Below are positions 1-64,000 of a DNA stretch of 64,000 nucleotides, piece after piece. Both the position numbers and the translations under genes were made by a program. Each line of letters begins with the position of its first letter. Within the stretch, counting starts at the first letter, position 1. The notes below the pieces were generated by a model. The model made no database searches. It saw nothing but the letters and a program-made list of their open reading frames with translations, and had not been told where the DNA came from. Source of the stretch: Bacteroidales bacterium M7 (GTDB taxonomy: Bacteria > Bacteroidota > Bacteroidia > Bacteroidales > Muribaculaceae); the NCBI GenBank assembly GCA_001689515.1, contig LUJR01000039.1, forward strand, positions 83,544 to 147,543, given 5' to 3'.

Positions 1-1
1 A

Positions 2-964
2 CACGTGACCGATTACAAGCTGTCATCGCTCACGCCCACCAATTATGTGCACTATGTCATACGCGTCCCCAACGATGAGATACGTATCATACGCCCCGGC
101 AACTATCTTCTGAGGGTATTTGATGAAGATGACCGCGACACAACGCTCCTCCAGGCTCGGTTTTATGTGGTAAGCCAAGAGGTCGGCATAGGTGCCGAGG
201 TCACCTCACGCACTGACATCGACACCAACAATGCCCACCAGCAGCTCATAGTCAATGTCAACACTGACAAGGTCAAGGGTGTGGAAAACTACTTTAACGA
301 ATTCAAGCTCGTAGCGATACAAAACGGACGCACTGACAACTCCGTCACCCTGTCACGCCCCTCACGCATTGACGGTCATACGATCGTCTACGACCATGCG
401 CGATCGCTCATCTTCCCCGCCGGTAACGAATACCGACGCTTTGAGACCGTAGCCGACAAGTATCCCGGCATGGGAGTGGACCATATCGTATGGGAAGACC
501 CTTATCCGCATTATGTACTCTATGCCGATGGCTCTCGTCGCTATGACCCCTACCTATACGACCAGACCCAATTCGGGCGCTATGTGGTCAGGAACGATGC
601 TGTATTGGACTCTGATTCGCAAGCCAAATACACCATCGTGCATTTCACTCTTAAAGAGCCACAACGGATTGACGGCGACTATTACATCGAAGGTGACCTC
701 ACCGACCGCCGTTTCAGCCCCGACAACCGTATGGTGTTCAATCCTGATACCCAGGCATATGAAGCTGCATTGCTGCTCAAACAAGGCTCATATAACTATC
801 AATATCTGTTTGTGCCGACAGGCACACAGAAGGGGTTGACCCAAACAGTCGAGGGCGACAAATACGAGACTGTCAACCAATACACCATACTCGTCTACCA
901 CCGAGGTCCGATGGACCGTGCCGACTCGCTAATAGGCGCAGCCACCGTCACATCAGGACTCTGA
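2..964 (+). CDS. 3' portion of a beta-rich protein, tentatively DUF5103 / T9SS plug-protein-like (5' end outside window)
   Basis: The frame is open from the window edge to the stop at 962-964 (track ORF 5..964). The family name rests only on remembered resemblance, not on a search. Confidence 0.6.
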   Translation, partial: HVTDYKLSSLTPTNYVHYVIRVPNDEIRIIRPGNYLLRVFDEDDRDTTLLQARFYVVSQEVGIGAEVTSRTDIDTNNAHQQLIVNVNTDKVKGVENYFNEFKLVAIQNGRTDNSVTLSRPSRIDGHTIVYDHARSLIFPAGNEYRRFETVADKYPGMGVDHIVWEDPYPHYVLYADGSRRYDPYLYDQTQFGRYVVRNDAVLDSDSQAKYTIVHFTLKEPQRIDGDYYIEGDLTDRRFSPDNRMVFNPDTQAYEAALLLKQGSYNYQYLFVPTGTQKGLTQTVEGDKYETVNQYTILVYHRGPMDRADSLIGAATVTSGL

Positions 965-982
965 CAAAATATCCATCCACTA

Positions 983-1582
983 ATGACCGAAAGCCACGAA
1001 GAAATCATGCTTGACATACAAAACGTACTCGTAAGTCTTGATCTCGCCGAGAGATTTTTCTGCTGCGACCTCGACAGCTGCCACGGCGAATGCTGCATAG
1101 AAGGCGATGCCGGAGCACCTATAACCAAGGTGGAATACGAACGGCTCAAACGGCTGACGCACCAGGTCTGGGACAAACTGCTGCCACAGGCACAGGCCGA
1201 GATAGACCGCAGCGGCGTAGGATACATCGACGAGGAGGGCGACCTTGTGACAAGTATCGTAGATGGCAAAAACTGCGTTTTCACCTGTTACGGACCTGAC
1301 GGCATGTGCCAGTGTGCATTGGAAAAAGCATACCGCGAAGGCAAAACTGACTTTCGTAAACCTATCTCCTGTTACCTCTACCCTGTCCGTATTACCGAAT
1401 ACCCCAAATTTACAGCTGTCAACTACCACCGCTGGAAAATATGCCGCCCTGCCGAAAAACTCGGCCGTAAACTCGGCATACGCCTCTACCAGTTCCTCAA
1501 AGAGCCCCTCACCGCCCGCTTCGGAGAAGAATGGTACGCCGAACTCGCCGAGGCCTGCGAAGCCTACCTCGCCGACCGATAG
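983..1582 (+). CDS. DUF3109 family Cys-rich protein
   Basis: 199-aa ORF with cysteine clusters FCCDLDSCHGECCIEGDAGAP and CVFTCYGPDGMCQCALEKA, typical of Bacteroidota DUF3109 proteins. Confidence 0.8.
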   Translation: MTESHEEIMLDIQNVLVSLDLAERFFCCDLDSCHGECCIEGDAGAPITKVEYERLKRLTHQVWDKLLPQAQAEIDRSGVGYIDEEGDLVTSIVDGKNCVFTCYGPDGMCQCALEKAYREGKTDFRKPISCYLYPVRITEYPKFTAVNYHRWKICRPAEKLGRKLGIRLYQFLKEPLTARFGEEWYAELAEACEAYLADR

Positions 1583-1588
1583 CTACGG

Positions 1589-3970
1589 CTACATATAATT
1601 CTGAGGCACAAATATCTCCCAGTCTGATGTATCTCTGGTACCGGTTGCTGGATCAAGACGGCTTGTGGGATAGACCCAGTTACCGAAGCCATCCTTTATG
1701 ATTATGCCACCATGCAGACGTTTGCACAGATTCTCAGGCTTATTGATATAGTCAATAAGCGCGTTATGCTTATACGGTGCTTCTTTATCGCTTTCTTTGG
1801 TCTTAGTATCAAAAAGAAACACATCGCCGTTTTTCATCTTGACGATAAAATCCACATAAAACAATGCTTTTTCGCCATATGAATTGACATATCCGATTGC
1901 ATAATGTGCCTTGCCGCTGTCTCCGTTTTTATACCACCACTCTATAGAATCTCTGTTTCCATTTAAGAAATCAGAAAATTCTTTTTCAGGCGTTGATTTT
2001 CCATCAGACATGTAAGGCTGTAGGGCATGCGTCTCCATATCCTTTATCTCAGCAAATCTGTCTGAGGGATAACTGCGTTCATCCGGGACAAACCAGTCAC
2101 AGTGTTTGAAAGCACGTAGTTTTGCCTCAGCTTGCCGCAATCGCAGCCTGTCGGTGTATTTCTGAATGGATTTGGCTATAAGACGTTCGAATTTAGGGCG
2201 GTTGTGATGCACATTATCATTGGAGAGGATAATCTTCATAGCATCATACTCAACCACCTCAAAGAGTTCTTCCATAACTTCTTTAAGCGCACCGCCCAGC
2301 GTCTTGACACTTCGTCGCTCGTAATCGTTTCCGAGCAAGCGATTGCAGAAAGCGAGATACATGGAAGTGAGGTCAGCCACATTGTTTATATATGTAGCCT
2401 TGCTCTCGATTATCCGGGTGCCGACCTCGCCGGTCATTTCAAGGTCGCGGACAATATCCGTTCCTATATATTTCACATCAAAGCGGATATTGGGATTTGA
2501 CATCGCAGCCTGTCTGTTTCGGTAGGCCACGCTTGTCACATCAGCATATTCTTCGGCATGTCCGCCGTCGCCGAAAAGCATATCTTCGGTGAAAAGCGAC
2601 AACTGACCGCTCTCCAATCCCCACTCGGAGATGAATGTGTCTTTAAGGACTTGCTTAAAGTCAGTGCCGAGACGGTTTCGGTCTGTCGAAAGTCGCTCGC
2701 TGTATTCCGAATCAAGGACGATATTAGTGATTCCGTCGCGGCGTTTGGCTACTATGTTTGAAGCGAGATAATCCATATCGTCCTTGACGATTTCGATTAT
2801 GTCTTTTGAGAGGTTCGTATAGACGTAACCTTGATTGAGCCGTTGGTCGGTGTAATACTTCTGCTCCGGCATTCGCAGTATGCGGCCTACGGTCTGAGCC
2901 GAGAACTGGAAGCTCTCAATCTTGCGGAAGATAAGGAGCACCGCCGCACGGGGACAGTCCCATCCGAGGGCGATAGCTTGCTTGAAAAGCAACACTTCGG
3001 TAGGGTCGTTCGGACGGTCTATCATATCGAGGTTGTCGGATTTCTCTCCCGACAGCCATATGCCGAGCTTGCCGTTGGCGGTGCTGACACCGTAGGCATC
3101 GAGGGTGGCTATAATCTCGTCCTTGACTTTAGTATCGTCAGCGGTGAGGTTTTCGCTCGTATCGTTGGGGAGCTGAATCAGCAACAGCGGATTTATGTCA
3201 ACGCCAAGATCCTTATAGGCTTTGGCAAGCTCCTCACGCTTTTGCATGGCGAGCCAGATTAGATGCTGATTAAGCGAGCCGTGAGGATCTGTGAAATTGA
3301 GAGCCGGATTCAGGACGATGTTCTCCTTAATCATCTCTTCTTCAATGACATTTTCGCGAGGCACCTCAACACGCTGTCCTTCTCTCGGTAGAGGAGTCGC
3401 TGACACACGGATTTCAACTTTTGGCTGAATAGTGGCGAGCACCTTTTCCGACTTCTTGGCGTTCTTGCCGCCAAACATATGTTCCTCGTCAATCACAAGC
3501 ACGATAGGTATGCCGTTATCGTCTTGTGTACGGCGAGTAATATCATAGAGCGAGGAAGAGTTCTCGGTTTCGCGCACCATCAGGTTCTTATCCTTGTTGA
3601 TGCTCTCCCAGTTGACAAAGAGAATCTCGCCCGGCTTGATGAATCCGTCGGCGGAGTGGTCGAGTTCATCATAAATAACAGGACGCAGGGCGCAGCTCTC
3701 TGTGAAGTAGTTCTTCATCTTGAAGTAGCTTTGCTCATGCAGTTTGTTTGGGGCAATCCAAATATATGCTACTTCTGTGTATGGAGCATCGGGGCGCTCG
3801 GTCAATTCCTGATTAAGCCGCATAAGCATCTCCGATGCCATCACGGTTTTGCCGGAGCCGGTGGGCGACTTGAAAACGAGGGTGTGGCGGTTTCCACGCA
3901 GACCGAGCAGGTCAATGGTCTTGTTGACAAGCTCGTCTACGGCTTTTTGCTGATAGCGTATCTGTTTCAT
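1589..3970 (-). CDS. res: Type III restriction enzyme, Res subunit (SF2 helicase plus C-terminal nuclease)
   Basis: Walker A KSPTGSGKT, DEAH-like box LVIDEEH, and a C-terminal PD-(D/E)xK-like motif VDFIVKMKNGDVFLFDTKTK. The ATG overlaps the mod stop (ATGA). AAAGGAGG lies 6 nt upstream. Confidence 0.9.
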   Translation of the reverse strand: MKQIRYQQKAVDELVNKTIDLLGLRGNRHTLVFKSPTGSGKTVMASEMLMRLNQELTERPDAPYTEVAYIWIAPNKLHEQSYFKMKNYFTESCALRPVIYDELDHSADGFIKPGEILFVNWESINKDKNLMVRETENSSSLYDITRRTQDDNGIPIVLVIDEEHMFGGKNAKKSEKVLATIQPKVEIRVSATPLPREGQRVEVPRENVIEEEMIKENIVLNPALNFTDPHGSLNQHLIWLAMQKREELAKAYKDLGVDINPLLLIQLPNDTSENLTADDTKVKDEIIATLDAYGVSTANGKLGIWLSGEKSDNLDMIDRPNDPTEVLLFKQAIALGWDCPRAAVLLIFRKIESFQFSAQTVGRILRMPEQKYYTDQRLNQGYVYTNLSKDIIEIVKDDMDYLASNIVAKRRDGITNIVLDSEYSERLSTDRNRLGTDFKQVLKDTFISEWGLESGQLSLFTEDMLFGDGGHAEEYADVTSVAYRNRQAAMSNPNIRFDVKYIGTDIVRDLEMTGEVGTRIIESKATYINNVADLTSMYLAFCNRLLGNDYERRSVKTLGGALKEVMEELFEVVEYDAMKIILSNDNVHHNRPKFERLIAKSIQKYTDRLRLRQAEAKLRAFKHCDWFVPDERSYPSDRFAEIKDMETHALQPYMSDGKSTPEKEFSDFLNGNRDSIEWWYKNGDSGKAHYAIGYVNSYGEKALFYVDFIVKMKNGDVFLFDTKTKESDKEAPYKHNALIDYINKPENLCKRLHGGIIIKDGFGNWVYPTSRLDPATGTRDTSDWEIFVPQNYM

Positions 3971-5913
3971 TCGTCGCCTCCTTTCTCATTGTCAAAATCC
4001 CAAAGACCTGCGGTTTCTTGCTGTTCATTTTCCACGATTTCTTCCACCAAATCATCAACGAGGAATTTGGGTTTGCGCTTCGGCAGCACTTTTTGGTAAG
4101 CATCGTATATGGCTTGCGGCAGAGCGCACAGCGTCACGCGGTCGGCCACATCTGCAAATTCATCGTCATAGGCGTAGCTGCCATGCGAGAAAACATATAC
4201 CTTGATTTTCTCGCTCTCCGGCATTGTCTTGATAATGTCGGCAATGAACGGTATCGCCCTTTCTTCATAGACTACAAGCATACGCCGTCCGGCATTCTCG
4301 AAGTAACGGGCATACTTAGGATTCATCTTGCGGACACCAAACGGTGCTTCCGTATAGAGGTCGTTCTTGATGCAGAGCAGACCCGTTGAAGCCTTAACAA
4401 GTTCGCGCATATTTTTCACTGAGCGTTCGCGAGGCAAAAATTCGGTCCGATAGTAACGCAGATTGTTATCGGCAAGTCCTGCTACTTTGCCATATCCATT
4501 TATAGCGTTTACAAGTCTGGGATATGTTATATCTTCACATATTTTATTCTCATTGCTTGTTGCAATGATGGCTATTCGTTTACCTCCGTCAGATTCATTG
4601 AGAGCCATAACGGCGTGTGCAGTTGAGCCTGACCCGGCAAAGAAGTCAAGTATAACACAATCGTCAGATGGGCACATCTCAATAATTCTCCGAATTAGGG
4701 CGATTGGTTTTTTACCAGCTGGGAATGGCACAGCACCTTCCTTTGAAACAGAAGACCAGCTTAAATCGCTCCATAACGTTCCAATTTTTTCAAGTTTGAA
4801 TACACCGTGAGGCGTAATTTGGCAAGTGTGTTTAAGATAACTTACAAGCCGTTTTGTGCTTCCTATGAAACCGACTTCTATTAACTTGCCTTTATTACGG
4901 CCACTTACAGGCCTATACTCTGCTATATACAAACCATCTCCATCGACAGCGTCTGCAACTCGTGTTCGTATTGAAGTCTGTGCATTTTCCGTTGTAAATA
5001 TACGGTCAATATATTCAGTGTAAATTTCTTTTTCGCTTTTATTTTGTTTTTTAGCCAAAGCACTAACGCTCTGAATCTCGAAATCAGAAACTTCATAAAT
5101 ATTTATATCATCGCCATTGCCTGCCTTAATGGTGGTAATATAATGTTTAGTGCCAGGCTTCGTCATTACGTTAGTATAAGACCATGTAATGCCCTTTTCT
5201 CGTTTTTCTTCAATATATTCCATAAGTGGAGTTGAAGAAACCGGGAAAACAATATCTGCTTGACTAAGATTATTTGAGTAAATCAGAAGATACTCAATAT
5301 TCTTTTTCAATTTTTTATCTTCACCACCGCCGGAAGCACCAGAAGAAGCTTTTGCCTTGATAGACACGCAGTTTAAGAAATTATTTGAACCAAATATTTC
5401 ATCGCATAACATTCTTAAAGCTGACTGTTCATTATCATCAATAGAGATGAAAATTAAGCCATTAGGCGTGAGCAATGATTTAGCAATTTTCAGACGTTTA
5501 GACATGAAACATAGCCACTTTGAATGTCTGAACTCATCGTCTAAATCTACATATTTATCGTTGTAGATAAAGTCCTTGTTGCCAGTGTTGTAAGGAGGGT
5601 CGATATAGATTACATCAATTTTGCCAGCGTGGGTATATGACAGTTCGGTGAGGGCGGCGAGGTTGTCGCCTTCGATTATGAGGTGGTTGGGTGCATCGGG
5701 ATTATCAGAGATAATCGGATGCACTTTATCGTCGTTGCGTTCGACGAGTACGGGCAGGTCTTCCCGAAGGCGTTCCTCGATGTCTTCGGGCTTGTCTTCC
5801 CATACAAGGCCGTATTTTTTATGGCCGCGTATCAATTCGAGCAGCGCGGTTTTTTCCTCGTTGCTCAAACCGTCAAGGGCTTGTATCTTTCGAGCAAGTT
5901 CTGTCTTGTTCAT
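3967..5913 (-). CDS. mod: Type III R-M DNA methyltransferase, Mod subunit (beta-class, N6-A/N4-C type)
   Basis: Motif IV (DPPYNTG) precedes motif I (FFAGSGSTAHA). The central region, the expected target-recognition domain, is AT-rich. The track ORF extends to a TTG at 5937; the first ATG (MNKTELARK) is at 5913. Confidence 0.9.
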   Translation of the reverse strand: MNKTELARKIQALDGLSNEEKTALLELIRGHKKYGLVWEDKPEDIEERLREDLPVLVERNDDKVHPIISDNPDAPNHLIIEGDNLAALTELSYTHAGKIDVIYIDPPYNTGNKDFIYNDKYVDLDDEFRHSKWLCFMSKRLKIAKSLLTPNGLIFISIDDNEQSALRMLCDEIFGSNNFLNCVSIKAKASSGASGGGEDKKLKKNIEYLLIYSNNLSQADIVFPVSSTPLMEYIEEKREKGITWSYTNVMTKPGTKHYITTIKAGNGDDINIYEVSDFEIQSVSALAKKQNKSEKEIYTEYIDRIFTTENAQTSIRTRVADAVDGDGLYIAEYRPVSGRNKGKLIEVGFIGSTKRLVSYLKHTCQITPHGVFKLEKIGTLWSDLSWSSVSKEGAVPFPAGKKPIALIRRIIEMCPSDDCVILDFFAGSGSTAHAVMALNESDGGKRIAIIATSNENKICEDITYPRLVNAINGYGKVAGLADNNLRYYRTEFLPRERSVKNMRELVKASTGLLCIKNDLYTEAPFGVRKMNPKYARYFENAGRRMLVVYEERAIPFIADIIKTMPESEKIKVYVFSHGSYAYDDEFADVADRVTLCALPQAIYDAYQKVLPKRKPKFLVDDLVEEIVENEQQETAGLWDFDNEKGGDE

Positions 5914-5956
5914 GGCGACTTGCCAAATCGTCGCCAATACCCCTATGCGACGTATT

Positions 5957-6048
5957 AATAAAAAAGGAGTGGGTATCTGTACCGTTGCTCATTCAGGCTC
6001 TGAGGTTGTGGCGACCTAATCCATTGAATGAGTGTCACAGAGACCCAC
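5957..6048 (-). promoter_or_regulatory. Terminator-like hairpin plus T6 inside the leader of mod
   Basis: The outer stem pairs 5969-5980 with 6037-6048 (11 of 12 bp). The inner stem pairs 5988-5995 with 6026-6033 (8 bp). On the minus strand the hairpin is followed by TCC and TTTTTT (plus-strand A-run 5960-5965), about 45 nt before the mod ATG. Confidence 0.4.
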
Positions 6049-6272
6049 GCCTATGCAGATACCTCAAACTCACTCCATGCCGGTTAAGGCACAGAATGAG
6101 CCGGATAGGTAAATACATACCCGTGGGCGTCTATCACTACTTCATTCTTGATGGATTATAAAAATTGCCACATTTCAGAACCCAAGAATAAAGCGCGAGT
6201 AAACGCCTTTTATTTAAAATAGCCTCCCGCCTCGCTTCCTCTCTTGGAAGACGCACGGCGTGAGTCTTGATG

Positions 6273-6280
6273 CAAATTTA
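6273..6280 (-). promoter_or_regulatory. Candidate Bacteroidota -7 box (TAAATTTG) for the mod-res operon
   Basis: The reverse complement of caaattta matches TAnnTTTG. If used, it implies a leader of about 350 nt. Confidence 0.35.
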
Positions 6281-6333
6281 TAGATTTTTATTAAAAAGTA
6301 AACCGCCAAATAGACTTATTTTGCAATTATCGT

Positions 6334-6341
6334 TAATTTTG
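6334..6341 (+). promoter_or_regulatory. Candidate -7 box (TAATTTTG) for the flippase gene
   Basis: Matches TAnnTTTG 22 nt upstream of the ATG at 6363. Confidence 0.45.
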
Positions 6342-6362
6342 TGACAAATCCAATCACAATAG

Positions 6363-7676
6363 ATGAATCGTAGCTATCATAGGAAACTTATAGGGGACAG
6401 TCTGTGGCTTTATGCGCGGATGGGGGTCCTGATGGTGCTCAATCTGTGGACGGTGCGTCTGCTGGTTGAGGCTATGGGAGTTGACGGCTATGGGGCATGG
6501 AGTCTGGTGGTGAGCGTGGTGCTGGTGTGGTCGTTTCTCTGCGATATTGTCGGAGATGCCATCATGCGCTATGTCAGCGTGGCTTTGGGACGCGGAGACG
6601 GCGAGAAACGGCTGTCATCTATATTTAAGGTGTTCACGAGGCTATATATATCAGCTGACCTGATTATGGTGATTATGGCATCTACCATAGGATATCTGTG
6701 GCTGGCATATGAGGCTGATATAGCCACGGAGGACAAGACCGTGGTCATGCAGACATTTTTCATTGTCATCGCGATGCAGATGGTCAAGGCTCTTAATGTG
6801 CCGTTTTTGTCATATCTTGTTGCCAAGGAGAAATTTCGCAAATATGTCCTGCTGTCGCTTGCCGAAGGGATTGGCACCTTTGGTACAGCATGGGTGCTGA
6901 CATACATGCCTCAATCTTCCGCACTTATCAACTATGCGTGGATGCTGGTAGTGGTGGAAGCTGCCATATTAATCACATATATTATATGTTGCCGCAGCGA
7001 GATCGCCTTCCGATTATCGTGGCGGCTTGACGATGATGACCTCCGACTGATGCACGAAAGCGTCAGATACATAGTATGGCTGATTATCGGAGGGGCAGCC
7101 GTCATCGTGTGGACGCAGGGGATGAACATTGCCGTCAACAGCATGTATGGTATCGAAGCCACAGCGGCATGCGCCATTGCAATGGGACTTCTGACGCGAC
7201 TACGCGGGTTTTGTGCCAACGTCCAGCGTGCCGTGCAACCACGGCTGATGAAACTCTATAGTTCAGGGAACAAAAGGGCTCTGACGACATTGCTTCGTGA
7301 CTATCTCATCATATCGTTTGCAATAATCTCAGCGATATGCGTGCCACTATATATCTATGCCCCAGAGTTGTTGAGCTTATGGTTGACAACCGTACCACCG
7401 ATGACAGTAGCTATGACACGAGTTGTCATCCTGTCGGCATGGATTGTTATTTTTGAAGTGCCACTCAACGCCATAATCCACGCATCGGGTCGCATAAAGA
7501 AGTTCGAGATAGCCGAGGGCAGTGTCTTACTGATGATAGTGCCCATCTTTTGCCTGACATCCATACTGACAGGAGCAGACGCAGTGACAGCCTTTGCCTC
7601 ACAGTTAGCCGTAATAGCCATTGCATTAGCCATCCGCGCCACCGTAGCAAGCAGATTCATTCACACTCTGAGATGA
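6363..7676 (+). CDS. Polytopic membrane protein, MOP/Wzx-like oligosaccharide flippase family
   Basis: 437 aa with many hydrophobic helices. The N-terminus resembles polysaccharide-biosynthesis flippases. Confidence 0.7.
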   Translation: MNRSYHRKLIGDSLWLYARMGVLMVLNLWTVRLLVEAMGVDGYGAWSLVVSVVLVWSFLCDIVGDAIMRYVSVALGRGDGEKRLSSIFKVFTRLYISADLIMVIMASTIGYLWLAYEADIATEDKTVVMQTFFIVIAMQMVKALNVPFLSYLVAKEKFRKYVLLSLAEGIGTFGTAWVLTYMPQSSALINYAWMLVVVEAAILITYIICCRSEIAFRLSWRLDDDDLRLMHESVRYIVWLIIGGAAVIVWTQGMNIAVNSMYGIEATAACAIAMGLLTRLRGFCANVQRAVQPRLMKLYSSGNKRALTTLLRDYLIISFAIISAICVPLYIYAPELLSLWLTTVPPMTVAMTRVVILSAWIVIFEVPLNAIIHASGRIKKFEIAEGSVLLMIVPIFCLTSILTGADAVTAFASQLAVIAIALAIRATVASRFIHTLR

Positions 7677-7736
7677 AGCAAAACCATTTTGGCATGTGGT
7701 TTGTTAGTTTTTCAGTAACAAGTCACACTCTTCATC

Positions 7737-10328
7737 ATGAATTTCAACAATTTTACCATTAAGTCTCAGGAGGCAATCCAGAAGGCTGTCGACATCGCCA
7801 AAGGCAACGGACAGCAGTCTATCGAACCCGTCCACCTGCTTAAGGGAGTAATGACCGAGGGAGACTCCCTGATAAAGTTCCTGTTTCAGAAAGTAGGAGC
7901 CAACCTGTCACTCTTATCTGACAGGGTTGACAATGCTATCGCATCTCTGCCAAAGGTCAGCGGAGGTGAGCCCTATCTGAGCCGCGAGTCTAACGATGTG
8001 CTCCAGAAAGCACTCGATGTATCCAAGAAACTTGGCGACCAGTATGTCACACTCGAAGCCCTGTTGACTGCCATCTATCAGGTCAGCAGTCCGGCATCGA
8101 CCATTCTCAAGGACATGGGTCTCAACGAAAAAGAGCTTGAGGCCGCCATCAATGAGCTCCGTAAGGGCAAAAAAGCCACCGACCAGAGCGCAGAGGACAC
8201 TTACAATGCACTCAGCAAGTACGCCATCAACCTCAACGAACGCGCCCGCTCGGGCAAACTCGATCCTGTCATCGGGCGTGACGAGGAGATACGTCGCGTG
8301 CTCCAGATTCTTAGCCGACGCACCAAAAACAACCCGATGCTCATAGGCGAACCCGGTACCGGTAAGACCGCCATCGCCGAGGGACTTGCTCAGCGAATAG
8401 TACGCGGTGACGTTCCCGAAAACCTCCGCACCAAGCAGATTTTCTCGCTTGACATGGGTGCCCTCGTGGCCGGTGCAAAATATAAAGGCGAATTTGAGGA
8501 ACGACTCAAAGCCATCGTCAACGAAGTAACACAGAGCGATGGCGAAATCATCCTCTTCATCGACGAAATACACACCCTCGTAGGTGCCGGAAAGGGCGAA
8601 GGCGCCATGGATGCCGCAAACATCCTCAAACCGGCCCTGGCACGTGGCGAGCTCCGCAGCATAGGTGCCACCACCCTTGACGAGTACCAGAAATATTTTG
8701 AAAAGGACAAGGCACTCGAACGCCGATTCCAGAAAGTTATGGTCAACGAGCCTGACGAAGCAAGCGCCATCGCCATACTCCGCGGCCTGAAAGAGCGTTA
8801 CGAGAACCACCACAAAGTCCGCATCCGTGACGAGGCGATTATCGCAGCCGTGACCCTCTCGGAGCGTTATATCACCGACCGTTTCCTCCCCGACAAGGCC
8901 ATCGACCTCATAGATGAGGCAGCGTCTAAGCTGCGTCTGGAAACCGACTCCGTGCCCCAGGCCATTGATGACATCACACGTCAGATAGCACAGAAGGAGA
9001 TAGAACGCGAGGCCATCAAGCGCGAGGGCGACGAGGCCAAGGTCAAGGAGATAGAAAAAGAACTTGCCGCTATGCGCGAGGAAGAATCGGAATACACTGC
9101 CAAGTGGAAAGCCGAAAAAGACCTCATCAACCGCATACAGCAGAACAAGATAGACATAGAGCAGCTCAACTTCGAGGCTGACAAGGCCGAACGTGACGGC
9201 GACTATGCACGAGTAGCCGAAATCCGTTACAGCCAGATTCAGCAGAAGGAGAAGGAAATCACCGAAATCCAGGAACAGCTGAAAATGATGCAGGGCGACA
9301 AAGCTCTCATCAAAGAGGAAGTGGATTCGGAAGATATTGCCGACGTGGTATCTCGCTGGACAGGAATCCCTGTCAACAAGATGGTACAGAGCGAGAAGGA
9401 AAAACTGCTCCATCTTGAGGCCGAACTCCACAACCGTGTAGTAGGCCAGGACGAAGCCATAGCAGCCATAGCTGATGCCGTTCGCCGCAGCCGCGCAGGC
9501 CTGAATGACCCACGCCGCCCTATCGGCTCGTTCATCTTCCTCGGCACTACAGGTGTCGGCAAGACTGAGCTTGCCAAGGCGTTGGCCGAGTACCTGTTTG
9601 ACGACGAGAACATGATGACCCGTATCGACATGAGCGAGTATCAGGAGAAACACGCTGTGAGCCGACTCGTCGGAGCGCCTCCCGGATACGTCGGTTATGA
9701 CGAGGGAGGCCAGCTGACCGAGGCCGTGCGTCGCAAACCATACTCCGTGGTGCTGTTTGATGAAATCGAGAAAGCACATCCCGATGTATTCAATATCCTC
9801 TTGCAGGTGCTTGACGATGGCCGTCTGACCGACAACAAGGGCCGTCTGGTCAACTTCAAGAACACCATCATAATCATGACCTCCAACATGGGGTCAAACG
9901 TAATCCGCGAGAATCTCGCCGGTCTTACACCCGAGAATCGTGAGGAGAAGATTGAAGGCACCAAAGAGCAGGTACTGGAGATGCTTAAACAGACCATCCG
10001 TCCCGAGTTCCTCAACCGTATCGACGAAATCATCATGTTCACTCCGCTTAACGAGGCTGAAATCGAAGAAATCGTCGGGCTACAGATTCAGAGCATCAAG
10101 AAGATGCTTGCCAACAACGGCGTGACACTCAAGGTCACCCCCGAGGCTGTCAAGCTCCTCGCACGCGAAGGCTATGATCCCGAGTTCGGTGCCCGTCCTG
10201 TCAAGCGAGTAATCCACCGTCAGGTCCTCAACCGCCTCTCCAAGGACATCCTCGCCCAGAAAGTCGACAAGGACAAACCCATAGTCATCGACGTAGACAC
10301 CGACGACAACCTCGTCTTCACCAACTGA
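7737..10328 (+). CDS. clpB: ATP-dependent chaperone ClpB
   Basis: 863 aa with two AAA+ modules (GEPGTGKT and GTTGVGKT), a middle coiled-coil region, and a Clp N-domain. Confidence 0.97.
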
Positions 10329-10341
10329 TCCCCCACTCCAT

Positions 10342-10384
10342 AAAAAAGCGTTGGCAGCCCTCTAAGAGCTGCCAACGCTTTTTT
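10342..10384. terminator. Bidirectional intrinsic terminator after clpB
   Basis: A 16-bp stem, aaaaagcgttggcagc / gctgccaacgcttttt, flanked by an A-run and a T-run. Confidence 0.75.
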
Positions 10385-10409
10385 CATCCCCACATGTGCT
10401 ATGGGAAGT

Positions 10410-10610
10410 TTACTCTTTCTGTTTCTTGGTGGCGTACATGGTGAGATAAAGACCCACGGCGGTAGATGAAAGTATCATCGGCAGGTTGGTATTGTCATAG
10501 AAAATCGCCTGTATCAACCAATACACGCCGCATAGAGCCGATATTATCCCGGCGACCAAACAAATTGATTTGCCAGTTACAACGATGCGACTGTTTTTCC
10601 TGATTTCCAT
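10410..10610 (-). CDS. Small membrane protein (2 predicted TM helices)
   Basis: 66-aa ORF with two hydrophobic segments and a KKQKE tail. No homology was recognised. Confidence 0.45.
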   Translation of the reverse strand: MEIRKNSRIVVTGKSICLVAGIISALCGVYWLIQAIFYDNTNLPMILSSTAVGLYLTMYATKKQKE

Positions 10611-10630
10611 AACGGCAGTTTTGAATTATT

Positions 10631-11036
10631 CAGCATTGGGACATGCCATGGCATGTCCCAATGCTGTTGTATTAGACAATGATATGGAAAGATACGTCGG
10701 AGACGTATCCGTCGTGCATAACCCCATGCACGGAGCGTCAGCGAACGTTCATGGGGCTTCATGATACACCCAAAGAATCAACCTCGGAGAGGTTGGGACA
10801 CGCTTTCGCTCCTGCAATGTCTTTATCAAATTTTGCAATAAATCAATGATTTAGAAGCATGATCATGTGTGCCACAACCTCTCCGAGGTTGATTTGACTG
10901 ATGCATTCTATACCCCATGAACGTTCGCTAACGCTCCGTGCATGGGGTTATGCACGACGGATACGTCTCCGACGTGCCTCTACTATTGGATTCATTGTAC
11001 ATATCTGATTCAACAGCATTGTGGCATGTCCCTACA
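10631..11036. repeat. Nested palindromic intergenic element (REP/MITE-like)
   Basis: Contains a perfect 36-bp palindrome at 10631-10666. A 63-bp inverted repeat pairs 10694-10756 with 10913-10975 (1 mismatch). A 19-bp inverted repeat pairs 10777-10795 with 10875-10893. The right end shares ggcatgtccctaca with 30857-30870. Confidence 0.85.
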
Positions 11037-11045
11037 ATCTGACAA

Positions 11046-12215
11046 TCAGTCGGTGGTGTCATAGAGGTGGGTGAGGATGTCGATGTCGGGCTGGGTGAGG
11101 GTGACGTGGCGGCGCGACATGACTATGCGGGCGGTGTCAATGAGGTCGTCAAGGTTACACTTGGTCATCTTTATCGGAGAGCCGAAACTGAACGACGGAA
11201 TGTAGGTGCGTGGGAAGCCTGCGCCGAAGAAGTTGACACCTACGCCTACGGTGGTGGCTGTGTTGAGCGAGGTATTGATGGCAAGCTTGGAATAATCACC
11301 CATGATAAGACCACAGAACTGCTCGTCGGTCTTGACAAACCCGTTTTTCTGATAGCTCCACACCTTGATTTTGGCGTAATTGTTTTTGAGGTTTGACGAG
11401 GTGGCGGCAGCCCCGATATTGCACCACTCCCCTACCACGGCGTTGAGAAGCACACCATCGTGAGCCTTATTGGTATAACCTTGGATGACAGCATTAGCCA
11501 ATTCACCAGCCACACGGCACTGCGGACCTACGGTAGTGTCCTCGTAGATCATCGTATTCATCTTGACCTTGGAATCAGCCATGATGGCAATCGGACCGCG
11601 CAGACGTGAGCCTTCCATGATTTCTACGCCTTTGCCGATATATATGGGTCCATGCTTGACATTAAACGATGCGCACTCTATCTCGCACCCCTCCTCTATG
11701 AAGAGCTGCGAGCGGTCACCGATGACCACGTTAGTGTCGCTTAGCTGAGCACTCGTTGCTCCATCGGTCAAGATACGGAAATCATTGCGTATCTCATCAC
11801 CATTGAGTTTGAATATGTCAATGACCGTAGATATTGACTTCACATCTATAGGTGCAGTCTGTTTCGAACCTTTCTTGAAATCGTCAAGTGACCCACGGAA
11901 CGCTATCACCGAATCATCCTTGGCATCAGTCAAAGCCTGTCCCTCCTCAAGCATAGGAATCATCGCCACCAGACGAGGATCCGGAAACACATCGCCAGCG
12001 ATAAACAGATTGTTGCTGTCAGACCGATTGGTGATACCATACTTGACAGCAAGATAGTCCTGAGTCAGCCAGCTGTATGTGCCGTGGAGCATACGCTCCC
12101 ACTTCTGGCGCATGGTAAGCGCGCCTACGCGGATGTCGCCTACAGGGCGTGTGAATGTCAACGGAAGCAGCCCTGTACGAGCCGGTTCACGGTCAAATAG
12201 AATGACGTTTTCCAT
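11046..12215 (-). CDS. GlmU-family putative sugar nucleotidyltransferase / hexapeptide-repeat acyltransferase
   Basis: 389 aa. The N-terminus FDREPARTGLLPLTFTRPVGDIRVG and the left-handed beta-helix style repeats resemble Bacteroidota GlmU-family proteins. Confidence 0.7.
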   Translation of the reverse strand: MENVILFDREPARTGLLPLTFTRPVGDIRVGALTMRQKWERMLHGTYSWLTQDYLAVKYGITNRSDSNNLFIAGDVFPDPRLVAMIPMLEEGQALTDAKDDSVIAFRGSLDDFKKGSKQTAPIDVKSISTVIDIFKLNGDEIRNDFRILTDGATSAQLSDTNVVIGDRSQLFIEEGCEIECASFNVKHGPIYIGKGVEIMEGSRLRGPIAIMADSKVKMNTMIYEDTTVGPQCRVAGELANAVIQGYTNKAHDGVLLNAVVGEWCNIGAAATSSNLKNNYAKIKVWSYQKNGFVKTDEQFCGLIMGDYSKLAINTSLNTATTVGVGVNFFGAGFPRTYIPSFSFGSPIKMTKCNLDDLIDTARIVMSRRHVTLTQPDIDILTHLYDTTD

Positions 12216-12250
12216 GAATCAATATTTTAAAGGTTTATTAATCAATGTGT

Positions 12251-13657
12251 TTAGTCTTCATCTTCGTCGTCCACTGTCTTAGGCAAAGTCATATGCAGAA
12301 GCAGAAAACCAAGTATGCCTGCAAGGAAAGACCCTACAACGATACCGATTTTGGCATGGTTTAGCAAATCAACACTGGCGGCATCTGCCCCCGGGAAACT
12401 AAGATTGGCAATAAAGAGACTTACGGTAAAACCGATACCTCCAAGGACTGCCACAGAAGCCATCATCTTCCAATTGGAACGCGAAGGCATCGGAGCCCAT
12501 CCGAGTTTGACCGTAAGCCATGAGAAAGCGAAAATGCCGAGGAACTTGCCCAATACAAGTCCGCATATGATGGCGAGCGAGATGCCCTCGATGATGGTGA
12601 CAGGGGCAATATTGAGAAGGAATATACCAGCATTGGCAAATGCGAACACTGGTATGATGATATATGTGACTACAGGATGCAAAGAGTCCTCAAGGTCCTG
12701 AAGCGGCGATATAACCTTGTCCGAAGCATGCTCCACCTGCTTGAGCCAAGCCATCTGCTCATGGTTGAGAATGGTCTTCTGGGTGAGTTGCTCGTCAGCC
12801 TCATCCTTGAAATTGGATATTGCCGTGCGTATCATCTGGATATATTTCTTAGGCTCAAACACCGGCGTGGCTGGCACACAGAATGCCACAAGGACACCGG
12901 CAATAGTAGGATGTATGCCCGAATTGAGGAACAGGAACCATACCACGCCACCTATGCCTATATAGAAAATCTTGCTCTGGATGTGCATCTTCGAACCTAA
13001 CAGAAGCAGCACAAGCAGTCCGACGGCATAGAGCAGCAACATCGCATCAATATGTCCGCTATAGAACACCGCGATGACTATGATGCCACCTATATCATCC
13101 ACCACAGCAAGTGTAGTCAGAAATATTTTAAGTGAAAGCGGCACTCGTTTTCCAAGCATGGCAAGCACACCAAGCGAAAACGCGATGTCCGTAGCCATCG
13201 GTATAGCCGCTCCACCTGCATAGGGAGTCCCATGAGCAAACAGGAAGAAAATCAATACCGGGGCTATCATACCGCCTATGGCACCCATGATAGGAAGAAA
13301 TGCCTGACGGAACGATGACAGTTCACCGACCAGCACCTCTCGCTTGATTTCGAGTCCTATAGAGAAGAAAAACACAGCCATGAGCGCATCATTGATAAAA
13401 GCAAGCATGCTCATGGGCTGTCCGTGGTGGCTGAAGAGATTGAAGTCTCCTACTTGCAGCCGCACCTCTTGGGTCCAGAATTCATTGTAATATTCATTTA
13501 TGCCGGGAATATTTGCTACAATCAAGGCAAGACCTGTGGCAAAAAGCAGCACGTTACCAGCTGTAGCATGACGACGCAGCGCCTGACGTGTGGAGTAGAA
13601 CACCTTGTGTGTCAGTGTAGCCGAAGCATCGCGCAATAAGTTTGAATTAATGGTCAT
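12251..13657 (-). CDS. nhaA: Na+/H+ antiporter NhaA
   Basis: 468-aa polytopic protein with ATDIAF and VVDDIGG motifs characteristic of NhaA. Confidence 0.9.
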   Translation of the reverse strand: MTINSNLLRDASATLTHKVFYSTRQALRRHATAGNVLLFATGLALIVANIPGINEYYNEFWTQEVRLQVGDFNLFSHHGQPMSMLAFINDALMAVFFFSIGLEIKREVLVGELSSFRQAFLPIMGAIGGMIAPVLIFFLFAHGTPYAGGAAIPMATDIAFSLGVLAMLGKRVPLSLKIFLTTLAVVDDIGGIIVIAVFYSGHIDAMLLLYAVGLLVLLLLGSKMHIQSKIFYIGIGGVVWFLFLNSGIHPTIAGVLVAFCVPATPVFEPKKYIQMIRTAISNFKDEADEQLTQKTILNHEQMAWLKQVEHASDKVISPLQDLEDSLHPVVTYIIIPVFAFANAGIFLLNIAPVTIIEGISLAIICGLVLGKFLGIFAFSWLTVKLGWAPMPSRSNWKMMASVAVLGGIGFTVSLFIANLSFPGADAASVDLLNHAKIGIVVGSFLAGILGFLLLHMTLPKTVDDEDED

Positions 13658-13816
13658 CTGTGTGATTTTAGTTGATAATCAGGATAATTCATATCTCAGG
13701 TTATCACAATCCCGAGACATAGTCAAGTTTTGTATTAATGACAGCAATTGCCATCAATTTGGTTATACTTCGTAAATTTATGACAAAGGTACTAAAAAAG
13801 CATGACGTTTTTTGCG

Positions 13817-13824
13817 TATCTTTG
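13817..13824 (+). promoter_or_regulatory. Candidate -7 box (TATCTTTG)
   Basis: Matches TAnnTTTG 46 nt upstream of the ATG at 13870. Confidence 0.45.
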
Positions 13825-13869
13825 TGGAAACCTTTACCAAAGGGTTATAATGATACCTGAAAACGGAGC

Positions 13870-16848
13870 ATGAACGAAGAAACATTAAACCAATTATATC
13901 TTAAAGATACAGCTTTTCAGGACCTGATGCAGCGGCGCATATTCAATGTGCTGCTGATAGCGTCGCCATATGATGCTTTCATGATGGAAGACGACGGCAG
14001 AGTCGAGGAACAGCTGTTTTTCGAATACGTCTCGCTCAACCTGTCAAGTCCGCCGCGTGTCACCAAAGCCCGCTCCAACGCGGAAGCCATGGAGAAACTC
14101 TCCCAGAACAAATTTGACATGGTTATAACCATGCCGGGTGTCGACATATCCGAGACATTCACCGGCGCACGAGCCATCAAAGCACTTTATCCCGACCTTC
14201 CCATCGTGGTGCTTACACCGTTCAGCAAAGAAGTATCGCGCCGTCTCGCCAACGAGGATCTCAGCTGCGTGGACTATGTGTTTTCATGGCTCGGCAACGT
14301 AGATCTTCTCCTCGCCATCATCAAGCTGATGGAGGATAAAGCCAATGCCGAAAACGATGTTAACAATGTCGGCGTACAGATGATAATGCTCGTCGAGGAC
14401 TCCGTGAGATTCTATTCGTCAGCTCTGCCACACCTATATAAATTCCTGTTCAAGCAGTCACGCCTCTTTGCCACCGAAGCGCTCAACGAGCATGAGCAGA
14501 TGCTTCGCATGCGCGGCAGACCCAAAGTGATGCTGGCGCGTAACTACGAGGAAGCAGTGGAACTATATGAGAAATATGGCCACAACATGCTTGGAGTCAT
14601 CAGCGACATATCCTTCAAGCGCGATGGCATCAAAGACACGCATGCCGGCATCAGACTCACGGAGTACCTGAGGGAGAAAGACCCTATGCTCCCTGTCATT
14701 CTTGAATCAAGCGACAGCGAGAACAAGGACATCGTCAAAAATCTCGGGCATCAGTTTATCGACAAGAACAGCAAGAAATTCCCGGTAGACCTCGGAGATG
14801 CCATCATGACCACCTTCGGCTTCGGCGATTTCATACTACGCAACCCTGCCACAGGCGAGGAGATCATGCGCATTACATCGCTTAAAGATATGCAGTACAA
14901 TATCTTTAAGATACCCGACGAGACGCTATTCTACCACTCCCGCCACAATGACATATCCCGCTGGCTCTACAGCCGCGCCCTCTTTCCCATCGCCGATATA
15001 ATCAAGGAGCACCGTTTTCAGGACCTCAGCGAAGCCCCTGCTGTCAAGCAGCTCTTTTTTGACCTCATAGTCAAGTACCGCAAGATGAAAAACCGTGGCG
15101 TAGTGGCTGTGTTCAAAAAAGGACGGTTTGACAAATACAGCAATTTCGCCCGTATCGGACAAGGCTCTCTCGGAGGCAAAGGCCGCGGTCTGGCATTCAT
15201 CGACTCGATAATAAAGCGTAATCCGGTCTGCGACGATTTCGACGGCATCACCATCAGCATCCCGCGCACGGTCGTGCTCTGCACCGACGTGTTCGACGAG
15301 TTCATGACGAGCAACAACCTCTACCCTCTCGCCCTGAGCGATGCACCCGATGCCGAGATACTGCACCACTTCCTGCAGGCGCGTCTGCCCGAATACCTGA
15401 TTGAGGATTTCTTCGCCCTGTTTGAGGTGATTGACAAGCCTCTTGCCATTCGCAGTTCCAGTCTGCTTGAAGACTCTCATTACCAGCCGTTTGCAGGCAT
15501 ATACTCCACCTACATGATACCCCATGTGCATGACAAGTACGAGATGCTGCGTCTGCTCAGCTGCGCCATCAAGGGAGTATACGCCTCGGTGTATTTCGCC
15601 GACAGCAAGGCTTACATGACTGCCACGAGCAATGTCATCGACCAGGAGAAGATGGCTGTGATTATACAGGAGGTAATCGGAAAGGATGTCGAGGGCATGT
15701 ATTTCCCTTCATTCTCAGGTGTCGGACGGTCGCTCAACTACTATCCCATCAACGACGAGAAACCAGAGGACGGCGTAGCAGAGATAGCCGTAGGTTTGGG
15801 CAAATATATCGTGGACGGAGGCGCCGGACTGAGATTTTCGCCGCTTCACCCCGAGAAGGTACTCCAGACATCAGAGCTTGACCTCGCTCTCCGCGACACC
15901 CAACGCCGCATGAACGCCCTTGACATGGCGAACGTGGACGCTGACTTCAATGTGGACGACGGTTTCAACCTCCTCAACCTAAAAGTGCAGGACATAGCCG
16001 AGAAAGGCGCACTGAAATACCTCGTCTCCACATATGACCACAACAACGCCATGCTGCGTGACACCGATGCCGGTACTGGCCGCAAGGTGGTTACATTCAA
16101 CAACGTCTTGAAACACGGTGTATTCCCCCTTGCCAAAGCCGTCGACTTCATGCTCACCAAAGGGAGCCAGGAGATGGCACGCCCGGTAGAAATAGAGTTT
16201 GCCGGAATAGTGGAGCCTGACGCATCCACCAAGGAACGTCACAAAGGACAACTGTTTTGGCTACAGATACGCCCTATAGTCGACCGCAAAGAGCTTGTAG
16301 ATGACTCCATGATGGCAGCCAAGGATGAAGATGTGCTGCTGCGCAGCCACACCGCTCTCGGACATGGCAATGTCGAGGGAGTTCGCACAGTGGTGTACAT
16401 ACGCCCCGAACAGTTCTCATCAAGCCGCAACGATTTCATAGCCCGCGAAGTCGCCAAAATAAATCAGGAAATGGTAGAGCGTGGCGAAGGCTATATACTC
16501 ATAGGTCCGGGTCGCTGGGGTTCAAGCGACACAGCCCTCGGCATACCTGTAAAATGGCCACATATAGCCGGAGCGAAACTGATAGTAGAGTCATCGCTGC
16601 CCGGCTACCGCATAGAACCGAGTCAAGGCACACATTTCTTCCAGAACCTCACATCATTCGGAGTAGGATATTTTACAATAGACACACGCCGAGAGACAGG
16701 TTTTGTAGACTATGACCTGCTCAATTTGATGCCAGCCGCCTATGAGAGCGACAACATACGCATCGTCAGATTCGACTCCGCACTTCCTATAGGCATCAAC
16801 GGCATGAAGGGCGAAGGCGTTGTGCTTAAACCTGTCACAAATCATTAA
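13870..16848 (+). CDS. PEP/pyruvate-binding domain protein (PpsA/PPDK N-domain-like) with N-terminal receiver-like modules
   Basis: 992 aa. The GGKGRGLAF nucleotide-binding motif resembles the PEP synthase ATP-grasp domain. The N-terminal ~300 aa look like two CheY-fold modules. Confidence 0.8.
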   Translation: MNEETLNQLYLKDTAFQDLMQRRIFNVLLIASPYDAFMMEDDGRVEEQLFFEYVSLNLSSPPRVTKARSNAEAMEKLSQNKFDMVITMPGVDISETFTGARAIKALYPDLPIVVLTPFSKEVSRRLANEDLSCVDYVFSWLGNVDLLLAIIKLMEDKANAENDVNNVGVQMIMLVEDSVRFYSSALPHLYKFLFKQSRLFATEALNEHEQMLRMRGRPKVMLARNYEEAVELYEKYGHNMLGVISDISFKRDGIKDTHAGIRLTEYLREKDPMLPVILESSDSENKDIVKNLGHQFIDKNSKKFPVDLGDAIMTTFGFGDFILRNPATGEEIMRITSLKDMQYNIFKIPDETLFYHSRHNDISRWLYSRALFPIADIIKEHRFQDLSEAPAVKQLFFDLIVKYRKMKNRGVVAVFKKGRFDKYSNFARIGQGSLGGKGRGLAFIDSIIKRNPVCDDFDGITISIPRTVVLCTDVFDEFMTSNNLYPLALSDAPDAEILHHFLQARLPEYLIEDFFALFEVIDKPLAIRSSSLLEDSHYQPFAGIYSTYMIPHVHDKYEMLRLLSCAIKGVYASVYFADSKAYMTATSNVIDQEKMAVIIQEVIGKDVEGMYFPSFSGVGRSLNYYPINDEKPEDGVAEIAVGLGKYIVDGGAGLRFSPLHPEKVLQTSELDLALRDTQRRMNALDMANVDADFNVDDGFNLLNLKVQDIAEKGALKYLVSTYDHNNAMLRDTDAGTGRKVVTFNNVLKHGVFPLAKAVDFMLTKGSQEMARPVEIEFAGIVEPDASTKERHKGQLFWLQIRPIVDRKELVDDSMMAAKDEDVLLRSHTALGHGNVEGVRTVVYIRPEQFSSSRNDFIAREVAKINQEMVERGEGYILIGPGRWGSSDTALGIPVKWPHIAGAKLIVESSLPGYRIEPSQGTHFFQNLTSFGVGYFTIDTRRETGFVDYDLLNLMPAAYESDNIRIVRFDSALPIGINGMKGEGVVLKPVTNH

Positions 16849-16863
16849 AACAGAAAGAAACTA

Positions 16864-17514
16864 ATGGCACTGATATACTTTGTGAAGCGCGCTCTCGGAT
16901 TTGACAACACCGATGACGAGACAGAAGATGAAATTGACAATCCGTTTATCAAGGCTACCAAGACATCAGATGAAACAGCCGAACGTGCACTACTCCCGAC
17001 ACAGGCATCCACTTCTGCGATGAAGGCTGACGATGATGACCGGTCTGAATCCGAGATGCCTCTTGTCGACGCTTCCCTCCCGGGCTGTATATTTGACTCG
17101 GTCATCAGACTGTTTAACCGTACGATGCCAGATTTTGTCAGAGAATGCCTCGACACCGACAGCCAGCGGCAATATCTCTACCATGCGATAGAGAGTGACG
17201 TGCGCCGTCAGATGATACGCGTCGTGGAAGAAGTCAAGCTCCATGCCGTCAAATCATCCGATGCTTCTAAGGAGACTTTGCCCGATACTATTGCAACTGA
17301 CAACTACAAACGGCAACTCCGCACGTCATACAACAACTTCCGCCGCGAAAAAGAAGCCTTGGAGCGACGCATCATAGAGCTGGAAAACTCGCTGCATACT
17401 GCCAATGACGAAAACTCCCGTCTGCAAAACGAGATAACCATGCTCAACCGACGCATACGCCGTTCGAAGAGCAAGTCTCCTATCGACGATGACTTGCAGC
17501 CATCATTGTTCTGA
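16864..17514 (+). CDS. Hypothetical protein with acidic N-terminal half and C-terminal coiled coil
   Basis: 216-aa ORF tightly spaced after the upstream gene. Heptad-like region EKEALERRIIELENSLHTANDENSRLQNEITMLNRRI. Confidence 0.6.
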   Translation: MALIYFVKRALGFDNTDDETEDEIDNPFIKATKTSDETAERALLPTQASTSAMKADDDDRSESEMPLVDASLPGCIFDSVIRLFNRTMPDFVRECLDTDSQRQYLYHAIESDVRRQMIRVVEEVKLHAVKSSDASKETLPDTIATDNYKRQLRTSYNNFRREKEALERRIIELENSLHTANDENSRLQNEITMLNRRIRRSKSKSPIDDDLQPSLF

Positions 17515-17657
17515 TATACACGTAAATACCGCAGTCAGGCAATATACTGATTCATTGTTACTCATTAAATTTGCCCGCTGCATATTGAACAATCATATCA
17601 TCAAATACATTTAAGCATCAAAGCGGCGTGACTGCCGTCTCAAAAGGTTATATTAAT

Positions 17658-19853
17658 ATGAAGCTAAATTCCCGCCATAGGCTATACGCTCTGATAGCCG
17701 GCTCACTGATATGTGCCGCCTCTGCCTCCGAGGTATCTGCTATTGATCTGTCTGATTGCGTATATCCTGGCAATCTGCCTGCATATTCAGCTCCTGACAT
17801 ACAGTTTCTCCCTGATGGTGCATCATATGCCATGCTTAGTGCCGACGGCAAACGCATCATCAAATATGACTGCAAGACAGCCACTGAAACAGGTGTCATA
17901 TTGGATATCGACAATACCCGCGAAAACACCATCGGACGCATCGAAGCCTACACCATCAGTCCTGACGGCTCAAAGGTCCTTGTCAAAACCGACAGCCGCC
18001 CCATCTACCGCCGAAGCTCGTCAGGAAAATATTTCTTCTATGAAATCAGAAGCCGCCTTCTGAAAAAGCTGTCAGACAATCATGAGCGTCAGCAGTCACC
18101 CGTCTTTTCACCTGACGGACGCATGGTGGCTTTTGTCGATTCCAATAATATATACATCAAAAAACTTGATTATGGCACGGAAGTAGCTGTAACCACTGAC
18201 GGACTTAAAAACAGCATCATCAACGGCGTCCCCGACTGGACTTACGAAGAAGAGTTCGGCGAAACATGCTCGATGGTATGGACGGCTGACAACTCGACCC
18301 TCTGCTACCTGAAGTACGACGAAACAGATGTGCCGCTATATAATCTGCCCATATACGAAGGTGCATGCTCTCCGCGCAAGGAATACAGCCTCTATCCCGG
18401 TACTCTCAGTTACAAATATCCCGTTGCAGGTCAGCCTAACTCGCGTCTGACTCTGCATAGTTATGACATCGAGACACGCAAGAACAAGTCCATAGCCCTC
18501 GGCAACGGCTCATACGAATATATTCCGCGCATCTATTCAACCCCTGAGGCTGACAAGATTCTTGCTGTGACCCTCAACCGTGACCAGAATCGCATGGAAA
18601 TCTATTCCGTCAATCCCAAGTCGACTCTCAGCAGTTCAATTTACGTAGACCAGACACAAAATGCCTGGATAGAGCCTGATGCCTACGAAGCACTACGCAT
18701 AATGCCTCAGTCGTTTATCTTGAGTTCGTCACGCTCAGGCTACCGGCACTATTACGAATACAGCTACTCAGGAGCACTGATCAAGCAGATTACATCGGGA
18801 GACTACGATGTCACAGCCCTGTTGGGATATGATTCTGACAGTCAGACATATTACATGCAGTCATGCCGTAATGGTGCAGTCAACCGCACCATCAGCTCCA
18901 TAGACCGCAAAGGTCAGATTAAAGACATGTCGCCGGTCAAAGGCTGCGCGTCAGCCGTATTCTCTCCCGATGCCAAATATTATCTTGAGAGCTACAGCAG
19001 TCTGTCACAAGCACCATCATACGTCCTCAAATCATCAAAAGGCAAGGAAATCAAGACATTCGGCGATAACTCATCATACGCTCAGAGATACTCGTCGCTT
19101 CCTCGTCAGGATATCGCCACCATCGATGTCAACGGCATCACACTCAATGCCCTCATAGTCAAACCGTCAGATATGATGTCTGGCAAGAGATATCCCCTGA
19201 TTATCAACCAATACAGTGGTCCTGGCTCTCAGGAAGTCCTTGACCGCTGGACAGCGGACTGGACCCGCTACTTCGCATCACGAGGATACGTCATAGCCAC
19301 CATAGACCCGCGTGGCACCGGAGGACGTGGCAGAGCATTCATGGACGCGGTGTACTGCAAACTCGGCATCACAGAAGCCTCAGACCTGATTGCAGCCGCA
19401 AAATCACTGTCAAACATGGACTATATAGATGCAAACCGCATAGGCATATACGGATGGAGCTATGGCGGTTATGAAGCACTCATGTGCGCCACCGCCCCGC
19501 AGTCACCCTTCAAAGCCACTGTAGCCGTGGCACCGGTCACTGACTGGAGATACTATGACACGGCATATACCGAACGATACATGCGTACTCCCCAGCAGAA
19601 CGAGACCGGATACGACACATCAGCACCTCTCAACCGCATAGACAATCTAAATGGTAATCTGCTCATGATGTGGGGCACTCTTGATGACAACGTACACCCT
19701 GCCAACAGTCTGGAGTTCATATCCCGCATGCAGATGCATGGGAAGTATCCTCAGATACTGGTTTTCCCTAATCAGAACCATTCTATCAACGGCTGCGAAC
19801 TTCGGGAAGTCGTATATAGCCGCATGCTTGATTTCTTTGACTCCAACATGTAA
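17658..19853 (+). CDS. Dipeptidyl peptidase IV (S9B prolyl oligopeptidase family), secreted
   Basis: Catalytic motif GWSYGG, a DPP-IV N-terminal beta-propeller-like region, and a signal peptide starting at the ATG at 17658. The track ORF begins at an upstream GTG at 17628. Confidence 0.9.
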   Translation: MKLNSRHRLYALIAGSLICAASASEVSAIDLSDCVYPGNLPAYSAPDIQFLPDGASYAMLSADGKRIIKYDCKTATETGVILDIDNTRENTIGRIEAYTISPDGSKVLVKTDSRPIYRRSSSGKYFFYEIRSRLLKKLSDNHERQQSPVFSPDGRMVAFVDSNNIYIKKLDYGTEVAVTTDGLKNSIINGVPDWTYEEEFGETCSMVWTADNSTLCYLKYDETDVPLYNLPIYEGACSPRKEYSLYPGTLSYKYPVAGQPNSRLTLHSYDIETRKNKSIALGNGSYEYIPRIYSTPEADKILAVTLNRDQNRMEIYSVNPKSTLSSSIYVDQTQNAWIEPDAYEALRIMPQSFILSSSRSGYRHYYEYSYSGALIKQITSGDYDVTALLGYDSDSQTYYMQSCRNGAVNRTISSIDRKGQIKDMSPVKGCASAVFSPDAKYYLESYSSLSQAPSYVLKSSKGKEIKTFGDNSSYAQRYSSLPRQDIATIDVNGITLNALIVKPSDMMSGKRYPLIINQYSGPGSQEVLDRWTADWTRYFASRGYVIATIDPRGTGGRGRAFMDAVYCKLGITEASDLIAAAKSLSNMDYIDANRIGIYGWSYGGYEALMCATAPQSPFKATVAVAPVTDWRYYDTAYTERYMRTPQQNETGYDTSAPLNRIDNLNGNLLMMWGTLDDNVHPANSLEFISRMQMHGKYPQILVFPNQNHSINGCELREVVYSRMLDFFDSNM

Positions 19854-19889
19854 TCCACTTATTAAAGCCTGCACTACCACCAACAAGTC

Positions 19890-21215
19890 ATGATAGAGAT
19901 AAGCAAGAGAAAACGCAACTTGGACATGGGCATAATCACCCTGTGGCTACATTGGGCACTCGCTACATGTGCTCTTGCGCTGCCCATACTTCTGGGGTAT
20001 TTTATGCCATTGAAATGGTTGCCGATGGTTATTTTTATGGAAGTAATCGGTCTGTATTACTACATACGATCATCAGCAGAAGCAGCCCCGCGATGTTATC
20101 TGATCATGAACATCTGTGCCCGCGCCCTCATATGTTCCGGGGTAATCATGCTTATAATCAATATAGCATTCTCAACTGGAGCCATACATGCTCTATATGA
20201 GGCAGACACTCTTAATCGTGAGATTCCATTTATTCCCACGCTCATCATCTCCCCCGCAGCTTGTTTCTTCGCGACAATCGCATCCCTCAGAAAATCCAGG
20301 CAGTCATTTTGTCAGAATTGCATAATACGATACGGCAGTGCAGCCGAACGCGGATTCATCGGTGCGATATACAAGCAGGAAGGAAACCGCCAGTCAGAAT
20401 TGCTGGCGTGGCTGACAGGACTGATAACCCTGTTTGATTGGGGTTACTACCTGACATGCTATATTAATGTTAATTTTAACCGCCCCGATACTTTTTTCCT
20501 TGTTGTCATTCCCGTCGGTTTCTACGTTCTGACCCTTATCTACACAGCACTCCGCTACTCCGGACTTCTTGCCTACTATAGCAAAGAAGCAATCGGAGCC
20601 GCACGTGCCCGAGGGTCTATCACCCAGCTTCGTTTTCTGGTCGTATATGACAATTCCATATTTCTTGGTCCTGATGACCCTGAACAGTCATCACCACGCC
20701 TTGACACTCCATATACGCTGACCATACACTACTGCAAGGATATACCCATTGAGTTAGTCAAAGACTATTTCTGCAACCTCGCACAAGCTCAGGACGCAAC
20801 CATCAAGTACATATACACATCCGAGTCAGGCAACCTTGACGGCACAATCCGGCACTACATCGCCACCATAGCCAACAAAGACGACATCGACTATTCCCTC
20901 CATCCCGACGGGGAGTGGTACACTTTTTACCAGCTCAAGCAAATGATCAACGCTCGCAAACTTGCTCCGCTGCTCAGAGCCGAGATAGTCAGGATATACA
21001 CCACCGTCATGACATGGAAAACATATGACGAAAAAGGAAGACGACTATACAAAATCAAAAATTACCGCCCTACTTTCCACTTACAGCAGCTCCCTGACTG
21101 GAATGTGGATTTCAATGACAACCGCTGGCTGTTCATAGCTGCCAACAATGAAGATGTGCGCTTCTTTAAGCTCAGAAGACTGGTAAAACGTATCTTATTC
21201 GGGCGAAAAATCTGA
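19890..21215 (+). CDS. Hypothetical multi-TM protein with soluble C-terminal domain
   Basis: 441 aa: about 6 hydrophobic helices, a CQNC motif, and a ~200-aa C-terminal domain that I could not assign to a family. Confidence 0.65.
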   Translation: MIEISKRKRNLDMGIITLWLHWALATCALALPILLGYFMPLKWLPMVIFMEVIGLYYYIRSSAEAAPRCYLIMNICARALICSGVIMLIINIAFSTGAIHALYEADTLNREIPFIPTLIISPAACFFATIASLRKSRQSFCQNCIIRYGSAAERGFIGAIYKQEGNRQSELLAWLTGLITLFDWGYYLTCYINVNFNRPDTFFLVVIPVGFYVLTLIYTALRYSGLLAYYSKEAIGAARARGSITQLRFLVVYDNSIFLGPDDPEQSSPRLDTPYTLTIHYCKDIPIELVKDYFCNLAQAQDATIKYIYTSESGNLDGTIRHYIATIANKDDIDYSLHPDGEWYTFYQLKQMINARKLAPLLRAEIVRIYTTVMTWKTYDEKGRRLYKIKNYRPTFHLQQLPDWNVDFNDNRWLFIAANNEDVRFFKLRRLVKRILFGRKI

Positions 21216-21230
21216 TTAATCCTGACCAAA

Positions 21231-22166
21231 ATGGCATCAGACAACACCCTGCAACTACTTGTTGTCACCGGACCTACCGCATCTGGCAAGACATACCGTG
21301 CCGTAAGTCTTGCAAAGCAGCTTGACGGCGAAATCATAAGTGCCGATTCACGCCAGATATACCGCAACATGGATATAGGCACAGGCAAGGATCTGCATGA
21401 ATACGGCTCCGTCCCCTACCATATGATTGACATATGCCCTGCCGGTTATAAGTATAATCTATACGAGTACCTTCGGGATGCCGACAATGCCATTGCCACT
21501 GTCAAGGGCAACGGACACCTACCTATAATTTGCGGGGGCACAGGACTTTATATCGAAAGCATCCTCAAAGGTATAAGATTGCCGGAAGTGCCTGAAAATA
21601 GGGAGCTTCGGGATGCCTTGGCTGGCAAATCTCTTGAAGAACTCACCGCGCAGTTGTCACAGATGAAGACATTGCATAATGTGACCGATGTCGACACATG
21701 CCAGAGGGCGATACGCGCCATAGAGATTGCGACTTATTATCAGCAACATCCCCAGCAGGCTATACTCACCGTCCCGCATCCGATAAGCAATGCGCTGATA
21801 GTGGGTGTCGACATTGACCGTGACAACCGCCGCCACAGGATTTCAGACCGACTTGACGCACGTCTCAGGGAGGGTATGATCGATGAAGTGGACTCTCTTC
21901 TTAAAAGCGGCATACCAGCCGATGACCTTATCTATTACGGACTGGAATACAAATTCCTGACACTGTATCTGACCGGCAAACTCACATATCAGGAGATGTA
22001 TTCAGATCTGGAAACAGCCATACACCAGTTTGCAAAGCGGCAGATGACATGGTTCAGAGGCATGGAACGGCGCGGATTCCATATCCACTGGCTTCCGTAT
22101 GACATGCCTGACAGCGACTTTAACGAAGCAGTCCAGACCCTCATAGATAAATTCCACACCAACTAA
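21231..22166 (+). CDS. miaA: tRNA dimethylallyltransferase MiaA
   Basis: P-loop GPTASGKT and the SADSRQIYRNMDIGTGK motif. Confidence 0.93.
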   Translation: MASDNTLQLLVVTGPTASGKTYRAVSLAKQLDGEIISADSRQIYRNMDIGTGKDLHEYGSVPYHMIDICPAGYKYNLYEYLRDADNAIATVKGNGHLPIICGGTGLYIESILKGIRLPEVPENRELRDALAGKSLEELTAQLSQMKTLHNVTDVDTCQRAIRAIEIATYYQQHPQQAILTVPHPISNALIVGVDIDRDNRRHRISDRLDARLREGMIDEVDSLLKSGIPADDLIYYGLEYKFLTLYLTGKLTYQEMYSDLETAIHQFAKRQMTWFRGMERRGFHIHWLPYDMPDSDFNEAVQTLIDKFHTN

Positions 22167-22167
22167 A

Positions 22168-22551
22168 ATGGCATTTCACAATGAAGTAGGCAGATGGGGC
22201 GAACAAGCGGCATGCGATTATCTCGTCACACAAGGATACACGCTCATGGAGCGCAACTGCAAGATACATCGTATAGAGATAGACATAATCGCATGTAAAG
22301 CCGATACGATATGCTTCATCGAGGTAAAGACACGCAGCTCTGATGAGATAGACCCTGTCTATGCCATCGATGACCGCAAGATGAAGCGTATGTGCAGAGC
22401 AGCAAATGATTATGTCAACGCCCACGACCTCCATCTCAACCCTCAGATTGACATAATCACCGTCATCGGTAATCCTGTGTCAGGAATCCTGCGCATCGAA
22501 CATTATCCCGATTGCTACCTGCCGTCACCTGTGACTGCTAAGATTGGTTAA
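22168..22551 (+). CDS. YraN family (UPF0102) endonuclease-like protein
   Basis: 127 aa. GEQAACDYLVTQGYTLMERNCK..EIDIIA...FIEVKTR is the YraN PD-(D/E)xK signature. Confidence 0.85.
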   Translation: MAFHNEVGRWGEQAACDYLVTQGYTLMERNCKIHRIEIDIIACKADTICFIEVKTRSSDEIDPVYAIDDRKMKRMCRAANDYVNAHDLHLNPQIDIITVIGNPVSGILRIEHYPDCYLPSPVTAKIG

Positions 22552-22619
22552 TTAACTCCATTACACGCAGAAAATAACATATCTTTGTACTCCAAACCAC
22601 ATAAACAGCCTATTACAAG

Positions 22620-23369
22620 ATGCTAAATAACGGTCGAAGTTCATTCCTGAGCAACATACCCCCTGTAACCAAAAATCTCCTGATCATCAATTTCATCATC
22701 TGGCTGGCGATGCTCATTGTACCGTCAAAACTTGGATTTGATGCCATCGCTTATGGAGGGTTACATTACTTTTCAGCCCCGGACTTCAATCCCGTGCAGT
22801 TGCTGACCTACATGTTCATGCACAGTACCGACACGTTTGCCCATCTGTTTTTCAACATGTTCACCCTGTGGATGTTCGGCATCACCCTCGAGCGCGTGCT
22901 TGGATCTCAGAGATACCTGTTTTTCTACATAACAGTAGGCATCGGAGCCGGACTGTTTCAGGAACTCGTATGGGGGCTGACATGGGAAGGTCCGTTTTTT
23001 GACTGGGTCAGCAGCTCCACCGGCTATCCGGTAGAGGCAGTCAAGTCAGCTTATGCCGCCGGAGAGCTGTCGCAATGGCAGAGCTTCTATCTTAACCACA
23101 TGGTCACTATAGGCGCATCAGGTGCCATCTACGGCATCCTCCTCGCCTTCGGCATGCTATTCCCCAACCGTCCGCTATTCCTGATGTTCATCCCTGTGCC
23201 TATCAAAGCCAAATATATGGTGATAGGATACGGTGTCATAGAGATACTGCTCGGAGTCGGTGGCAATGACGGCATAGCACACTTCGCCCACCTCGGAGGC
23301 ATGATTTTCGGATTCCTTATGATATACTACTGGAAAAAGAAGGGCATTGTACATGGCGACTTTTTCTAA
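22620..23369 (+). CDS. Rhomboid family intramembrane serine protease
   Basis: GASGAIYG catalytic Ser motif and a downstream HLGG His motif in a polytopic protein. Confidence 0.88.
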   Translation: MLNNGRSSFLSNIPPVTKNLLIINFIIWLAMLIVPSKLGFDAIAYGGLHYFSAPDFNPVQLLTYMFMHSTDTFAHLFFNMFTLWMFGITLERVLGSQRYLFFYITVGIGAGLFQELVWGLTWEGPFFDWVSSSTGYPVEAVKSAYAAGELSQWQSFYLNHMVTIGASGAIYGILLAFGMLFPNRPLFLMFIPVPIKAKYMVIGYGVIEILLGVGGNDGIAHFAHLGGMIFGFLMIYYWKKKGIVHGDFF

Positions 23370-23613
23370 GAAACGCATCCAGAAGGTATCGGTAGTACTC
23401 AATATCATCGCAGCTGCATGCTCGATGCTCATAGGTATACCATGGCTTATACGGCATAACCGCGATGACCATCCTATGCATCCGAAATCAATCTCTGACA
23501 CAAATACGACACTGTTACGACACACCCTCACCAAGTTACAGAATTCCGGCTATTCAAGCCTGACTGCTGACGAAAGAGAGCTGATAGCCGACAGCATGAA
23601 AAGCAACAAGTAA
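23347..23613 (+). CDS. Possible small membrane-anchored protein
   Basis: 88-aa ORF overlapping the rhomboid gene end by 23 nt. It has one hydrophobic helix. No homology was recognised. Confidence 0.4.
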   Translation: MYMATFSKKRIQKVSVVLNIIAAACSMLIGIPWLIRHNRDDHPMHPKSISDTNTTLLRHTLTKLQNSGYSSLTADERELIADSMKSNK

Positions 23614-23627
23614 ACAACACTGCCCCT

Positions 23628-24797
23628 GTGGATTTACGCCCTCACATAAAACCGTTTCTCATATCCTCGGTCAAGGACATATGGCCTGACTCGACCGGGC
23701 AGAGATGTCTTGTGGTTATGACTGCCATATTCTGCCTGCTGACCATTTTTGCAGCCTATGCAGGATATATCGCTCCCGCCCATACATTCTTCGGTACAGT
23801 GGCACCTCTGGCAGTCATGGCATTCCCTTCATTATTATACTTGCTGTTTGCTGTCCTGATAATATGTATCATATTCTGGATCAGAGGTGCCCGCATGCTG
23901 TTTGTGACACTGCTGCTGATAATCCCATCAGCCATCAAGCTCGTGCCGCTTCACGTCACTCCATACCTGGTGGATCGCTCCAAGGGCGAAAAGACTTTCT
24001 CGTTGCTGACCTACAACGTAATGAGCTTTTTTGACTTTGAGGGTCCATTTAAAGAAGGTGTCCCCAATCGTACCGTCCAGTACATACTTGACTCGAATCC
24101 TGACATCGTATGCCTACAGGAAACCCTGCGTGCCGCCTATATCAACACACTCAACATCACCATGAGTCAACGCAATCTCAGGGATTTGAGATACCCCTAT
24201 CAGATGCACTGGCATGACGGAGGCATCGCGATGTATTCAAAATACCCAATCAAAGAAATATATATAGGCGACCGCCCCGATATGCCCTATCCCCACTACA
24301 AGGCTGCCAGGGTATATCTCTACGATGATTCCATCACCATCATCAATTGCCATCTGCAATCCATAGGGCTTGATGTGTCTGACCGCAATATCTACCATGA
24401 AGTCACTGACGGAGATATCGACTTCAAGACCATAGACACTGCTGGCTCCAAAATACTTGACAAACTGACAGACGCGTTTATCGTAAGAGCAAAACAGGCA
24501 GAATTCATCCGCTCGGTATTGGATTCAATTCCGGGTAACGTCATAGTATGTGGAGACTTCAATGATGTACCCCTGAGTTTCGCTTCACGTCAGGTGCAGG
24601 GCGATGACATGCATGATGCTTTTGCGACCACATCGCTCGGCCCACGCATCACCTTTCATGACAACAGATTTTATTTCCGTATAGATCATGTATTCTATCG
24701 CGGCAACATCGGAGCCTACCGCAGCACGTCTCCTAATATTCCCAGCTCTGACCACTATCCTCTGCTTGTGAGATTTAAAATGAAATCCAGCAAATAG
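23628..24797 (+). CDS. Membrane-anchored endonuclease/exonuclease/phosphatase (EEP) family protein
   Basis: N-terminal TM helices plus EEP hallmarks (LLTYNV, CLQE, GDFND, SDHYP). GTG start. Confidence 0.8.
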   Translation: MDLRPHIKPFLISSVKDIWPDSTGQRCLVVMTAIFCLLTIFAAYAGYIAPAHTFFGTVAPLAVMAFPSLLYLLFAVLIICIIFWIRGARMLFVTLLLIIPSAIKLVPLHVTPYLVDRSKGEKTFSLLTYNVMSFFDFEGPFKEGVPNRTVQYILDSNPDIVCLQETLRAAYINTLNITMSQRNLRDLRYPYQMHWHDGGIAMYSKYPIKEIYIGDRPDMPYPHYKAARVYLYDDSITIINCHLQSIGLDVSDRNIYHEVTDGDIDFKTIDTAGSKILDKLTDAFIVRAKQAEFIRSVLDSIPGNVIVCGDFNDVPLSFASRQVQGDDMHDAFATTSLGPRITFHDNRFYFRIDHVFYRGNIGAYRSTSPNIPSSDHYPLLVRFKMKSSK

Positions 24798-24819
24798 CAG
24801 CCATTAAAGCCACGCCCCT

Positions 24820-25956
24820 ATGACACCACGCCACGCCAATAGAAGCAAAACGGTCATCTCCTCCTGGCTACGACTTGCCATGTGGATTGTTATGGGCATG
24901 TTGTGCCTCCTGACCATCTACAGTGCATATGGGGGATATATACAACCGTCCCTATCCTTTGTAGGAAAGACCGCTCCGCTCGCCGTCATGGCGTTTCCCG
25001 CACTGGTCATAATAGTCGTAGTGCTTGGCGTGATACTCGGTCTGTGCAGGTCAAAATCGGCATACATAGCCGTAGCCACACTGTGTATCTGTGCACCATC
25101 CATATGGAACATTTGTCCTGTCAATCTGATCAAAGATCCGGTGCTCGAACAGCATGAGTATAAAGCATTCAAACTGTTGACATTCAATGTCATGAACATG
25201 TGGGATTATGAGGAATCTCACAGCCACGATGCCGACAACCGCATACTCAGCTTTATCATCCACACCGATGCTGACATCGTATCGCTTCAAGAAATCATCT
25301 ATTTTCCTAAAGTCGAGCAGAACAGCAACGTCACGGCACAGATTGATACCATACATCAGATGTATCCTTATATCGGCAAAGCTACCGATGGAGCTCTGAT
25401 GGTACTGTCGAAATATCCCATCAAACGTATCAATATCCCCAAACCATTTGTCAACAAGTATCTGCCTTATGCCGCCTATTCCATAGATTTGCCACAAGGT
25501 CCTATTACTCTGTTTGACTGCCATATGGAAAGCATCGGATTGACCGACTCCGACAAAGCCAGCTATCAGGATATCACACGTGGCAAAGCCGGCAAAGCTG
25601 ATATCAAGGACATGAAAAACAGCGCGCTACACAAGCTAAACGAAGCCTATCGTTCACGCTCTATACAAGTCAACCAACTCAGAGAGGTTGCCGACAGCAT
25701 AGGCGGCAATATCATCATCGCCGGAGACTTCAACGATGTGCCCCTGTCCTACACTATAAGGTGTCTGCAAGAGGCAGGGTTTAAAGAAGTATATCCCTCT
25801 CTCGCCCTGGGTCCCGGTTTCACCTACCACGCTGACCGCCTGTACTTCCGCATAGATCATATGCTCTATCGCGGGACACTTAAACCTCTGAGTCTCGAGA
25901 TTCCTAAAGTCAATCTGAGCGACCATTATCCTATGATTGCCACTTTTTTGGAGTAA
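24820..25956 (+). CDS. Membrane-anchored EEP family protein (tandem paralog)
   Basis: Same architecture and motifs as the upstream gene (LLTFNV, SLQE, GDFND, SDHYP). Confidence 0.85.
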   Translation: MTPRHANRSKTVISSWLRLAMWIVMGMLCLLTIYSAYGGYIQPSLSFVGKTAPLAVMAFPALVIIVVVLGVILGLCRSKSAYIAVATLCICAPSIWNICPVNLIKDPVLEQHEYKAFKLLTFNVMNMWDYEESHSHDADNRILSFIIHTDADIVSLQEIIYFPKVEQNSNVTAQIDTIHQMYPYIGKATDGALMVLSKYPIKRINIPKPFVNKYLPYAAYSIDLPQGPITLFDCHMESIGLTDSDKASYQDITRGKAGKADIKDMKNSALHKLNEAYRSRSIQVNQLREVADSIGGNIIIAGDFNDVPLSYTIRCLQEAGFKEVYPSLALGPGFTYHADRLYFRIDHMLYRGTLKPLSLEIPKVNLSDHYPMIATFLE

Positions 25957-26039
25957 AGAGATGTGGGGATTTCAAAAATTATAGCTAACTTGCAGAATAA
26001 ATGTAATTTAATATCATCACAATACCAATTTTTTCACAT

Positions 26040-28169
26040 ATGACTATCAGGAATCTTGCCACATTGACCTTTGCCGCCGCCATAGTAGGCTACGGCTCGA
26101 CAGGTTGCAGCAAATCCAAGGCTGCCGATGAAAAAGACAACCCTTTCTTCACTCAATGGGATACTCCTTACGGCATTCCGCCATTTGAGGATATAAAAGT
26201 CGAGCATTATAAGCCTGCTTTTGAGGAAGGCATGAAGCAGCAGCGTCAGGAAATAGCCGACATCACCAGTAACCCCGACGCTCCGACCTATGACAATACA
26301 ATCGTCCCCCTTGAATACAGCGGCAAATTCCTTAATCGTGTAGCTCACGTGTTTTTCGCGCTTAACGAGTGCATGAACACCCCCGAAATGCAGGACGCCG
26401 CTGCTGAAATCATGCCCATGTACTCGTCATTCAGCGATGAAATAATGATGAACGACAGCCTGTTTCAGCGCATCAACACACTTTATCAGCAGCGTGACAG
26501 CCTCAATCTGACAGTAGCCCAGAAAAGAGCACTTGAAGAACACTACAAGAACTTCACCCTCAACGGCGCATTGCTCAATGCCGACCAGAAGAAAGAGCTG
26601 TCTGACATAAACACTCAGCTGTCAAACCTCTACCTCAAGTTTAACAAGAACCTCCTCACTGCCACCAATGCCTTCACCATCACTGTAGATGATGAGTCCA
26701 GACTCTCGGGCCTTCCTGACAATGTCAAGGCGACAGCCAAAGAGGAGGCTGAGAAGCGGGGCATGAAAGACAAGTGGGTATTCACGCTACATGCACCTTC
26801 ACGACTGCCGGTGCTGCAGTTTGCTGATGACCGCGACCTGCGCCGACAGATGTGGGAAGGATACACCACACTGGCATCTCAAGGCGAAAACGACAACAAC
26901 CCCGTCATCAAGGATATCGTCACACTGCGCACCAAGAAAGCACAACTTCTCGGTTTCCCCGACTACGCCTCGCTCGCCACAGCCCCCTACATGGCAAAGA
27001 CACCTGCCGCAGCAAAAGAATTGCTGATGAAGATATGGAAGCCTGCCGTAGCCAAAGTAAAACGCGAGGTAGCAGACATGCAGAAGATAGCCGACGAAGA
27101 GAACAAGGGTATCAAGATCGAACCCTGGGACTATTACTACTATGCTGAAAAAGACCGTGTGCGCAAATACGGTCTTGACGAGAATGTCATCAAGGAATAT
27201 TTTGCAGTAGACAGCGTACGCAAAGGCATCTTCACGATGGCTAACAAGCTCTATGGCATCACATTCACACCTATGGATTCTGCTCCAAAATACCATCCGG
27301 AGGTAAATGTATATGAAGTCAAGGATGCCGACGGAAAGCATCTCGCCGTGTTCATGACTGACTACTTCCCCCGCGACACCAAGCGTCAGGGAGCATGGAT
27401 GGATGCCCTTGAACCGGGCGAAGTGACCCCCGACGGCAAGGAGACCCGTCCTGTCATCTACAATGTCGGCAACCTGTCACGTCCTACTGCCGATGCCCCG
27501 GCATTGATGACCATCGACAATGTGGAGACCATGTTCCATGAATTCGGACATGCACTCCACGGTATGTTGACACGCGCCACCATCCCCTCTCAGATGGGTA
27601 CCTCCGTTGACCGTGATTTCGTGGAAATGCCGTCGCAGATCCACGAACACTGGGCGTTTGAACCGGAACTGCTCAAAGAATATGCCCGCCACTACAAGAC
27701 AGGTGAAATCATTCCCGATTCTCTGGTAACAAAACTCAAAGCCGCATCACACCATAATCAGGGATTCATCATGACCGAACTTGTCGGAGCCGCTCTGCTT
27801 GACTTCTACTGGGGCGAACTCATACCTGACCAGAATACCGACATCAAAGCTTTTGAAACAAAAGTAGCCAATGAAATAGGCATGCCGGCAGAACTGACCT
27901 TCCGCTACCGCAGTCCTTATTTCAAGCATATATTCGGTGATGAGGGTTATGCCTCTGGTTACTATACCTACCTGTGGGCAGCTGTTCTCGAATGCGACGG
28001 CTACGACCTGTTTAAGGAAGAAGGAGTATTCAACCCCGAAGCAGCAGCCCGCTTCAAGCATATGCTTGAAATGGGAGGCAGCGAAGACCCGATGAAGCTC
28101 TACGTGGACTTCCGCGGCCACAAGCCCGATGTCTCTGCCCTGATCAACGCCCGCGGTCTCAACGAATAA
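26040..28169 (+). CDS. dcp: M3 family peptidyl-dipeptidase (Dcp-like), lipoprotein-type signal
   Basis: HEFGH zinc motif with a downstream E, overall M3A layout, and an N-terminal signal peptide with Cys (GSTGCSK). Confidence 0.9.
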   Translation: MTIRNLATLTFAAAIVGYGSTGCSKSKAADEKDNPFFTQWDTPYGIPPFEDIKVEHYKPAFEEGMKQQRQEIADITSNPDAPTYDNTIVPLEYSGKFLNRVAHVFFALNECMNTPEMQDAAAEIMPMYSSFSDEIMMNDSLFQRINTLYQQRDSLNLTVAQKRALEEHYKNFTLNGALLNADQKKELSDINTQLSNLYLKFNKNLLTATNAFTITVDDESRLSGLPDNVKATAKEEAEKRGMKDKWVFTLHAPSRLPVLQFADDRDLRRQMWEGYTTLASQGENDNNPVIKDIVTLRTKKAQLLGFPDYASLATAPYMAKTPAAAKELLMKIWKPAVAKVKREVADMQKIADEENKGIKIEPWDYYYYAEKDRVRKYGLDENVIKEYFAVDSVRKGIFTMANKLYGITFTPMDSAPKYHPEVNVYEVKDADGKHLAVFMTDYFPRDTKRQGAWMDALEPGEVTPDGKETRPVIYNVGNLSRPTADAPALMTIDNVETMFHEFGHALHGMLTRATIPSQMGTSVDRDFVEMPSQIHEHWAFEPELLKEYARHYKTGEIIPDSLVTKLKAASHHNQGFIMTELVGAALLDFYWGELIPDQNTDIKAFETKVANEIGMPAELTFRYRSPYFKHIFGDEGYASGYYTYLWAAVLECDGYDLFKEEGVFNPEAAARFKHMLEMGGSEDPMKLYVDFRGHKPDVSALINARGLNE

Positions 28170-28194
28170 ATCTAATATAAATACTATACCAACA

Positions 28195-30603
28195 ATGTCA
28201 TTACAAACGCGAATTGCCTCTCGGATGCTATTATGCACATCGGCGGCAATATCAGCCTTCTCCATCACAGCGACAGCTGATGATGCCGGACAAATCAAAG
28301 CTTCGCTGCCCGATGGCAGCACGGTCATTGTGACAGCGATAAACCCCAATGTAATCAAAGTATCCAATCTGTCATCGGGAGAGACAGTGCCGCAATCTCG
28401 TGCCACTGTAGCCCCCGTGACACGCTTTGACGGCTCAATCAATCATGGCGAGTCAACTACCACCCTCACTACCTCCAACGGTGTCAAAGCCATACTCAAC
28501 ACCAAGACCGGAGCTGTCAGCATATCTGCTGGTCCTGGCAGAGGGATAAGTGACACCGGTGAGCGCACACTTGCTGACGGCAAACGCGAACTGATGCTGA
28601 CCACCGACGGTACAGGTTCATTTTACGGAGGCGGCGAGCGAGGTCACAAAATCAATCTCGCCGGTGACACCCTCACCATGTACAACAAGCAGAACTACGG
28701 CTACGTAAAGGGCGAAAGCCGCATCAGCCAGATGAACATAACCATGCCGTTGTTCTTGTCATCAAATGGATATGCACTGCTCTTTGATGACTATGCAGCA
28801 TCTCAGATCATCCTCGGCAATCCCATCAAATACATCTCAGAAAGCCCTGCGCCCATAAGCTACTATTACATCTATGGCGACGGCACTATGAAGGGACTGA
28901 CACAAGCAGTCAGCCAGCTGACAGGCCGTCAGGATATGCCTCCGTTCTGGGCTATGGGATACACGACTTCCAAGTACGGCTACAAGACCGAAGCCGAGAC
29001 ACGCGGTGTGATTGACACGCTGAAAATGAACAAATATCCTGTCGACGGCATCGTGCTCGACCTTTATTGGTACGGTAAGGAACAAGACATGGGACGCCTG
29101 GCATGGGATGCTGACCAATGGCCCACCCACAAGCAGATGCTTGCCGACCTCAAAGCCAAAGGAGTCAATACAATCATCATCTCCCAGCCCTATGTGCTCC
29201 GCAACAGCCGCGGTATCGACAACTACAATATGGGAGTCGAAAAAGGTCTCTTCGTCAAAGATGCCACTGACTCGCTCCGTGGACCACAGGAAGTGCAGAT
29301 ATGGGTAGGCGAAGGCGGCATGTGGGATGTCAGCAATCCCGACACTCGCAAGTGGCTCGCCAACCGTTACAAGGAGCTGACACTCGAAGGCGTAGGCGGT
29401 TGGTGGGGAGACCTCGGCGAACCGGAAGTACACCCCGAAACAGGCATCCACCACAACGGACTGACTGCTCGCCAGTACCACAACCAGTATGGCAACGACT
29501 GGTCTGAGATCATATATGACCTCTTCAAAGAAGAATTTCCCAATACACGTCTGATGACGATGATGCGCGGCGGTACCACAGGTCTGCAACGCTACAGCGT
29601 CTACCCATGGTCCACCGATGTATCCCGCTCATGGGGCGGTCTGCAGCCTCAGGTAACCATCATGCTTGGCTCAGGACTAAGCGGACTTGGCTATATGAGC
29701 CACGATGTGGGCGGATTCGCCCTCGACGAAAAAGTACCCTACGACCCTGAGCTCTATGTACGCTGGCTTCAGCTCGGCACATTCTCCCCTATCCTCCGTA
29801 CTCATGCACAAGGCACAGCCGAGCCTTACCGCTATCCTGACCAGCAGCACATCATACTCCCTCTCATAAAGGAGAGATACCGCTGGCTTCCATACAACTA
29901 CACATTGGCATATGAAAACCATGCATACGGCACTCCGCTTGTTCGTTCTATCGGCTTCTACGAACCAGGCGAAACCAAGTATGACAACATCGACGATGAA
30001 TATCTATGGGGTAAGGATGTGCTCATCGCTCCTGTGATGACACAGGGAGCTACATCGCGCACCGTCACCTTCCCCGCTGGCACATGGGTCGATTATACAA
30101 ATCCCTCCAAGACATATGCCGGAGGCACCACTGTCACATACAATGCACCTCTGGAAGTATTACCTATGTTCGTGCGTGGAGGCGCTATAATCCCGACAGC
30201 CGACTATGACATGGAAAACACCGGTGACTACAAGGATAACGTATATACTCTCAATGTATATCCGGTAGAAGGTTGCAACGGGTCATACACTCTATTTGAA
30301 GATGACCGCACATCTACCTCCACGGTCGAAAAAGGCAAGTATGCTCTGTTGACATTCACCGACTCCATGACCAAATCCGATCTGGACATCACACTCAGCA
30401 AGGACGCCACTTCACCGTTGACTCCCTCTGAAAAGGACATCAGACTGCTCATCAACAACATTGCCAAAACTCCAAAATCAGTCAGCGTAGATGGAAAGCG
30501 TCTCAGCAAACGCGACTACACTTATGACAAGCAGACAAAGACACTGACCATGAGCGGCAAATGGAATCCATCAGATGCCCGCACAATCAATGTCCGCCTC
30601 TGA
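28195..30603 (+). CDS. Glycoside hydrolase family 31 (alpha-glucosidase-like), secreted
   Basis: 802 aa with a signal peptide. The (beta/alpha)8 region has DGIVLDLYWYG and GGWWGDLGEPE motifs resembling Bacteroidales GH31 enzymes. Confidence 0.75.
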   Translation: MSLQTRIASRMLLCTSAAISAFSITATADDAGQIKASLPDGSTVIVTAINPNVIKVSNLSSGETVPQSRATVAPVTRFDGSINHGESTTTLTTSNGVKAILNTKTGAVSISAGPGRGISDTGERTLADGKRELMLTTDGTGSFYGGGERGHKINLAGDTLTMYNKQNYGYVKGESRISQMNITMPLFLSSNGYALLFDDYAASQIILGNPIKYISESPAPISYYYIYGDGTMKGLTQAVSQLTGRQDMPPFWAMGYTTSKYGYKTEAETRGVIDTLKMNKYPVDGIVLDLYWYGKEQDMGRLAWDADQWPTHKQMLADLKAKGVNTIIISQPYVLRNSRGIDNYNMGVEKGLFVKDATDSLRGPQEVQIWVGEGGMWDVSNPDTRKWLANRYKELTLEGVGGWWGDLGEPEVHPETGIHHNGLTARQYHNQYGNDWSEIIYDLFKEEFPNTRLMTMMRGGTTGLQRYSVYPWSTDVSRSWGGLQPQVTIMLGSGLSGLGYMSHDVGGFALDEKVPYDPELYVRWLQLGTFSPILRTHAQGTAEPYRYPDQQHIILPLIKERYRWLPYNYTLAYENHAYGTPLVRSIGFYEPGETKYDNIDDEYLWGKDVLIAPVMTQGATSRTVTFPAGTWVDYTNPSKTYAGGTTVTYNAPLEVLPMFVRGGAIIPTADYDMENTGDYKDNVYTLNVYPVEGCNGSYTLFEDDRTSTSTVEKGKYALLTFTDSMTKSDLDITLSKDATSPLTPSEKDIRLLINNIAKTPKSVSVDGKRLSKRDYTYDKQTKTLTMSGKWNPSDARTINVRL

Positions 30604-30643
30604 CCTGACTTCCATAGTCCTATAGCAACACACACTAAACAAA

Positions 30644-30679
30644 CAACGGGCTGCTGCCGAATCTGGCAGCAGCCCGTTG
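30644..30679. terminator. Terminator-like 15-bp perfect hairpin after the GH31 gene
   Basis: caacgggctgctgcc / ggcagcagcccgttg with a 6-nt loop. The flanking U-tract is weak on the plus strand; on the minus strand it is followed by a T-rich run. Confidence 0.55.
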
Positions 30680-30782
30680 CTACATACGTACACTTAGCGG
30701 CTATAGAATCCAATGAAAAGCAGTTGTAGGGTCGCTACTACTGGGCAATCTTTGGTTGGTCATGTAAGATGAATCGTAAACG

Positions 30783-30870
30783 TGTAGGGACATGCCGTGG
30801 CATGTCCGCTTTCAGCAGCAATTGCAAATGCAACGCCTGATGGGCGGGCATGCCACGGCATGTCCCTACA
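30783..30870. repeat. Second member of the GGGACATGCC-type palindromic repeat family
   Basis: tgtagggacatgccgtggcatg (30783-30804) is inverted at 30849-30870 (22 bp). Shares ggcatgtccctaca with 11023-11036. Confidence 0.8.
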
Positions 30871-31046
30871 AGAGTTACACAGTGTTTAGCATAGTAAATC
30901 GAGACAATCTCATCTCGTCAGCCACATGTCGCAAAATATTGACCAGTAGTAGGTCGCAACTCTACTATGCCTAAGATACTATATCTAATCCTCAGGATTC
31001 ACCAGCATCCGTGAAGCTATTACGCCAAATCCACTGGATTGATTAT

Positions 31047-32573
31047 TTACAGTCCCCTCTTGTCCTGCCACTTCGGCAAGGTGAAGATAAACTCCAGACC
31101 ACCTGTCGACTGGTTCCTGACTGAAATGGCACCACCAAGCACCATTATCACATTACGCACAATCGGCAGTCCGAGACCAGACCCACCCGCTTTGCGCGAC
31201 CGCCCCGTATCAACCCTGTAGAAACGCTCAAACAGATGCGGCAGACTTTCCTGAGGCACACCGGTGCCATTGTCCGAAAACGAGAAAGTATAGAATTTCG
31301 GACTCTCACTCAGCAATTTCAGTGACATCGCCGTGCCACGTGAGTGCATCACGGCATTGCGTATGAGATTGGTCAGTAAAGAGGTCAGCACATTGGTATT
31401 TCCCTTGACCTTGCATCCTAACGGGATGTCATATGTAAACTTCATGTTGCCGCCCGAATTTGACTGCTTGTAGTCGCTGTGGAGCTGGAACACCAGATCA
31501 TGGAAATCCACCTCCGACGAGGGTATCTTCTCCTGTCCTTCCTCCAGACGGGTCATAGTCGAGACATCGTTGAGCAAACCGCAAAGACGGTTGACATTAG
31601 CCTGAGCCCTCTCCAAAAATTTTGTTTTCGTCGGTTCGGGCATATCAGGCTCTGACAAGATCGTGTCAAGATAACCCTTTATGATTCCTATAGGAGTCTT
31701 AAGTTCGTGATTGATATTGTTGGTAAGCTGACTTTTGATACGGGCTTTCTCTTCGACGGCATGGAGCGCTATGTCATGCTCACGGCTTGACTCCGATACG
31801 GCTTCAAGACGTGACCGGTACAGACTTACTATCTGCCGGGATATGTCACCGAGTTCGTCATGAGGGAAGTCATATAGATGCTCTATCTCATTACCCGAGG
31901 CGGCACGGCTCGCAAAATCATGAAGCAACATGATATTCCGCGACAGCATGCGTGTCGCCAGATATACAAGCACCGTGCAGAAAACGCCCAGACACAGGAT
32001 GAAAATCCAAAGCCCGCTCGCCGATGAAATCGCATCCGCTATTGTCACATTATAAGGCATACCAGTGCGCACATACAGCATGCCGTCGCTGCTTTTGGTA
32101 GCCTTGTAATAAAACAGCTGGTTCTTCTTGTTATTGGCATCTGCATCTGGATCATACCCTAATTCCTGTTCATCCTCTCTTATCTCCGTAATGGGGTCTT
32201 CCCCATTGAATTCCTTGGGTATGGGACGTCCTATATAATAAAGGAGATCTCCAGTGGCGTTATAGATGCTGACACGTATCTCGTTAAACATGGTGTTCTC
32301 GAAATACTGGTCAAGAAAACCCATCATACGCTCCAGATCCGCTTCACGCTCGTAACTGTCAACGATGTAACGGTTGATGATACGAAGCTGCGAATTGATG
32401 TTTTCCGTATGATAGTTTACCTCCCTGTTGTATTGATACACCAATATCCCGGCCATGAGTAGCCATACCATGGCTACGGTCGGGATAAATATGCGCCACA
32501 TATATGACAGGCGCCTTTTTCCTGAACGTAATTTCAGTTTCTTGCCAAGCTTAGTCGGTCTCTTTGAATCCAT
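31047..32573 (-). CDS. Sensor histidine kinase (2 TM, HisKA + HATPase_c)
   Basis: H-box NHELKTPIGIIKGY, N-box LIRNAVMHS, and G-box GGSGLGLPIV. Confidence 0.9.
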   Translation of the reverse strand: MDSKRPTKLGKKLKLRSGKRRLSYMWRIFIPTVAMVWLLMAGILVYQYNREVNYHTENINSQLRIINRYIVDSYEREADLERMMGFLDQYFENTMFNEIRVSIYNATGDLLYYIGRPIPKEFNGEDPITEIREDEQELGYDPDADANNKKNQLFYYKATKSSDGMLYVRTGMPYNVTIADAISSASGLWIFILCLGVFCTVLVYLATRMLSRNIMLLHDFASRAASGNEIEHLYDFPHDELGDISRQIVSLYRSRLEAVSESSREHDIALHAVEEKARIKSQLTNNINHELKTPIGIIKGYLDTILSEPDMPEPTKTKFLERAQANVNRLCGLLNDVSTMTRLEEGQEKIPSSEVDFHDLVFQLHSDYKQSNSGGNMKFTYDIPLGCKVKGNTNVLTSLLTNLIRNAVMHSRGTAMSLKLLSESPKFYTFSFSDNGTGVPQESLPHLFERFYRVDTGRSRKAGGSGLGLPIVRNVIMVLGGAISVRNQSTGGLEFIFTLPKWQDKRGL

Positions 32574-33264
32574 AACCGAAGCCCATACGTGTGACGATGC
32601 TATTACCGTAGCGGCCTAACTTCTTACGGAGTCGTGCGATGTTGGTATCGATGGCTCTGGTAGTGACAATCACATCGTCAGGCCATATCTTCTTGATGAT
32701 TTCATCGCGCGAATATATGCGGTTACGATGCTGGAGGAAGAACGTGATCAGTTCAAGCTCGGTTTTGGTCAGATTGAGATCTTCGCCGTCAAGGGTGCAT
32801 ATCTTATCATCAAGATCCACAGTGATGCCTTCAAACGAAACAGTCTTTGCCGGTTGCTGGACCTCCCTTGATTTCTCTTTGGCGATATTCATAGCCATCG
32901 ACCGACGCAATACGGCACGCACTCGCGCTATGACCTCGGAAATCACAAACGGCTTGGTGATATAGTCATCACCACCGATATTAAGCCCCATCACTGTATC
33001 ATCCTCCCCGTTAAGAGCCGAGCAGAATATCAACGGCAGATTGGCAGTCTCGGGATTCTTCCTCACCGCTTTGGCAAAGTCATATCCGCTCAGACGTTCC
33101 ATCATTATATCCACGAGACATAGCGAATACTGGCGCAGATCAAGCTCTAAAGCCTCTTCTGCGCTGTATGCGCAATCCACTTCGTAGCCCTCTTTCTCGA
33201 GGTTGTATTTCAATATCTCACAGATGGGTTCTTCGTCATCGATGAGCAGTATTTTCACATTCAT
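32551..33264 (-). CDS. OmpR-family response regulator (RprY-like)
   Basis: Receiver domain with the expected Asp (LCLVDIMM) and a winged-helix C-terminus (IDTNIARLRKKL). Overlaps the kinase gene start. Confidence 0.9.
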   Translation of the reverse strand: MNVKILLIDDEEPICEILKYNLEKEGYEVDCAYSAEEALELDLRQYSLCLVDIMMERLSGYDFAKAVRKNPETANLPLIFCSALNGEDDTVMGLNIGGDDYITKPFVISEVIARVRAVLRRSMAMNIAKEKSREVQQPAKTVSFEGITVDLDDKICTLDGEDLNLTKTELELITFFLQHRNRIYSRDEIIKKIWPDDVIVTTRAIDTNIARLRKKLGRYGNSIVTRMGFGYGFKETD

Positions 33265-33304
33265 CTTATGTCAAGATATATTTTGGATGATTATCCGCAA
33301 CGAA

Positions 33305-33778
33305 TCACTTCACAGGCGTGGGATCCAGAGGCACCTGGCGTCTGAACACCTCCTTGAACGAGATGATGGTCTCGGTGCGCGCCAGACCTAACGGCTGGAA
33401 ATAGTGGTGGATCAGATAGAGCAAATGGTCATTGTTGTAAGCATAAAGCTTGATGAACAGGTCATACTTTCCTGTGGTGAAGTGGCACTCCACGACCTCG
33501 GGAATCTTTTTGAGTTCCTCAACCACCTCGTCAAATTTGCTGGGATCCTTAAGATACAGACCCACATAAGCACATGTCTCATATCCGAGCGATGACGGAT
33601 TAAGCACTGATTCAAAGCCTCTGATGACGCCAGCCGAAATCAGTTTCTGTATGCGCTGATGCACTGCAGCACCGCTGACATTGCTCTCGCGGGCGATTTC
33701 AAGAAACGGTTTGCGTGCATTGTCCGAAAGTGTCCGGAGTATGTTGCTGTCCAGAGTATCAAAGTTGGTTTTAGACAT
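33305..33778 (-). CDS. Lrp/AsnC family transcriptional regulator
   Basis: 157 aa starting at the ATG at 33778 (MSKTNFDTLDSNILRTL...). HTH plus an RAM-like domain. The track's 53-aa N-terminal extension is hydrophobic read-through of the promoter region. Confidence 0.88.
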   Translation of the reverse strand: MSKTNFDTLDSNILRTLSDNARKPFLEIARESNVSGAAVHQRIQKLISAGVIRGFESVLNPSSLGYETCAYVGLYLKDPSKFDEVVEELKKIPEVVECHFTTGKYDLFIKLYAYNNDHLLYLIHHYFQPLGLARTETIISFKEVFRRQVPLDPTPVK

Positions 33779-34005
33779 GGCTGTGTTATTTTGCTGGTTA
33801 AGTATGATATATAATGCGATAATGTTGTTAAGCATCACAAATATAGTTATAAGTTTAAAATCACGCAAAAAAAGAAAAAAGATTTCAAACAAAACATCTA
33901 ATTTTGGGGTTAAAAATATAACTAAATTGACCGGCATCTATCAACTGATGCCGATTATTTAAGATCAAAGGTAAAAGATATTACAAATTCATCCCATAGT
34001 GCAAG

Positions 34006-37000
34006 GTGGCAAAAGTCGCAGCATCCAAAATAATTAAAATCTCCGCCTGGGTAATCGGTATAATCATAGGGTTACCCCTCATCGTAGCCGTAATGCTATA
34101 TATACCTCCGGTGCAAAACTGGGCAGTGGATTTCGCATGCCGTCAGATTGGCAAATCCACCGGCATGACTATCGACATAGGTTATCTAAGACTCAAATTC
34201 CCGCTAAAACTATCAGTTGACGATGTACTCGTCATTGAGAGCAATGGAGATACCATGGCTACTGCCGGCAATGCAGAGCTTCGTGTAGCGATGCTGCCGC
34301 TACTCCGGGGCGACATCGCTCTTGAAGGCTTCTCGGCGAAATCGGTCTTTTATCAGCTCGGCAACTCCGACAGCATAATGTGGCTCAGAGCCAATATCGA
34401 CAAGGCGGATATAGACAACGGCAACATGAACTTCAGCCGTGGTTCCATAGATGTCGGAAATGCTCTTGTAGATGGCGGTCGTGTCACACTCATAATGAAG
34501 GACTCAACGGATGTCACGCCTAAAGACACGACAGCCATGCAACCCCTGACCATACGTGCCACACAGATCCGTCTCGCCAACATAGACTATCGGATGTGCA
34601 TGCCGCCTACGATTGACACCCTCTCTGCCCATATCGGTGATGCGACATTGAAATCAGGATTGGTGGATATCGCCAACCGCCGCATCAAAGCCGCAATGCT
34701 GTCAGTCAGCGGTGTCAACGCCATGTATCTTACAGCTCCTGCATCATCTAATGACACCATCAGTAGTACACCAACTGATTCAATCCCACTATCAGATGAT
34801 GAAATGTGGACAATAACCGCTGATTCCGTGCGGCTTCAAGCCGATAATGCACTTTATGCGACCACTGGCTCACATCCTATGCCAGGCCTTGACTTCAACT
34901 ATCTCCAGGCAAAGGATATTGAAATCGCTGTAGCGGATTTCTATAACAAAGGGACTTCAATACGGGTACCATTGACAACCCTACGCGCCACAGAACGATG
35001 CGGGCTTGAACTACGAGCCTCTGGCACATTCGCCATGGACGGCAAAACCATGGAGGCATCAGATTTCCACATAGCCACCCAACGCTCCGACATCAGACTT
35101 GATGCCCGTATGGGCATAGGAGACATGACTTCAGACCCCGATCTGCCCCTGGGCGTCAAACTTAAAGGTATATTATCGGCTAATGATGCCTCAATGGCAT
35201 TCCCGATATACGCACCGATGATAAAGGCTCTGCCCCAGCCTCGTGACATAAATATAAGAGTGGATGCTGACGGATCTCCGGCACGCATGAAAGTCAAAGA
35301 GGTGAAAATCCAATTGCCTCGTGTGCTTAACCTTGCAGGTAACGGCGAAGTCAAAAACATCACCGACTTTAACCGCATGGGTGGCAAAATCAATTTCGAG
35401 GGAGCTGTCACAGACCCTAAAGCCGTGAAGGCAACACTCGCCGCTCTTAAGATGGACTCCACCATAACCATCCCTGCGCTTAAGCTCAAAGGCTCAGCCG
35501 ACTACAATCCAGGCAATATCTCAGGCAATCTCAATCTGACCACGGGCTCAGGAAAATTACTTGCTGACGGACGCTGGGTAGCTCGTAAGGAAGCATACAA
35601 AGCAGACATAGATCTCACCTCATTTCCTGTGGATGCATTCATGCCCTCCTTGGGTATAGGCGACATATCCGCCACCGTACATCTGGATGGTGCTGGCTAC
35701 AACCCCATGTCACCAAAAACTTCGCTCGCTGCCGATATCATGGTGGATAAAGTCATATATAACGGCAAGCCGTACACCAATGCCCATCTGAAGGCTGATG
35801 CCAAGAATGGAGATATGAACGCATTCCTGCAGTCAGCTAATCCCGACGCGAATCTTGACCTGAGTGCACACGCCCGCATAGATTCAGGCATCATAAAGGG
35901 CTCGCTCAACGGAGAGATACGTGACCTTGACCTGCATGCTCTCGGTCTGATGTCAACGCCATGCCGCGGCCACATAGATATCGCAGGCAAGGGTCAGTAC
36001 AATCCACGCGCCGAAAGCATCATAGCGGATGTCAACATCTCCGATTTTGACTGGCTGATGGATACGACACGCTACTACACGCCATCATTGACACTGCATG
36101 CATCAGCTGACAAACAGCTGACCACCCTCGATGTGGTGACCGAGGACCTCGTGCTCCGCAGTGCGATAAAGGAGCGGTGGGACAGCATCATGCCGGCAAT
36201 CGACCGCATCACCAAAGTCATAGACAGCCAGATCAAAGCCAAACGCTCCGACGTGTTGCAACTACAGCGCGCCATACCGCCATTAGACATAGACCTGTCT
36301 ATGGGATCTGACAACATAGCCGGAAGAGTCCTCGCCCAGAGCGGCATCACATTGGGCAATATGAACATGACCATGCGCAATGATTCGCTACTGCATCTCA
36401 ACGGTGCGGTCAGCCGCCTCGCCATGGGCACTAATGTCATCGATTCCATAGCCCTGCATGTCAACCAGCACAACAAATATCTCGTCTACAACGCAAAGAT
36501 GAACAACGGACCCGGTCCGTTGGCAGAATGGGCTGATGTGACAGTCAACGGTTTCCTCGCCGACGACAAACTCGCACTGTTTGCCGACCAGCACAATCTC
36601 CAAGGCAAGCAGGGCTATCGTCTCGGTGTCGTATCCACTATGGCAGACTCGGTCCTCACGTTGAAATTCGTCCCCAAAGCCCCTGTAATCGCTTATAAGA
36701 ACTGGACGCTCAACACCGACAACTTCCTCTCATATAATTTCTATACCAAGCAGATAGAGGCAGACCTCCTGCTGCAAAATCTGCCAAGCTCCCTTCATAT
36801 CTTCACACGACCTGTACCCAATCCCGAAGAAGGTTCATCCCCAAAAGAGCTCGTCCTCTCCGCCAAGGAAATAAAGATAGAGGACTGGATAGGAATCTCG
36901 CCGTTTGCTCCGCCGATGTCGGGCACAGCCTCTGCCAATCTTAAGATACATCGTGTCAACAATGAACTTGTAGGTACTCTCGTCGTAGGACTTGACGACT

Positions 37001-38775
37001 TCATGTATGACCGCCAGAAGGTGGGCAAGTTCGGACTGGCGCTCAAGGTCGCCAACAATCCCAAGAGTAAATCGCTCTGGGCTGACGGCATAGTCTGGGT
37101 CAACGACAAAAAGACCATCACTCTCAACGGTGCCCTCAATGACAGCACACGCACAAGCCCATTCATGCTTGACATGTCTATGATACAATTCCCTCTCAGC
37201 GTGGCAAATCCGTTCCTCCCCGCCGGCACTGCAAAACTTGAGGGCAATCTCAACGGCACCATGAAACTGACAGGATCTCCAGCCAAACCCGTCATGGACG
37301 GATATCTGCAATTTGACAGTGCCGCAGTCAAAGTCAACATGATAGGCTCGACATACCGCTTCTCCGAGGTAAAAATCCCGGTGGACAGCAACATCGTACG
37401 ATTTAACAATTTCGCTATAAATACGCTCAACGACAATCCGCTGACCATCAACGGCATCGCCGACATCAATGACCTTGCCGACGTGCGCATGAACCTTCAT
37501 CTTGAAGGCAACGACATGCTGATGGTCAACAGCAACCGTCCCAGAGGTGCCGATATCTACGGCAAAGGTTACATTGGCATAAATGCCGATGTCAAGGGCT
37601 CGATGTCTAACCTCTACTGCAATGCCGATGTCGCTCTGCTGTCAGGGTCGGATGTGACTTACGTGATGACCTCCTCTCAGTCGGCACTGACCACACAGAG
37701 CACAGGCGACATGGTTTCGTTCGTCAACTTCTCCGACACCACCCAAGTAGCTGACGATTCGAAACAGGCTCCTACGAGCAGCATGACATTGGCTGCAACA
37801 CTCCGAGTGATGCCTAACACCACTATTAATGTAGACATCTCGACCGACGGCAAAAACCATGCTTCCATCAGCGGGCAAGGAGAGTTGACCTACACCATGT
37901 CACCTCAGAATTCCGGACGACTCATCGGCCGCTACACCATCAATGAAGGTGAAGTCCAGTACACGCCGCCTCTGATGTCTGAAAAGGATTTCAAATTCAA
38001 AGACGGAAGTTTTGTCAACTTTACAGGCGACATGATGAATCCCGGCTTCAACATATCGGCTACCGACCGAATGAAAGCCAATGTCACTCCCGATGGCGGC
38101 AACTCGCGCCTTGTATACTTCGATGTGACAATCAATGTTACAGGCACGCTTGAAAACATGAAGGTGGTATTTGATCTCGCATGTGACGATGACATCACCA
38201 TACAAAATGAACTGTCATCCATGTCGCCCGAACAGCGAGCTAACCAGGCGATGAACCTGCTCCTGTATGGTGTCTACACCGGACCAGGCACAAAGGCAAA
38301 TGCCGGGCTCAGCGGCAACCCGCTCTATTCGTTCCTGGCATCGCAGCTCAACACCCTTGCCTCGAATGTCAAGTTTGTCGACATCAGTTTCGGCATCGAC
38401 CAGTATAACTCCACCGTGCAGGGCAACACCTCCACTGCCACCAACTATAGCTACCAGATATCCAAAAATCTGCTCAATAACCGCATACGCATCGTTGTAG
38501 GCGGCAGCTATACCACCGACCCGCAGGCTGATGAAAACTTTGCCGAAAACCTCGTCAACAACATCTCGTTTGAATATCTCCTCAACCGTTCGGGATCGAT
38601 GTACATCAAGCTCTTCCGCCACACAGGTTACGAAATCATCGAGGGCGAGATAATATCCACCGGTGTAGGCTTCGTCTACAAGCGTAATCTCAACTCGCTC
38701 CGTGACATGTTCAAGTTCCGCAAACCCAAGGAACAAAATCTTTCTCTCCCTGCGACATCCGACAGCACTAATTAA
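34006..38775 (+). CDS. tamB: Translocation and assembly module protein TamB
   Basis: 1589 aa with an N-terminal TM anchor, a long beta-rich body, and a DUF490-like C-terminus. Immediately upstream of a TamA/BamA-family gene. GTG start is uncertain. Confidence 0.85.
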   Translation: MAKVAASKIIKISAWVIGIIIGLPLIVAVMLYIPPVQNWAVDFACRQIGKSTGMTIDIGYLRLKFPLKLSVDDVLVIESNGDTMATAGNAELRVAMLPLLRGDIALEGFSAKSVFYQLGNSDSIMWLRANIDKADIDNGNMNFSRGSIDVGNALVDGGRVTLIMKDSTDVTPKDTTAMQPLTIRATQIRLANIDYRMCMPPTIDTLSAHIGDATLKSGLVDIANRRIKAAMLSVSGVNAMYLTAPASSNDTISSTPTDSIPLSDDEMWTITADSVRLQADNALYATTGSHPMPGLDFNYLQAKDIEIAVADFYNKGTSIRVPLTTLRATERCGLELRASGTFAMDGKTMEASDFHIATQRSDIRLDARMGIGDMTSDPDLPLGVKLKGILSANDASMAFPIYAPMIKALPQPRDINIRVDADGSPARMKVKEVKIQLPRVLNLAGNGEVKNITDFNRMGGKINFEGAVTDPKAVKATLAALKMDSTITIPALKLKGSADYNPGNISGNLNLTTGSGKLLADGRWVARKEAYKADIDLTSFPVDAFMPSLGIGDISATVHLDGAGYNPMSPKTSLAADIMVDKVIYNGKPYTNAHLKADAKNGDMNAFLQSANPDANLDLSAHARIDSGIIKGSLNGEIRDLDLHALGLMSTPCRGHIDIAGKGQYNPRAESIIADVNISDFDWLMDTTRYYTPSLTLHASADKQLTTLDVVTEDLVLRSAIKERWDSIMPAIDRITKVIDSQIKAKRSDVLQLQRAIPPLDIDLSMGSDNIAGRVLAQSGITLGNMNMTMRNDSLLHLNGAVSRLAMGTNVIDSIALHVNQHNKYLVYNAKMNNGPGPLAEWADVTVNGFLADDKLALFADQHNLQGKQGYRLGVVSTMADSVLTLKFVPKAPVIAYKNWTLNTDNFLSYNFYTKQIEADLLLQNLPSSLHIFTRPVPNPEEGSSPKELVLSAKEIKIEDWIGISPFAPPMSGTASANLKIHRVNNELVGTLVVGLDDFMYDRQKVGKFGLALKVANNPKSKSLWADGIVWVNDKKTITLNGALNDSTRTSPFMLDMSMIQFPLSVANPFLPAGTAKLEGNLNGTMKLTGSPAKPVMDGYLQFDSAAVKVNMIGSTYRFSEVKIPVDSNIVRFNNFAINTLNDNPLTINGIADINDLADVRMNLHLEGNDMLMVNSNRPRGADIYGKGYIGINADVKGSMSNLYCNADVALLSGSDVTYVMTSSQSALTTQSTGDMVSFVNFSDTTQVADDSKQAPTSSMTLAATLRVMPNTTINVDISTDGKNHASISGQGELTYTMSPQNSGRLIGRYTINEGEVQYTPPLMSEKDFKFKDGSFVNFTGDMMNPGFNISATDRMKANVTPDGGNSRLVYFDVTINVTGTLENMKVVFDLACDDDITIQNELSSMSPEQRANQAMNLLLYGVYTGPGTKANAGLSGNPLYSFLASQLNTLASNVKFVDISFGIDQYNSTVQGNTSTATNYSYQISKNLLNNRIRIVVGGSYTTDPQADENFAENLVNNISFEYLLNRSGSMYIKLFRHTGYEIIEGEIISTGVGFVYKRNLNSLRDMFKFRKPKEQNLSLPATSDSTN

Positions 38776-38786
38776 CACACCGACGC

Positions 38787-41090
38787 ATGAAACGATATTC
38801 TTCGATATATATCATACTGGCGTTGCTCACAGCCGTCATGACCCTTTCGTCAGGATGCTCCACCACAAGCCGTCTGCAAGAGGGAGAGATACTCTACACC
38901 GGTGCCAAACCGCTGAAAATCCAGACACCCGAAGGCGTCAAGGAAGCCCCTGGACTCAACAGCCAGGTCAAGACTGCCATCAATGTGCCACCAAACAACT
39001 GCCTCATTTCCCCCTATTACCGCTATCCCTTCCCTATCGGACTGTGGGTCTATAACCACTGGAACGAACCCAAAGGAGGTCTCGGCAAATGGATTTACGA
39101 GAAGCTGGTGCAGCAGCCCGTACTCATCAGCGATGTCCGCCCCGAAGTGCGCACCAAGATGATTGACGAGATTCTTGACAACAACGGCTACTTCCAGGGC
39201 ACATCGTCATACGAACTCGTACAGGGTAAAAACAAGAAGAAAGCCTCCATACGCTATAACATATCCACCGGTCCGGTGTATAAGATGGATTCCATAATCC
39301 TGCTGCCTGACACCTGCCACCTCAATCACATGATTGATTCCATAGCCCTCCGCAGCACATACCTCAAAGCCGGACAACGCTACTGCACCGACTCGCTTGC
39401 CACCGAACGGGTGCGCATCACCAATTCGCTCCGTAACCGCGGCTACTACTTCTTCAAACCTGAATACATAAAGTATCTCGCCGACAGCACCATGACACGT
39501 GGCTCCATAGCCATGAAGATGATACTTGACTCCAACATACCCGATTATGCGCTGCAGCGGTATGTGACCGGCAAAATCCAGACCGTGGTCAACCGTCATC
39601 TCGGCGGTGGAACTCCCGACACCACATACACCAATCGCGGAATGCTCATACAGATGCAGCCATCCAAACTGCGCAAGCAGATTATACCTGAAAACGTCAC
39701 TTTCCGTCCGGGTAAAATGTTTAGCGTCCGTGACATGAACCGCACGCAGACCTATCTGTCTCGCCTCGGCATTTTCAACGCCATCGACATCGAAGCGGTC
39801 AGAGATACCACCGCATCAGTCCCGACGCTTGACGTGTATATCGGCTGTACGTTCGATACCCCGTGGCAAGCCAACTTCGAGGTCAACGTCACATCTAAAT
39901 CCAACAGCTACCTCGGTCCGGGCGCAAGCATCGGCGTGACCAACCGCAACCTCTGGGGCGGCGGCGAGCAGCTCAACATACAGCTACGCGGCACCTACGA
40001 GTGGGAGACGGGCAAGAGCAAAAACCGTTCGGTGTTCAACTCCTACGAAGTCGGGCTCACCTCATCGCTCGCATTCCCACGCCTGATAGCCCCGAGATTC
40101 ATCCCGCGCCGCCGCCACTCCATGAACTGGACGCGCATCACCCTCTCGGGCAGCTTCCTCAACCGCCCCCACTACTTCATGCTCGGACAGCTCGACGGAG
40201 CTTTCAGCTATGACTGGCAGTCGTCACGCCACGTCAGCCACACGCTCAACCTCTTCAAGCTGACCTATACCAACCTGCTCCGCTCCACTCATGAGTTCGA
40301 CTCAATCATGGCGCAGAATCCGGCTATAGCCCTCAGTTTCCAGAGCCAGTTTATCCCACAGATTTCCTACACATATAATTATAGCCGCAATTTCAGCAAC
40401 CGCAACACTGTTGACTTCACATTTACAGTGCAGGAAGCCGGCAACATCATGTGGGGACTGTGGAAAGCATTCGGCAGCAAGACCGGCGAGATGAAACTGC
40501 TCAACACCCCCTTCAGCCAGTTTGTCAAAGGCTCTACCCAGCTCGTCTACGGACACCGTCTCGGTCTCCGCGACATATGGCTCGTATCACGCATAGGCAT
40601 CGGAGCCGAACATGCCTACGGCAACTCAGCCGTAGTGCCCTACAGCGAGCAGTTCTATATCGGCGGAGCCAACTCCATACGCGCTTTCACCGTCCGCAGC
40701 CTCGGTCCTGGCAGCTACCGTCCGCCCGAAGCCGAGACCAACGGCTACTTTGACCAGACAGGTACCTTCAAGCTCGAGCTCAACACCGAACTGCGTTTCC
40801 CCATCATCGGTCCGCTCCATGGCGCACTCTTCCTCGATGCCGGTAACATCTGGCTGCTCAAAGACGATCCCGACCGCCCCGGCGGCACATTGAAAGCCTC
40901 CACCTTCCTCAACGACATAGCACTCGGCACAGGCGTAGGACTCCGCTTTGATCTCGGCATGATGGTCATCCGCGGCGACCTCGGCTACGCCCTCCACGCC
41001 CCCTACGACACCGGCAAGCGCGGCTACTTCAACATGCCCTCCTTCGGCAAATCCCTCGCCTTCCACCTCGCCATCGGCTACCCCTTCTAA
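38787..41090 (+). CDS. BamA/TamA family outer-membrane protein (Omp85 superfamily)
   Basis: 767 aa with a lipoprotein-like signal (LSSGCS). C-terminal surface-antigen beta-barrel motifs (GGANSIRAF, final F). Confidence 0.85.
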   Translation: MKRYSSIYIILALLTAVMTLSSGCSTTSRLQEGEILYTGAKPLKIQTPEGVKEAPGLNSQVKTAINVPPNNCLISPYYRYPFPIGLWVYNHWNEPKGGLGKWIYEKLVQQPVLISDVRPEVRTKMIDEILDNNGYFQGTSSYELVQGKNKKKASIRYNISTGPVYKMDSIILLPDTCHLNHMIDSIALRSTYLKAGQRYCTDSLATERVRITNSLRNRGYYFFKPEYIKYLADSTMTRGSIAMKMILDSNIPDYALQRYVTGKIQTVVNRHLGGGTPDTTYTNRGMLIQMQPSKLRKQIIPENVTFRPGKMFSVRDMNRTQTYLSRLGIFNAIDIEAVRDTTASVPTLDVYIGCTFDTPWQANFEVNVTSKSNSYLGPGASIGVTNRNLWGGGEQLNIQLRGTYEWETGKSKNRSVFNSYEVGLTSSLAFPRLIAPRFIPRRRHSMNWTRITLSGSFLNRPHYFMLGQLDGAFSYDWQSSRHVSHTLNLFKLTYTNLLRSTHEFDSIMAQNPAIALSFQSQFIPQISYTYNYSRNFSNRNTVDFTFTVQEAGNIMWGLWKAFGSKTGEMKLLNTPFSQFVKGSTQLVYGHRLGLRDIWLVSRIGIGAEHAYGNSAVVPYSEQFYIGGANSIRAFTVRSLGPGSYRPPEAETNGYFDQTGTFKLELNTELRFPIIGPLHGALFLDAGNIWLLKDDPDRPGGTLKASTFLNDIALGTGVGLRFDLGMMVIRGDLGYALHAPYDTGKRGYFNMPSFGKSLAFHLAIGYPF

Positions 41091-41179
41091 CCTCCCCGAC
41101 TGAAGGTCTGCCTAATAATAATAGTCATCGCCATTGACTACCTATTCCAATTGCTTATATATAAAATCAATTCATACGT

Positions 41180-41221
41180 AGTGATAATATCCGAACAGAT
41201 TCGGATATTATCACTATTTTT
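41180..41221 (+). terminator. Intrinsic terminator of the tamB-tamA operon
   Basis: Perfect 16-bp stem agtgataatatccgaa / ttcggatattatcact, a 4-nt loop, and a T-run at 41217-41221. Confidence 0.8.
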
Positions 41222-41331
41222 GTAAAAATAAAACCGAAACCACAATCATATATACAACCGTCAACCATACACACAAGGGTAAACAGGAATCATTTTGAAG
41301 CAAAATATTTCATCATACGGCAAAGATTTTG

Positions 41332-41339
41332 TACATTTG
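41332..41339 (+). promoter_or_regulatory. Candidate -7 box (TACATTTG) for mutAB
   Basis: Matches TAnnTTTG 68 nt upstream of the ATG at 41407. Confidence 0.45.
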
Positions 41340-41406
41340 CTTCGTAAAAAACCGCCTTATAAGCTATTACAAGGTTCACAACGCATTTTATCAATTAACA
41401 CACACC

Positions 41407-43248
41407 ATGGCAGAAAGCAAAGAAAAATTATTTGAACAATTTCCTCCTATTTCTACCGCCGAATGGAAAGCTAAAGTCGAGACTGACCTTAAGGGCGCTC
41501 CGTTTGACAAGAAACTGGTATGGCGCACCAACGAGGGCTTCAATCTCCAGCCCATGTACCGCGCAGAGGACATTGCCGACCTCAAAACCACCGATGTACT
41601 CCCCGGTGAATTCCCCTACATCCGCGGCATACGCAACACCAACGACTGGCTCACCCGTCAGGAAATCATAGCTGACGATGCCGCCGCAGCTAACGCCAAA
41701 GCAGCCGAAGTGCTCACCAAGGGTGTCACTTCGCTCGGTTTCTCTGTCAAAGAACCTGCTGACGTTGCCATCCTCCTCAAGGGCATCGACCTCAAGAAAG
41801 TGGAAATCAACCTTACCTGCTGCCCCCGCAAGGCTGTAGCAGTTGCCACCGAGCTGGTTTCACTCATAAAGAAAGAAAACGCTGCTGACGAGTTCCGCGG
41901 CTCTATCAACTTCAACCCTCTCCGCCGTCCTCTCAACCACGGCACAGCTTTCCCTGGCGACATCGTCAAGGAAGCATCCGCCCTCATGGATGCTGTCAAA
42001 GATGTCCCCGCGCTCAAGGTGCTCGCCGTCAACTCTGACATGCTCAGCAATGCCGGCGCATACATCTACCAGGAACTCGGCTATGCTCTCTCTTGGGGCG
42101 CAATGTGGATGACCATGATGACCGATGCCGGCTACAGCGCCGACGAGGTGGCTCGCCGCATCAAATTCAACATGGGCGTAAGCTCCAATTACTTCATGGA
42201 ACTTGCAAAATTCCGTGCCGCCCGCATGCTCTGGGCACAGATTGTGGCACAGTACGGTGCAAGCGAGGAAGCAGCCAAGATGCACGTCCACGCCACTACC
42301 TCAAAATTCAACCAGACAATATATGATGCGCACGTCAACCTCCTCCGCAGCCAGACCGAAGCCATGTCAGCAGCACTTGCAGGTGTCGACTCCATCACAT
42401 CTACTCCGTTTGATACCCCATACAAGACCCCCGATGACTTCTCGGAGCGCATAGCCCGCAACCAGCAGTTCCTCCTCAAGGAAGAAAGCCATCTCGACAA
42501 GGTGGTAGACCCTGCCGGAGGTTCATATTATGTGGAGCACTTGACCGTAGCCATCGCCGAAGAGGCATGGAAACTGTTCCTGTCTGTTGACGAAAAGGGC
42601 GGATTCCTCAAGATGGTCAACGAAGGCGAAATCCAGAAAGCCGTCAACGAGTCAAATGCCAAGCGTCACACCGATGTGGCTCGCCGCAAGGAGATACTTC
42701 TCGGCACTAACCAGTTCCCCAACATCAACGAGACTGCCGCTCAGAAAATTGAAAACAGCGGATGCTCATGCGGCTGCCACCACGACGATGCCGCAGAAGC
42801 CGGCGAAGGTCTAAACAAGAGCCGTGCCGCCAGTGACTTCGAGCAGCTTCGTCTCTCTACCGAAGCCTCCTCACACCGTCCCAAGGTATTTATGCTCACC
42901 ATCGGCAACCTCGCCATGCGTCTTGCCCGCGCCCAGTTCTCCACCAACTTCTTCGGTTGTGCAGGCTACGAAATCATCGATAACCTCGGTTTTGATACCA
43001 TCGAGGCTGGCGTTGACGCTGCCATGGAAAAGGGTGCCGACGTAGTGGTACTCTGCTCAAGCGATGACGAATATGCCGAGCTGGCTCCCAAGGCGTTCAA
43101 GTATCTTGACGGCAGAGCCGAGTTTGTAGTGGCAGGCGCACCTGCTTGCATGGAACAGCTTCAGGCAGAGGGCATCAAGGACTTCATCCATGTGCGCTGC
43201 AACGTGCTTGACACTCTCCGTGACTTCAATTCCCGTCTTCTTAAGTAA
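41407..43248 (+). CDS. mutA: Methylmalonyl-CoA mutase small (beta) subunit
   Basis: 613 aa starting at MAESKEKLF. Mutase fold without the DxHxxG B12 motif. Directly upstream of the large subunit. The track's upstream start at 41329 was rejected. Confidence 0.9.
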   Translation: MAESKEKLFEQFPPISTAEWKAKVETDLKGAPFDKKLVWRTNEGFNLQPMYRAEDIADLKTTDVLPGEFPYIRGIRNTNDWLTRQEIIADDAAAANAKAAEVLTKGVTSLGFSVKEPADVAILLKGIDLKKVEINLTCCPRKAVAVATELVSLIKKENAADEFRGSINFNPLRRPLNHGTAFPGDIVKEASALMDAVKDVPALKVLAVNSDMLSNAGAYIYQELGYALSWGAMWMTMMTDAGYSADEVARRIKFNMGVSSNYFMELAKFRAARMLWAQIVAQYGASEEAAKMHVHATTSKFNQTIYDAHVNLLRSQTEAMSAALAGVDSITSTPFDTPYKTPDDFSERIARNQQFLLKEESHLDKVVDPAGGSYYVEHLTVAIAEEAWKLFLSVDEKGGFLKMVNEGEIQKAVNESNAKRHTDVARRKEILLGTNQFPNINETAAQKIENSGCSCGCHHDDAAEAGEGLNKSRAASDFEQLRLSTEASSHRPKVFMLTIGNLAMRLARAQFSTNFFGCAGYEIIDNLGFDTIEAGVDAAMEKGADVVVLCSSDDEYAELAPKAFKYLDGRAEFVVAGAPACMEQLQAEGIKDFIHVRCNVLDTLRDFNSRLLK

Positions 43249-43277
43249 TAGCCTCTTTCCACTCAATTTATATATAG

Positions 43278-45419
43278 ATGAAACCCGATTTTAAAAATAT
43301 AAATATCACACAAGACGCTTTCGCCGCCCAGCATGCCGCCGTGGCAGCAAGCGCAGGTGAAGACTGGCTTACTCCGGAACTCATCCCTGTCAAGCCCGTA
43401 TATACCAAGAAAGACCTCGAGGGTCTCGAACACCTCAACTATGTGTCTGGTCTGCCCCCCTTCCTTCGTGGACCGTACAGTGCGATGTATCCTCTGCGTC
43501 CCTGGACCATCCGTCAGTACGCCGGATTCTCCACAGCAGCCGAGAGTAACGCATTCTACCGCCGTAACCTCGCCGCAGGTCAGAAGGGTCTGTCAGTGGC
43601 ATTTGACCTTGCAACACACCGCGGCTACGATGCCGACCACCAGCGTGTGGTAGGCGATGTCGGCAAGGCAGGTGTGTCAATCTGCTCGCTTGAGGATATG
43701 AAGGTGCTCTTTGACGGCATCCCCCTCAACAAGATGTCAGTGTCAATGACCATGAACGGTGCAGTGCTCCCCGTGCTTGCCTTCTATATCAACGCAGGTC
43801 TTGAGCAGGGTGCCAAACTCGATGAGATGGCTGGTACCATCCAGAACGACATCCTCAAGGAGTTCATGGTGCGTAACACCTACATATATCCCCCCGAATT
43901 CTCGATGCGCATCATCGCTGACATATTCGAGTACACCTCTCAGAATATGCCCAAATTCAACTCCATCTCCATCTCCGGCTACCACATGCAAGAGGCAGGT
44001 GCCACATGCGACATCGAGCTGGCTTACACCCTTGCCGACGGTCTTGAATACCTCCGCGCAGGTGTCAATGCAGGCATGGATATCGACGCGTTCGCTCCCC
44101 GTCTGTCGTTCTTCTGGGCTATCGGCATGAACTTCTTCATGGAGGTTGCCAAGATGCGCGCCGCCCGTATGCTTTGGGCTAAGATTGTCAAGCAGTTCAA
44201 CCCCAAGAACCCCAAATCGCTCGCTCTGCGCACACACTCGCAGACATCAGGATGGTCACTCACCGAGCAGGATCCATTCAACAACGTCGGTCGTACATGT
44301 ATCGAGGCTATGGGCGCCGCCCTCGGTCACACCCAGTCGCTCCACACCAACGCGCTCGACGAGGCTATCGCCCTCCCCACCGACTTCTCGGCACGTATCG
44401 CACGTAACACCCAGATCTACATCCAGGAGGAGACCATGATCACCAAGCAGGTTGATCCCTGGGCTGGATCATACTACGTGGAAGCCCTCACCAACGAGAT
44501 AGCTCACCGCGCATGGGAACACATCCAGGAAATCGAGAAACTCGGCGGCATGGCAAAAGCTATCGAGACAGGTCTGCCCAAGCTCCGCATCGAGGAGGCT
44601 GCAGCCCGCACACAGGCTCGCATCGACTCAGGCAAGCAGACCATCGTTGGCATCAACAAGTATCGTCTTGACCATGAAGACCCCATCGACATCCTCGAAA
44701 TCGACAACACCCAGGTGCGCACCGAGCAGATCGAGCGTCTCAACGATGTCAAGGCTCACCGTGACGAGGAAGCTGTCAAGAAAGCCCTTGCCGACATCAC
44801 AGAGTGTGTCCGTACCAAGAAGGGCAATCTCCTTGATCTCGCCGTCAAGGCTGCCGGACTACGCGCCACCCTCGGAGAGATTTCAGATGCCTGCGAAGAG
44901 GTCGTAGGCCGTTATAAAGCAGTAATCAGAACTATTTCAGGCGTGTACTCAGCAGAAACCAAGTCTGACCCTGACTTTGTGAAGGCTCAGCAGATGTGTG
45001 AAGATTTCGCCAAGCGCGAAGGTCGTCAACCCCGTATCATGATCGCAAAGATGGGTCAGGACGGACATGACCGCGGTGCAAAGGTAGTAGCGACAGGCTA
45101 CGCCGACTGCGGATTTGACGTGGATATGGGTCCCCTGTTCCAGACCCCTGCCGAAGCAGCCCGTCAGGCTGTCGAAAACGACGTGCATATCCTCGGCGTG
45201 TCATCACTTGCCGCAGGTCACAAGACTCTCATACCCCAGGTAATCGAAGAGCTTAAGAAACTCGGCAGAGAGGACATCCTCGTGACTGCCGGAGGCGTAA
45301 TCCCCGCTCAGGACTACGATTTCCTATACAAAGCCGGCGTAGCAGCCATCTTCGGTCCTGGCACACGCATCCCCGCAAGTGCCATCAAGATGCTCGAAAT
45401 CCTCAACAACGAGGAATAA
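43278..45419 (+). CDS. mutB: Methylmalonyl-CoA mutase large (alpha) subunit
   Basis: 713 aa with conserved RIARNTQ and a C-terminal B12-binding motif [10 protein letters not shown]. Confidence 0.96.
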
Positions 45420-45448
45420 TCCGAGCCATCCCGTATAATACTACCCAG

Positions 45449-45483
45449 CGAGGGCAGCCTTGGCGGCTGCCCTCGTTTTTTTT
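45449..45483 (+). terminator. Intrinsic terminator after mutB
   Basis: 11-bp GC-rich stem cgagggcagcc / ggctgccctcg followed by T8. Confidence 0.85.
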
Positions 45484-45529
45484 ATCCTCGTGCTCACCAC
45501 TTGTGGCGAGAATCACTAACTTTGCCCCC

Positions 45530-46657
45530 ATGAACACCCACCGCAACGACCGCATAGCCATAGTCAAAGGCATCGCCATCATTCTCATGGTCATAGGCCA
45601 CGCCGAAGCCTACAGCATCATCACCAATTTCATCTACCTGTTCCATATGCCGGTATTCTTCATCGCAGCAGGATATTTCTTCAAGGAAGCAAATCTCACC
45701 GACCCATACGGTTATGTCAAACGCCGCGCCAAAGGGCTTTATCTGCCGTTCGTCAAGTGGGCATTGTTCTTCCTCGTAATTCATAACCTGATGTTTTCGC
45801 TCGGCATCCTCAACGAGGAGTACGGCAACGTGCAAGGAGGAGTCACCCATCCCTACACCCTCTCGCAATTCGTCCAACGGTTCTTCCTCATCATATTTTC
45901 CATGGGTGGATATGACGAATTTCTGGCAGGGGCATTCTGGTTCTTCAGGGCACTCCTCATCGTATCCGTGCTCTATATGGTATTGGTGAAATTCATCAGA
46001 CATTTCTTCCCGCGCCTGTCATTAGCATGGGTGTCTGCCATCATCGGAGCTGCCGCGCTATCCTTCGCCTTGATTAAAATCAGTACAGGGCTGCGCATAC
46101 CCACCGTGGTCCAGGGTGGCATACGTGAGACATGGGGACTGTTTTTCTTCAGTATGGGTCCAGTCATCCACAGTCTATTGTCCCGCTATTCACTCAAGGC
46201 ATGGCAAATTGCCATACTCATCGGATTCCTGTGCATAGGTGCGCACCTCCACTGGAAAGGCATGAATCTCACGCCTCAGATGATTGATGTGCTCACCCTA
46301 CCCCTCACAGGCTTGGCTGGATTCATCGTACTTGACCGCATAGCCCTCTGGCTGACCAACACCGACTGCATCGCCCGACGCTTCCTCACCTACTGTGGAG
46401 CCATGACCCTCTACATCTACGTATTCCACATCATAGCCTTCAAAGCCGTAAGCCTCGTAAAAATATGGTGGTTTTCCCTCGACCCCGCACAGATAGGCTG
46501 CCATATGGTCATCCACGATTACGCCCCTGACGACTGCTTCTGGATTCTCTACAGCATCGCTGGCGTCGCCCTCCCCCTCGCTGGCATCTACAGCTACAAC
46601 AAAATCCGCGACTACATCCACACATCAGCCATACCCTCCGCCACCGAAACCACCTAA
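45530..46657 (+). CDS. Acyltransferase family 3 membrane protein
   Basis: Polytopic, with an N-terminal RNDRIAIVKGIAIILMVIGH motif typical of acyltransferase_3. ATG at 45530 is preferred over the GTG at 45503. Confidence 0.8.
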   Translation: MNTHRNDRIAIVKGIAIILMVIGHAEAYSIITNFIYLFHMPVFFIAAGYFFKEANLTDPYGYVKRRAKGLYLPFVKWALFFLVIHNLMFSLGILNEEYGNVQGGVTHPYTLSQFVQRFFLIIFSMGGYDEFLAGAFWFFRALLIVSVLYMVLVKFIRHFFPRLSLAWVSAIIGAAALSFALIKISTGLRIPTVVQGGIRETWGLFFFSMGPVIHSLLSRYSLKAWQIAILIGFLCIGAHLHWKGMNLTPQMIDVLTLPLTGLAGFIVLDRIALWLTNTDCIARRFLTYCGAMTLYIYVFHIIAFKAVSLVKIWWFSLDPAQIGCHMVIHDYAPDDCFWILYSIAGVALPLAGIYSYNKIRDYIHTSAIPSATETT

Positions 46658-46735
46658 CCCCCAGACCAGACACGATTTTTCGCAGAAAAATCAAAAATTT
46701 CTCATTGAAAATTTGGATTATATCCAAAAATCCTC

Positions 46736-46743
46736 TACCTTTG
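46736..46743 (+). promoter_or_regulatory. Candidate -7 box (TACCTTTG) with a -33 TTTG (46712-46715) for tRNA-Ser
   Basis: TAnnTTTG lies 21 nt upstream of the tRNA 5' end. TTTG lies 20 nt further upstream. Confidence 0.55.
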
Positions 46744-46763
46744 CACACGCAAACCACAAGCAA

Positions 46764-46851
<88 letters not shown>

Positions 46852-46855
46852 ACAG

Positions 46856-46895
46856 CCGCCTAACTTGTTCATTATAAGCAAGTTAGGCGGTTTTT
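46856..46895 (+). terminator. Intrinsic terminator immediately after tRNA-Ser
   Basis: 12-bp perfect stem ccgcctaacttg / caagttaggcgg followed by T5. Confidence 0.75.
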
Positions 46896-46993
46896 CTGAG
46901 TAAGCACTCAGACGAAATACAGACGGTCGGAGGACTGATGATTAACGTTTGCATTTTTAGCCTTGGGACACCTCGCGTTAAAAATGTAAAAAA

Positions 46994-48184
46994 ATGTTGC
47001 CAGACAAGAACTCGCTCGCCCGCGTAATGGGCTACACGGTGCCGGTGCTCCACCGTGGCAAAACATGGTATGTGGATTTCTATGCCTTTGATCCTGCCAC
47101 AGGAGAGATGCGCCGCAAGAAGTACCACATAGACAGCATCAAGGGGATTACAGCCAAGAAACAGCGCGGTGCAGAGATATGCGCCGCGCTGATGCAGAAA
47201 CTCCGTGGCGGATGGAATCCGTGGGCACAGGAGGGTTGCAGCCGCAGCTATGCGCGGTTTGCCGATGTGGTAGACCGCTACCTCCAGTCTATTGAGAAGA
47301 CTTCACGCCGCAAAACCTACCTGTCATATTCATCACGCGCCAACATGCTCATCCGCTACATTGAGACGATGACCGTCCCGATCATGTATGCCTACCAGTT
47401 TGACTCGGCTCTGATTGTGGATTTCTTGGACTGGCTCTACCTTGACCGCGAGGTGACGGCACGGACACGCAACAACTATCGCGGATGGTGCTCGTCACTC
47501 GGAGCATGGATGGCGCAGCGCAAATACGTACAGTCCAATCCCGCCGAGGGGATCGCCAACATATCCGAGACAGCCAAGATACGCACAGACCTCACCGCCG
47601 GGCAGCTTCGACAGATGAAGGATGAGCTTGAGGCTGACGAGCCCCACTACCTGCTGGCGTGTATGATGGAATACTACACCTTCATCCGCCCCACCGAGCT
47701 TAGCCACCTCAGAATCCAGGACATAGATGTGAAAAACATGCGCATATTCGTCCCTGCTGCCGTCAGCAAAAACAAGCGTGACGGATATGTGGCGATGAAC
47801 CGCATACTGCTCGGCTTGATGCTGCGCCTCAAGATATTCAGCCATCCGTCACACTATTATCTGTTTTCCGAAAATTTCCACCCCGGGGAGGTGCGGAGGG
47901 GTCCGGACGTGTTTAACAAACGCTGGAAGAAACTGCGCAAGGCTCTCAAGTGGCCCGACTCGCTGCAATTCTACTCGCTCAAGGACTCGGGCATACGCGA
48001 CCTTGCCAACGCCGAGGGCATAGTGACCGCCCGTGACCAGGCGCGGCATACCGACGTAGCCACCACAAACAAGTATCTCACCCACGGAGGCATCCACGTG
48101 CATCAGGAGGTCAAGGCATTTGAGGGGGCGTTTGGAGCAGAAGAAAGCCGGGAATCCTCACGGACACCCGGCTCGCCAATGTAA
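46994..48184 (+). CDS. Tyrosine-type site-specific integrase
   Basis: 396 aa with a C-terminal catalytic region (RPTEL, ARHTDVATTNKYLTH with the catalytic Tyr) and an N-terminal arm/SAM-like domain typical of Bacteroidales phage integrases. Confidence 0.9.
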   Translation: MLPDKNSLARVMGYTVPVLHRGKTWYVDFYAFDPATGEMRRKKYHIDSIKGITAKKQRGAEICAALMQKLRGGWNPWAQEGCSRSYARFADVVDRYLQSIEKTSRRKTYLSYSSRANMLIRYIETMTVPIMYAYQFDSALIVDFLDWLYLDREVTARTRNNYRGWCSSLGAWMAQRKYVQSNPAEGIANISETAKIRTDLTAGQLRQMKDELEADEPHYLLACMMEYYTFIRPTELSHLRIQDIDVKNMRIFVPAAVSKNKRDGYVAMNRILLGLMLRLKIFSHPSHYYLFSENFHPGEVRRGPDVFNKRWKKLRKALKWPDSLQFYSLKDSGIRDLANAEGIVTARDQARHTDVATTNKYLTHGGIHVHQEVKAFEGAFGAEESRESSRTPGSPM

Positions 48185-48203
48185 AATAAAATGTTGTGTA
48201 CGT
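48148..48203 (-). terminator. Conserved 3' UTR plus terminator hairpin of cassette Y (embedded in the integrase 3' end)
   Basis: Minus strand, after the stop at 48204: acacaacattttattttacatt, then the hairpin CCGGG..TCC gtga GGA..CCCGG (48148-48171), then CTTTCTTCT. Homologous to 62535-62601. Confidence 0.55.
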
Positions 48204-48413
48204 TTAGCTCTGGGGAGTGTCATCTACCAGTCGCGGACTCATGGCGATAATGAGATTTCCGAGAGTTGCGAGAGAGTCTTTCAGAGTTTCAAACCCGATC
48301 TCGTCCAATTCTTCCATCAAGTTGCAGTATAGATAGACAAGTGCTTCACGCACCTGTGCCGGCTCCATTGCGTGCTTCTCGAGGTCAATGACATTGTCGT
48401 ATTCGGCTCTCAT
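48204..48413 (-). CDS. Acidic 69-aa protein, paralog of the 71-aa protein at 62602-62817
   Basis: The ATG at 48413 overlaps the upstream stop (ATGA). AAAGGAGG lies 6 nt upstream. 15 of 39 residues are identical to the 71-aa protein in an ungapped core, aligned by eye. Confidence 0.7.
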   Translation of the reverse strand: MRAEYDNVIDLEKHAMEPAQVREALVYLYCNLMEELDEIGFETLKDSLATLGNLIIAMSPRLVDDTPQS

Positions 48414-48631
48414 AGCTTGCCTCCTTTCGCGCTGTCGGCGGGTTCGGGGATGTGGATGGTGACCGTGCCGCCGTAGATGTTGAAGATGATGTGGCCGTCG
48501 GCGCGTACCGTCGTTGCCACCGTGTCCATTTCCTCGCGGATGGTCTCGCCCAGCTCTATCATCAGGGCTGCCACCTTCGCCGAGGAACAGGAGCGCGTAC
48601 GCTCCGCTGCGTTGTTGTTTGTGTCTTGCAT
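48410..48631 (-). CDS. Hypothetical 73-aa protein (first gene of cassette Y)
   Basis: The ATG lies 2 nt after the conserved leader hairpin. Translationally coupled to the 69-aa gene. No homology was recognised. Confidence 0.6.
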   Translation of the reverse strand: MQDTNNNAAERTRSCSSAKVAALMIELGETIREEMDTVATTVRADGHIIFNIYGGTVTIHIPEPADSAKGGKL

Positions 48632-48777
48632 ATCGCTTGAGTGTTTGGCTTATAGACAGAAAAACGGCTGTCATATCCCGTTCGCCAAAACACTCAAGCG
48701 TCGCTCCGTGGAGCAAGTATTGATTGGATATAACAGCCGTATTGGCTTGTATGTAATCAGGGCATAAAAATAGCCCG
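48632..48777 (-). promoter_or_regulatory. Structured leader element, copy Y
   Basis: Contains the 14-mer CGGGCTATTTTTAT and an ACGGCTGT segment. The stem pairs 48634-48649 with 48684-48700. The loop motif is conserved relative to copy X at 63847-63989. Confidence 0.6.
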
Positions 48778-48849
48778 AAACATTGGATGTCCGAGCAATT
48801 GACCGATGCCCGACGGAAGCGTTAGACGCTCAGAGTATTTTGGCAATGG

Positions 48850-48879
48850 CAAAAGTAATGGAAATATTTGAGAAGCAAA
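48850..48879 (-). promoter_or_regulatory. Candidate promoter for cassette Y (-7 TACTTTTG, -33 TTTG)
   Basis: The reverse complement of 48850-48857 is TACTTTTG. TTTG (reverse complement of 48876-48879) lies 18 nt upstream of it. Confidence 0.5.
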
Positions 48880-48918
48880 ATATTTTTATTGATTTTAACA
48901 AAATAATTGCATGAATAT

Positions 48919-48949
48919 TTTGTGGATAATGATTTTATTCGTATCTTTG
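48919..48949 (+). promoter_or_regulatory. Candidate divergent promoter (-33 TTTG, -7 TATCTTTG)
   Basis: TTTG at 48919-48922 and TATCTTTG at 48942-48949, with 19-nt spacing, 46 nt upstream of the ATG at 48995. Confidence 0.5.
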
Positions 48950-48994
48950 TAGTGTAAGAAATCACTAACCCATTAAAGCAGAAAGGAGGTAAAT

Positions 48995-49120
48995 ATGAGA
49001 GACAGAATTAGAACGGTGGTTGCACTGATAGGACGATACTTGGACATAATCGAGACCCAGCGCAACCACCGTGTAGTAGCCGAAATCAGAGGCTTGCTAA
49101 ATGAGTTGCTTAATCTTTAA
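48995..49120 (+). CDS. Possible 41-aa peptide (MRDRIRTVVALIGRYLDIIETQRNHRVVAEIRGLLNELLNL)
   Basis: Below the ORF-track length cutoff. Perfect AAAGGAGG 5 nt upstream of the ATG. Followed by an 8-bp GC hairpin (49126-49148). Confidence 0.45.
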   Translation: MRDRIRTVVALIGRYLDIIETQRNHRVVAEIRGLLNELLNL

Positions 49121-49170
49121 CAAAAGCCCCCGGGTGACAGCCGGGGGCAAATTTACCAAATATATCCGAT

Positions 49171-49503
49171 ATGTACTTAGGAACACGCGAAATTTACGAT
49201 GCAGAGGGCAGCGAAGCCCGCAGAAAAGAATTGATCGCCACAAAGTGGGGCGCAGTTTCAAATGCCTTCATTGAGCTTGAGGGTTTGATCAACAAGACAC
49301 AGCTCGCCGATCAGTATTTCAACAAAAGCCAGGCGTGGCTCTCTCAGAGACTAAATGCCTGCATCTCACATAACAAAAAGACGACATTCACCAAGGAGCA
49401 GTATCACCAGTTGGCGGAAGCTTTCCGCCACATAGCAAAGCGTCTTGAGGCACATGCCGACGAGATAGACGCGGCAGCCCCCGACGGCTCAACAGACGAC
49501 TGA
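49171..49503 (+). CDS. Small phage protein, possibly DNA-binding (DUF5053-like, tentative)
   Basis: 110-aa ORF. The segment TQLADQYFNKSQAWLSQRLN resembles an HTH. The family name is from memory only. Confidence 0.6.
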   Translation: MYLGTREIYDAEGSEARRKELIATKWGAVSNAFIELEGLINKTQLADQYFNKSQAWLSQRLNACISHNKKTTFTKEQYHQLAEAFRHIAKRLEAHADEIDAAAPDGSTDD

Positions 49504-49529
49504 CCGCGCCCCATCAGCGCGGACACATC

Positions 49530-49570
49530 AACGCCCTGCCTCCCGACACACCGCGGATGCAGGGCGTTTT
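49530..49570. terminator. Terminator hairpin between convergent genes
   Basis: 10-bp stem aacgccctgc / gcagggcgtt, with a T-run at 49566-49570. Confidence 0.55.
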
Positions 49571-49573
49571 GCA

Positions 49574-49807
49574 TCATTCCGCCATTTCGGGCACTGCTGC
49601 CATATGTTCCGCTTCGGCGGCGAGGCGTTGCTGCTCCAGCCAGTCGGCGACGGCTGCATCGGTGACCTCGGAATAGTTGTCGGGCGAGTCGCCCTTGCCG
49701 AGGTAGGCGGTGGAGGTGGCTGTGGAAAGGTCGCCGTCGTAGACGATTTTATGTCCGGAGTCGGCAGTGAGCTTGCACATGCTGTTGGGAGTGATTGTCT
49801 GCTGCAT
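49574..49807 (-). CDS. Hypothetical 77-aa phage protein
   Basis: ORF directly downstream of the fibre-like gene on the same strand. No homology was recognised. Confidence 0.5.
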   Translation of the reverse strand: MQQTITPNSMCKLTADSGHKIVYDGDLSTATSTAYLGKGDSPDNYSEVTDAAVADWLEQQRLAAEAEHMAAVPEMAE

Positions 49808-49828
49808 GATGTGTATGGGGTTAAGGGG

Positions 49829-51766
49829 TTATGACAATGTATAGTTTTTGGCGGTGGCTACGGCTATCTCGTCCTCGGTTAGCTGGGCGAGGTTGTCCGC
49901 GCCCATCTGTAGGCGGAGAGTAGTACTCCCCGTGTTGTCGCCGAGGTTGGCTATGAGATTGCGGAGATTGTCAACCGAGAGCACTGAGCTTTTGAAGTCG
50001 ATGCTGCCGGTGAAGCCTGGCTCGATGGTTATGGCTGTAACTGCGGTGCTATTGAGGTAAAATGAGACACCAATCTGAGCCCCGAAATGCAATCTCACGT
50101 CCTTATTGGGCCAGTTAAGTCCAGTAGAGAAAGTAACTACCTTTGGAAGATACACATCTATGTTGGTTGCATTTCGCAGCAAACCGCCGTTGCCCGATAT
50201 GGTAACTGCTGACGGAAGCCTTAATTCACGGAGATTAGGCATGTTCATCGTGAAAAAGCCGTTACCAAAGAATATTGTTTCTACCGAGGGCAAGGTCAGG
50301 CTTTCGATTTTAGGCAGTTTGAAACTTATGCTGCTAATCCACAACGCTTTGAGTTTTGGGAGCGACAAATAGACCAGATTTTCAAGCAGTCCAAACACAT
50401 CTGCCGCCGGTGCTTCCACCAGGACAGGAAGCGAGAGCCGCTTCAAGGCTGGGCAAGCAGCCGCTATAACGCCGGTGGCAGACTCGAGACTCGGGAGGGA
50501 CAACTCAGACAGAAGAGGCAGATTTGATGCAATTGCCCCAGAGGCTCGTTTCAGTTCCAGCAGTGTCAACTGCCGGAGAGTTGCACAGTTGGATGCTATA
50601 GCACGTCTGCATGACTCGAGGTCGGGCATCTCCAGCACCTGTACGTTTCCGCCCGACACTATGGCAGATCCCGACGGCAGCTCCGATACGCCTCCAATGA
50701 CCACGGACGCACCGTATGCGCCTACGGAGAAGTCGTGACCGTCATAGCTGGCGGGGGCAGAGTCGATGAACAGGTTGACGAACGGACGCGCTGTGGAGGC
50801 GGAGAACGTGGGATGTGAGCCGAGACAGGCTATGTCAAGCACCTCCACGCCATCGGGCCACGGCATCGCAAAGAAGTCCTCACGGAAGTAGCATACTGCG
50901 TAGTGGGCGGCTTCGCCGTCGGTGAACGTATGCTCCGCGCCGCTTTCGGCGATCCATGTGCCGTCAGACAGCACACAGGCATCGGCAGCCCCGAGCTTCA
51001 CGGTGTCGCCTGTGAACGAGAAGCCTATGCAGTGGGGATAGTCGGCGCGGCGGTGTCGGTTGACCTCAGCGACCATGTCGTAGCGCGAATAAGCACCCCT
51101 CGCGGTCACATGCTCACGCGCTCCGACAGCGGTATCCGGGATCTGGTAGAGCGTCCTGACTGACTGCGCCATCTCCGCCATGGGCGCATCCGCTGCGGTG
51201 GGTATGCCCTGATCGGTGAGGGCTTGGGCTATCTCGCGCTTGCCCTGTCGGAGATCGCTGATGGTGGCAGCCAGATCAGGCAGCATACCTACGGAAGTCA
51301 TATATTCCTCCCGTGTGCCTTGGTAACCCACATGCACTGCCATGTCATAGGCATCAAGGAGTGCATAGGGCGCAAGCATCTCCATCACCGCACCGTCAGG
51401 AAGCGGCATGTAAGTGCCGCCCTCTGCCACAAGTTCCAAAGGAAGCTCAAGGCTGACATCGCATCTGCGCCTCCCCGTCTCAAACAGCTCGGAGGGCACA
51501 TATGCCGACAGCCGCAGACGAAGCTGACCCGGTGCGAGTCCGTGAGCCTCATGGAACAGACGCAGACCGCCGTCAACTTCGCAACAGTTGACGCATGCGC
51601 CGTCCACACGGCTCGAGACACACGCCCGCGCCTCGCTTTCGGTCCATATCCGGACGTGGATGTCCCCTATCATCGGCAATATGTTCCCGTCCCTGTCAGT
51701 CAGCTTGACAATGAAATCAAGGTCGGAGCGATAGTTTATGTGCGTTATTTTATCTTTTTGTGTCAT
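49829..51766 (-). CDS. Tail fibre / receptor-binding candidate with C-terminal BspA-type leucine-rich repeats
   Basis: 645 aa. The C-terminal ~280 aa show repeated L.L..L......I....F..C..L patterns (for example LRQLTLLELKRASGAIASNLPLLSELSLPSLESATGVIAAACPALKRLSLP). It is the last large gene of the tail module. Confidence 0.65.
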   Translation of the reverse strand: MTQKDKITHINYRSDLDFIVKLTDRDGNILPMIGDIHVRIWTESEARACVSSRVDGACVNCCEVDGGLRLFHEAHGLAPGQLRLRLSAYVPSELFETGRRRCDVSLELPLELVAEGGTYMPLPDGAVMEMLAPYALLDAYDMAVHVGYQGTREEYMTSVGMLPDLAATISDLRQGKREIAQALTDQGIPTAADAPMAEMAQSVRTLYQIPDTAVGAREHVTARGAYSRYDMVAEVNRHRRADYPHCIGFSFTGDTVKLGAADACVLSDGTWIAESGAEHTFTDGEAAHYAVCYFREDFFAMPWPDGVEVLDIACLGSHPTFSASTARPFVNLFIDSAPASYDGHDFSVGAYGASVVIGGVSELPSGSAIVSGGNVQVLEMPDLESCRRAIASNCATLRQLTLLELKRASGAIASNLPLLSELSLPSLESATGVIAAACPALKRLSLPVLVEAPAADVFGLLENLVYLSLPKLKALWISSISFKLPKIESLTLPSVETIFFGNGFFTMNMPNLRELRLPSAVTISGNGGLLRNATNIDVYLPKVVTFSTGLNWPNKDVRLHFGAQIGVSFYLNSTAVTAITIEPGFTGSIDFKSSVLSVDNLRNLIANLGDNTGSTTLRLQMGADNLAQLTEDEIAVATAKNYTLS

Positions 51767-51883
51767 AAAATCGGCATATATGATTGTTGTTTAGAGAATT
51801 ATGCGTATATTTGTATCTGAAGATCGTCCGCAGCCGATTCCGATTGCTATTGCTATCGTGAGAGCTGGCGGACGATTCTGATT

Positions 51884-53473
51884 TTATACGAGGGGAACAA
51901 GACCGAGACCACGTTTGTAGCTGAAATACAGCCAATCAGATTTGACCGCACCATGTACATAGAGCGGAGCAACGCGCCTCACTCTGAATACGCCGCAGCG
52001 CGGAGCGATGAAAAGCGCGGCACCTCCTATCGGCTGACGTTTAATTTTTGGATGGTATTTTTTCCATACCGATTTGCGCCGTGCATATTTTATCCTCTTT
52101 CCGTCAACGCCACGAGGCGCGTTGCCGCCGCTACGCTTGTTGACCCTTTTGCGCACCTGTATCTCCACATGCTTGTCTTTGACAAGCTCCTCAAGGCGGA
52201 AACGCCCTGAATCTGTGTTACTCTCCGGGACTGACAGCCTCCTATGAGGCTGTTGCATTGTTTTGTTGAAGCTGTTGGCAAAACTAAGCCTCCCATCGTG
52301 GTCTATATAGACATATTGCGGATATTCCTCACCATCATCCGGGATGGGCATGGGAAGATATAAACGAGGATGCCACTCTTTACCAACCATAGAGGAGGTA
52401 CATTGTGACAGGTCAAACCTGATAACATCCTGATCAAACACTCCGATAGTGCCAATTCCACCAGTGCTGAAATCGTCATCATTGGGAACCTGGAACTTAT
52501 CAAACAGACGTGAAATCTTTGTATCAACAGCTTGCCCGAAACTATGCGGCACACGGATCTCGGCGCAATAGCGGTCTCCCCCATAAATATCCGACTTGCG
52601 ATAGCGGCATTTATAAACCACCCCGGGACGCGATCCAAGACTGATGGTGCCACGCTGTATGTCGGGACGGATATACGAAGTCAACCTGTCGGTCTCGTGC
52701 GCCACATAATCTGCCATACGCTGCGCCTCATTTGCCGCATCATAGGCTTCCTGTGCCTTGGTCTGATTACCTATCTCGACAAGCTCCGATGATTCCGCGT
52801 CATAGCGGTAGAGATGTCCGTCACAACGAAACACCCTACCGGTCAAAGGTCGGAGCGGAGTGCCTATGTCATCAGTCTCATTATATCCATTGGTAGGCTC
52901 AGCCCTGCCTCCGCCCATGGATGTGTAAAACAGACGGTGGACGGTATCGAATACGATGCTTCCGCTCTTCACGCCAGCAAAAGCCCCCGAAGTGACATCG
53001 CCGAAAAATGTATCAAACGGTAATATGCCGATATCTCCTCTCAGATTGTCAACAGCATTTTCTATCAAACTGCCTACAGACGAATAATCCGGGCATTTAG
53101 CGATACGGCTGTTAAGCTCGGCAAGCATAGCCATCAGAGTCGCATCATCCTTAATGCCTGAGAGAAATGCAAACAGTTCCTTAAGATTGTCGATGCTGTC
53201 CGACAGGTCTCCGGTGCGTATAGCGTTGCACACTGACTCCAAGGCTGCCACACGGTTTCCGAGTGCCGACAATGTAGCCTTGGCATCCTCCACTCCTGAT
53301 GAGCCTGATTTAACCTTTTCATTGAGCCAGCGGAGCACGGTAGCCACTATGACATTAGTAATCTGACCTTTGGCTGTGGCATTTTCCACCTGCTGTATCA
53401 GGGTGTCAATGCGCGCCTGATCTGTGGTGAAATTTGAAAGTAAAGTATCCATATCAATTAAATTTTTCGTCAA
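51884..53473 (-). CDS. Tail fibre / baseplate-associated structural protein
   Basis: 529 aa with an N-terminal coiled-coil-like region. Its position in the tail module supports the call. No motif was recognised. Confidence 0.6.
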   Translation of the reverse strand: MTKNLIDMDTLLSNFTTDQARIDTLIQQVENATAKGQITNVIVATVLRWLNEKVKSGSSGVEDAKATLSALGNRVAALESVCNAIRTGDLSDSIDNLKELFAFLSGIKDDATLMAMLAELNSRIAKCPDYSSVGSLIENAVDNLRGDIGILPFDTFFGDVTSGAFAGVKSGSIVFDTVHRLFYTSMGGGRAEPTNGYNETDDIGTPLRPLTGRVFRCDGHLYRYDAESSELVEIGNQTKAQEAYDAANEAQRMADYVAHETDRLTSYIRPDIQRGTISLGSRPGVVYKCRYRKSDIYGGDRYCAEIRVPHSFGQAVDTKISRLFDKFQVPNDDDFSTGGIGTIGVFDQDVIRFDLSQCTSSMVGKEWHPRLYLPMPIPDDGEEYPQYVYIDHDGRLSFANSFNKTMQQPHRRLSVPESNTDSGRFRLEELVKDKHVEIQVRKRVNKRSGGNAPRGVDGKRIKYARRKSVWKKYHPKIKRQPIGGAALFIAPRCGVFRVRRVAPLYVHGAVKSDWLYFSYKRGLGLVPLV

Positions 53474-54638
53474 ATTCGTCCGAGAAAAGCCGTGGGGGCA
53501 ATCCTGTCTCTCCGTCTGCCATCGGAGGCAGCATTGCCATCTCCGATGCGCTGACTCTGAATGTCAACGTGAAGCTCTGAGGAGCATTGCCGTTGAGCGA
53601 TATATCCAGTTCGTCAGCCCCGGGGACAGCCTTGACCAGCGACGGTCCCAGCCCGTACAGATCCACAGATGAAGCCCCGAGCATGTCAAGCAGCAGCGGC
53701 AGCCGCCCGGCGGGTATCGGATCTGTCTCTATAGTGATCGTCGCCGACATGGCTGCCCGGTTACGCACCCGCTCGAAGTCTGCCACTGCTGCATCCCAGC
53801 GCATAAAGGCGCCATCGGTATCGTCGCTGTCATCATCTCCAAACGCCGGTGTACACGATATTTTGCCTGAAAGGCATATCACTTCCGGGACTTCAAAGGA
53901 GTTAAGGAAGCGGGCTGACAATTTATATCTGTACGATTTCGGGCATCCCTCGGTGATAATGATCCGGGCAACCGTCTTATCATTCAGCGTCATCTCATAG
54001 AGGTTAGACAGCGCATAATGGTTGTCAAAAATCTCCCGTCGGGCAGCATCGACATCAAGCGCATAGATTCCCCTGGTGTCAATCTCAGTCTCCATGACCG
54101 CGCCATATAGCAATTCGCGGAGCTTCAGACGGGCTGGACTGTCAGAGGTGGCATCAGGTACACAGAAATACAACGGCATCAGTTCGTCCTCGGGTATCTT
54201 GAGCAGCCATCCGTTAGATCGCGTTGTCAGGAAAGGTGCGCTTATCCCTATCAGCGGCACCGGGCGTGAGGCACGGAGATGTTGCTTAGACATCCGCCCT
54301 GGGAGGGCATACGCCGTCATGGTGTCATAACCAGACGGGGACACATCTACCTGATATGAGGTAAATGTAAGCTGCGTGCCAGCACCCGGCACCACCGTTT
54401 TCAGCCATCCGTCACCATCGGGTGCAGGATACGGCGGTATGAAATCCGACACCACATCCGACACATCGACTTCCACGGTCTGCCCGTCATCAAGGCTCAC
54501 CTTGCCTGTATAAATGTCGTTGTGTTCCAGGAGCACGGAATACTCGCAGACGGCAGGGAATCCGCCGTTGTTAGTGCATTTAAGCAACATCGGATTGCCA
54601 GCCAGCACTACAGGTGAGTCATCAGGGCTGAATTTCAT
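53454..54638 (-). CDS. Phage structural (baseplate-like) protein
   Basis: 394-aa ORF overlapping both neighbours (ATGA at 54635-54638). Confidence 0.6.
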   Translation of the reverse strand: MKFSPDDSPVVLAGNPMLLKCTNNGGFPAVCEYSVLLEHNDIYTGKVSLDDGQTVEVDVSDVVSDFIPPYPAPDGDGWLKTVVPGAGTQLTFTSYQVDVSPSGYDTMTAYALPGRMSKQHLRASRPVPLIGISAPFLTTRSNGWLLKIPEDELMPLYFCVPDATSDSPARLKLRELLYGAVMETEIDTRGIYALDVDAARREIFDNHYALSNLYEMTLNDKTVARIIITEGCPKSYRYKLSARFLNSFEVPEVICLSGKISCTPAFGDDDSDDTDGAFMRWDAAVADFERVRNRAAMSATITIETDPIPAGRLPLLLDMLGASSVDLYGLGPSLVKAVPGADELDISLNGNAPQSFTLTFRVSASEMAMLPPMADGETGLPPRLFSDEFDEKFN

Positions 54639-54859
54639 AGCACTATGGTTATGGCATTGACATCCCCGTAACGCGCCGTGCGCTTGCCAGCCATCGCCAG
54701 CAGCCGCTCGCGCTCGGGAGACGGGGTGGTGATAAATCGGTAAAAATCGCTGTTGCAGCCCATGAAATGCTCACGCCACAGGTCACGCAGAGACATTGTG
54801 GTATCTTCATCCGGAAGCATCGGGGCGGTATTCAAAGCTGTACTATCCATATGCCACAA
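54635..54859 (-). CDS. Hypothetical 74-aa phage protein
   Basis: Small ORF coupled by an ATGA overlap to the downstream gene. Confidence 0.5.
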   Translation of the reverse strand: MWHMDSTALNTAPMLPDEDTTMSLRDLWREHFMGCNSDFYRFITTPSPERERLLAMAGKRTARYGDVNAITIVL

Positions 54860-54892
54860 AAGTAATAGCTCGCATCAATCTGTCATAGGACA

Positions 54893-57349
54893 TCACGACT
54901 GCTTGTAACGTGCCTTGAGTTCCACTGTATATTTCGCGATGATTTTGACATCTCCGAGATGCTCCTGAAGCTCCGGGGGATTAACGCGGTCAGGATCCAT
55001 GTAATACTCTCCGATATGGTAGCCGATCCATACGCGGTATTTGTCGCGCTTGGTTTGCGATATGCCCTCAGGAGCGACGAGCGATGTGTCCGTCTCCCAA
55101 GTAGGCTCCATCTTCGCATGCCAGTAGTAATCGGCACGGACATCGGTATCATACGGCGGCACATAATCGGGATTGCGCTCCTTCCAGGATTTCACAGCAG
55201 CGTCACGGCAGACCTGTGATTGTATGACCGTATCGATGTCATCGCGGTAGAAGTACCACACAAGCTCACGCCCTCCGGGCTCGAACGTCGGGACACCCTG
55301 CTCAGCCACGATGTCATACGTGCCCAGCGGGGTCAACGACCGCATGGTCATATCCACGACATCAACCGGCATCAGAGGCAGCGAGTATGTAAACGTGTCG
55401 GGGATGCACTTCAACCCCCTCACGGTGACAGGATCAAACGGATGCACCTCCGGCAGCTGTGACGGACTGAAGCTGACTGGCAGCTCCACTGTCCGCGCCC
55501 CATGGCGGAGCAGCTCGTCATACTGCCGCCAGTAGCGGTCAAACAGTCCGCCCTTGAACTGGAACAGCAGCGACAACCGATGCTCCTTGCCTCCGAACCT
55601 GATGCGCTTGCCGTCAACTGTCTCGGGACAGAACATCCCTACTGTACCGCTGCGTCCAAGATACACGGCATCATGATTGTCAGGATTGGTAAAGGCAAAC
55701 ATAAACGCCAGCGGTGTCTCTGTGACATCTTCATCTTCCGAACCTTTGATGTAAGTGTGGAAGTGCCTGGAGCCAGCGAGATACATGGGAGCATATCCGA
55801 GAAAAGAAGCCATATGGGCTTCTCCTGAGAAACTATAGCGGACAAGCTCTATCGGCACACACTCGTCATCACCCGACAGCTCCAACGCTTCCATGCCCGA
55901 TGGTGACGGATCCCAGTTGAAGAAGCTCGTTGAACTTTCCACCGGCTGTCCGTTGTCACGGTCAAGTTTATGCCACATACATGTCCCCACCTCGTATGCC
56001 AGGATGTTACGCTCCTTGCGTGTAGCCCCTGACGATGCTTTGGCGGCGGTTCTCCCGGCTTCACCGCGGTCATCCCCACGGTCATCAACTTCATCATCCC
56101 AGTCTCCGCGCGGATCATCCCACGGGTCATCAGGCTCGGGCCAGTCTCCCGGGTCATCAGGATCCACCTCCGGGTCATCCTCATATGTGGGCCACTCGGA
56201 GTCAAAATCGCCGGTATCGGCGTTGAGCTTCCACTTGACGATCTCACGTCCATAATACAGACCGTCAAGCGTCAGTCCCTTCATGAAGTCCTCAAACCGT
56301 TCGCATGCCGGGGCTGCTCCCTCAAGACTCGTCTTGGCAGAGAGTTTCAGATAGCGCGGTTCCTCGAAATTGACCATAGGATAATTAGCCATCCTGTCAC
56401 CCCACTCTGCCACAGGAGCTTTGGCAAGTATTTCGCTCAGAAGCTCAAGGCGCACAGTCCGCGCATCAGAGTCAACGGCATAGACCAGACCGAAGCGCAC
56501 CCACAGGGCGTTAAGAAACTGCGTGACGGTCACATCCGGCAGCAGTTCCTTGTAACGGATAGTTGAAGTGACGAGCGCATCGGCGGCATTGTTGAGCACT
56601 ACTAAGCGCGAAAGTTCAAGTGATTCTTTAAAAGGGTTACTTGAAAGCTCCACCCCTAAATCTGCAAATATCAGCTCTATAACGCGCCATACCCTTACGA
56701 ACGGAGAAAGACCGTAGTTTGTAGGCACATTGACCTCGGTGTATTCATTGCCTATCATGCGCCACACTTTCTGAGGCTGCTGCATTGACTCAAGATGCGG
56801 GGCATTGAGCATCTCGTAGGCATAGTGTACCTGACCGAATTCGTCCTCGCTGACCTTGGGCGCGGCAAGCACCACCGGAAACACCGCCAGATCCTCATAT
56901 TCGCCATGCCTGTAATCGCCGGCATAGATACGTGTCATGGTTTCATGCACCACATCTTCCCTTATGTCCCGGTCATACAGCTTTATCTCTGGGAGACCTG
57001 ACAGGTCGGACAGCTTGCGGTTTTGCCACGCCTCGTAAGCCACGGAGTTGTCAAAACCTATATTGAGGGTTATACCCTCCTTGACTGAGGCGGAGACTAT
57101 GTTGACCGTGCCGGAGCGAGCCAGTGCGCCGCTGATGACCATGCACTTCCGCGCCTCCTGGCGCGGGTCGGCGCAGGCATCAAGGCGCGTGGGGAAGCCG
57201 AGCAGACGGAGATTGCGCGGAGTGGCTGGCACAGTCGCAGGGAGTGACTGTGTGCCTGTCTCGTTGAATATCGGATTTGTGACCTCCATATCGAGAGTGA
57301 ACGCAGCAGGGAGGTCAAGAGCTTCGTTGTTGATTTCTATACGTACCAT
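54893..57349 (-). CDS. Large distal-tail / baseplate protein with an acidic Asp-Pro-rich insert
   Basis: 818 aa, immediately downstream of the tape measure gene, which is the usual position of distal tail or tail-associated proteins. The acidic insert spans about aa 381-430. Confidence 0.65.
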   Translation of the reverse strand: MVRIEINNEALDLPAAFTLDMEVTNPIFNETGTQSLPATVPATPRNLRLLGFPTRLDACADPRQEARKCMVISGALARSGTVNIVSASVKEGITLNIGFDNSVAYEAWQNRKLSDLSGLPEIKLYDRDIREDVVHETMTRIYAGDYRHGEYEDLAVFPVVLAAPKVSEDEFGQVHYAYEMLNAPHLESMQQPQKVWRMIGNEYTEVNVPTNYGLSPFVRVWRVIELIFADLGVELSSNPFKESLELSRLVVLNNAADALVTSTIRYKELLPDVTVTQFLNALWVRFGLVYAVDSDARTVRLELLSEILAKAPVAEWGDRMANYPMVNFEEPRYLKLSAKTSLEGAAPACERFEDFMKGLTLDGLYYGREIVKWKLNADTGDFDSEWPTYEDDPEVDPDDPGDWPEPDDPWDDPRGDWDDEVDDRGDDRGEAGRTAAKASSGATRKERNILAYEVGTCMWHKLDRDNGQPVESSTSFFNWDPSPSGMEALELSGDDECVPIELVRYSFSGEAHMASFLGYAPMYLAGSRHFHTYIKGSEDEDVTETPLAFMFAFTNPDNHDAVYLGRSGTVGMFCPETVDGKRIRFGGKEHRLSLLFQFKGGLFDRYWRQYDELLRHGARTVELPVSFSPSQLPEVHPFDPVTVRGLKCIPDTFTYSLPLMPVDVVDMTMRSLTPLGTYDIVAEQGVPTFEPGGRELVWYFYRDDIDTVIQSQVCRDAAVKSWKERNPDYVPPYDTDVRADYYWHAKMEPTWETDTSLVAPEGISQTKRDKYRVWIGYHIGEYYMDPDRVNPPELQEHLGDVKIIAKYTVELKARYKQS

Positions 57350-57361
57350 GGTGATAAGTCA

Positions 57362-60300
57362 TCATTTTCTGGTGAACGGACTGCGGGCTTTGTCAAGCGT
57401 GGATCCGGCGCGCTGGATGTCTTTGTAGACCACGTAAGCCCGCATCTTGCGCATGGATCTGACTGTGGAGCGGAGGTCGGTCAGCGTGTCGCGCAGGGCT
57501 GCGACTTCCTCTGTCGACACGCTGGCAGCTGTGGGTGATGATGTAAATCCGCCATCGGCATATCCCTGATGGGCGGAGACAGCCGGAGCAAGACGGTTAC
57601 GGCGTATAGACTCTATGGTGCCCACGGCATCCACCACATATGGGTGTGTCATTATAGGCTTGGGGATTACATACTCGCCGCGGTGCACCACTCCGGCTAC
57701 CTCGTAGCGTCCGCCGTTGCCGGTGTAACCGCCATCGGAGTAGCCGGTAAGCTGACGAGTGACGGCGGGTGTGGATGTGTCGGACTTCTTCGCCGTGCGC
57801 TTAGGCTGTAGGTTCTTGATGCGCTCACGCTCGGCATTGGCTGTGGCTACCTGTATCGCACCTGTGGCTGCAATCAATGCTATTGCCGGGGCAGCAAATG
57901 CACCCAGCTGCGAGTATGCGGTCATAATCGCTACCGCCGTGTTGGCTATGATTTCGGCGACCTTGACGGCGAAATTAGCATCGGCATATTTCTTCTGAAT
58001 ATCCAGCTTGGCATTCTCCTTCTCCTCCTCGAGGGCGGCGGTGTCCTGACCGTTGTTTTCAGCCTGACGGATCAATTCGTCATACTTGGCATCGGAGGCG
58101 GCGATTTCATACTCCTGCATCGCCCCTACGGTGCTGGCGGCGAGGCTTTGGAAATAGGAGTAGTATTTCATCGCGTTTTTCATCTGGAGCTGGAGCTTCT
58201 TCTGCTGATACTGCTTTTCTTTCAGGAGACCTTGGGCGTGCTGCTGGTCAAGCAGAGCCATCTCGGCGGCGTATTCGTCAGCCCATGAGCCTGACACCTG
58301 AGCCTGGTGGTCGGTAAGCTGCACGAGTCTCTCGGCATCGAGCTGCGCCAGTGCGCGGTTCTTGGCTTCCTGAAGGGCTATGGTCTGGTCGGCGGTGAGC
58401 CCTTCCTGAGCGAGCATGCCGTCATACATGGCGATTACGGCAGCGCGGCGCACGTCCCACTGCTGCTCCATCGACTCCACGCTGTGGTCGTTGGCTATCA
58501 GTTCGCGGTACTTCGCCATGAAGTTGCCTGTGTCGGTCAGTATCTCGTTCTGCTTCGTCCGGATGGCTGCTGCCACCTTCGCCTCCGCCTTCTCGCGGTC
58601 ATCAGCAGACTCGTAAGTAAGCCCCTTGACCGTCTTGAGATAGCTTTGCAGCTCGGCAAGTTCCTGAGCATGGGCTTGCTTGCGGTAGACCATCAGCTCC
58701 ATGTCGGCGACCTCCTGGGTCTTGGTGCCGTCGATGACTGCCTGCTGCTGGGTACGCTCCTTCTCCTTGAGGTTGTCAGCAAACTGGGTCATGCGCTCCT
58801 CATGCCCCTTCTGTTCCTCGGCGATGATTGACTTGTTGATTTCGCCCTGTGCCTTGGTCAGAGTGCCTTTCCAGAGTATCAGCTGCATGTCTATCTCGTC
58901 AAGGGTCTGGTCATGCGACTCACTGGTAGATTCTCGCAGCTTTTTCAGAGCATCGATGGTCTCTTGGGCATAACGTTTCGTTTCCTCGGCAGTGGCGAGG
59001 GCATATGCGCCGGCTGTCATGGACGGTTTCTTATCGTCAATCTTCTGTTGACGCTCAAGGTGCTCGTTCTTGATGGGCGCGGTGACCTTCTTTAGCGAGT
59101 CATCCTGATACGTGCCCGGAGTATGCTTCTCAGCCTGAGTGCCGAGAAGTTCCTTCCTCTGGTTTTGCAGCTCCTTGAGTCTGGCAGACAGAGCCTTTAT
59201 GTCGGTGCCGGGCTTGGCATCCTTGAGCTGCTTCTGCAAGCCCTTGATCTCCGTGTTGAGCTTCTTGAGCTTGGTAGCGGCATCATCGGCAGTATTAGCT
59301 ACGACACCGAGCGGTTTACCCAAATCATTCTCGACATCAAATTTTGAAGTGTCAATATCACCATACATTTTCTCTAATTGGTCATTGACAGGTTTAATAG
59401 CCTCATAATTTGTTTTCTTCTCGTTATATGGGGCAATAAGTGATCGCAATTCGTCTCTCATAGCGTCACGTTCAGACTTCAATTGCTCGATGACAGGATC
59501 CAAATCTCTACGACCGAAGCTATGATCCCTCTTCCATTCGTATTCAGAAATTTGCAGGTTCTTCTTCTTTATTTGATCCTGCAAGTCTGTTATTTTATCA
59601 TATTCCAATCCCAGTTCGATTCCAAGTCTGAGCATCTCTTTTTCATTTTCCTTCATCAACTCCTGTGCTGCTTTGGCTTTGGCAACTTCACGGATGTTTT
59701 TAGCAAGACGGGCATACTGAATGCACGCCTTACCTACCATGATTTCTTCCGTTGACATATTGGCAAAATATGCGGGGTATAGACGTTGCAATTCTTTTGC
59801 CGCTGCTATACGCCTATTTGTAGATTTATACTGATTGGTCGCGGCATTGTAGAGCTTGTCAAGATTGGCAAGCTCCTCAGTAGCATATTTTTTTGTCCCG
59901 GCACTTAGATCGCTGATGCTTTTGCGGAACTCTTCAGTTCGTTTCTTAGCTTCTTCAAGTTTTTGTGCCGATTCATCAGCCTTGTCACCGAACAGGTCAA
60001 ATGCCACGATGACAGCCGAGATGACCGAGAGCAGCAACCCGAGAGGATTCAGTTTTACTATCAGGTTAAAAGCTCTCATACATGCTCCAGCTCTCGTCAC
60101 ATTTGTAGCAAACAGGGCTTTGGCGGCATTGACGAGCAGCAATAAACCCTTGTAAGCGGTCAGGAGTACGGATTGCCCTTTGATGGCTGCTGTCTCAAGC
60201 AATGTGGCTTTGGTGGAGCGTGTGATCCACAGGTAATAGGCTTTTTTCACCACGGTGGTCAGTATCAGACCTGCGCGGTAAGCAGCCCATGCGCCGGCTG

Positions 60301-61780
60301 CTGTGATAATCAGCCCTGACATGCGGCCTATAAGCTCTATCAGAGTGCCTATCCATGACACCACTGCCGACATGGCATCAATAATGGCTTTAAGCGGTCC
60401 CTTTGCCTCGTAGAATTTCAGCACAACACCCTCCACGGTCGACTCCAATATAGCCAATGCGCCTGACACATTGTCGCCCATCTCCTCGCTCATGGCGTTA
60501 AACTGGTCGGTACAGCCGGAGACCGAGGCTTGCAGATTGGTCAGCGTGTCGGCATTGGCGAGGAAGCTTGAGAAAGCGGAGACGGAGCGTTTGTCGGTAA
60601 GCTCGAGCACGGCATTAAGGTCTATCCCCTCGGCGGTGAGTTTCTTGAGACCTGCCACTAAGTCACCGAGGTTGGTAACAGGCTGCCCGATAGCCTGAGC
60701 CAGCTTGCCGTTGCTGTCGGCAAGATTGAGCAGTATGTTGCGAGTGGCAGTGGCTGCCGTGGAGGCATCAAAACCGGCATTGGCGAGCGCACCGAGCAGA
60801 GCGGTCGTTTCTTCCACGGTGAAACCAAACGAGGCAGCCACAGGACCCACGGTACTCATAGCGTTCTGCAAGAAACTGAAATCAAGTGCGCTCTTGGTTG
60901 TGCCTATAGCCAGCGTGGCAAGCATCTCGTCAACCTCCGAGGCTTCTTTGCCGAATATGCGCATGGATGCTCCGGCAAAAGCGGCAGCCGAGCCGAGATC
61001 CGTGTCTACAGCCTTGGCGAATTTCAGCACCGCCGGAGTCATGTCTTTAATTTGGTCCTTGGCAAAACCGAGTTTGGCAAGCTCTATCTGAAGGCTCGTC
61101 ACCTGGGCAGCCGTGTATGATGTCGTAGCACCGAGCCTACGCGCTTCATCGGTCAGATCCTTAATATCCTTCTTGGTAGAACCCAGCACAGCAGCCAGCT
61201 TACTGTTGGCTTTCTCAAACTCTATGATGGTCGATATGGCTTGACGGAAACCGTTGACCACATAGCTCAATAAGAAAGCACCAATGGCGTATAAGGCACC
61301 TTTGACGATTTCCTCTACCTTGGAGAAACCAAGGAAGCTACGCTTAGTCTTTTCGCTCTCTCCTGTCATCTGAGACATCGCAGTTTTGGTCTCGTCGATG
61401 CGGCGGCGCAGGTCTGCAAACCGTTCGGGCTCCGTTGCCTTGGATGTATTGTTGAGTTCGCTTCTTAACTCCTTGAGACGCTTGTTGAGCTGGGCGATTG
61501 TCAGGACTGACGGATCAATGGTCTGTCGGATAGCTCTCATCTTGGAATCATTTTCCGACAGTCGGGCATTAATGCCTTTCAGCTCTTTTTGAAGGTCAAC
61601 ATACGATTTCGAACCCTTGAGATTGGCTTTCTCAAGCTCAAGCAGAGATTTTTTCAATTCCCTTTGACGGGAGGTAAGTTCACGGCTGGACTTCTCCAGC
61701 TTGTGCATTTCCCTCTGAGCTTCAGAGGTATTGAGCGATATCGCCCATTTGATATGGTCTTCGCTGATTTTCCTTGCCAT
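57362..61780 (-). CDS. Phage tail tape measure protein
   Basis: 1472 aa from the ATG at 61780 (MARKISEDH). It has a TP901-type TMP core (LGATTSYTAAQVTSLQIELAKLGF ... ALLGALANAGFDASTAATATRNILLNL), hydrophobic segments and long coiled coils. The track's TTG start at 61810 lies inside a hairpin. Confidence 0.9.
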   Translation of the reverse strand: MARKISEDHIKWAISLNTSEAQREMHKLEKSSRELTSRQRELKKSLLELEKANLKGSKSYVDLQKELKGINARLSENDSKMRAIRQTIDPSVLTIAQLNKRLKELRSELNNTSKATEPERFADLRRRIDETKTAMSQMTGESEKTKRSFLGFSKVEEIVKGALYAIGAFLLSYVVNGFRQAISTIIEFEKANSKLAAVLGSTKKDIKDLTDEARRLGATTSYTAAQVTSLQIELAKLGFAKDQIKDMTPAVLKFAKAVDTDLGSAAAFAGASMRIFGKEASEVDEMLATLAIGTTKSALDFSFLQNAMSTVGPVAASFGFTVEETTALLGALANAGFDASTAATATRNILLNLADSNGKLAQAIGQPVTNLGDLVAGLKKLTAEGIDLNAVLELTDKRSVSAFSSFLANADTLTNLQASVSGCTDQFNAMSEEMGDNVSGALAILESTVEGVVLKFYEAKGPLKAIIDAMSAVVSWIGTLIELIGRMSGLIITAAGAWAAYRAGLILTTVVKKAYYLWITRSTKATLLETAAIKGQSVLLTAYKGLLLLVNAAKALFATNVTRAGACMRAFNLIVKLNPLGLLLSVISAVIVAFDLFGDKADESAQKLEEAKKRTEEFRKSISDLSAGTKKYATEELANLDKLYNAATNQYKSTNRRIAAAKELQRLYPAYFANMSTEEIMVGKACIQYARLAKNIREVAKAKAAQELMKENEKEMLRLGIELGLEYDKITDLQDQIKKKNLQISEYEWKRDHSFGRRDLDPVIEQLKSERDAMRDELRSLIAPYNEKKTNYEAIKPVNDQLEKMYGDIDTSKFDVENDLGKPLGVVANTADDAATKLKKLNTEIKGLQKQLKDAKPGTDIKALSARLKELQNQRKELLGTQAEKHTPGTYQDDSLKKVTAPIKNEHLERQQKIDDKKPSMTAGAYALATAEETKRYAQETIDALKKLRESTSESHDQTLDEIDMQLILWKGTLTKAQGEINKSIIAEEQKGHEERMTQFADNLKEKERTQQQAVIDGTKTQEVADMELMVYRKQAHAQELAELQSYLKTVKGLTYESADDREKAEAKVAAAIRTKQNEILTDTGNFMAKYRELIANDHSVESMEQQWDVRRAAVIAMYDGMLAQEGLTADQTIALQEAKNRALAQLDAERLVQLTDHQAQVSGSWADEYAAEMALLDQQHAQGLLKEKQYQQKKLQLQMKNAMKYYSYFQSLAASTVGAMQEYEIAASDAKYDELIRQAENNGQDTAALEEEKENAKLDIQKKYADANFAVKVAEIIANTAVAIMTAYSQLGAFAAPAIALIAATGAIQVATANAERERIKNLQPKRTAKKSDTSTPAVTRQLTGYSDGGYTGNGGRYEVAGVVHRGEYVIPKPIMTHPYVVDAVGTIESIRRNRLAPAVSAHQGYADGGFTSSPTAASVSTEEVAALRDTLTDLRSTVRSMRKMRAYVVYKDIQRAGSTLDKARSPFTRK

Positions 61781-61782
61781 AG

Positions 61783-61822
61783 AAAAAGGTAGATTTGCGT
61801 TTTGTGGCAAATCTACCTTTTC
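61783..61822 (-). terminator. Strong hairpin plus T5 ending 2 nt before the tape measure ATG
   Basis: Perfect 15-bp stem pairing 61784-61798 with 61807-61821, and an 8-nt loop. On the minus strand it is followed by TTTTT then CT then ATG. Confidence 0.6.
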
Positions 61823-61843
61823 AATATCTGGTTTTAAAGGACG

Positions 61844-62476
61844 TTAACCGCCGCCAATTCCACCGCCGATTCCTGAACCAATCCCTATACCAGGCACCCA
61901 GGCTCCACCAGTGTCCTTCGGCATCGGCTTATTGAACTCGTAGCCATCACAAAGCCCCTCTTTATAACCGTCCCTCCGACCAGCTTTGTAACCTTTCTTG
62001 TAGGCATCAAAGTAGTCATCAGGCAGATTGTCGGGAAATTCAGTACCGACAATCTCAAGGCGTAACCGCTCTATTTCGCTGTCTATTTTCTCAGCACTCA
62101 TGCCGTCTCCGAGCAGAAATGTGTCATCTGCTTTCTCTCGCCCCTTATCGTAGCCGTCATCGTAGCCTTCGTCATAGCCACTCTTATAGCCACTTTCTTC
62201 CTCGGTATGCTCGTCATCGCGGTCCCAGTAGGGTATCTCCGGGGGTGTGGGCTTGTCTGCCGGGATGTCAAACGTGGCTTTGCGTCCAGAGGGCGTAAAG
62301 ATGCACCAATAGAGCCAAAACAGAGCCATATAGCAGCCGAAAGCCGCGCCGCAGAGCTTCACGCCCTGCCACAGACCGTCATGTGCCAGCCCGTACCAGA
62401 TGCAGCCGCCGAACACCGCGCACCACACATAGGGCATCCACCATACGCCTCCGTCGTTTTTCTTCTTACGTGCCAT
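61844..62476 (-). CDS. Membrane protein with Gly/Tyr-rich repeats
   Basis: 210 aa from the ATG at 62476 (MARKKKNDGG). Two TM helices, GY(K/D).GY repeats, and a C-terminal GIGIGSGIGGGIGGG. Confidence 0.6.
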   Translation of the reverse strand: MARKKKNDGGVWWMPYVWCAVFGGCIWYGLAHDGLWQGVKLCGAAFGCYMALFWLYWCIFTPSGRKATFDIPADKPTPPEIPYWDRDDEHTEEESGYKSGYDEGYDDGYDKGREKADDTFLLGDGMSAEKIDSEIERLRLEIVGTEFPDNLPDDYFDAYKKGYKAGRRDGYKEGLCDGYEFNKPMPKDTGGAWVPGIGIGSGIGGGIGGG

Positions 62477-62534
62477 AGCTGTTAACCGTTTTCTCAAATA
62501 TAGCGAAAATAATTGTCTTTTCCAAGCAAAAGCC

Positions 62535-62601
62535 GGGGAATCCTCACGGACTCCCCTCTTTGGCTCAAACGAAAATGTAAAAAAAATGTATGTTGTATGT
62601 C
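62535..62601 (-). terminator. Conserved 3' UTR plus terminator hairpin of cassette X
   Basis: Minus strand, after the stop at 62602: acatacaacatacattttttttacatt, then the hairpin GGGGA.TCC gtga GGA.TCCCC (62535-62556), then GGCTTTTGC. Homologous to 48148-48203. Confidence 0.55.
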
Positions 62602-62817
62602 TTATTGGATGTCTGGCTCTATGAAACCTTCGGGGTCAGCATCGCGTAGTGCCTTGATCAGCTCACCCGTAATGGCAAGCTCCATGCGGATACGTTCAAA
62701 TTCTTCGGGCTCCACGTTGTCGATACAGGAGCAATATACCGTCATCAACGCTTCGCGTGTCTGCATGCGTGTATATCCGCTGCGGACAGTAATGGAGTGG
62801 TCGGTGCTGTGGGTCAT
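62602..62817 (-). CDS. Acidic 71-aa protein, paralog of the 69-aa protein at 48204-48413
   Basis: The ATG overlaps the HNH stop (ATGA). AAAGGAGG lies 6 nt upstream. By my count it has 14 acidic and 7 basic residues. Confidence 0.7.
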   Translation of the reverse strand: MTHSTDHSITVRSGYTRMQTREALMTVYCSCIDNVEPEEFERIRMELAITGELIKALRDADPEGFIEPDIQ

Positions 62818-63122
62818 CTCTCACCTCCTTTCTCTATCATGGGGCGGTAGGCCCCCACGGTCTGTACATGGCGGTGGCACTCCTTGCAGATGACACGCAC
62901 ATTAGCCACAGAGTGACGGCGCGGATGCGCCGGAGGGAGCAGATGGTAGAGGGTGCAGCCCGAAGTTACGGGCAAGCCGCACAGCTCGCACCGTCCACCG
63001 GCATACGCCATCCGTGCGGCTCTGACATCCTTGTTGCTACGGTCGGGAGTATTGCGCCTGTTGCGCTTGGCCCGGCGTGATATATAGATATGCACCCCGA
63101 GCACCTTGATATGCAGATTCAT
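62814..63122 (-). CDS. Small HNH endonuclease
   Basis: CELCG ... YHLLPPAHPRRHSVANVRVICKECH fits a Cys4 zinc plus H-N-H layout. Very Arg-rich. The ATG at 63122 has AAAGGAGG 6 nt upstream. The track start at 63143 is the alternative. Confidence 0.8.
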   Translation of the reverse strand: MNLHIKVLGVHIYISRRAKRNRRNTPDRSNKDVRAARMAYAGGRCELCGLPVTSGCTLYHLLPPAHPRRHSVANVRVICKECHRHVQTVGAYRPMIEKGGER

Positions 63123-63139
63123 CACTTGCCTCCTTTCAT

Positions 63140-63514
63140 TCATTTCCAGTCGAGACGGGATACGGCGCGGTATTCTTTACAATTCAAAAACATCGCGTAC
63201 ACATTTGAGTTAAACAGTTCACCATTGATGTGGACATACGAGATGACAAACACATAGCTGCCGTTACAATTTGATTCAGGTTTCACGCATATGCACCCAG
63301 AATCTGGAGAAATTTCCAGTTTCAGTGGGTTCCTTTTAAAGACTCGGTTGGCAACATCAACAGCTCTCTCAAGTTCCGAATATAACATAGCCAAAGCTTT
63401 TTCGTTGGCGAGTATGCAGTGCTCGAACTGCTTTGCCACAGCCTGTAGCATGGCACCTCGTTTTGTCTTGCCGGCGGTGGCGTAGGTGGTCACATTTGAT
63501 ATGAAGTATCTCAT
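63140..63514 (-). CDS. Hypothetical 124-aa protein
   Basis: ATG with AAAGGAGG 6 nt upstream. Its stop overlaps the alternative HNH start. No homology was recognised. Confidence 0.6.
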   Translation of the reverse strand: MRYFISNVTTYATAGKTKRGAMLQAVAKQFEHCILANEKALAMLYSELERAVDVANRVFKRNPLKLEISPDSGCICVKPESNCNGSYVFVISYVHINGELFNSNVYAMFLNCKEYRAVSRLDWK

Positions 63515-63846
63515 GCCCGACCTCCTTTCTGTGCTGCGCGGTTGACGATAAGACGGAAGTAGAGGAGTGTGGCTGCGATGGAGGCGAGTGCGCCGTCAGC
63601 TGCCATCACTGCCGCGCCACGGCTGGGACTGTCGGCGAGAGCCATCACGCCGAGCATGGCGGTCATCATGCCGAGGGCTGCGACTGCCACGAGGGCGCGC
63701 TCAAGTGTCACGCCTCGGAGGGCGGCGCGGACAATGCGCCGGGCGGTCTGCGCCGCCGTAAGGGGTTGGGGAACTAAGGAGATGCCTGTCATCACTCTAA
63801 TAGGGCTCTCCGGGCGGCCTGTGGCCGGAAGTGTCAATGCTTTCAT
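63511..63846 (-). CDS. Small protein with two predicted TM helices (111 aa)
   Basis: The ATG at 63846 lies 2 nt after the conserved leader hairpin, the same architecture as at 48631. Hydrophobic segments LVAVAALGMMTAMLGVMAL and LASIAATLLYF, with a basic tail. The track start at 63969 would place the leader structure inside the CDS. Confidence 0.55.
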   Translation of the reverse strand: MKALTLPATGRPESPIRVMTGISLVPQPLTAAQTARRIVRAALRGVTLERALVAVAALGMMTAMLGVMALADSPSRGAAVMAADGALASIAATLLYFRLIVNRAAQKGGRA

Positions 63847-63989
63847 ATGCGTCAATTTGGTTAGCGAGGCAGACAAAGAAACGGCTGCCGTTCCGTTGCT
63901 AACCAAATTGACGCAGTCTCTCGCGAGCGCATAAATTTGCGGAAAGGCAGCCGTTATAGGCTGGAGCATGAGGCTATAAAAATAGCCCG
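63847..63989 (-). promoter_or_regulatory. Structured leader element, copy X
   Basis: Contains the 14-mer CGGGCTATTTTTAT (reverse complement of 63976-63989). AACGGCTGCC pairs with GGCAGCCGTT over 10 nt. A perfect 17-bp stem pairs 63849-63865 with 63898-63914. The loop is conserved relative to copy Y. Confidence 0.6.
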
Positions 63990-64000
63990 CATATGATACC

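Follow-up and report, generated by a model that had tools for sequence, protein, structure and literature searches.

thiM exemplifies the expression platform of a translational riboswitch. In this TPP riboswitch, the Shine-Dalgarno, anti-Shine-Dalgarno and anti-anti-Shine-Dalgarno sequences compete with one another. The phage leader described here, found as two copies (Y and X) in a 64,000-nt window of the genome of Bacteroidales bacterium M7, likewise has three competing strands, and the upstream partner also closes a larger folded domain. In contrast to thiM, the phage leader is without a Shine-Dalgarno sequence and no ligand or aptamer was found for it; its helices are 15–22 bp long and hypervariable, its competitor is the very 5' end of the predicted transcript, and a predicted intrinsic terminator lies inside the domain.

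Other likenesses are found among phage RNAs. At lambda PR'-tR', a promoter and a short terminated RNA precede the late genes; the 6S RNA ends at tR' and read-through depends on Q. The leader resembles lambdoid late leaders in its constitutive-looking promoter, in a predicted terminator within ~100 nt and in preceding a long late/structural operon in a temperate phage. It differs in that no Q-like protein or site was found here, that 2–4 copies are present per phage, that it also heads small cassettes and Rha/antirepressor-like genes, and that it adds an RNA switch at the start codon. The put RNA of HK022 is also structured, lies just downstream of promoters, occurs more than once per genome and conserves its structure while its sequence diverges, but it is ~65–70 nt long, with two stem-loops and without an internal terminator or start-codon helix, whereas the leader spans ~215 nt and has three long-range helices. 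Long near-perfect duplexes adjoining the start codon recall leaders processed by RNase III, such as the lambda N leader and the T7 early mRNA sites, although only in the phage leader would the duplex partner alternate between two copies of one sequence.

Long-range pairing of the extreme 5' end decides access to the initiation region in hok mRNA and in the MS2 maturation-gene leader, where small local 5' hairpins, comparable to the hairpin P1L described below, can be kinetic traps. The silencing fold of hok includes the 5'-end pairing, and both 3' processing and an antisense RNA are needed for activation; no antisense RNA was seen for the phage leader, and its downstream genes are varied. In MS2 the upstream pairing sequesters the start, whereas in the phage leader the 5' end would free it.

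Gut Bacteroidales temperate phages are abundant and their gene regulation is essentially uncharted, and translation initiation in Bacteroidetes is itself unusual. Both Y and X represent a structured leader RNA of ~215 nt that is widespread in gut Bacteroidales prophages, where it stands at the head of operons. The family is new and apparently undescribed, and is built on known regulatory principles.

Extent and distribution of the leader

Each unit comprises, in order, a promoter, the strand b'', a local hairpin, the terminator T1, box a, a small hairpin, the strand b, box a', a pyrimidine tract, the strand b' and the ATG. All parts lie on the minus strand of the window, Y at 48629-48857 and X at 63844-64000 and beyond, the latter being cut by the window end. 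A preliminary description of the two sites had recognised the 3' half of the element, a region that folds far better than its shuffles (z of -5.4 and -6.5 for the two copies), but the true start is ~70 nt further upstream than the 14-mer from which that description began. The window contains this 14-mer, CGGGCTATTTTTAT, at two places only (48764-48777 and 63976-63989), with 0.32 occurrences expected by chance, and the conserved loop CAGCCGTTTYTTTGTCT is found at these two sites only (0.28 expected by chance).

The exact motif was present in 62 viral contigs. A further ~45 loci came from Bacteroidales genomes, and a covariance model recovered 50 copies of greater divergence. Distinct instances number well over 100, from human, mouse and rumen samples; Y and X are members of this family and not a chance pair. 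The module order is common to the 62 viral contigs, with the 3' arm ending 0–7 nt before the ATG in nearly all of them, whereas the region between b'' and a differs greatly among subfamilies. Units of a leader plus a small ORF also occur in tandem. One copy, the second in L161, is a recombinant whose b' does not match its own b. A compact relative also lies upstream of X: the closing helix, a:a' and a CUUUUUCC tail are present in it, whereas b', an adjacent ORF and a start codon are absent, a hint at an independent function of the core fold.

That the element belongs to no recognised family, as first supposed, is borne out by a scan of the window against Rfam 15 (4227 covariance models, gathering thresholds), in which only a tRNA-Ser scored; among four related loci only a tRNA did so. 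When 48500-49000 was scanned by E-value, the best matches were chance-level, namely rnk_leader (21.5 bits versus a threshold of 50) and mir-223. INPHARED phage records contained no cultured phage with the leader, and the literature searched, by motif and for leader or antitermination RNAs of Bacteroides phages, contained nothing relevant, although an earlier description in a 2026 non-coding-element-mining preprint is possible. The FopS sRNAs are unrelated, as they concern polysaccharide-utilisation loci. We also set aside L001, the sole viral match to the 14-mer plus an ACGGCTG box, as a chance ordinary terminator, and took long-spacer matches to the loop pattern outside Bacteroidales (Nonomuraea, Bacillus and others) to be chance, given that they had no a box or weak model scores.

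Predicted promoter, terminator and long-range helices

The TAnnTTTG promoter suspected upstream of Y proved to be a perfect TTTG-N18-TACTTTTG of the Bacteroidetes consensus (48850-48879), with TTTG at -33 (48879-48876) and the -7 box at 48857-48850. It is conserved among relatives, nearly all of those with enough upstream sequence having a TAnnTTTG box 156–190 nt upstream of the loop motif. The transcript is predicted to begin with b'' (GCCAAAATACTCTGAGCG, 48827-48844), a near-copy of b' that is complementary to b and whose pairing begins 2–4 nt after the -7 box. Alternatively, b'' can pair through its 3' part with the next segment to form the local hairpin P1L (48817-48831; GAGCGU-CUA-ACGCUU), for which we found compensatory changes in 5/5 pairs and 90.7% of cells paired. 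The promoter and b'' of X lie beyond the window and were located in an identical metagenome contig (L134, 9455-9480), where b'' (GCTAACCAAATTGAC) is identical to the first 15 nt of b'.

Downstream of P1L, the RNAalifold consensus contains a covarying hairpin, P2 (48793-48811 in Y; GGGCA / UGCUC), whose 3' strand overlaps the 5' strand of T1; this strand is common to P2 and T1 in all classes. T1 (48764-48796) has a predicted stem of 48796-48790 with 48779-48773 and a U tract at 48772-48764, and so accounts for the shared 14-mer, whose role the preliminary description had missed: it is the 3' strand and U tract of a leader-internal terminator (63989-63976 in X). The T1 stem is 86% paired with compensatory changes in 3/7 pairs, and a hairpin abuts the U tract in 33/33 non-redundant leaders (mean -7.1 kcal/mol; 6–9 T in the next 10 nt). 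T1 was passed over by a simple terminator scan on account of its bulged stems. The leader therefore has, as an attenuator does, a predicted intrinsic terminator inside it and upstream of the ORF. In class B, P2 can lie within a longer helix that likewise reaches the U tract, and possible coexistence of P2 with this longer terminator helix may weaken a neat antiterminator/terminator reading; the analysis identified no signal that would select between the two structures. Attenuation by a leader peptide was ruled out, as the short ORFs across T1 differ between copies and, by reading, are not conserved. A boxA/boxB (nut-like) interpretation of GCTC and GGGCATTTTTTATGCCC was also ruled out, GCTC being a helix strand of P2/T1. 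By eye, complementarity between the P2 loop and the pyrimidine tract L3 is not conserved between classes.

The long stem beside the start codon was correctly seen as two self-complementary arms. In Y, b (CGCTTGAGTGTTTTGGC, 48684-48700) is complementary to the start region and pairs either with b'' or with b' (GCCAAACACTCAAGCG, 48649-48634), an A-rich stretch that is followed by AT and the ATG (48631-48629) of a 73-aa ORF. In X, 63915-63898 forms 17–18 perfect pairs with 63865-63848. The 3' arms end 1–2 nt before the ATG, at 63846-63844 in X, and across the family the helix ends at or over it. What had escaped notice is the third copy of the arm, b'' at the transcript 5' end, which competes with the start-proximal arm.

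The hypervariable arms fell out of register in a MAFFT/RNAalifold alignment of b...b', which missed the long stem and was replaced by a permutation test and an in-register alignment. Among the 36 non-redundant leaders permuted, b paired with its own b' at -27.9 kcal/mol versus -13.7 kcal/mol for cross pairs, the own partner being best in 33/36, and b'':b gave -29.7 versus -11.6 kcal/mol, with the own partner best in 34/36. The covariation first proposed for the stem is likewise present: 97.9% of cells were paired compared with 48.8% in shuffles, double changes occurred in 12/12 pairs, and the b:b' covariation score was 1.167 versus 0.204, pair counts here coming from the in-register alignment, which was itself fitted to the stem. 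Duplex lengths average 19.7–22.1 bp. In constrained folding, the minimum free energies of the two states, one with the start region free and the other with the 5' end free, differ by -1.3 ± 6.9 kcal/mol, splitting the leaders 23 versus 13, and the predicted ON state (b'':b, start region free) and OFF state (b:b') are thus near isoenergetic in the folding model. The minimum free energy structure of the full Y leader pairs the 5' end (b'') with b, and in L003 that structure has b:b' while the centroid has b'':b. At the structural level, the leader combines a helix over the initiation region with a mutually exclusive alternative partner, as a translational sequestration switch does.

The pseudoknot-type pairing between an upstream box and the loop is real in the sense that it covaries across the family, although its length had been understated: it comprises 14–15 bp, in Y between box a (ACGGCTGTTATATCC, 48726-48740) and box a' (GGATATGACAGCCGT, 48664-48678), which lies directly 3' of b. 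A small hairpin, H1 (48701-48716), separates a from b and has a UUCG-type tetraloop in most relatives. Helix a:a' is 13–17 bp long and is kept at -20 to -30 kcal/mol across ~50 distinct sequence variants, with its proximal 8 bp 100% paired and containing 4 compensatory pairs. It is followed by the pyrimidine-rich tract L3 (UUUUCUGUCUAUAA, 48650-48663 in Y), which can also pair locally with a' (GACAG/CUGUC). The corresponding parts of X are a at 63954-63940, b at 63915-63898, a' at 63895-63881, L3 at 63880-63866 and b' at 63865-63848. From its sequence, a:a' with L3 looks like a second terminator. A scan flagged a terminator-like site at a'/L3 of X, and most subfamilies have a U-rich tract after a:a', a plain UUUUUU in the L157 group; the L169/L155/L202 subfamily is without one.

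Proposed mechanism and alternative readings

We favour, with a probability of roughly 0.6, a cis-acting leader that combines premature termination with a three-strand translational switch. Each copy would form the 5' leader, ~215 nt long, of a phage transcription unit, with its action in cis and as RNA. Firing of the consensus promoter would first yield b'', which repeats the A-rich b' just upstream of the start codon, and T1, ~60–90 nt downstream, should then stop most transcripts, so that downstream expression would need read-through. In read-through RNA, pairing of b with the 5'-terminal b'' would leave the start region single-stranded and the first gene translatable, whereas pairing of b with b' would create a 16–20-bp helix, 0–7 nt from or over the ATG, that blocks initiation. 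A free start region would matter because Bacteroidetes are believed to initiate translation on unstructured A-rich leaders and not through a Shine-Dalgarno sequence. The a:a' helix and its U/C-rich tract probably constitute a second termination point. As a:a' would cross both b helices, full coexistence would be impossible on the nascent chain, which makes the leader a candidate multi-state device; this mutual exclusivity is a topological argument, and coaxial stacking on either helix is possible in principle. We infer that T1 terminates, that the helices alternate in vivo and that b:b' blocks translation. The trigger of the switch may, as a guess, be a phage or host factor or co-transcriptional kinetics. 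Against the model, b'' belongs to the same transcript as b' and is synthesised earlier, so that simple kinetics should usually favour b'':b over b:b'. The preliminary description had offered a transcribed cis-regulatory leader, with start-region sequestration and attenuation among its mechanisms. Covariation, promoter, strand bias and mutually exclusive start-codon pairings speak for the first, and the predicted anatomy for both of the others. For the put-like role that it also named, the evidence points neither way. More generally, the element lies between promoter and ATG, on the coding strand, with a covariation-supported structure.

A broader interpretation, which we consider possible but put forward tentatively, is that the stretch from the transcription start to the pyrimidine tract is an autonomous RNA device of unusual topology. 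It would sense either the state of its own 5' end or termination, or else a phage or host factor, and would control late operons at the levels of read-through and translation alike. Here b'':b, a:a' and b:b' could not all form on a nascent chain, and only a free 5' end would thread to complete the fold. If so, large regulatory RNAs would gain a new class, one in which non-coding forms stand alone alongside the leaders, and the late operons gated by the device would belong to a very abundant group of gut Bacteroidales phages.

The universal T1 near a consensus promoter, the U-rich tract in most subfamilies, the terminator-like site in X and the compact relative without b' or an adjacent start codon would also suit a free-standing ncRNA that functions in trans, either ~70–90 nt long and ending at T1 or ~190 nt long, closed by b'':b and ending at a:a' and the U tract. 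Such an RNA might be a protein sponge, an RNA polymerase binder or a base-pairing sRNA, and its coupling to b' and the ORF would be secondary. We regard this as unlikely: covariation is as strong for b:b' as for b'':b, and b:b' invariably stops at the start codon, a pattern that makes sense only if the read-through mRNA matters, b sequences are operon-specific, so that no common trans target is evident, and the L169/L155/L202 subfamily does without the U tract. The ~150-nt domain closed by b'':b could alternatively be an aptamer for a metabolite, an ion or a phage or host protein, binding of which would stabilise the domain, keep b off b' and translation on, and perhaps carry polymerase past T1 and the second terminator. 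The logic of start region, complement and second complement, with the closing helix as second complement, is that of riboswitch expression platforms; strong conservation is seen in the core helix (CGGCUG/CAGCCG), the P2 loop (YCGGUYAAU, class B) and the AUGCC that follows T1, and DUF5053 genes adjoin the leader in 20/89 loci, both window copies included. This reading nevertheless seems improbable, given that the closing helix is highly variable and, at 15–22 bp, far longer than ligand-sensitive P1 helices, that few unpaired positions are conserved, part of the conservation being imposed by the search pattern, and that subfamilies differ so greatly between b'' and a. No metabolic theme runs through the downstream genes, which are phage structural genes or genes without an assigned function and suggest no candidate ligand.

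We give still less credence to processing by RNase III or to processive antitermination by a put/Q-like module. Long perfect duplexes (b'':b of ~22 bp, stackable on a:a') might be cut to mature the mRNA and activate or inactivate it, as in E. coli phage leaders, or the folded RNA might modify polymerase to pass downstream terminators of the ~14-kb tail operon. The average duplex lengths, the position at the head of long late operons and the resemblance to PR'-tR' all fit, but the flanks examined contain no Q, N or NusG-like gene, processivity would be needless for 2-gene cassettes such as that of Y, and T1 is inside the element, unlike in put. A DNA-level role, with the repeats serving as cassette or att-like recombination sites, operators or cruciforms, is very improbable. 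Direct repeats (b''...b') do bracket the leader, the b that separates them is an inverted copy, and tandem units and the recombinant L161 copy are on record. However, the helices contain 123 G.U pairs versus 8 A.C appositions, and sense duplexes are more stable than antisense in 27, 30 and 29 of 36 leaders (p ~1e-4 to 5e-4). This greater stability of each helix on the coding strand than on its complement argues for RNA rather than DNA operators. Moreover, local hairpins with tetraloops covary, arms differ between copies within one phage and so would be unreadable by any single DNA-binding protein, and orientation and spacing are fixed relative to promoter and ATG. A strand-specific RNA signature in a fixed position is not that of an integron attC-like or other recombination site, and the sole recombinase near the leaders is the prophage tyrosine integrase, adjoining tRNA-Ser.

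Gene context and implications

X appears to head a tape-measure/tail operon of ~14 kb (49574-63846, minus strand), which begins with a 111-aa membrane protein, a 124-aa protein, an HNH endonuclease and proteins of 71 and 217 aa, and continues with the tape-measure protein (57362-61810) and tail genes. The small intergenic gaps suggest a single operon headed by X, and no further leader copy lies within 49574-63846. Y heads a cassette (48204-48631, minus strand) of 73-aa and 69-aa ORFs without a family match, convergent with the integrase gene. Across the family, the downstream genes encode small membrane proteins or Rha/antirepressor-like proteins or belong to operons with a tape-measure gene, and PHROGs and Pfam assigned no function to the first downstream genes. 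This diversity suggests that the leader is a generic operon head that is not tied to one gene family.

With its conserved promoter, leader terminator and covariation-supported three-strand switch at the start codon, recurring at the heads of structural, accessory and regulatory operons across hundreds of phage genomes, the leader offers a concrete handle for mutagenesis. If it controls late genes, it could explain both prophage silence and the execution of induction, and could supply a modular RNA part for Bacteroides engineering, given that the variable arms appear freely exchangeable as long as they remain complementary. For annotation, recognition of the leader corrects ORF calls that run through it.

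Organisation of the leader and its two copies

Both minus-strand copies of the leader in the window, Y and X, contained every module listed in the preliminary description. The shared 14-mer CGGGCTATTTTTAT occurred in the window solely at 48777-48764 and 63989-63976 (chance expectation 0.32), and the conserved loop motif CAGCCGTTTYTTTGTCT was likewise confined to the Y and X sites (chance expectation 0.28). The long stems were recovered at 48700-48684 with 48649-48634 in Y and at 63915-63898 with 63865-63848 in X, in both cases 1-2 nt from the ATG (ORF starts at 48631-48629 and 63846-63844, respectively), and the described region was predicted to be much more stable than shuffled sequences (Y, z -5.4; X, z -6.5). 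These modules make up approximately the 3' two-thirds of the element; the promoter-proximal part, comprising b'', P1L, P2 and the rest of T1, had been missed. The original observation is thus confirmed and extended.

The promoter suspected upstream of the element was found in nearly all instances with enough upstream sequence, as TTTG followed by TAnnTTTG, the Bacteroidetes promoter consensus, 156-190 nt ahead of the loop motif. The Y boxes lie at 48879-48876 and 48857-48850 (the -7 box) on the minus strand. At the predicted transcript start, 2-4 nt past the -7 box, is b'', a third copy of the variable arm whose sequence is that of the start-proximal arm b'. In Y, b'' reads GCCAAAATACTCTGAGCG (48844-48827, minus strand; compare GCCAAACACTCAAGCG for b'), and in X, where it was read in the metagenome contig L134, GCTAACCAAATTGAC matches the initial 15 nt of b' exactly. 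P1L, a local hairpin, is formed by the 3' part of b'' and the segment that follows it; next come a second hairpin, P2, and T1, a predicted intrinsic terminator consisting of a hairpin with the 3' strand GGGC and 6-9 U, to which the 14-mer corresponds (3' strand plus U tract). Downstream of T1 are, in order, box a, a small hairpin with a mostly UUCG-type loop (H1), arm b, box a', which abuts arm b directly, the pyrimidine tract L3, an optional hairpin found in class A (H2), arm b' and the ATG. At 623-649 of locus L004, and correspondingly placed in other class A loci, a further conserved hairpin with a T run, CCCGAAAT...ATTTCGGG, overlaps the -33 part of the leader promoter; either the upstream operon ends here, in a terminator adjoining the promoter, or the hairpin is an operator.

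Covariation and the proposed switch

For duplex permutation, 78 unique full leaders were reduced to 36 non-redundant ones (<70% identity in b). The b:b' duplex averaged -27.9 kcal/mol with its own partner versus -13.7 kcal/mol with those of other leaders, the own partner being best in 33 of 36, so the stem seen to stay self-complementary despite diverged arms covaries across the family. The corresponding values for b'':b were -29.7 and -11.6 kcal/mol (34 of 36). In an in-register alignment fitted to the stem, the 12 loop-proximal pairs of b:b' were paired in 97.9% of cells versus 48.8% after shuffling, with double changes in all 12. Pairing of the loop with the upstream box (a:a') was also borne out: a stability of -20 to -30 kcal/mol is maintained across about 50 sequence variants, and even the seemingly invariant CGGCUG/CAGCCG part covaries in divergent subfamilies (pairing in 100%, with compensatory changes at 4 of 8 pairs; covariation score 0.367 versus 0.136). 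All five pairs of P1L were compensatory, P2 was also supported, and the T1 stem was 86% paired with compensatory changes at 3 of 7 pairs. In 33 of 33 leaders, a hairpin (mean -7.1 kcal/mol) is directly followed by the U tract.

Inverted repeats of this kind could also be operators or recombination sites acting as DNA. Across the three long helices together we counted 123 G.U pairs versus 8 A.C appositions, and the sense strand was more stable than its complement in 27, 30 and 29 of the 36 leaders (Wilcoxon p = 5e-4, 1e-4 and 4e-4, respectively). Together with the fixed spacing and orientation of the element relative to promoter and ATG, this G.U tolerance and sense-strand stability argue against either DNA-level role and for a leader that acts as RNA on the coding strand, supporting the cis-regulatory interpretation originally proposed.

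Translation in Bacteroidetes relies little on Shine-Dalgarno pairing and favours A-rich leaders free of structure. The 16-20-bp b:b' helix, which ends at the ATG, would therefore be expected to prevent initiation, and b'' would lift this block by capturing b. T1 would be expected to stop most transcripts 60-90 nt past the start, so that expression would also need read-through. The a:a' helix crosses both b helices. On a tethered chain, a pseudoknotted helix that exceeds roughly one turn can arise only by threading, so during transcription the three long helices probably form as alternatives to one another. A U-rich tract after a:a' gives this helix the look of a second terminator in most subfamilies. 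We infer a switch that would combine termination with three-strand competition, for which a phage or host antitermination factor, a core-recognising protein, co-transcriptional kinetics and RNase processing are candidate triggers. In the full-length fold of Y the 5' end pairs with b, leaving b' and the ATG open, while for the related locus L003 the minimum free energy fold contains b:b' and the centroid b'':b; over the 36 leaders the b'-free and b''-free states differ by just -1.3 +/- 6.9 kcal/mol. Counting against formation of b:b', b'' is made first and on the same molecule, and should therefore usually win b.

Distribution and genomic setting

An IMG/VR scan with the loop motif yielded 62 loci with identical module order, and about 45 loci matched the loop pattern in one-genome-per-species contigs. 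Convincing genome matches, defined by a short spacer, a box a and a strong model score, were all assigned to Bacteroidales (Prevotellaceae, Muribaculaceae, Porphyromonadaceae/Barnesiella, Bacteroidaceae, Sangeribacter and Duncaniella) with a single exception, L099, a 2.3-kb contig placed in Lachnospiraceae probably through misbinning. As many as four copies occur on one contig, as in DAAQ01000004.1. The covariance-model search suggested in the preliminary description, run with a model of the a...a' core (R1), recovered further copies in viral loci. X and Y were its only convincing matches in the window, with one more copy in locus L025; a weak 41-nt match in the host part of the window (30637-30677, minus strand; 17 bits, E 0.025) is probably due to chance. 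Another 69 loci were gathered through an unrelated downstream protein, whose 355-aa family is represented in at least 468 viral contigs; here R1 detected 50 additional copies of greater divergence, each located upstream of the 355-aa-family gene and on the same strand. Rfam 15 contained no matching family, as had been anticipated; the leader was not found in cultured-phage records, and our literature search found no description of its motifs or of Bacteroides phage leader or antitermination RNAs. We conclude that the leader constitutes an apparently new RNA family. Its principles, attenuation and three-strand competition for the start region, are known ones; its layout is unusual, in that the 5' end carries a copy of the start region and the three long helices appear mutually exclusive.

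Downstream genes encode small proteins with a C-terminal hydrophobic segment, Rha/antirepressor-like proteins, the 355-aa protein followed by 481-aa and DUF6712 proteins, or the tape-measure protein, a variety that points to a generic operon head in these phages. Frequent upstream neighbours are DUF5053 genes, likely HicA/HicB pairs and a 544-aa protein that, judging by size and position, may be the large terminase subunit. The HicA/HicB-like pairs, recognised by eye, lie 1-1.3 kb upstream of the leader in about 20-26 loci (e.g. L006, L128 and L072); the phage in the window has a DUF4160/DUF2442 pair in their place (L134 7629-8286). DUF5053 genes adjoin both leader copies (49171-49503, plus strand; L134 7159-7413 and 8722-9054) and, in 20 of the 89 related loci, are no farther than about 4 kb from the leader, making DUF5053 a candidate trans-acting partner or a mere linked accessory gene.

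A tRNA-Ser (anticodon TGA, 46764-46851) and a plus-strand tyrosine integrase gene (46994-48184), convergent with the two small ORFs downstream of Y, likely mark the attachment end of a prophage whose remaining genes are on the minus strand. Downstream of X are closely spaced genes for 111-aa, 124-aa, HNH endonuclease (62814-63143, minus strand), 71-aa, 217-aa, tape-measure (57362-61810, minus strand) and tail proteins. Phage HNH genes usually lie beside terminase genes, and the position of this one, just upstream of the tape-measure gene, is unusual. L134, which encodes an identical 124-aa protein, carries X past the window end, with lysozyme and other conserved phage genes farther upstream. 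A mechanically called 152-aa ORF (63511-63969, minus strand) crosses the terminator, a, b, a' and b' of X, as do genes of 198-207 aa in public assemblies (L134 9381-10004); these calls are probably over-extended, the true start being the ATG at 63846. Between the end of the tail operon and the nearby start of the plus-strand DUF5053 gene is a strong terminator-like hairpin, GCCCCCGGCTGTCACCCGGGGGC followed by TTTTGTT (49126-49148, minus strand), that may act bidirectionally.

Variants and possible stand-alone relatives

Upstream of X and just beyond the window end is a compact relative (L134 9222-9370; folding z -5.2) in which the closing helix joins GCAAACACTATTGAACAAATACGAA, at the 5' side, to the inverted arm TTCGTATTTGTTCGAGGTGTTTGC, and an a:a' helix of a-like and a'-like boxes (ACGGCCGGCGGTATTCCG and CGGAGTGCCGCCGGCCGT) precedes a CUUUUUCC tail; it lacks an internal terminator, b' and an adjacent start codon. 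About 120 nt upstream of the Y promoter, a 16-bp hairpin, ACGGUGGUUGCGCUGG...CAGUGCAACCACCGU followed by UCUAAUUCUGUCUCUC (48995-49072, minus strand; z -5.7), resembles a:a' with its pyrimidine tract; it could be a terminator, or else a relative that is degenerate or stands alone. Together the two hint at stand-alone versions of the RNA.

In the subfamily comprising L169 (e.g. 2002-2120), L155 and L202, the tract after a' is not U-rich and holds a second box a, UCGGCUGCA, giving a' two alternative partners and mirroring the b''/b/b' arrangement. Tandem arrays also occur, in which two or three units, each a leader with a small ORF, are spaced at about 400 nt (L161 1895-2788, L177 2207-2691 and L209 594-1084). 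In the second copy of L161, b fits its own b'' and b' is that of the neighbouring first copy, a mismatch that suggests recombination within the conserved core.

Follow-up and report, generated by a model that had tools for sequence, protein, structure and literature searches.

A small HNH nuclease gene and an acidic protein gene as probably separable parts of a leader-headed cassette in a Muribaculaceae prophage

A gene for a small, strongly basic HNH nuclease that overlaps the gene for a small acidic protein raises the question of whether the two products act together, as a toxin and its antidote, or whether the two genes only share a place in the genome. The genes considered here lie in a 64,000-nt stretch of DNA (the window), within an element that is a prophage of a Muribaculaceae (Duncaniella-like) host and is integrated next to a tRNA-Ser gene. 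The original prediction was that of a toxin-immunity or toxin-antitoxin-like pair, but the analysis reported here favours a different reading, to which we assign a probability of about 60%: the HNH gene and the gene for the acidic 71-aa protein are adjacent, separable parts of a translationally coupled cassette of small genes that is gated by an RNA leader.

The two cassettes and their proteins

The genes belong to a cassette, X, which has a counterpart, Y, elsewhere in the window. The features of both cassettes are as follows:

63847..64000, minus strand: cassette X leader, 3' portion, cut off by the end of the window
63511..63846, minus strand: first gene of cassette X, for a basic 111-aa membrane protein (MKALTLPA...); its ATG is 1 nt past leader arm C
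63140..63514, minus strand: 124-aa middle gene of cassette X, 43% identical to a 135-aa gene of the related locus L006
63119..63138, minus strand: junction of the 124-aa and HNH genes, TGAAAGGAGGCAAGTGATGA, the upstream boundary of the HNH insert
62814..63122, minus strand: HNH nuclease gene, 102 aa, with its ATG 3' of a Shine-Dalgarno (SD) sequence; assigned to the [CxxC]2 zinc-finger HNH class
62814..62833, minus strand: junction of the HNH and 71-aa genes, AGAAAGGAGGTGAGAGATGA, a copy of the cassette junction repeat, which occurs four times
62602..62817, minus strand: last gene of cassette X, for the acidic 71-aa protein, a predicted two-helix hairpin (helices 17-34 and 37-58)
62535..62556, minus strand: terminator-like hairpin closing cassette X, GGGGAGTCCGTGAGGATTCCCC then GGCTTTTGCT
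48632..48857, minus strand: complete cassette Y leader, with a -7 box, TACTTTTG, at 48850-48857
48410..48631, minus strand: first gene of cassette Y, 73 aa, not a membrane protein
48204..48413, minus strand: last gene of cassette Y, for an acidic 69-aa paralog, matched to the 71-aa protein by BLASTP
48139..48169, minus strand: hairpin homologous to the cassette X terminator, with a 16-nt exact core

The HNH and 71-aa genes do share an ATGA overlap, as had been claimed, and the 69-aa gene is indeed coupled in the same way to the unrelated 73-aa gene, through an ATGA overlap and AAGGAGG. The remaining copies of the junction repeat are found at 63119-63138, 63511-63530 and 48410-48429. In the cassette X leader, arm B occupies 63898-63915, arm C 63848-63865 and a conserved hairpin (GGGCTATTTTTATAGCC) 63972-63988, and arm A and the -7 box lie just past position 64000, at L001 8756-8785; in the cassette Y leader, arms A, B and C are located at 48827-48844, 48684-48700 and 48634-48649. 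Gene callers stretch the 111-aa membrane protein to 152 or 207 aa, across the cassette X leader. The hairpin at 48139-48169 falls inside the 3' end of a convergent integrase ORF.

On the 3' side of cassette X, the Gly/Tyr-rich membrane protein and the tape measure named in the original prediction were both recovered, the former as a 217-aa Gly/Tyr/Asp-rich protein (61844-62497) with nothing but low-complexity FliH/Yae1-like repeat matches in Pfam, PHROGs, PADLOC and NCBIfam, the latter at 57362-61810 (PF10145). The 10 kb upstream, as present in L001, contain portal-like, DUF6712, lysozyme and accessory genes, and blastn comparison of positions 61800-64000 with the INPHARED phage collection gave no match.

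The complete HNH reading frame spans 62814-63143 on the minus strand and would encode 109 aa if started at 63143; the start of the 102-aa form is the ATG at 63122, which has AAAGGAGG ahead of it at 63120-63135. The 102-aa protein contains 20 Lys and Arg residues against 6 Asp and Glu (pI 10.7), comes close to the Pfam cut-off for PF01844 (E 3.9e-4; 21.0 bits, with the cut-off at 21.4) and matches several HNH families in PHROG, with E values as low as 2e-7. It carries CELC at residue 45, His60, Asn74, CKEC at residue 79 and His83/85, and judging by these residues its catalytic motif is intact. Matches obtained by PDB profile search and Foldseek include group II intron maturase, IscB, McrA, Cap5, Cas5-HNH and Cas9, together with phage GVE2 HNH (5H0M) and Gme HNH (4H9D), and no colicin DNase is present among the 24 sequence matches or the best 50 structural matches; by sequence and predicted structure the protein is a zinc-finger HNH and not a colicin DNase. 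The AF2 models were built on shallow alignments (5 and 3 sequences), and in that of the nuclease the basic N-terminal residues 1-28 are disordered (pLDDT <50). Apart from this basic stretch, neither Pfam nor the model revealed a DNA-targeting domain besides the nuclease core. Searches against PADLOC returned noise alone (E at least 0.009), and the GC and GC3 values of the gene, compared with its flanks, were uninformative with regard to horizontal origin.

The charges given earlier for the acidic proteins were confirmed by composition, with 14 acidic and 7 basic residues in the 71-aa protein (pI 4.6) and 14 and 5 in the 69-aa protein (pI 4.2). Their paralogy, proposed from an alignment made by eye, was reproduced by BLASTP, which aligns residues 19-57 of the former with residues 20-58 of the latter without gaps and with 15/39 identities (E 2e-8). 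This similarity can be ascribed to shared ancestry and not to composition, because the family profile finds just three 50%-identity clusters among 1.84 billion representatives. As far as these searches reach, the family is tiny and specific to one phage lineage: word-indexed protein searches with each paralog returned the query itself and one variant, and scans with the family profile gave a single doubtful 24-residue match among GTDB genomes (a Breznakibacter MAG) and no match in IMG/VR. The AF2 model of the 71-aa protein is a two-helix hairpin with a core pLDDT >90 and without an immunity-like fold, for which Foldseek found nothing significant (best E 3.1 in the PDB and 1.4 in BFVD). No match to this protein was obtained in Pfam, PHROG, PADLOC or NCBIfam, which were uninformative for the 69-, 73-, 124- and 152/207-aa proteins too.

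Presence and absence of the nuclease gene among relatives

The two genes can be found apart. In L006, a 72-aa homolog of the 71-aa protein is encoded directly after the 135-aa gene, the counterpart of the 124-aa gene, with no HNH gene, and three unrelated genes altogether were found to precede members of the 71/69-aa family: HNH in the window, the 124-aa-like gene in L006 and the 73-aa gene. The last of these is accompanied by a 71-type protein in L015 (83% identical) and by a 69-type protein in the window and in L016. A single proposed toxin would then be paired with two antidotes of just 33-38% identity, which is not what cognate toxin-antitoxin specificity would lead one to expect.

A module of this kind in another phage also contains homologs of the nuclease, 49-53% identical. 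The HNH-less allele of that HNH-bearing phage (L007) is L176, with flanking proteins 96-98% identical and nucleotide flanks 92-97% identical, in which an extra segment of 309-320 nt, bounded in L007 by 11-nt AGAAAGGAGGT repeats, is missing. The 84-aa acidic counterpart is kept in L176 and is 96% identical. The geometry of the insert is the same when the window is compared with L006, and in both of the lineages in which HNH was found, the only two, it forms a discrete unit with the junction repeat at its borders and lies immediately upstream of the acidic gene. Over fetched loci of 2-21 kb per genome, tblastn detected no HNH homolog in L006, L176, 80 portal-related loci or 120 leader-bearing IMG/VR loci. 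The relatives were compared over loci of 10-21 kb, and a divergent HNH gene may be present elsewhere in their genomes. Essentially all contigs of the window's own phage species carry the gene, and a frameshifted variant of it is found on 8 contigs.

From these sequence comparisons, the HNH gene is most likely a dispensable, mobile (homing-type) passenger of the cassette, a free-standing nuclease gene that would have entered at a standard junction. Deletion between the 11-nt repeats would account equally well for an HNH-less allele.

The same comparisons bear on the idea that the HNH protein is a toxic DNase neutralised by the coupled 71-aa protein, with cassette Y as a second pair with a different toxin. 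A tightly coupled basic nuclease and acidic protein, with pI values of 10.7 and 4.6, are what such an idea would lead one to expect, the order of HNH followed by acidic gene recurs in the second phage lineage, and hhalign gives a faint hint of a relationship between the two acidic families that come after an HNH (probability 5%, E 0.0075), so that some functional link may exist. Against this, the acidic family occurs without HNH in L006, in cassette Y, in L015 and in L016; the survey of related phages for the acidic family and its upstream partners, which the original prediction had suggested, reveals no strict HNH pairing, and in the second HNH lineage a near-identical relative, L176, carries the acidic gene without the nuclease. 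Polymorphic toxin loci are known to include orphan immunity genes, and the presence of an acidic gene without HNH is therefore no absolute proof against a pair. No matches to toxin-antitoxin or defence families were obtained with PADLOC, NCBIfam, Pfam or PHROG, which also speaks against the idea.

A module family headed by a leader RNA

Cassettes X and Y are each a copy of a module of which 133 distinct versions were found among Bacteroidales phage and prophage sequences, namely contigs from human-gut metagenomes and viral contigs from IMG/VR. The module starts with a Bacteroidetes-type -7 promoter box, a leader of ~200 nt and a first gene, usually for a small basic membrane protein (a membrane protein in 102/133 unique modules), and continues with 0-3 variable middle genes, a small acidic protein (100 aa or less in 112/133) and a gap or terminator. 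In the literature searched, neither the leader nor the module is described. Almost all of the 112 modules with the acidic terminal gene are nuclease-free, which is difficult to reconcile with an antidote; since the acidic protein is the standard last gene and HNH an optional insert, there is probably no toxin-antidote pair. The more general proposal of swappable effectors with a common partner survives in part, as the cassette is modular: its ends are conserved and its middle genes can be exchanged. The acidic protein, however, is what normally closes the modules of a much larger family, and not the partner of the nuclease.

With acidic proteins from other modules, the 71/69-aa family gave no BLASTP alignment, and hhalign probabilities of 0.2-5% did not establish homology; the 77-92-aa and 80-84-aa acidic groups are linked weakly to each other (26%, E 7e-4). 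The 71/69-aa hairpin protein would be the module's own terminal component, and would probably act with the first protein of the module or on module regulation, not as a nuclease inhibitor.

Internal genes of the module are joined through AAAGGAGG and an ATGA overlap. AGGAGG is found upstream of 224/371 internal genes as against 0/133 first genes, and the ATGA overlap in 223/371 internal genes; genes after the first would be translated by termination-reinitiation. The ribosomes of Bacteroidia are reported not to recognise SD sequences. That extended SD/ATGA junctions are systematic in phage modules of a class whose ribosomes reportedly ignore them could make the question of anti-SD exposure in Bacteroidia directly testable.

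The leader was matched by nhmmer in two sets of 69 and 124 hits, all 69 of the first set being on the gene strand, and has folding z-scores of -4.4 and -5.5. Its arm C is A-rich and lies directly before the first start codon, and arm B can form one of two mutually exclusive helices, B:C or A:B, arm A being nearly identical to C and located at the 5' end. Cognate duplexes have energies of -18.0 (A:B) and -21.1 kcal/mol (B:C), as compared with -5.4 and -6.1 for non-cognate arms. Covariation in the leader helices is 0.365 (shuffles, 0.185) and 0.429 (shuffles, 0.137), values that 0/500 shuffles attain, and slid controls give 0.156 at most; another long-range helix, D:D', also covaries. The 133 unique modules contain 85 distinct C arms. 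Rfam 15 gave no relevant match at E <= 1 for window positions 46000-64000 or for L010, L012, L015 and L016, the matches on the leader hairpin being spurious miRNA models far under their gathering scores.

Two other interpretations of the leader were considered and not retained. The three arms could be taken as a DNA inverton or recombination site, but their sequences vary freely from copy to copy, including copies in the same genome, and 23 of the 31 positions at which A and C differ give G.U pairs with B, which is meaningful for RNA alone; for these reasons this interpretation was set aside. A simple attenuator model was not adopted because the inner hairpin and T-run are not consistently terminator-like across leaders. 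Judging from the pairing and covariation, the leader would act as an RNA switch, in which B:C would occlude the initiation region of the first gene and A:B, which a factor binding the conserved core may stabilise, would free it.

More tentatively, and as a possibility well short of an even chance, the cassettes may be units of an undescribed regulatory system in phages of gut Bacteroidales, in which the leader gates a membrane and acidic hairpin module whose genes are shuffled by a homing HNH. Here A would be a decoy arm, B an anti-initiation arm and C the initiation region, together with the D:D' helix; the module would be repeated at the heads of late blocks and beside the integrase, with its SD/ATGA junctions read internally; HNH would exploit the repeated junction; and the leader could have its trans-acting partner in the acidic hairpin protein. 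A widespread and strongly covarying leader RNA without an Rfam family offers a handle on the control of gene blocks in gut Bacteroidales phages.

Other roles for the nuclease and comparison with known systems

Three other roles have to be weighed against that of a mobile passenger. In the first, which we consider unlikely, the nuclease is a non-homing effector under leader control that degrades host or competitor-phage DNA in the lytic cycle, whether in host takeover or in superinfection exclusion. The intact catalytic motif, the location in an accessory, regulated module with a membrane protein and the dispensability in relatives are all compatible with such a role, but no match to a defence or anti-defence family rises above noise, and gene mobility is the simpler explanation for presence or absence at an exact junction.

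In the second, which is quite improbable, the nuclease is associated with packaging in the manner of HK97 gp74 and aids cos cleavage by the terminase, the 71-aa protein being unrelated to it. The class of cos-site HNH proteins is characterised by small size, a [CxxC]2 zinc site and a His-Asn-His motif (PMC3592412), and HK97 gp74, 4H9D and 5H0M, the last two of which are among its structural matches, resemble the cassette HNH in being basic, phage-encoded proteins of ~100 aa with these features. The gene is also co-oriented within the structural-gene region and present on essentially all contigs of the window's phage species. It differs from that class in not being beside terminase or cos, the next genes being those of the membrane protein and the tape measure, and in not being conserved among relatives that share structural genes. 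The earlier remark that a cos-packaging HNH fits poorly here is upheld: the gene is missing from the loci fetched for L006, L176 and 80 relatives sharing the portal-like and neighbouring structural genes, circulates in a frameshifted variant and sits within an accessory module as a discrete insert. As an essential cos-packaging cofactor it is unlikely, since no relative with shared structural genes, close or distant, carries it in the parts fetched. Terminase, portal and capsid genes of related phages were not identified by Pfam or PHROGs, and the distance from HNH to terminase is for this reason judged from synteny and size only.

The third, a toxin-immunity pair, is very improbable and the pair is not compelling as a toxin-antitoxin candidate: a basic nuclease gene followed by one for a small acidic helical protein recalls colicin E-type DNase/Im and polymorphic toxin loci, but the HNH is of another subclass, the 71-aa hairpin has no Im-like fold or Colicin_Pyocin-type domain, and the two genes do not strictly co-occur or co-vary. 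This is a warning that charge and gene coupling alone are insufficient for inferring toxin-immunity pairs.

Among other known systems, Rop of ColE1 is comparable with the predicted acidic, antiparallel two-helix core of the 71-aa protein in fold and size, but the similarity is non-significant (Foldseek E = 7), and RNA binding by the 71-aa protein is pure speculation. Phage morons are promoter-gene-terminator units inserted between essential genes, and cassettes X and Y resemble them in having their own promoter-like box and terminator-like hairpin and in lying between or beside essential modules. They differ from morons in being members of one large homologous module family, which share a complex leader and a fixed architecture of first and last genes and recur before major late gene blocks.

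The leader can be compared with translational riboswitches and attenuators, with which it has in common a long conserved 5' region and alternative anti-sequestor and sequestor structures next to a start codon, and with the UpxY-dependent 5' UTRs of Bacteroides and lambda PR'-qut, where likewise paralogous copies head different operons. In contrast with these, the phage leader matches no Rfam family, its decoy arm A nearly duplicates the initiation region, and the first genes encode small membrane proteins and not NusG-like factors.

Free-standing HNH homing genes of phages, such as T4 MobE and other intron-less HNH genes, are systems with which the nuclease gene, as a mobile passenger, can be compared. 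As with these, a small HNH gene with its own translation signals and a sporadic phylogenetic distribution lies between conserved genes, and is present or absent at exactly one site in near-identical genomes. The cassette HNH differs from them in having no recognisable DNA-binding module beyond its basic tail, and in that its site is a repeated SD/ATGA junction and not a unique gene sequence. The natural pair of HNH-plus and HNH-minus alleles is suited to tests of homing at a repeated junction.

Cassettes X and Y in the prophage

Cassettes X and Y are members of a large family of leader-headed modules, in which the HNH gene and the 71-aa gene of cassette X are separable. The final 17 kb of the window forms the left portion of a prophage, whose genes other than the integrase all lie on the minus strand and continue past the window end.

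Features of the prophage and leader copies in the loci L001, L006 and L007
46764-46851: tRNA-Ser gene, adjoining the integrated prophage
46994-48184, plus strand: tyrosine integrase
48410-48429, 62814-62833, 63119-63138 and 63511-63530, minus strand: cassette junctions, AAAGGAGG with ATGA overlap
48632-48857 and 63847-64000, minus strand: leader copies
62814-63143, minus strand: HNH open reading frame, giving a 102-aa protein from the ATG at 63122
L001 8756-8974; L006 8382-8657 and 9044-9306; L007 7503-7798: leader copies

The methylmalonyl-CoA mutase encoded by the host gene flanking the prophage groups with Duncaniella and Muribaculaceae proteins. Assemblies in public databases very often contain this prophage sequence (570 index blocks include the 71-aa protein), and the INPHARED phage collection contained no sequence similar to it.

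Several other features were observed in the prophage. DUF5053 (PF16476) occurs as several paralogs (window 49171-49503, plus strand; L001 6462-6716 and 8025-8357), one of which separates the tail fibre genes from cassette Y and is encoded on the opposite strand. A 41-aa open reading frame, MRDRIRTVVALIGRYLDIIETQRNHRVVAEIRGLLNELLNL (48995-49120, plus strand), has a strong AAGGAGG Shine-Dalgarno (SD) motif at 48983 and diverges from the cassette Y leader; locus L016 has a comparable divergent small frame. Cassette X is separated from the tape measure gene by the gene of a 217-aa protein (61844-62497, minus strand), whose conserved N-terminal part with two transmembrane segments is 70% identical over 76 residues to a 118-aa protein of L006 and whose C-terminal Gly/Tyr/Asp repeat region is unrelated to it; a perfect 15-bp palindrome (61784-61821) overlaps both the 3' end of this gene and the 5' end of the tape measure gene. 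The motif GGACACC..AATGTAAAA(A/T)AAATGT is present in three copies (46959-46998, 48139-48200 and 62525-62600 in plus-strand coordinates), located at the integrase start, at the integrase end, where cassette Y has its 3' flank, and at the 3' flank of cassette X, the last resembling the final codons of the integrase frame (ESSRTP). These copies may be a duplication scar or protein binding sites. Some 1.2 kb upstream of cassette X, beyond the window end (L001 6932-7589), DUF4160 and DUF2442 genes stand side by side; going by family annotation, a two-gene accessory (TA-like) unit would more conventionally be sought in this pair than in the HNH and 71-aa genes.

The acidic gene family and the HNH insert

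The original prediction described the gene content correctly: the 102-aa HNH protein, the 71-aa gene (62602-62817) and the overlap of its start with the HNH stop as ATGA are all present, the HNH start being the ATG with AAAGGAGG ahead of it. Its charge counts hold (20 Lys+Arg and 6 Asp+Glu in HNH; 14 acidic and 7 basic residues in the 71-aa protein; 14 and 5 in the 69-aa protein of cassette Y), the junction of the 73-aa (48410-48631) and 69-aa (48204-48413) genes of cassette Y is the same as the HNH/71-aa junction, and the ungapped 39-residue alignment of the two acidic proteins was reproduced by BLASTP (15 identities, E 2e-8). The paralogy is real. Word-based searches returned nothing beyond each paralog and one variant about 80% identical, while a four-sequence profile searched against 1.84 billion representative proteins gave three clusters in total, the third being a 72-aa protein, P0005. 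GTDB representative genomes and IMG/VR held no credible further members, and family libraries no match for the 71/69-aa proteins.

P0005 is encoded by L006, a related phage that shares the tape measure protein and the tail genes, in a cassette comprising a membrane protein, a 135-aa protein (43% identical to the window 124-aa protein) and P0005, from which HNH is absent. In locus L015 the acidic gene, whose product P0002 is 83% identical to the 71-aa protein, lies beside the integrase and is coupled to a 73-aa protein 90% identical to that of the window, and in L016 the same 73-aa protein is coupled to a 69-type paralog. The acidic family therefore follows three unrelated genes in these contexts, and one upstream gene takes either paralog although they are only 33-38% identical, which is not the behaviour of a cognate toxin and antidote. 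The 71-aa protein is predicted to form a two-helix hairpin (helices 17-34 and 37-58; core pLDDT >90 in an AF2 model from a shallow, five-sequence alignment), for which PDB and BFVD gave no significant match, the best being generic hairpins (UvrB C-terminal domain, Rop) at E of at least 1.4. As a best guess, the acidic hairpin protein would act with the module's first protein or within the module's own regulation.

Family libraries suggest, weakly but consistently, that the HNH gene is correctly assigned: Pfam PF01844 matches at E 3.9e-4, slightly below cut-off, PHROG HNH families match with a best E of 2e-7, and a PDB profile search returned the group II intron maturase HNH (E 0.004) followed by IscB, Gme HNH (4H9D) and McrA. 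The predicted model (AF2, shallow alignment; core pLDDT 77-83) matched the zinc-finger HNH domains of Cas5-HNH, Cap5, McrA, Cas9, phage GVE2 HNH, Gme HNH and T4 endonuclease VII, with no colicin DNase among the top 50 structural matches. In an index of 5.8 billion proteins only two homologs were found (53% and 49% identity), both of which retain the active-site pattern CxxC...H...N...CxxCH and sit in another phage type (L007-L013), where an 85-aa membrane protein, HNH, an acidic 84/81-aa protein and a 102-aa protein follow one another, all ATGA-coupled. By itself, this order would seem to favour an HNH-acidic pair.

However, one IMG/VR contig, L176, is the L007-type phage lacking HNH, in which the membrane and acidic proteins (97.6% and 96% identical to those of the HNH-bearing phage) are encoded by genes ATGA-coupled directly to each other; L007 has an additional 309-320 nt flanked by the direct repeat AGAAAGGAGGT. 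The insert geometry is the same between the window and L006, HNH in the window being bounded by TGAAAGGAGGCAAGTGATGA and AGAAAGGAGGTGAGAGATGA where L006 has one GGAAAGGAGGTGAGTTATGA. Among relatives covered as loci of 2-21 kb, no HNH homolog was found in 80 fetched via the portal-like protein or in 120 IMG/VR loci bearing the leader. In a natural variant of this prophage, at L003 9676-9981 (equivalent to window 62814-63143), a frameshift shortens the HNH frame to 101 aa and uncouples it from the 71-aa gene, and this variant (protein P0010) was found on eight contigs. The HNH-less alleles, the repeat-bounded insert and the frameshifted variant show HNH to be a discrete unit that these phages can dispense with and that is inserted optionally at the junction repeat, though the HNH-less allele could represent deletion between repeats rather than the pre-insertion state.

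HNH is probably a homing-type mobile gene. An effector nuclease with no part in homing is improbable. Slightly less probable is a packaging function, since the protein class fits (PMC3592412) but the position of the gene and its absence from relatives do not. A dedicated toxin-immunity pair is very unlikely: its order recurs in L007-L013, but its genes are separable, the 73-aa gene accepts either paralog and an acidic terminal gene is usual in modules.

A candidate leader RNA

When the sequences ahead of cassettes X and Y were aligned with those ahead of the L006, L007, L012, L015 and L016 cassettes, a leader of about 200 nt common to all emerged; about 190 further copies of it occur in L012-L216. 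From 5' to 3' it comprises a Bacteroidetes-type -7 box (TAnnTTTG or GACATTTG) lying 3-5 nt ahead of arm A, arm A itself, a conserved core containing the hairpin GGGCT(A/T)TTTTTATGCCC, and then arm B, which a 30-60 nt loop separates from arm C, with the start codon 0-8 nt past arm C. Arm B is perfectly complementary to arm C, of which arm A is a near-copy and would be a decoy, and the arms are wholly different between leader copies, including those within one genome. An nhmmer leader profile gave 69 matches in the first 96 loci, all on the gene strand, and 124 matches in 118 of 120 IMG/VR loci retrieved with the core motif. A shorter element resembling the leader lies just upstream of the X leader and outside the window (L001 8485-8700): its GACATTTG box is followed by a 24-nt arm, with which a complementary stretch some 45 nt further on pairs, and then by a hairpin with T-run. 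It seems to form a tandem mini-leader ahead of the complete one.

Folding z-scores against shuffled sequences were -5.5 for the X leader and -4.4 for the Y leader, and minimum-free-energy and centroid structures alternate between A:B and B:C, two helices that exclude each other. Cognate duplexes have mean energies of -18.0 (A:B) and -21.1 kcal/mol (B:C), non-cognate arms about -5 to -6. Of the 31 differences between arms A and C, 23 convert a Watson-Crick pair with B to G.U, which argues for RNA pairing and not DNA recognition. In a 20-sequence MAFFT alignment, covariation was 0.365 for A:B together with the long-range helix D:D' (0.185 in shuffles) and 0.429 for B:C (0.137 in shuffles); none of 500 shuffles reached either observed value, and slid controls fell much below both. 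The leader, for which Rfam 15 had no matching family, is a candidate for a new cis-regulatory RNA in phages of gut Bacteroidales. It would act as a switch over initiation of the first gene, on with A:B and off with B:C, and a factor bound to the conserved core may set the state.

Module architecture and junctions

Tracing the coupled genes behind each leader gave 133 unique complete modules. The first gene encodes a small basic membrane protein in 102, an acidic protein of 100 aa or less is present in 112, and the most frequent architectures are TM-mid-mid-mid-acidic and TM-acidic; these counts make an acidic terminal gene the rule and HNH a rare passenger. Modules occupy four positions: before a terminase-sized gene block (HMM searches identified no terminase genes in related phages), ahead of the lysis/portal block, immediately ahead of the tape measure gene (as cassette X) and beside the integrase (as cassette Y). 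A module protein family with the C-terminal motif G-[YF]-[RK]-x(2,4)-R-x-G-x-S-G-x-x-F-x-W-M-x-x-L was also seen to recur after the acidic gene (L007 8572-8880, L012 4240-4559 and about 55 module genes in IMG/VR loci).

Internal genes are joined by the extended SD-like AAAGGAGG with ATGA overlap, so that upstream proteins end in ...KGGx. AGGAGG lies upstream at 224 of 371 internal junctions and the ATGA overlap is found at 223, while none of 133 first genes has AGGAGG upstream; in the window, AAGGAGG-N3-9-ATG occurs eight times against 0.9 expected, four of these being cassette junctions. The junction repeats may also promote gene exchange between cassettes, with which the cassettes of L015 and L016, differing only in their terminal gene, would be consistent. 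In arm C, A and C predominate (A 44%, C 29%, G 13%), the composition expected of an initiation region that works without an SD. The SD/ATGA junctions are an oddity here, as the ribosomes of Bacteroidia reportedly fail to recognise SD sequences (PMC7797042, PMC9976891, PMC13000453), and it is by reinitiation at these junctions that the downstream genes would be translated.

Follow-up and report, generated by a model that had tools for sequence, protein, structure and literature searches.

The 64,000-nt stretch of DNA analyzed here (the window) carries at its high-coordinate end, on the minus strand, a short phage operon whose first gene is preceded by a perfect 18-bp inverted repeat, formed by TGCGTCAATTTGGTTAGC (63915-63898) and GCTAACCAAATTGACGCA (63865-63848), with a 32-nt loop and an end 1 nt 5' of the ATG at 63846. 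The initial annotation had correctly recognized the repeat as perfect, but had measured it as 17 bp ending 2 nt before the ATG. It had also regarded the 152-aa open reading frame called at this position as over-extended and the real product as a 111-aa protein with two TM helices, with which our results agree, because the ATG follows the 3' arm of the stem (R2) by 0-5 nt in every member of the family described below, the N-terminus M(K/N)ALTL(P/S)AT encoded behind related leaders starts at this same point, and two hydrophobic segments were found in the 111-aa product. Gene callers routinely run the first ORF through the leader in this manner, yielding products of 152, 198 or 207 aa instead of 111 aa.

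A 171-nt stretch of this element, hereafter copy 2, was predicted to fold with -66.8 kcal/mol (z = -5.8), which none of 200 dinucleotide shuffles equalled. The same architecture had been noticed at 48632-48777, and this region turned out to belong to a complete sister copy (copy Y, 48631-48857; fold z = -4.3), also on the minus strand and exhibiting 72% column identity to copy 2 in the alignment. The blocks CGGGCTATTTTTAT, ACGGCTG and CAGCCGTTTYTYTGTCT are common to both, and each was matched in the window only by these two copies (chance expectation of about 0.3-0.4), while the stems of the two copies have different sequences and retained pairing. The operon behind copy Y (48204-48631) converges on the integrase gene (46994-48184, plus strand). 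Copy 2 is truncated by the window: its promoter and ~60 nt at the leader's 5' end, which contain arm R1, fall past base 64000, and the missing part was taken from the identical contigs L001-L005 (window coordinate = 73515 - L001 coordinate). The promoter expected beyond the window end was found there, with the -7 box TACTTTTG at L001 9453-9460 (64055-64062 in window numbering), and a strong terminator at L001 9098-9130 closes the operon upstream of copy 2, in line with the earlier view of two related RNA leaders each heading its own transcription unit. The copy 2 hairpin is a real feature, the 3' end of a structured mRNA leader, and it stands far above chance because it is conserved in more than 170 other loci. 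We consider it probable that it makes up the 3'-terminal two-thirds of a structured 5' leader RNA of ~220 nt, of which the window contains two members (Table 1).

Table 1. Features of the two leader copies, their operons and the region preceding the tail genes.
Feature	Position	Strand	Remarks
Copy 2, T1 hairpin 3' strand CGGGC	63985-63989	minus	5' strand GCCCG, promoter, R1 and P2 past base 64000
Copy 2, T1 U-run TATTTTTAT	63976-63984	minus	alternatively loop of hairpin P3 (63972-63987)
Copy 2, long helix HA, 5' strand ACGGCTGCCTTTCCG	63940-63954	minus	compensatory changes in diverged members
Copy 2, GCGCTCGCGAGAG	63918-63930	minus	local hairpin P5, or X' partner of 5'-proximal CCGYAGRGC in the long-range fold
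Copy 2, arm L	63898-63915	minus	5' arm of stem; complementary to R1 and to R2
Copy 2, helix HA, 3' strand CGGAACGGCAGCCGT	63881-63895	minus	inside loop of L:R2 hairpin
Copy 2, second U-run TTCTTTGTCT	63871-63880	minus	directly 3' of HA; with HA, terminator-like T2
Copy 2, arm R2	63848-63865	minus	3' arm of stem; same sequence as R1; over ribosome-loading region
Copy 2, first gene, 111 aa, two hydrophobic segments	63511-63846	minus	C-terminal end KGGRA, AAAGGAGG; ATGA overlap with next gene
Copy 2 operon, 124-aa protein	63140-63514	minus	family recurs as gene 2 or 3 behind leaders
Copy 2 operon, HNH-like 109-aa protein	62814-63143	minus	
Copy 2 operon, 71-aa protein	62602-62817	minus	operon remainder after first gene, 62602-63514
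Terminator-like hairpin	62535-62556	minus	probable end of copy 2 operon
TATATTTG, candidate -7 box	62495-62502	minus	right after the 62535-62556 terminator; 18 nt before ATG 62476 (217-aa gene)
TAGATTTG	61808-61815		precedes probable tape-measure ATG at 61780
Copy Y, -7 box TACTTTTG	48850-48857	minus	TTTG 18 nt upstream
Copy Y, arm R1 GCCAAAATACTCTGAGCG	48827-48844	minus	transcript 5' end; 3' part also in small local hairpin 48817-48831
Copy Y, hairpin P2	48793-48811	minus	loop CGGTCA; overlaps T1 hairpin
Copy Y, terminator-like hairpin T1	48773-48796	minus	overlaps P2; together 48773-48811
Copy Y, T1 U-run	48764-48772	minus	
Copy Y, HA 5' strand	48726-48740	minus	
Copy Y, P5	48703-48714	minus	
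Copy Y, arm L	48684-48700	minus	
Copy Y, HA 3' strand	48664-48678	minus	
Copy Y, second U-run	48654-48663	minus	
Copy Y, arm R2	48634-48649	minus	2 nt 5' of ATG 48631
Copy Y operon, 73-aa protein	48410-48631	minus	~62-aa family, commonest small first gene behind leaders
Copy Y operon, 69-aa protein	48204-48413	minus	coupled to 73-aa gene by GAAAGGAGG and ATGA overlap

A pattern scan retrieved the leader from more than 116 IMG/VR viral contigs among the matches listed, and 54 of the 59 matches in species-representative genomes were true members, all from Bacteroidales except for a few metagenome-assembled genomes with other labels. The nearest leaders among the genome loci were those of Barnesiella and Muribaculaceae, no genome locus being identical to the window; one cultured lysogen with a family member is Barnesiella sp. 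WM24 (NZ_SPPC01000004.1). A protein of the window's phage was indexed in 541 assembly blocks. A profile search with nhmmer recovered all members and, within the window, only the two copies. The search pattern demanded both helix HA and the CAGCCGTTT..TGTCT block, which accounts for their invariance in most of the set. The seven matches of another pattern, GGGCTATTTTTAT..ACGGCTG, in viral contigs were all due to chance, lacking the remaining element; searching IMG/VR with the 124-aa protein yielded no relatives, and a 2.7-kb query from the window's phage had no match among GenBank phage records, in which the leader itself produced one partial match, to an unannotated metagenomic phage. No Rfam 15 family matched the leader, the scans returning noise alone (rnk leader, RprA, miRNAs) far under the gathering scores, and no description of the element was found in full-text literature searches or in the first 200 of the 408 supplementary files of a human-microbiome structured-RNA survey. 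Together, these searches point to a widespread and, as far as these sources go, uncatalogued leader family of temperate Bacteroidales phages, with members in hundreds of phages from the gut.

The layout was the same in every member: promoter, R1, P2, T1, HA with the T2 U-run, L inside HA, R2 and start codon, with at least six helices and two hairpin-plus-U-run elements in a leader of 206-290 nt. The consensus of Bacteroides promoters comprises a -7 TAnnTTTG and a -33 TTTG located about 19-21 nt upstream, and the family promoter is of this Bacteroidota sigma-A type, with TTG/TTTG at -33, a spacer of 19-20 nt and TAnnTTTG at -7. At those positions of the -7 box free of selection, A was found at -6 in 50/50 and T at -7 in 42/50 leaders; the -33 element had T in 108/111 and 111/111, and TTG/TTTG at the 19-20 nt spacing occurred in ~90-109 of 111. 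Inspection of several leaders by eye detected no TAnnTTTG in the variable insert between T1 and HA that could serve as a second promoter.

The three arms were found in the order R1-L-R2 in all 45 leaders compared, R2 ending immediately before the start codon. Over 14 positions in these leaders, with 39 distinct arms, L:R2 was 99.7% paired and R1:L 94.6% paired, against 52-53% (maximum 60%) when arms were shuffled among sequences, and the differences between R1 and R2 were mainly C-to-U changes that preserve G-U pairs with L. Self combinations paired more stably than cross combinations, the L:R2 duplex having -27.5 kcal/mol for self versus -13.9 kcal/mol for cross combinations, and the duplex of the 5' 34 nt with P5+L -31.6 versus -15.5 kcal/mol. 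R1 and R2 are mutually exclusive partners of L, and the two folds are nearly iso-energetic, with means of -72.7 kcal/mol when R1:L was forced and -75.9 kcal/mol when L:R2 was forced, in energy models that admit nested pairs only and are blind to the coexistence of HA and L:R2 as a pseudoknot. In the nascent RNA up to the second U-run, the minimum free energy fold always contained the R1:L long-range helix.

The remaining helices are also conserved. P2 was 94% and the T1 stem 93% paired, and RNAalifold independently predicted P2, P3 and HA. Covariation was observed in the T1 stem (fifth pair 68:84, AU in 15 and GC in 14), in P5 (pair 203:210, UA in 20 and CG in 13) and in the long-range helix (pair 50:203, AU in 21 and GC in 14), with an observed score that 0 of 500 shuffles reached in both tests; in P5, T and X:X' much of this covariation sets a few subfamilies apart and therefore represents few independent events. 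In diverged copies, HA was retained by compensatory changes and always followed by the U-run, genuine HA variation being confined to about eight such copies. Loops of UNCG and GNRA type, G-U pairs and, in one subfamily, an H-type pseudoknot with covariation are features typical of RNA. Both predicted terminator-like elements exhibit the G+C-rich hairpin with immediate U-run of intrinsic terminators. T1 has a stem of 5-9 bp (-5 to -8 kcal/mol), reaches its end 62-74 nt from the start and is followed by nine positions of which 6-9 are U in 43/43 leaders; T2 is formed by the 13-16 bp of HA and at least six U/T in the following 9 nt, and would be an unusual terminator because its "loop" spans ~50 nt. 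Open reading frames starting from the conserved AUG in UAUGCC had 2-52 codons, occupied all three frames and ended at scattered stops, and we rejected a leader-peptide attenuator because no uORF is conserved.

The commonest gene behind the leader encodes Rha/anti-repressor Ant (PF09669, 1.8e-18; phrog_63, 7e-31). Of 74 small first ORFs, 47 have AAGGAGG at their end together with an overlap of ATGA type. The genes downstream of family leaders are Rha/anti-repressor genes and small ORFs instead of late structural operons, and the leaders are often arranged as tandem leader-gene cassettes ~0.6-1.5 kb apart, up to three per contig. Both window copies head proteins of unknown family, with no Ant/Rha gene. 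Among the neighboring genes examined, no protein was universally linked to the leaders; DUF5053, which flanks both window copies, was rejected as an obligatory partner, because only 19 of 99 leaders have it on their upstream side within 1.5 kb.

We favor, with moderate confidence, the interpretation that the leader is a bistable, multi-state switch acting in cis and gating both termination and translation of the first gene. The initial annotation had offered translational control of this gene as its alternative hypothesis, with which the leader anatomy is consistent. Transcription would start at the canonical Bacteroidota promoter, 4-5 nt before arm R1, and about 65 nt further the T1 hairpin with its U-run would use one strand of the conserved hairpin P2; T1 and P2 have this strand in common and would therefore compete. 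In one state, L would pair with the 5'-terminal R1, extended by pairing of CCGYAGRGC with GCUCUNCGG into a ~35-bp interrupted long-range helix, and this fold, presumably the ON state, would free the A-rich arm R2 and the start codon and sterically exclude HA. In the alternative state, HA would form with the U-run immediately after it, completing T2, and in transcripts extending past T2 the pairing of L with R2 would bury the ribosome-loading site just before the ATG. Gene 2 would be gated likewise wherever it is coupled through the AAGGAGG/ATGA junction. Expression of the first gene, and of a coupled gene 2, would therefore be set by the partner that L takes. The model presumes that T1 and T2 do terminate transcription, and candidates for the trigger include folding kinetics, a host or phage factor bound to the P2 loop CGGUYA, RNase processing and a trans-acting RNA.

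A possible, if rather doubtful, extension of the cis model, which it would not replace, is that the leader is an antisense immunity module working in trans like c4/immI of P1 and P7. Transcripts ended at T2 would show L in the HA-closed loop and accumulate in lysogens. Cognate transcripts, whether of the same phage or of a superinfecting one, would be paired in trans at R1 and R2, which would force termination and block translation of the anti-repressor or small-ORF operon; the hypervariable arms would then set immunity specificity, as do c4 a'/b' in P1 versus P7. The order in P1 immI is a1b1 - c4 - a2b2 at the icd start - icd - ant, and the target-antisense-target order R1-L-R2, with R2 at the translation start, matches it. 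Further points in its favor are the prevalence of Ant behind the leader, the translational coupling of small first ORFs to gene 2 and the presence of divergent RHH-like genes upstream of the leader in six cases. In P1 and P7, c4 RNA and Icd control ant, and small sequence differences result in heteroimmunity (PMC8201110, PMC6906374); c4 and c4-a1b1 are listed among motifs in PMC2864571. The variation of the arms also fits, their entropy (1.21 bits) exceeding that of the scaffold (0.83); where a single contig contained paralogous cassettes, these always had different arms, and in the tandem pair of locus L167, in which the promoter and the first ~65 nt of the coding sequence are nearly identical, all three arms had changed together. 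However, arm divergence could also reflect neutral drift with compensation, or recombination, and leaders with scaffold identity of at least 0.9 had identical arms. The stable processed or terminated RNA is putative, R1 lies in cis on every L-bearing transcript and should mask L unless removed, and the window copies precede no anti-repressor gene. Nor did the Rfam c4 model (RF01695) match: in cmscan, copy Y and copy 2 had no hit to it even at E <= 10, the window had none that reached the gathering score, and 10 further loci had none at E <= 0.01. By analogy, one might speculate, tentatively at best, that the leaders constitute a programmable RNA-RNA recognition system, in which T2-ended transcripts act as c4-like repressors in trans and the variable ~10-nt arm cores define orthogonal immunity specificities.

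Unlikely, in our judgment, is a factor-dependent attenuator of the RAT/antiterminator type, in which a phage or host RNA-binding protein, or a ligand, on the P2 loop would stabilize P2 against T1 and thereby permit read-through, and the arms would be secondary. P2 and T1 do use the common strand GCUC at similar stability (about -5 to -9 kcal/mol), the P2 loop ranks with the best-conserved unpaired parts of the leader (G, T and A of CGGUYA invariant in 43 leaders unselected for this block), and lambda PR'-tR' offers a parallel for a terminator placed close behind a conserved promoter. Against this, no candidate protein is consistently encoded nearby, the loop differs in one subfamily (ACGUCAGA), and both the identity of R1 with R2 and the R1:L covariation would be left unexplained. 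A tertiary pairing of the P2 loop with the HA 3' strand was also considered and rejected, being absent as a conserved feature in the ACGUCAGA subfamily. The idea put forward by the initial annotation, a put-like RNA modifying polymerase in cis, so that it reads through terminators into the tape-measure and tail genes, appears very improbable. One phage does have two related structured RNAs, each heading an operon directly behind its promoter, and the terminator-like hairpins that had been noted downstream, at 62535-62556 and 61784-61821, are present. However, the put RNAs are compact, with ~70 nt, two stem-loops and no internal terminators, whereas the leader has ~220 nt, mutually exclusive folds and its own two conserved hairpin-plus-U-run elements. 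The remark that no obvious TAnnTTTG promoter lies before the tail genes did not hold either: TATATTTG follows the first downstream terminator on the minus strand and TAGATTTG precedes the tape-measure start, the former being, from its sequence, a candidate promoter from which the 217-aa gene, the tape measure and the tail genes could be transcribed independently. Moreover, most members are followed by short operons of regulatory or accessory genes (Rha/Ant, small ORFs), and copy Y heads two small genes only, running into the end of the integrase gene.

Least credible is an element acting at the DNA level, with the three arms as protein operators or as inverton repeats flipping the R1-L interval: although R1 and L are inverted repeats ~150 bp apart beside a promoter, in a phylum, Bacteroidota, rich in invertons, the arms differ in nearly every phage (39/45 distinct) where conservation would be expected of recombinase or repressor sites, the R1-L interval does not include the promoter, the R1-L segment has one orientation in all of the 170+ loci, with no locus showing both orientations or a flipped segment, several other local helices covary and bear UNCG-type loops, and G-U pairing with L is kept where R1 departs from R2, which disfavors this reading because such preservation is meaningful only in RNA.

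To our knowledge, little work has addressed how temperate phages of gut Bacteroidales are regulated, and catalogues contain no class of cis-regulatory RNA from them. The leader fronts anti-repressor genes and small coupled ORFs, the usual site of lysis-lysogeny and superinfection decisions, and its three arms, two putative terminators and single conserved loop can be mutated, which makes it an entry point to the study or engineering of prophage induction in Bacteroides, Phocaeicola, Prevotella, Muribaculaceae and Barnesiella. Were the arms to act in trans, they would provide a set of natural orthogonal RNA regulators, and the tandem cassettes would be arrays that control anti-repressors and small effectors independently and may also silence the cognate operons of competing phages; the family would then represent an analogue of P1/P7 immI that evolved independently and is widespread in human and animal guts.

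Among known systems, P1/P7 immI (RF01695 c4; c4-a1b1 motif) resembles the leader in placing an antisense element in the leader of its own operon with target copies on both sides, the downstream target lying over the translation start of the first ORF, which behind many leaders is small and coupled to gene 2, in often preceding an anti-repressor gene, and in varying its recognition sequences on a conserved scaffold. This likeness is an analogy of layout and not homology, with no sequence or structure similarity and no Rfam match; immI belongs to Proteobacteria and this leader to Bacteroidales, and the leader differs by its ~220 nt, two hairpin-plus-U-run elements and long-range 5' helix, and by window copies without an ant gene. 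The temperate phage HK022 likewise encodes structured RNAs, putL/putR, just past two of its promoters, and these too are presumed to act in cis, but they act on polymerase to read through distant terminators and do not occlude a start codon, whereas the leader contains terminator-like elements of its own and extends to the start codon, and a candidate for a separate promoter lies between it and the tail genes. Attenuators of the trp type (1:2/2:3/3:4) and the BglG/SacY RAT leaders also have exclusive, overlapping helices in a 5' leader, one being a hairpin with U-run, and a conserved hairpin (here P2) that uses a terminator strand; in contrast to these, our leader has no conserved leader peptide, combines two terminator-like elements with a translational lock and duplicates its start-site arm at the 5' terminus. 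In hok/sok (tac/ucb/dcb/fbi), long-range pairing of the extreme 5' end competes with local pairing for access to the start region, the protein controlled is small and often a membrane protein, and paralogous copies are orthogonal in sequence, all as seen or proposed here, but no antisense gene was seen on the strand opposite the leader, its long-range partner lies in the 5' leader rather than at the 3' end, and many of the controlled genes are Rha/Ant rather than toxins. Finally, P22 immI (Pant, arc, ant, mnt, sar RNA) shares the tight multilayer control of an anti-repressor operon, and lambda PR'-6S RNA-tR' shares a promoter-proximal terminator that gives a short RNA unless overridden; control in these phages is exerted by proteins (Arc, Mnt, Q) and opposite-strand antisense, whereas the conserved signals of the leader all reside in the sense RNA.

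Leader copy 2 (63847-63989, minus strand) is cut by the window edge, and its missing 5' part was taken from five contigs (L001-L005) showing 100% identity to the window over the copy 2 region; window positions equal 73515 minus the L001 position. The inverted repeat described at the ATG 63846 by the initial annotation was indeed perfect, its actual stem being one pair longer than the proposed 17 bp, with a 32-nt loop and a 3' end 1 nt from the ATG. Compared with shuffled sequence, the copy 2 region folded to a minimum free energy (MFE) of -66.8 kcal/mol (z = -5.8; equalled by 0 of 200 shuffles), and the sister leader, copy Y (48631-48857, minus strand), likewise folded better (z = -4.3). Common to both copies and absent elsewhere in the window are the blocks CGGGCTATTTTTAT, ACGGCTG and CAGCCGTTTYTYTGTCT, while their stems have unlike sequences with pairing intact in each.

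The pattern ACGGCTG-N45-75-CAGCCGTTTNTNTGTCT matched more than 116 IMG/VR contigs, with 52 distinct cores among the matches listed, and 59 loci in species-representative genomes, of which 54 were upheld by a profile search (nhmmer) with the aligned leaders; most of the leader set was ascertained via the block of helix HA and its U-run. The hosts of the confirmed genome loci were Bacteroidales (Muribaculaceae, Porphyromonadaceae, Bacteroides, Phocaeicola, Prevotellaceae, Barnesiella and Duncaniella), bar a few differently labelled MAGs. Rfam 15 returned zero family matches to the leader at all thresholds tried, GenBank phage records a single match, partial and unannotated, and no description of the family was found in the literature and supplement files searched.

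From 5' to 3', the leader begins with arm R1, 3-6 nt past the -7 box and at or beside the transcription start, followed by a small local hairpin, the conserved segment X (CCGYAGRGC), hairpin P2 with the conserved loop CGGUYA, and the terminator-like T1 (GCUCR...YGGGC), whose 5' strand is the P2 3' strand and which has 6-9 U in the following 9 nt. The last position of the T1 stem lies 62-74 nt from the start, its folding energy is -5 to -8 kcal/mol, and the arrangement GGGC-U-run-GCCC makes an alternative hairpin, P3, possible. Beyond a variable insert lie the HA 5' strand (ACGGCUGYC...), P5 (GCUCUNCGGAGC), arm L, the HA 3' strand with a second U-run directly after it (together the terminator-like T2), and arm R2, which has the same sequence as R1 and ends 0-5 nt before the ATG. 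In one subfamily (L025, L026, L039, L041, L043, L089, L090, L107, L110 and similar loci), the second U-run is separated from R2 by a compact H-type pseudoknot, CCGC-GCCAG-U-GCGG-UUCG-CUGGC. Each of its stems shows compensatory changes, and covarying forms include CCGC/GCGG, CCUC/GGGG and CCCC/GGGG.

Compared with their arms anchored in register, 45 leaders (39 distinct L arms) were 99.7% paired at L:R2 and 94.6% at R1:L, with 3-4 pair types at nearly all arm positions; arms shuffled among sequences were 52-53% paired (maximum 60%). Differences between R1 and R2 were mostly C to U and retained a G-U pair with L, so the arm signature is meaningful only in RNA. The RNAduplex energies, self against non-self, were -27.5 and -13.9 kcal/mol for L:R2 and -31.6 and -15.5 kcal/mol for the first 34 nt with the P5 and L region, which argues that the R1:L helix extends inward, through pairing of X with GCUCUNCGG. 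On a MAFFT alignment (A2) of 43 sequences, P2 was 94% and T1 93% paired (fifth T1 pair AU15/GC14), and both the P5 pair 203:210 (UA20/CG13) and the long-range pair 50:203 (AU21/GC14/GU5) varied in concert; the observed covariation score was reached by 0 of 500 shuffles in both tests, and pairing fell to 30-52% when partners were slid out of register. Much of the short-helix covariation divides a small number of subfamilies and thus represents few independent events. RNAalifold independently recovered P2, P3 and HA. The invariance of HA in most leaders follows from the search pattern, which demanded it; in eight diverged copies found by nhmmer, HA is kept by compensatory changes (e.g., GCGGUUGCC/GGUAACCGC and AGUUCCG/CGGAACU) and the U-run is present in all eight. 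The CUGUCU motif is not universal.

Several of these pairings compete: X has two possible partners, the 3' strand of P2 and the 5' strand of P5, L may pair with R1 or R2, and HA crosses both L pairings; as L and the 3' strand of HA lie a mere 2-5 nt apart, R1:L and HA would be sterically exclusive. Constrained folding of states without pseudoknots gave means over 45 leaders of -72.7 (R1:L forced), -75.9 (L:R2 forced) and -68.4 kcal/mol (HA forced), the forced folds mostly differing by a few kcal/mol on a total near -75, and when the nascent chain was folded as far as the second U-run, its MFE structure contained the long-range R1:L helix in every case. As modelled, the anatomy is bistable and combines a translational lock with two terminator-like checkpoints, and a cis-acting RNA switch is the best supported mechanism, which we regard as probable. 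In its presumed ON state, L would be held by the 5'-terminal arm, blocking HA/T2 and leaving the A-rich R2 and the start codon free; in the alternative state, with a putative trigger deciding between the two, either HA and its U-run would terminate transcription or L:R2 would occlude the start. Translational control, the alternative of the initial annotation, fits this anatomy.

As a tentative extension by analogy, terminated leaders might act in trans with the arms setting specificity, an idea favored by the parallel between P1/P7 immI and the succession of R1-L-R2, a small coupled ORF and, often, an anti-repressor. A variant in which a factor bound to the P2 loop would control T1 is about as tentative. 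The put-like antitermination into the tail genes that had been proposed is not borne out, as the leader has terminator-like elements of its own and extends to the start codon, leaders across the family head short regulatory or accessory operons, and -7-type boxes precede the 217-aa and tape-measure genes.

Positions of the leader-associated and neighboring features (window coordinates unless L001, a contig identical over copy 2, is named)
Feature	Position	Strand	Sequence or remark
tRNA gene	46764-46848		Rfam, 57.9 bits
Tyrosine integrase gene	46994-48184		PF00589, 2.8e-12
Gene 1/gene 2 junction, copy Y	48410-48428		AAGGAGG and ATGA type
-7 box, copy Y	48850-48857	minus	TACTTTTG; predicted to drive leader Y
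Divergent -7 box	48942-48949	plus	TATCTTTG; predicted for 41-aa ORF and DUF5053 gene
41-aa ORF	48995-49120	plus	Shine-Dalgarno-like GAAAGGAGGT
Terminator hairpin, 8 bp, all GC	49126-49148	minus	GCCCCCGG..CCGGGGGC + TTTTGTT
DUF5053 gene	49171-49503		downstream of TATCTTTG
Palindrome, perfect, 14 bp	61785-61820	minus	AAAGGTAGATTTGC / GCAAATCTACCTTT; stops 4 nt short of ATG 61780
-7-type box, tape measure	61808-61815		TAGATTTG; upstream of probable ATG 61780
-7-type box, 217-aa gene	62495-62502		TATATTTG; after terminator 62535-62556, 18 nt from ATG 62476
Gene 1/gene 2 junction, copy 2	63511-63528		AAGGAGG and ATGA type
Copy 2 stem, arm R2 strand	63865-63848	minus	GCTAACCAAATTGACGCA
Copy 2 stem, arm L strand	63915-63898	minus	TGCGTCAATTTGGTTAGC
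Terminator after DUF2442 gene	L001 8354-8384		GGCGCGGATGGCCA..GGCTGTCCGCGCT + T-run
Terminator after DUF5053 gene	L001 9098-9130		near-identical to the preceding
-7 box, copy 2	L001 9453-9460		outside window

Leader promoters have the -7 box TAnnTTTG (A in 50/50 and T in 42/50 at the two positions free of the procedure's selection), a -33 element TTG/TTTG (T in 108/111 and 111/111) at a spacer of 19-20 nt and an A/T-rich stretch upstream. The copy 2 box was located beyond the window end, as anticipated, and copy 2 heads its own transcription unit, since a strong terminator closes the DUF5053 operon upstream. The two L001 terminators, both strong and both upstream of copy 2, form a repeated cassette, and the ACGGCTG in one of them is a coincidence. 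TAnnTTTG is enriched across the window (47 found, 25 expected), which fits a Bacteroidota host. Beside the integrase gene, two -7 boxes diverge about 85 bp apart in a layout that looks like a genetic-switch region, and the strong terminator hairpin between the end of the tail-side genes and the copy Y promoter would insulate leader Y from upstream transcription. The tRNA gene immediately precedes the integrase gene, and the pair marks the left end of the prophage. On the tail side, the palindrome carries TAGATTTG on both strands and has no sequence relationship with the leader family; its possible roles are those of a terminator, an operator or a hairpin that occludes the start site. The tape measure probably starts at ATG 61780 (MARKISEDH), and the annotated TTG start at 61810 looks over-extended.

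The 152-aa ORF behind copy 2 was over-extended, as suspected (gene callers gave even 198-207 aa); the actual product has 111 aa and two hydrophobic segments. Among 129 leaders, first genes included a family of about 62 aa (26 copies, including the 73-aa copy Y product), Rha/Ant proteins (21) and several clusters of 75-110-aa membrane proteins, and in 12 cases the second or third gene belonged to the family of the window's 124-aa protein. Of 88 distinct first ORFs, 54 fell into the largest BLAST-linked cluster, made up of Rha/anti-repressor proteins (about 240-250 aa) and shorter 74-89-aa ORFs; its 249-aa representative matched PF09669 (1.8e-18) and phrog_63, 'anti-repressor Ant' (7e-31). An AAGGAGG end with an ATGA-type start/stop overlap occurred in 47 of 74 small first ORFs, including those of both window copies, which makes translational coupling of gene 2 to gene 1 probable. 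The junctions are strong Shine-Dalgarno-like sites (AAAGGAGG), with gene 1 C-termini reading ..KGGxx, and are notable because Bacteroidota are not known to rely much on SD pairing; similar sites also occur at other genes of this phage. Common upstream neighbors were DUF2442/HicA-type modules, DUF5053 and RHH-like genes, none universal. Toxin-antitoxin-like pairs (DUF4160/DUF2442 with a C-terminal HTH; HicA/HicB-like) often lay immediately upstream in the leader's orientation (among the 129 leaders, 22 such neighbors were of the DUF2442 type and about 14 of the HicA type; e.g., L001 7629-8286 and loci L136, L091, L175, L178 and L119).

The window carries two leaders and several other contigs two or three, frequently arranged in tandem as cassettes spaced 0.6-1.5 kb before paralogous genes, and in all such cases the arms differ within the contig. 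The two L167 leaders have almost the same promoter and precede almost the same first ~65 nt of coding sequence, while R1, L and R2 have changed jointly. Alignment columns in the arms vary more than those in the scaffold (1.21 and 0.83 bits), which points to selection for orthogonality without proving it, since leaders with scaffold identity of at least 0.9 have common arms. Tandem Rha-type genes with one leader apiece were seen at L046 1986-2991, L048 and L083; a second, diverged leader inside the called 3' end of a first Rha-type gene yields a 260-aa fusion ORF, an annotation artefact of ORF callers reading the leader as coding.

The P1/P7 immI elements are ordered a1b1 - c4 - a2b2 - icd - ant, to be set against the leader's R1-L-R2, small ORF and anti-repressor. 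What c4, Icd and Ant do, and the heteroimmunity between P1 and P7, have been described (PMC8201110, PMC6906374), and the c4 and c4-a1b1 motifs are listed (PMC2864571).
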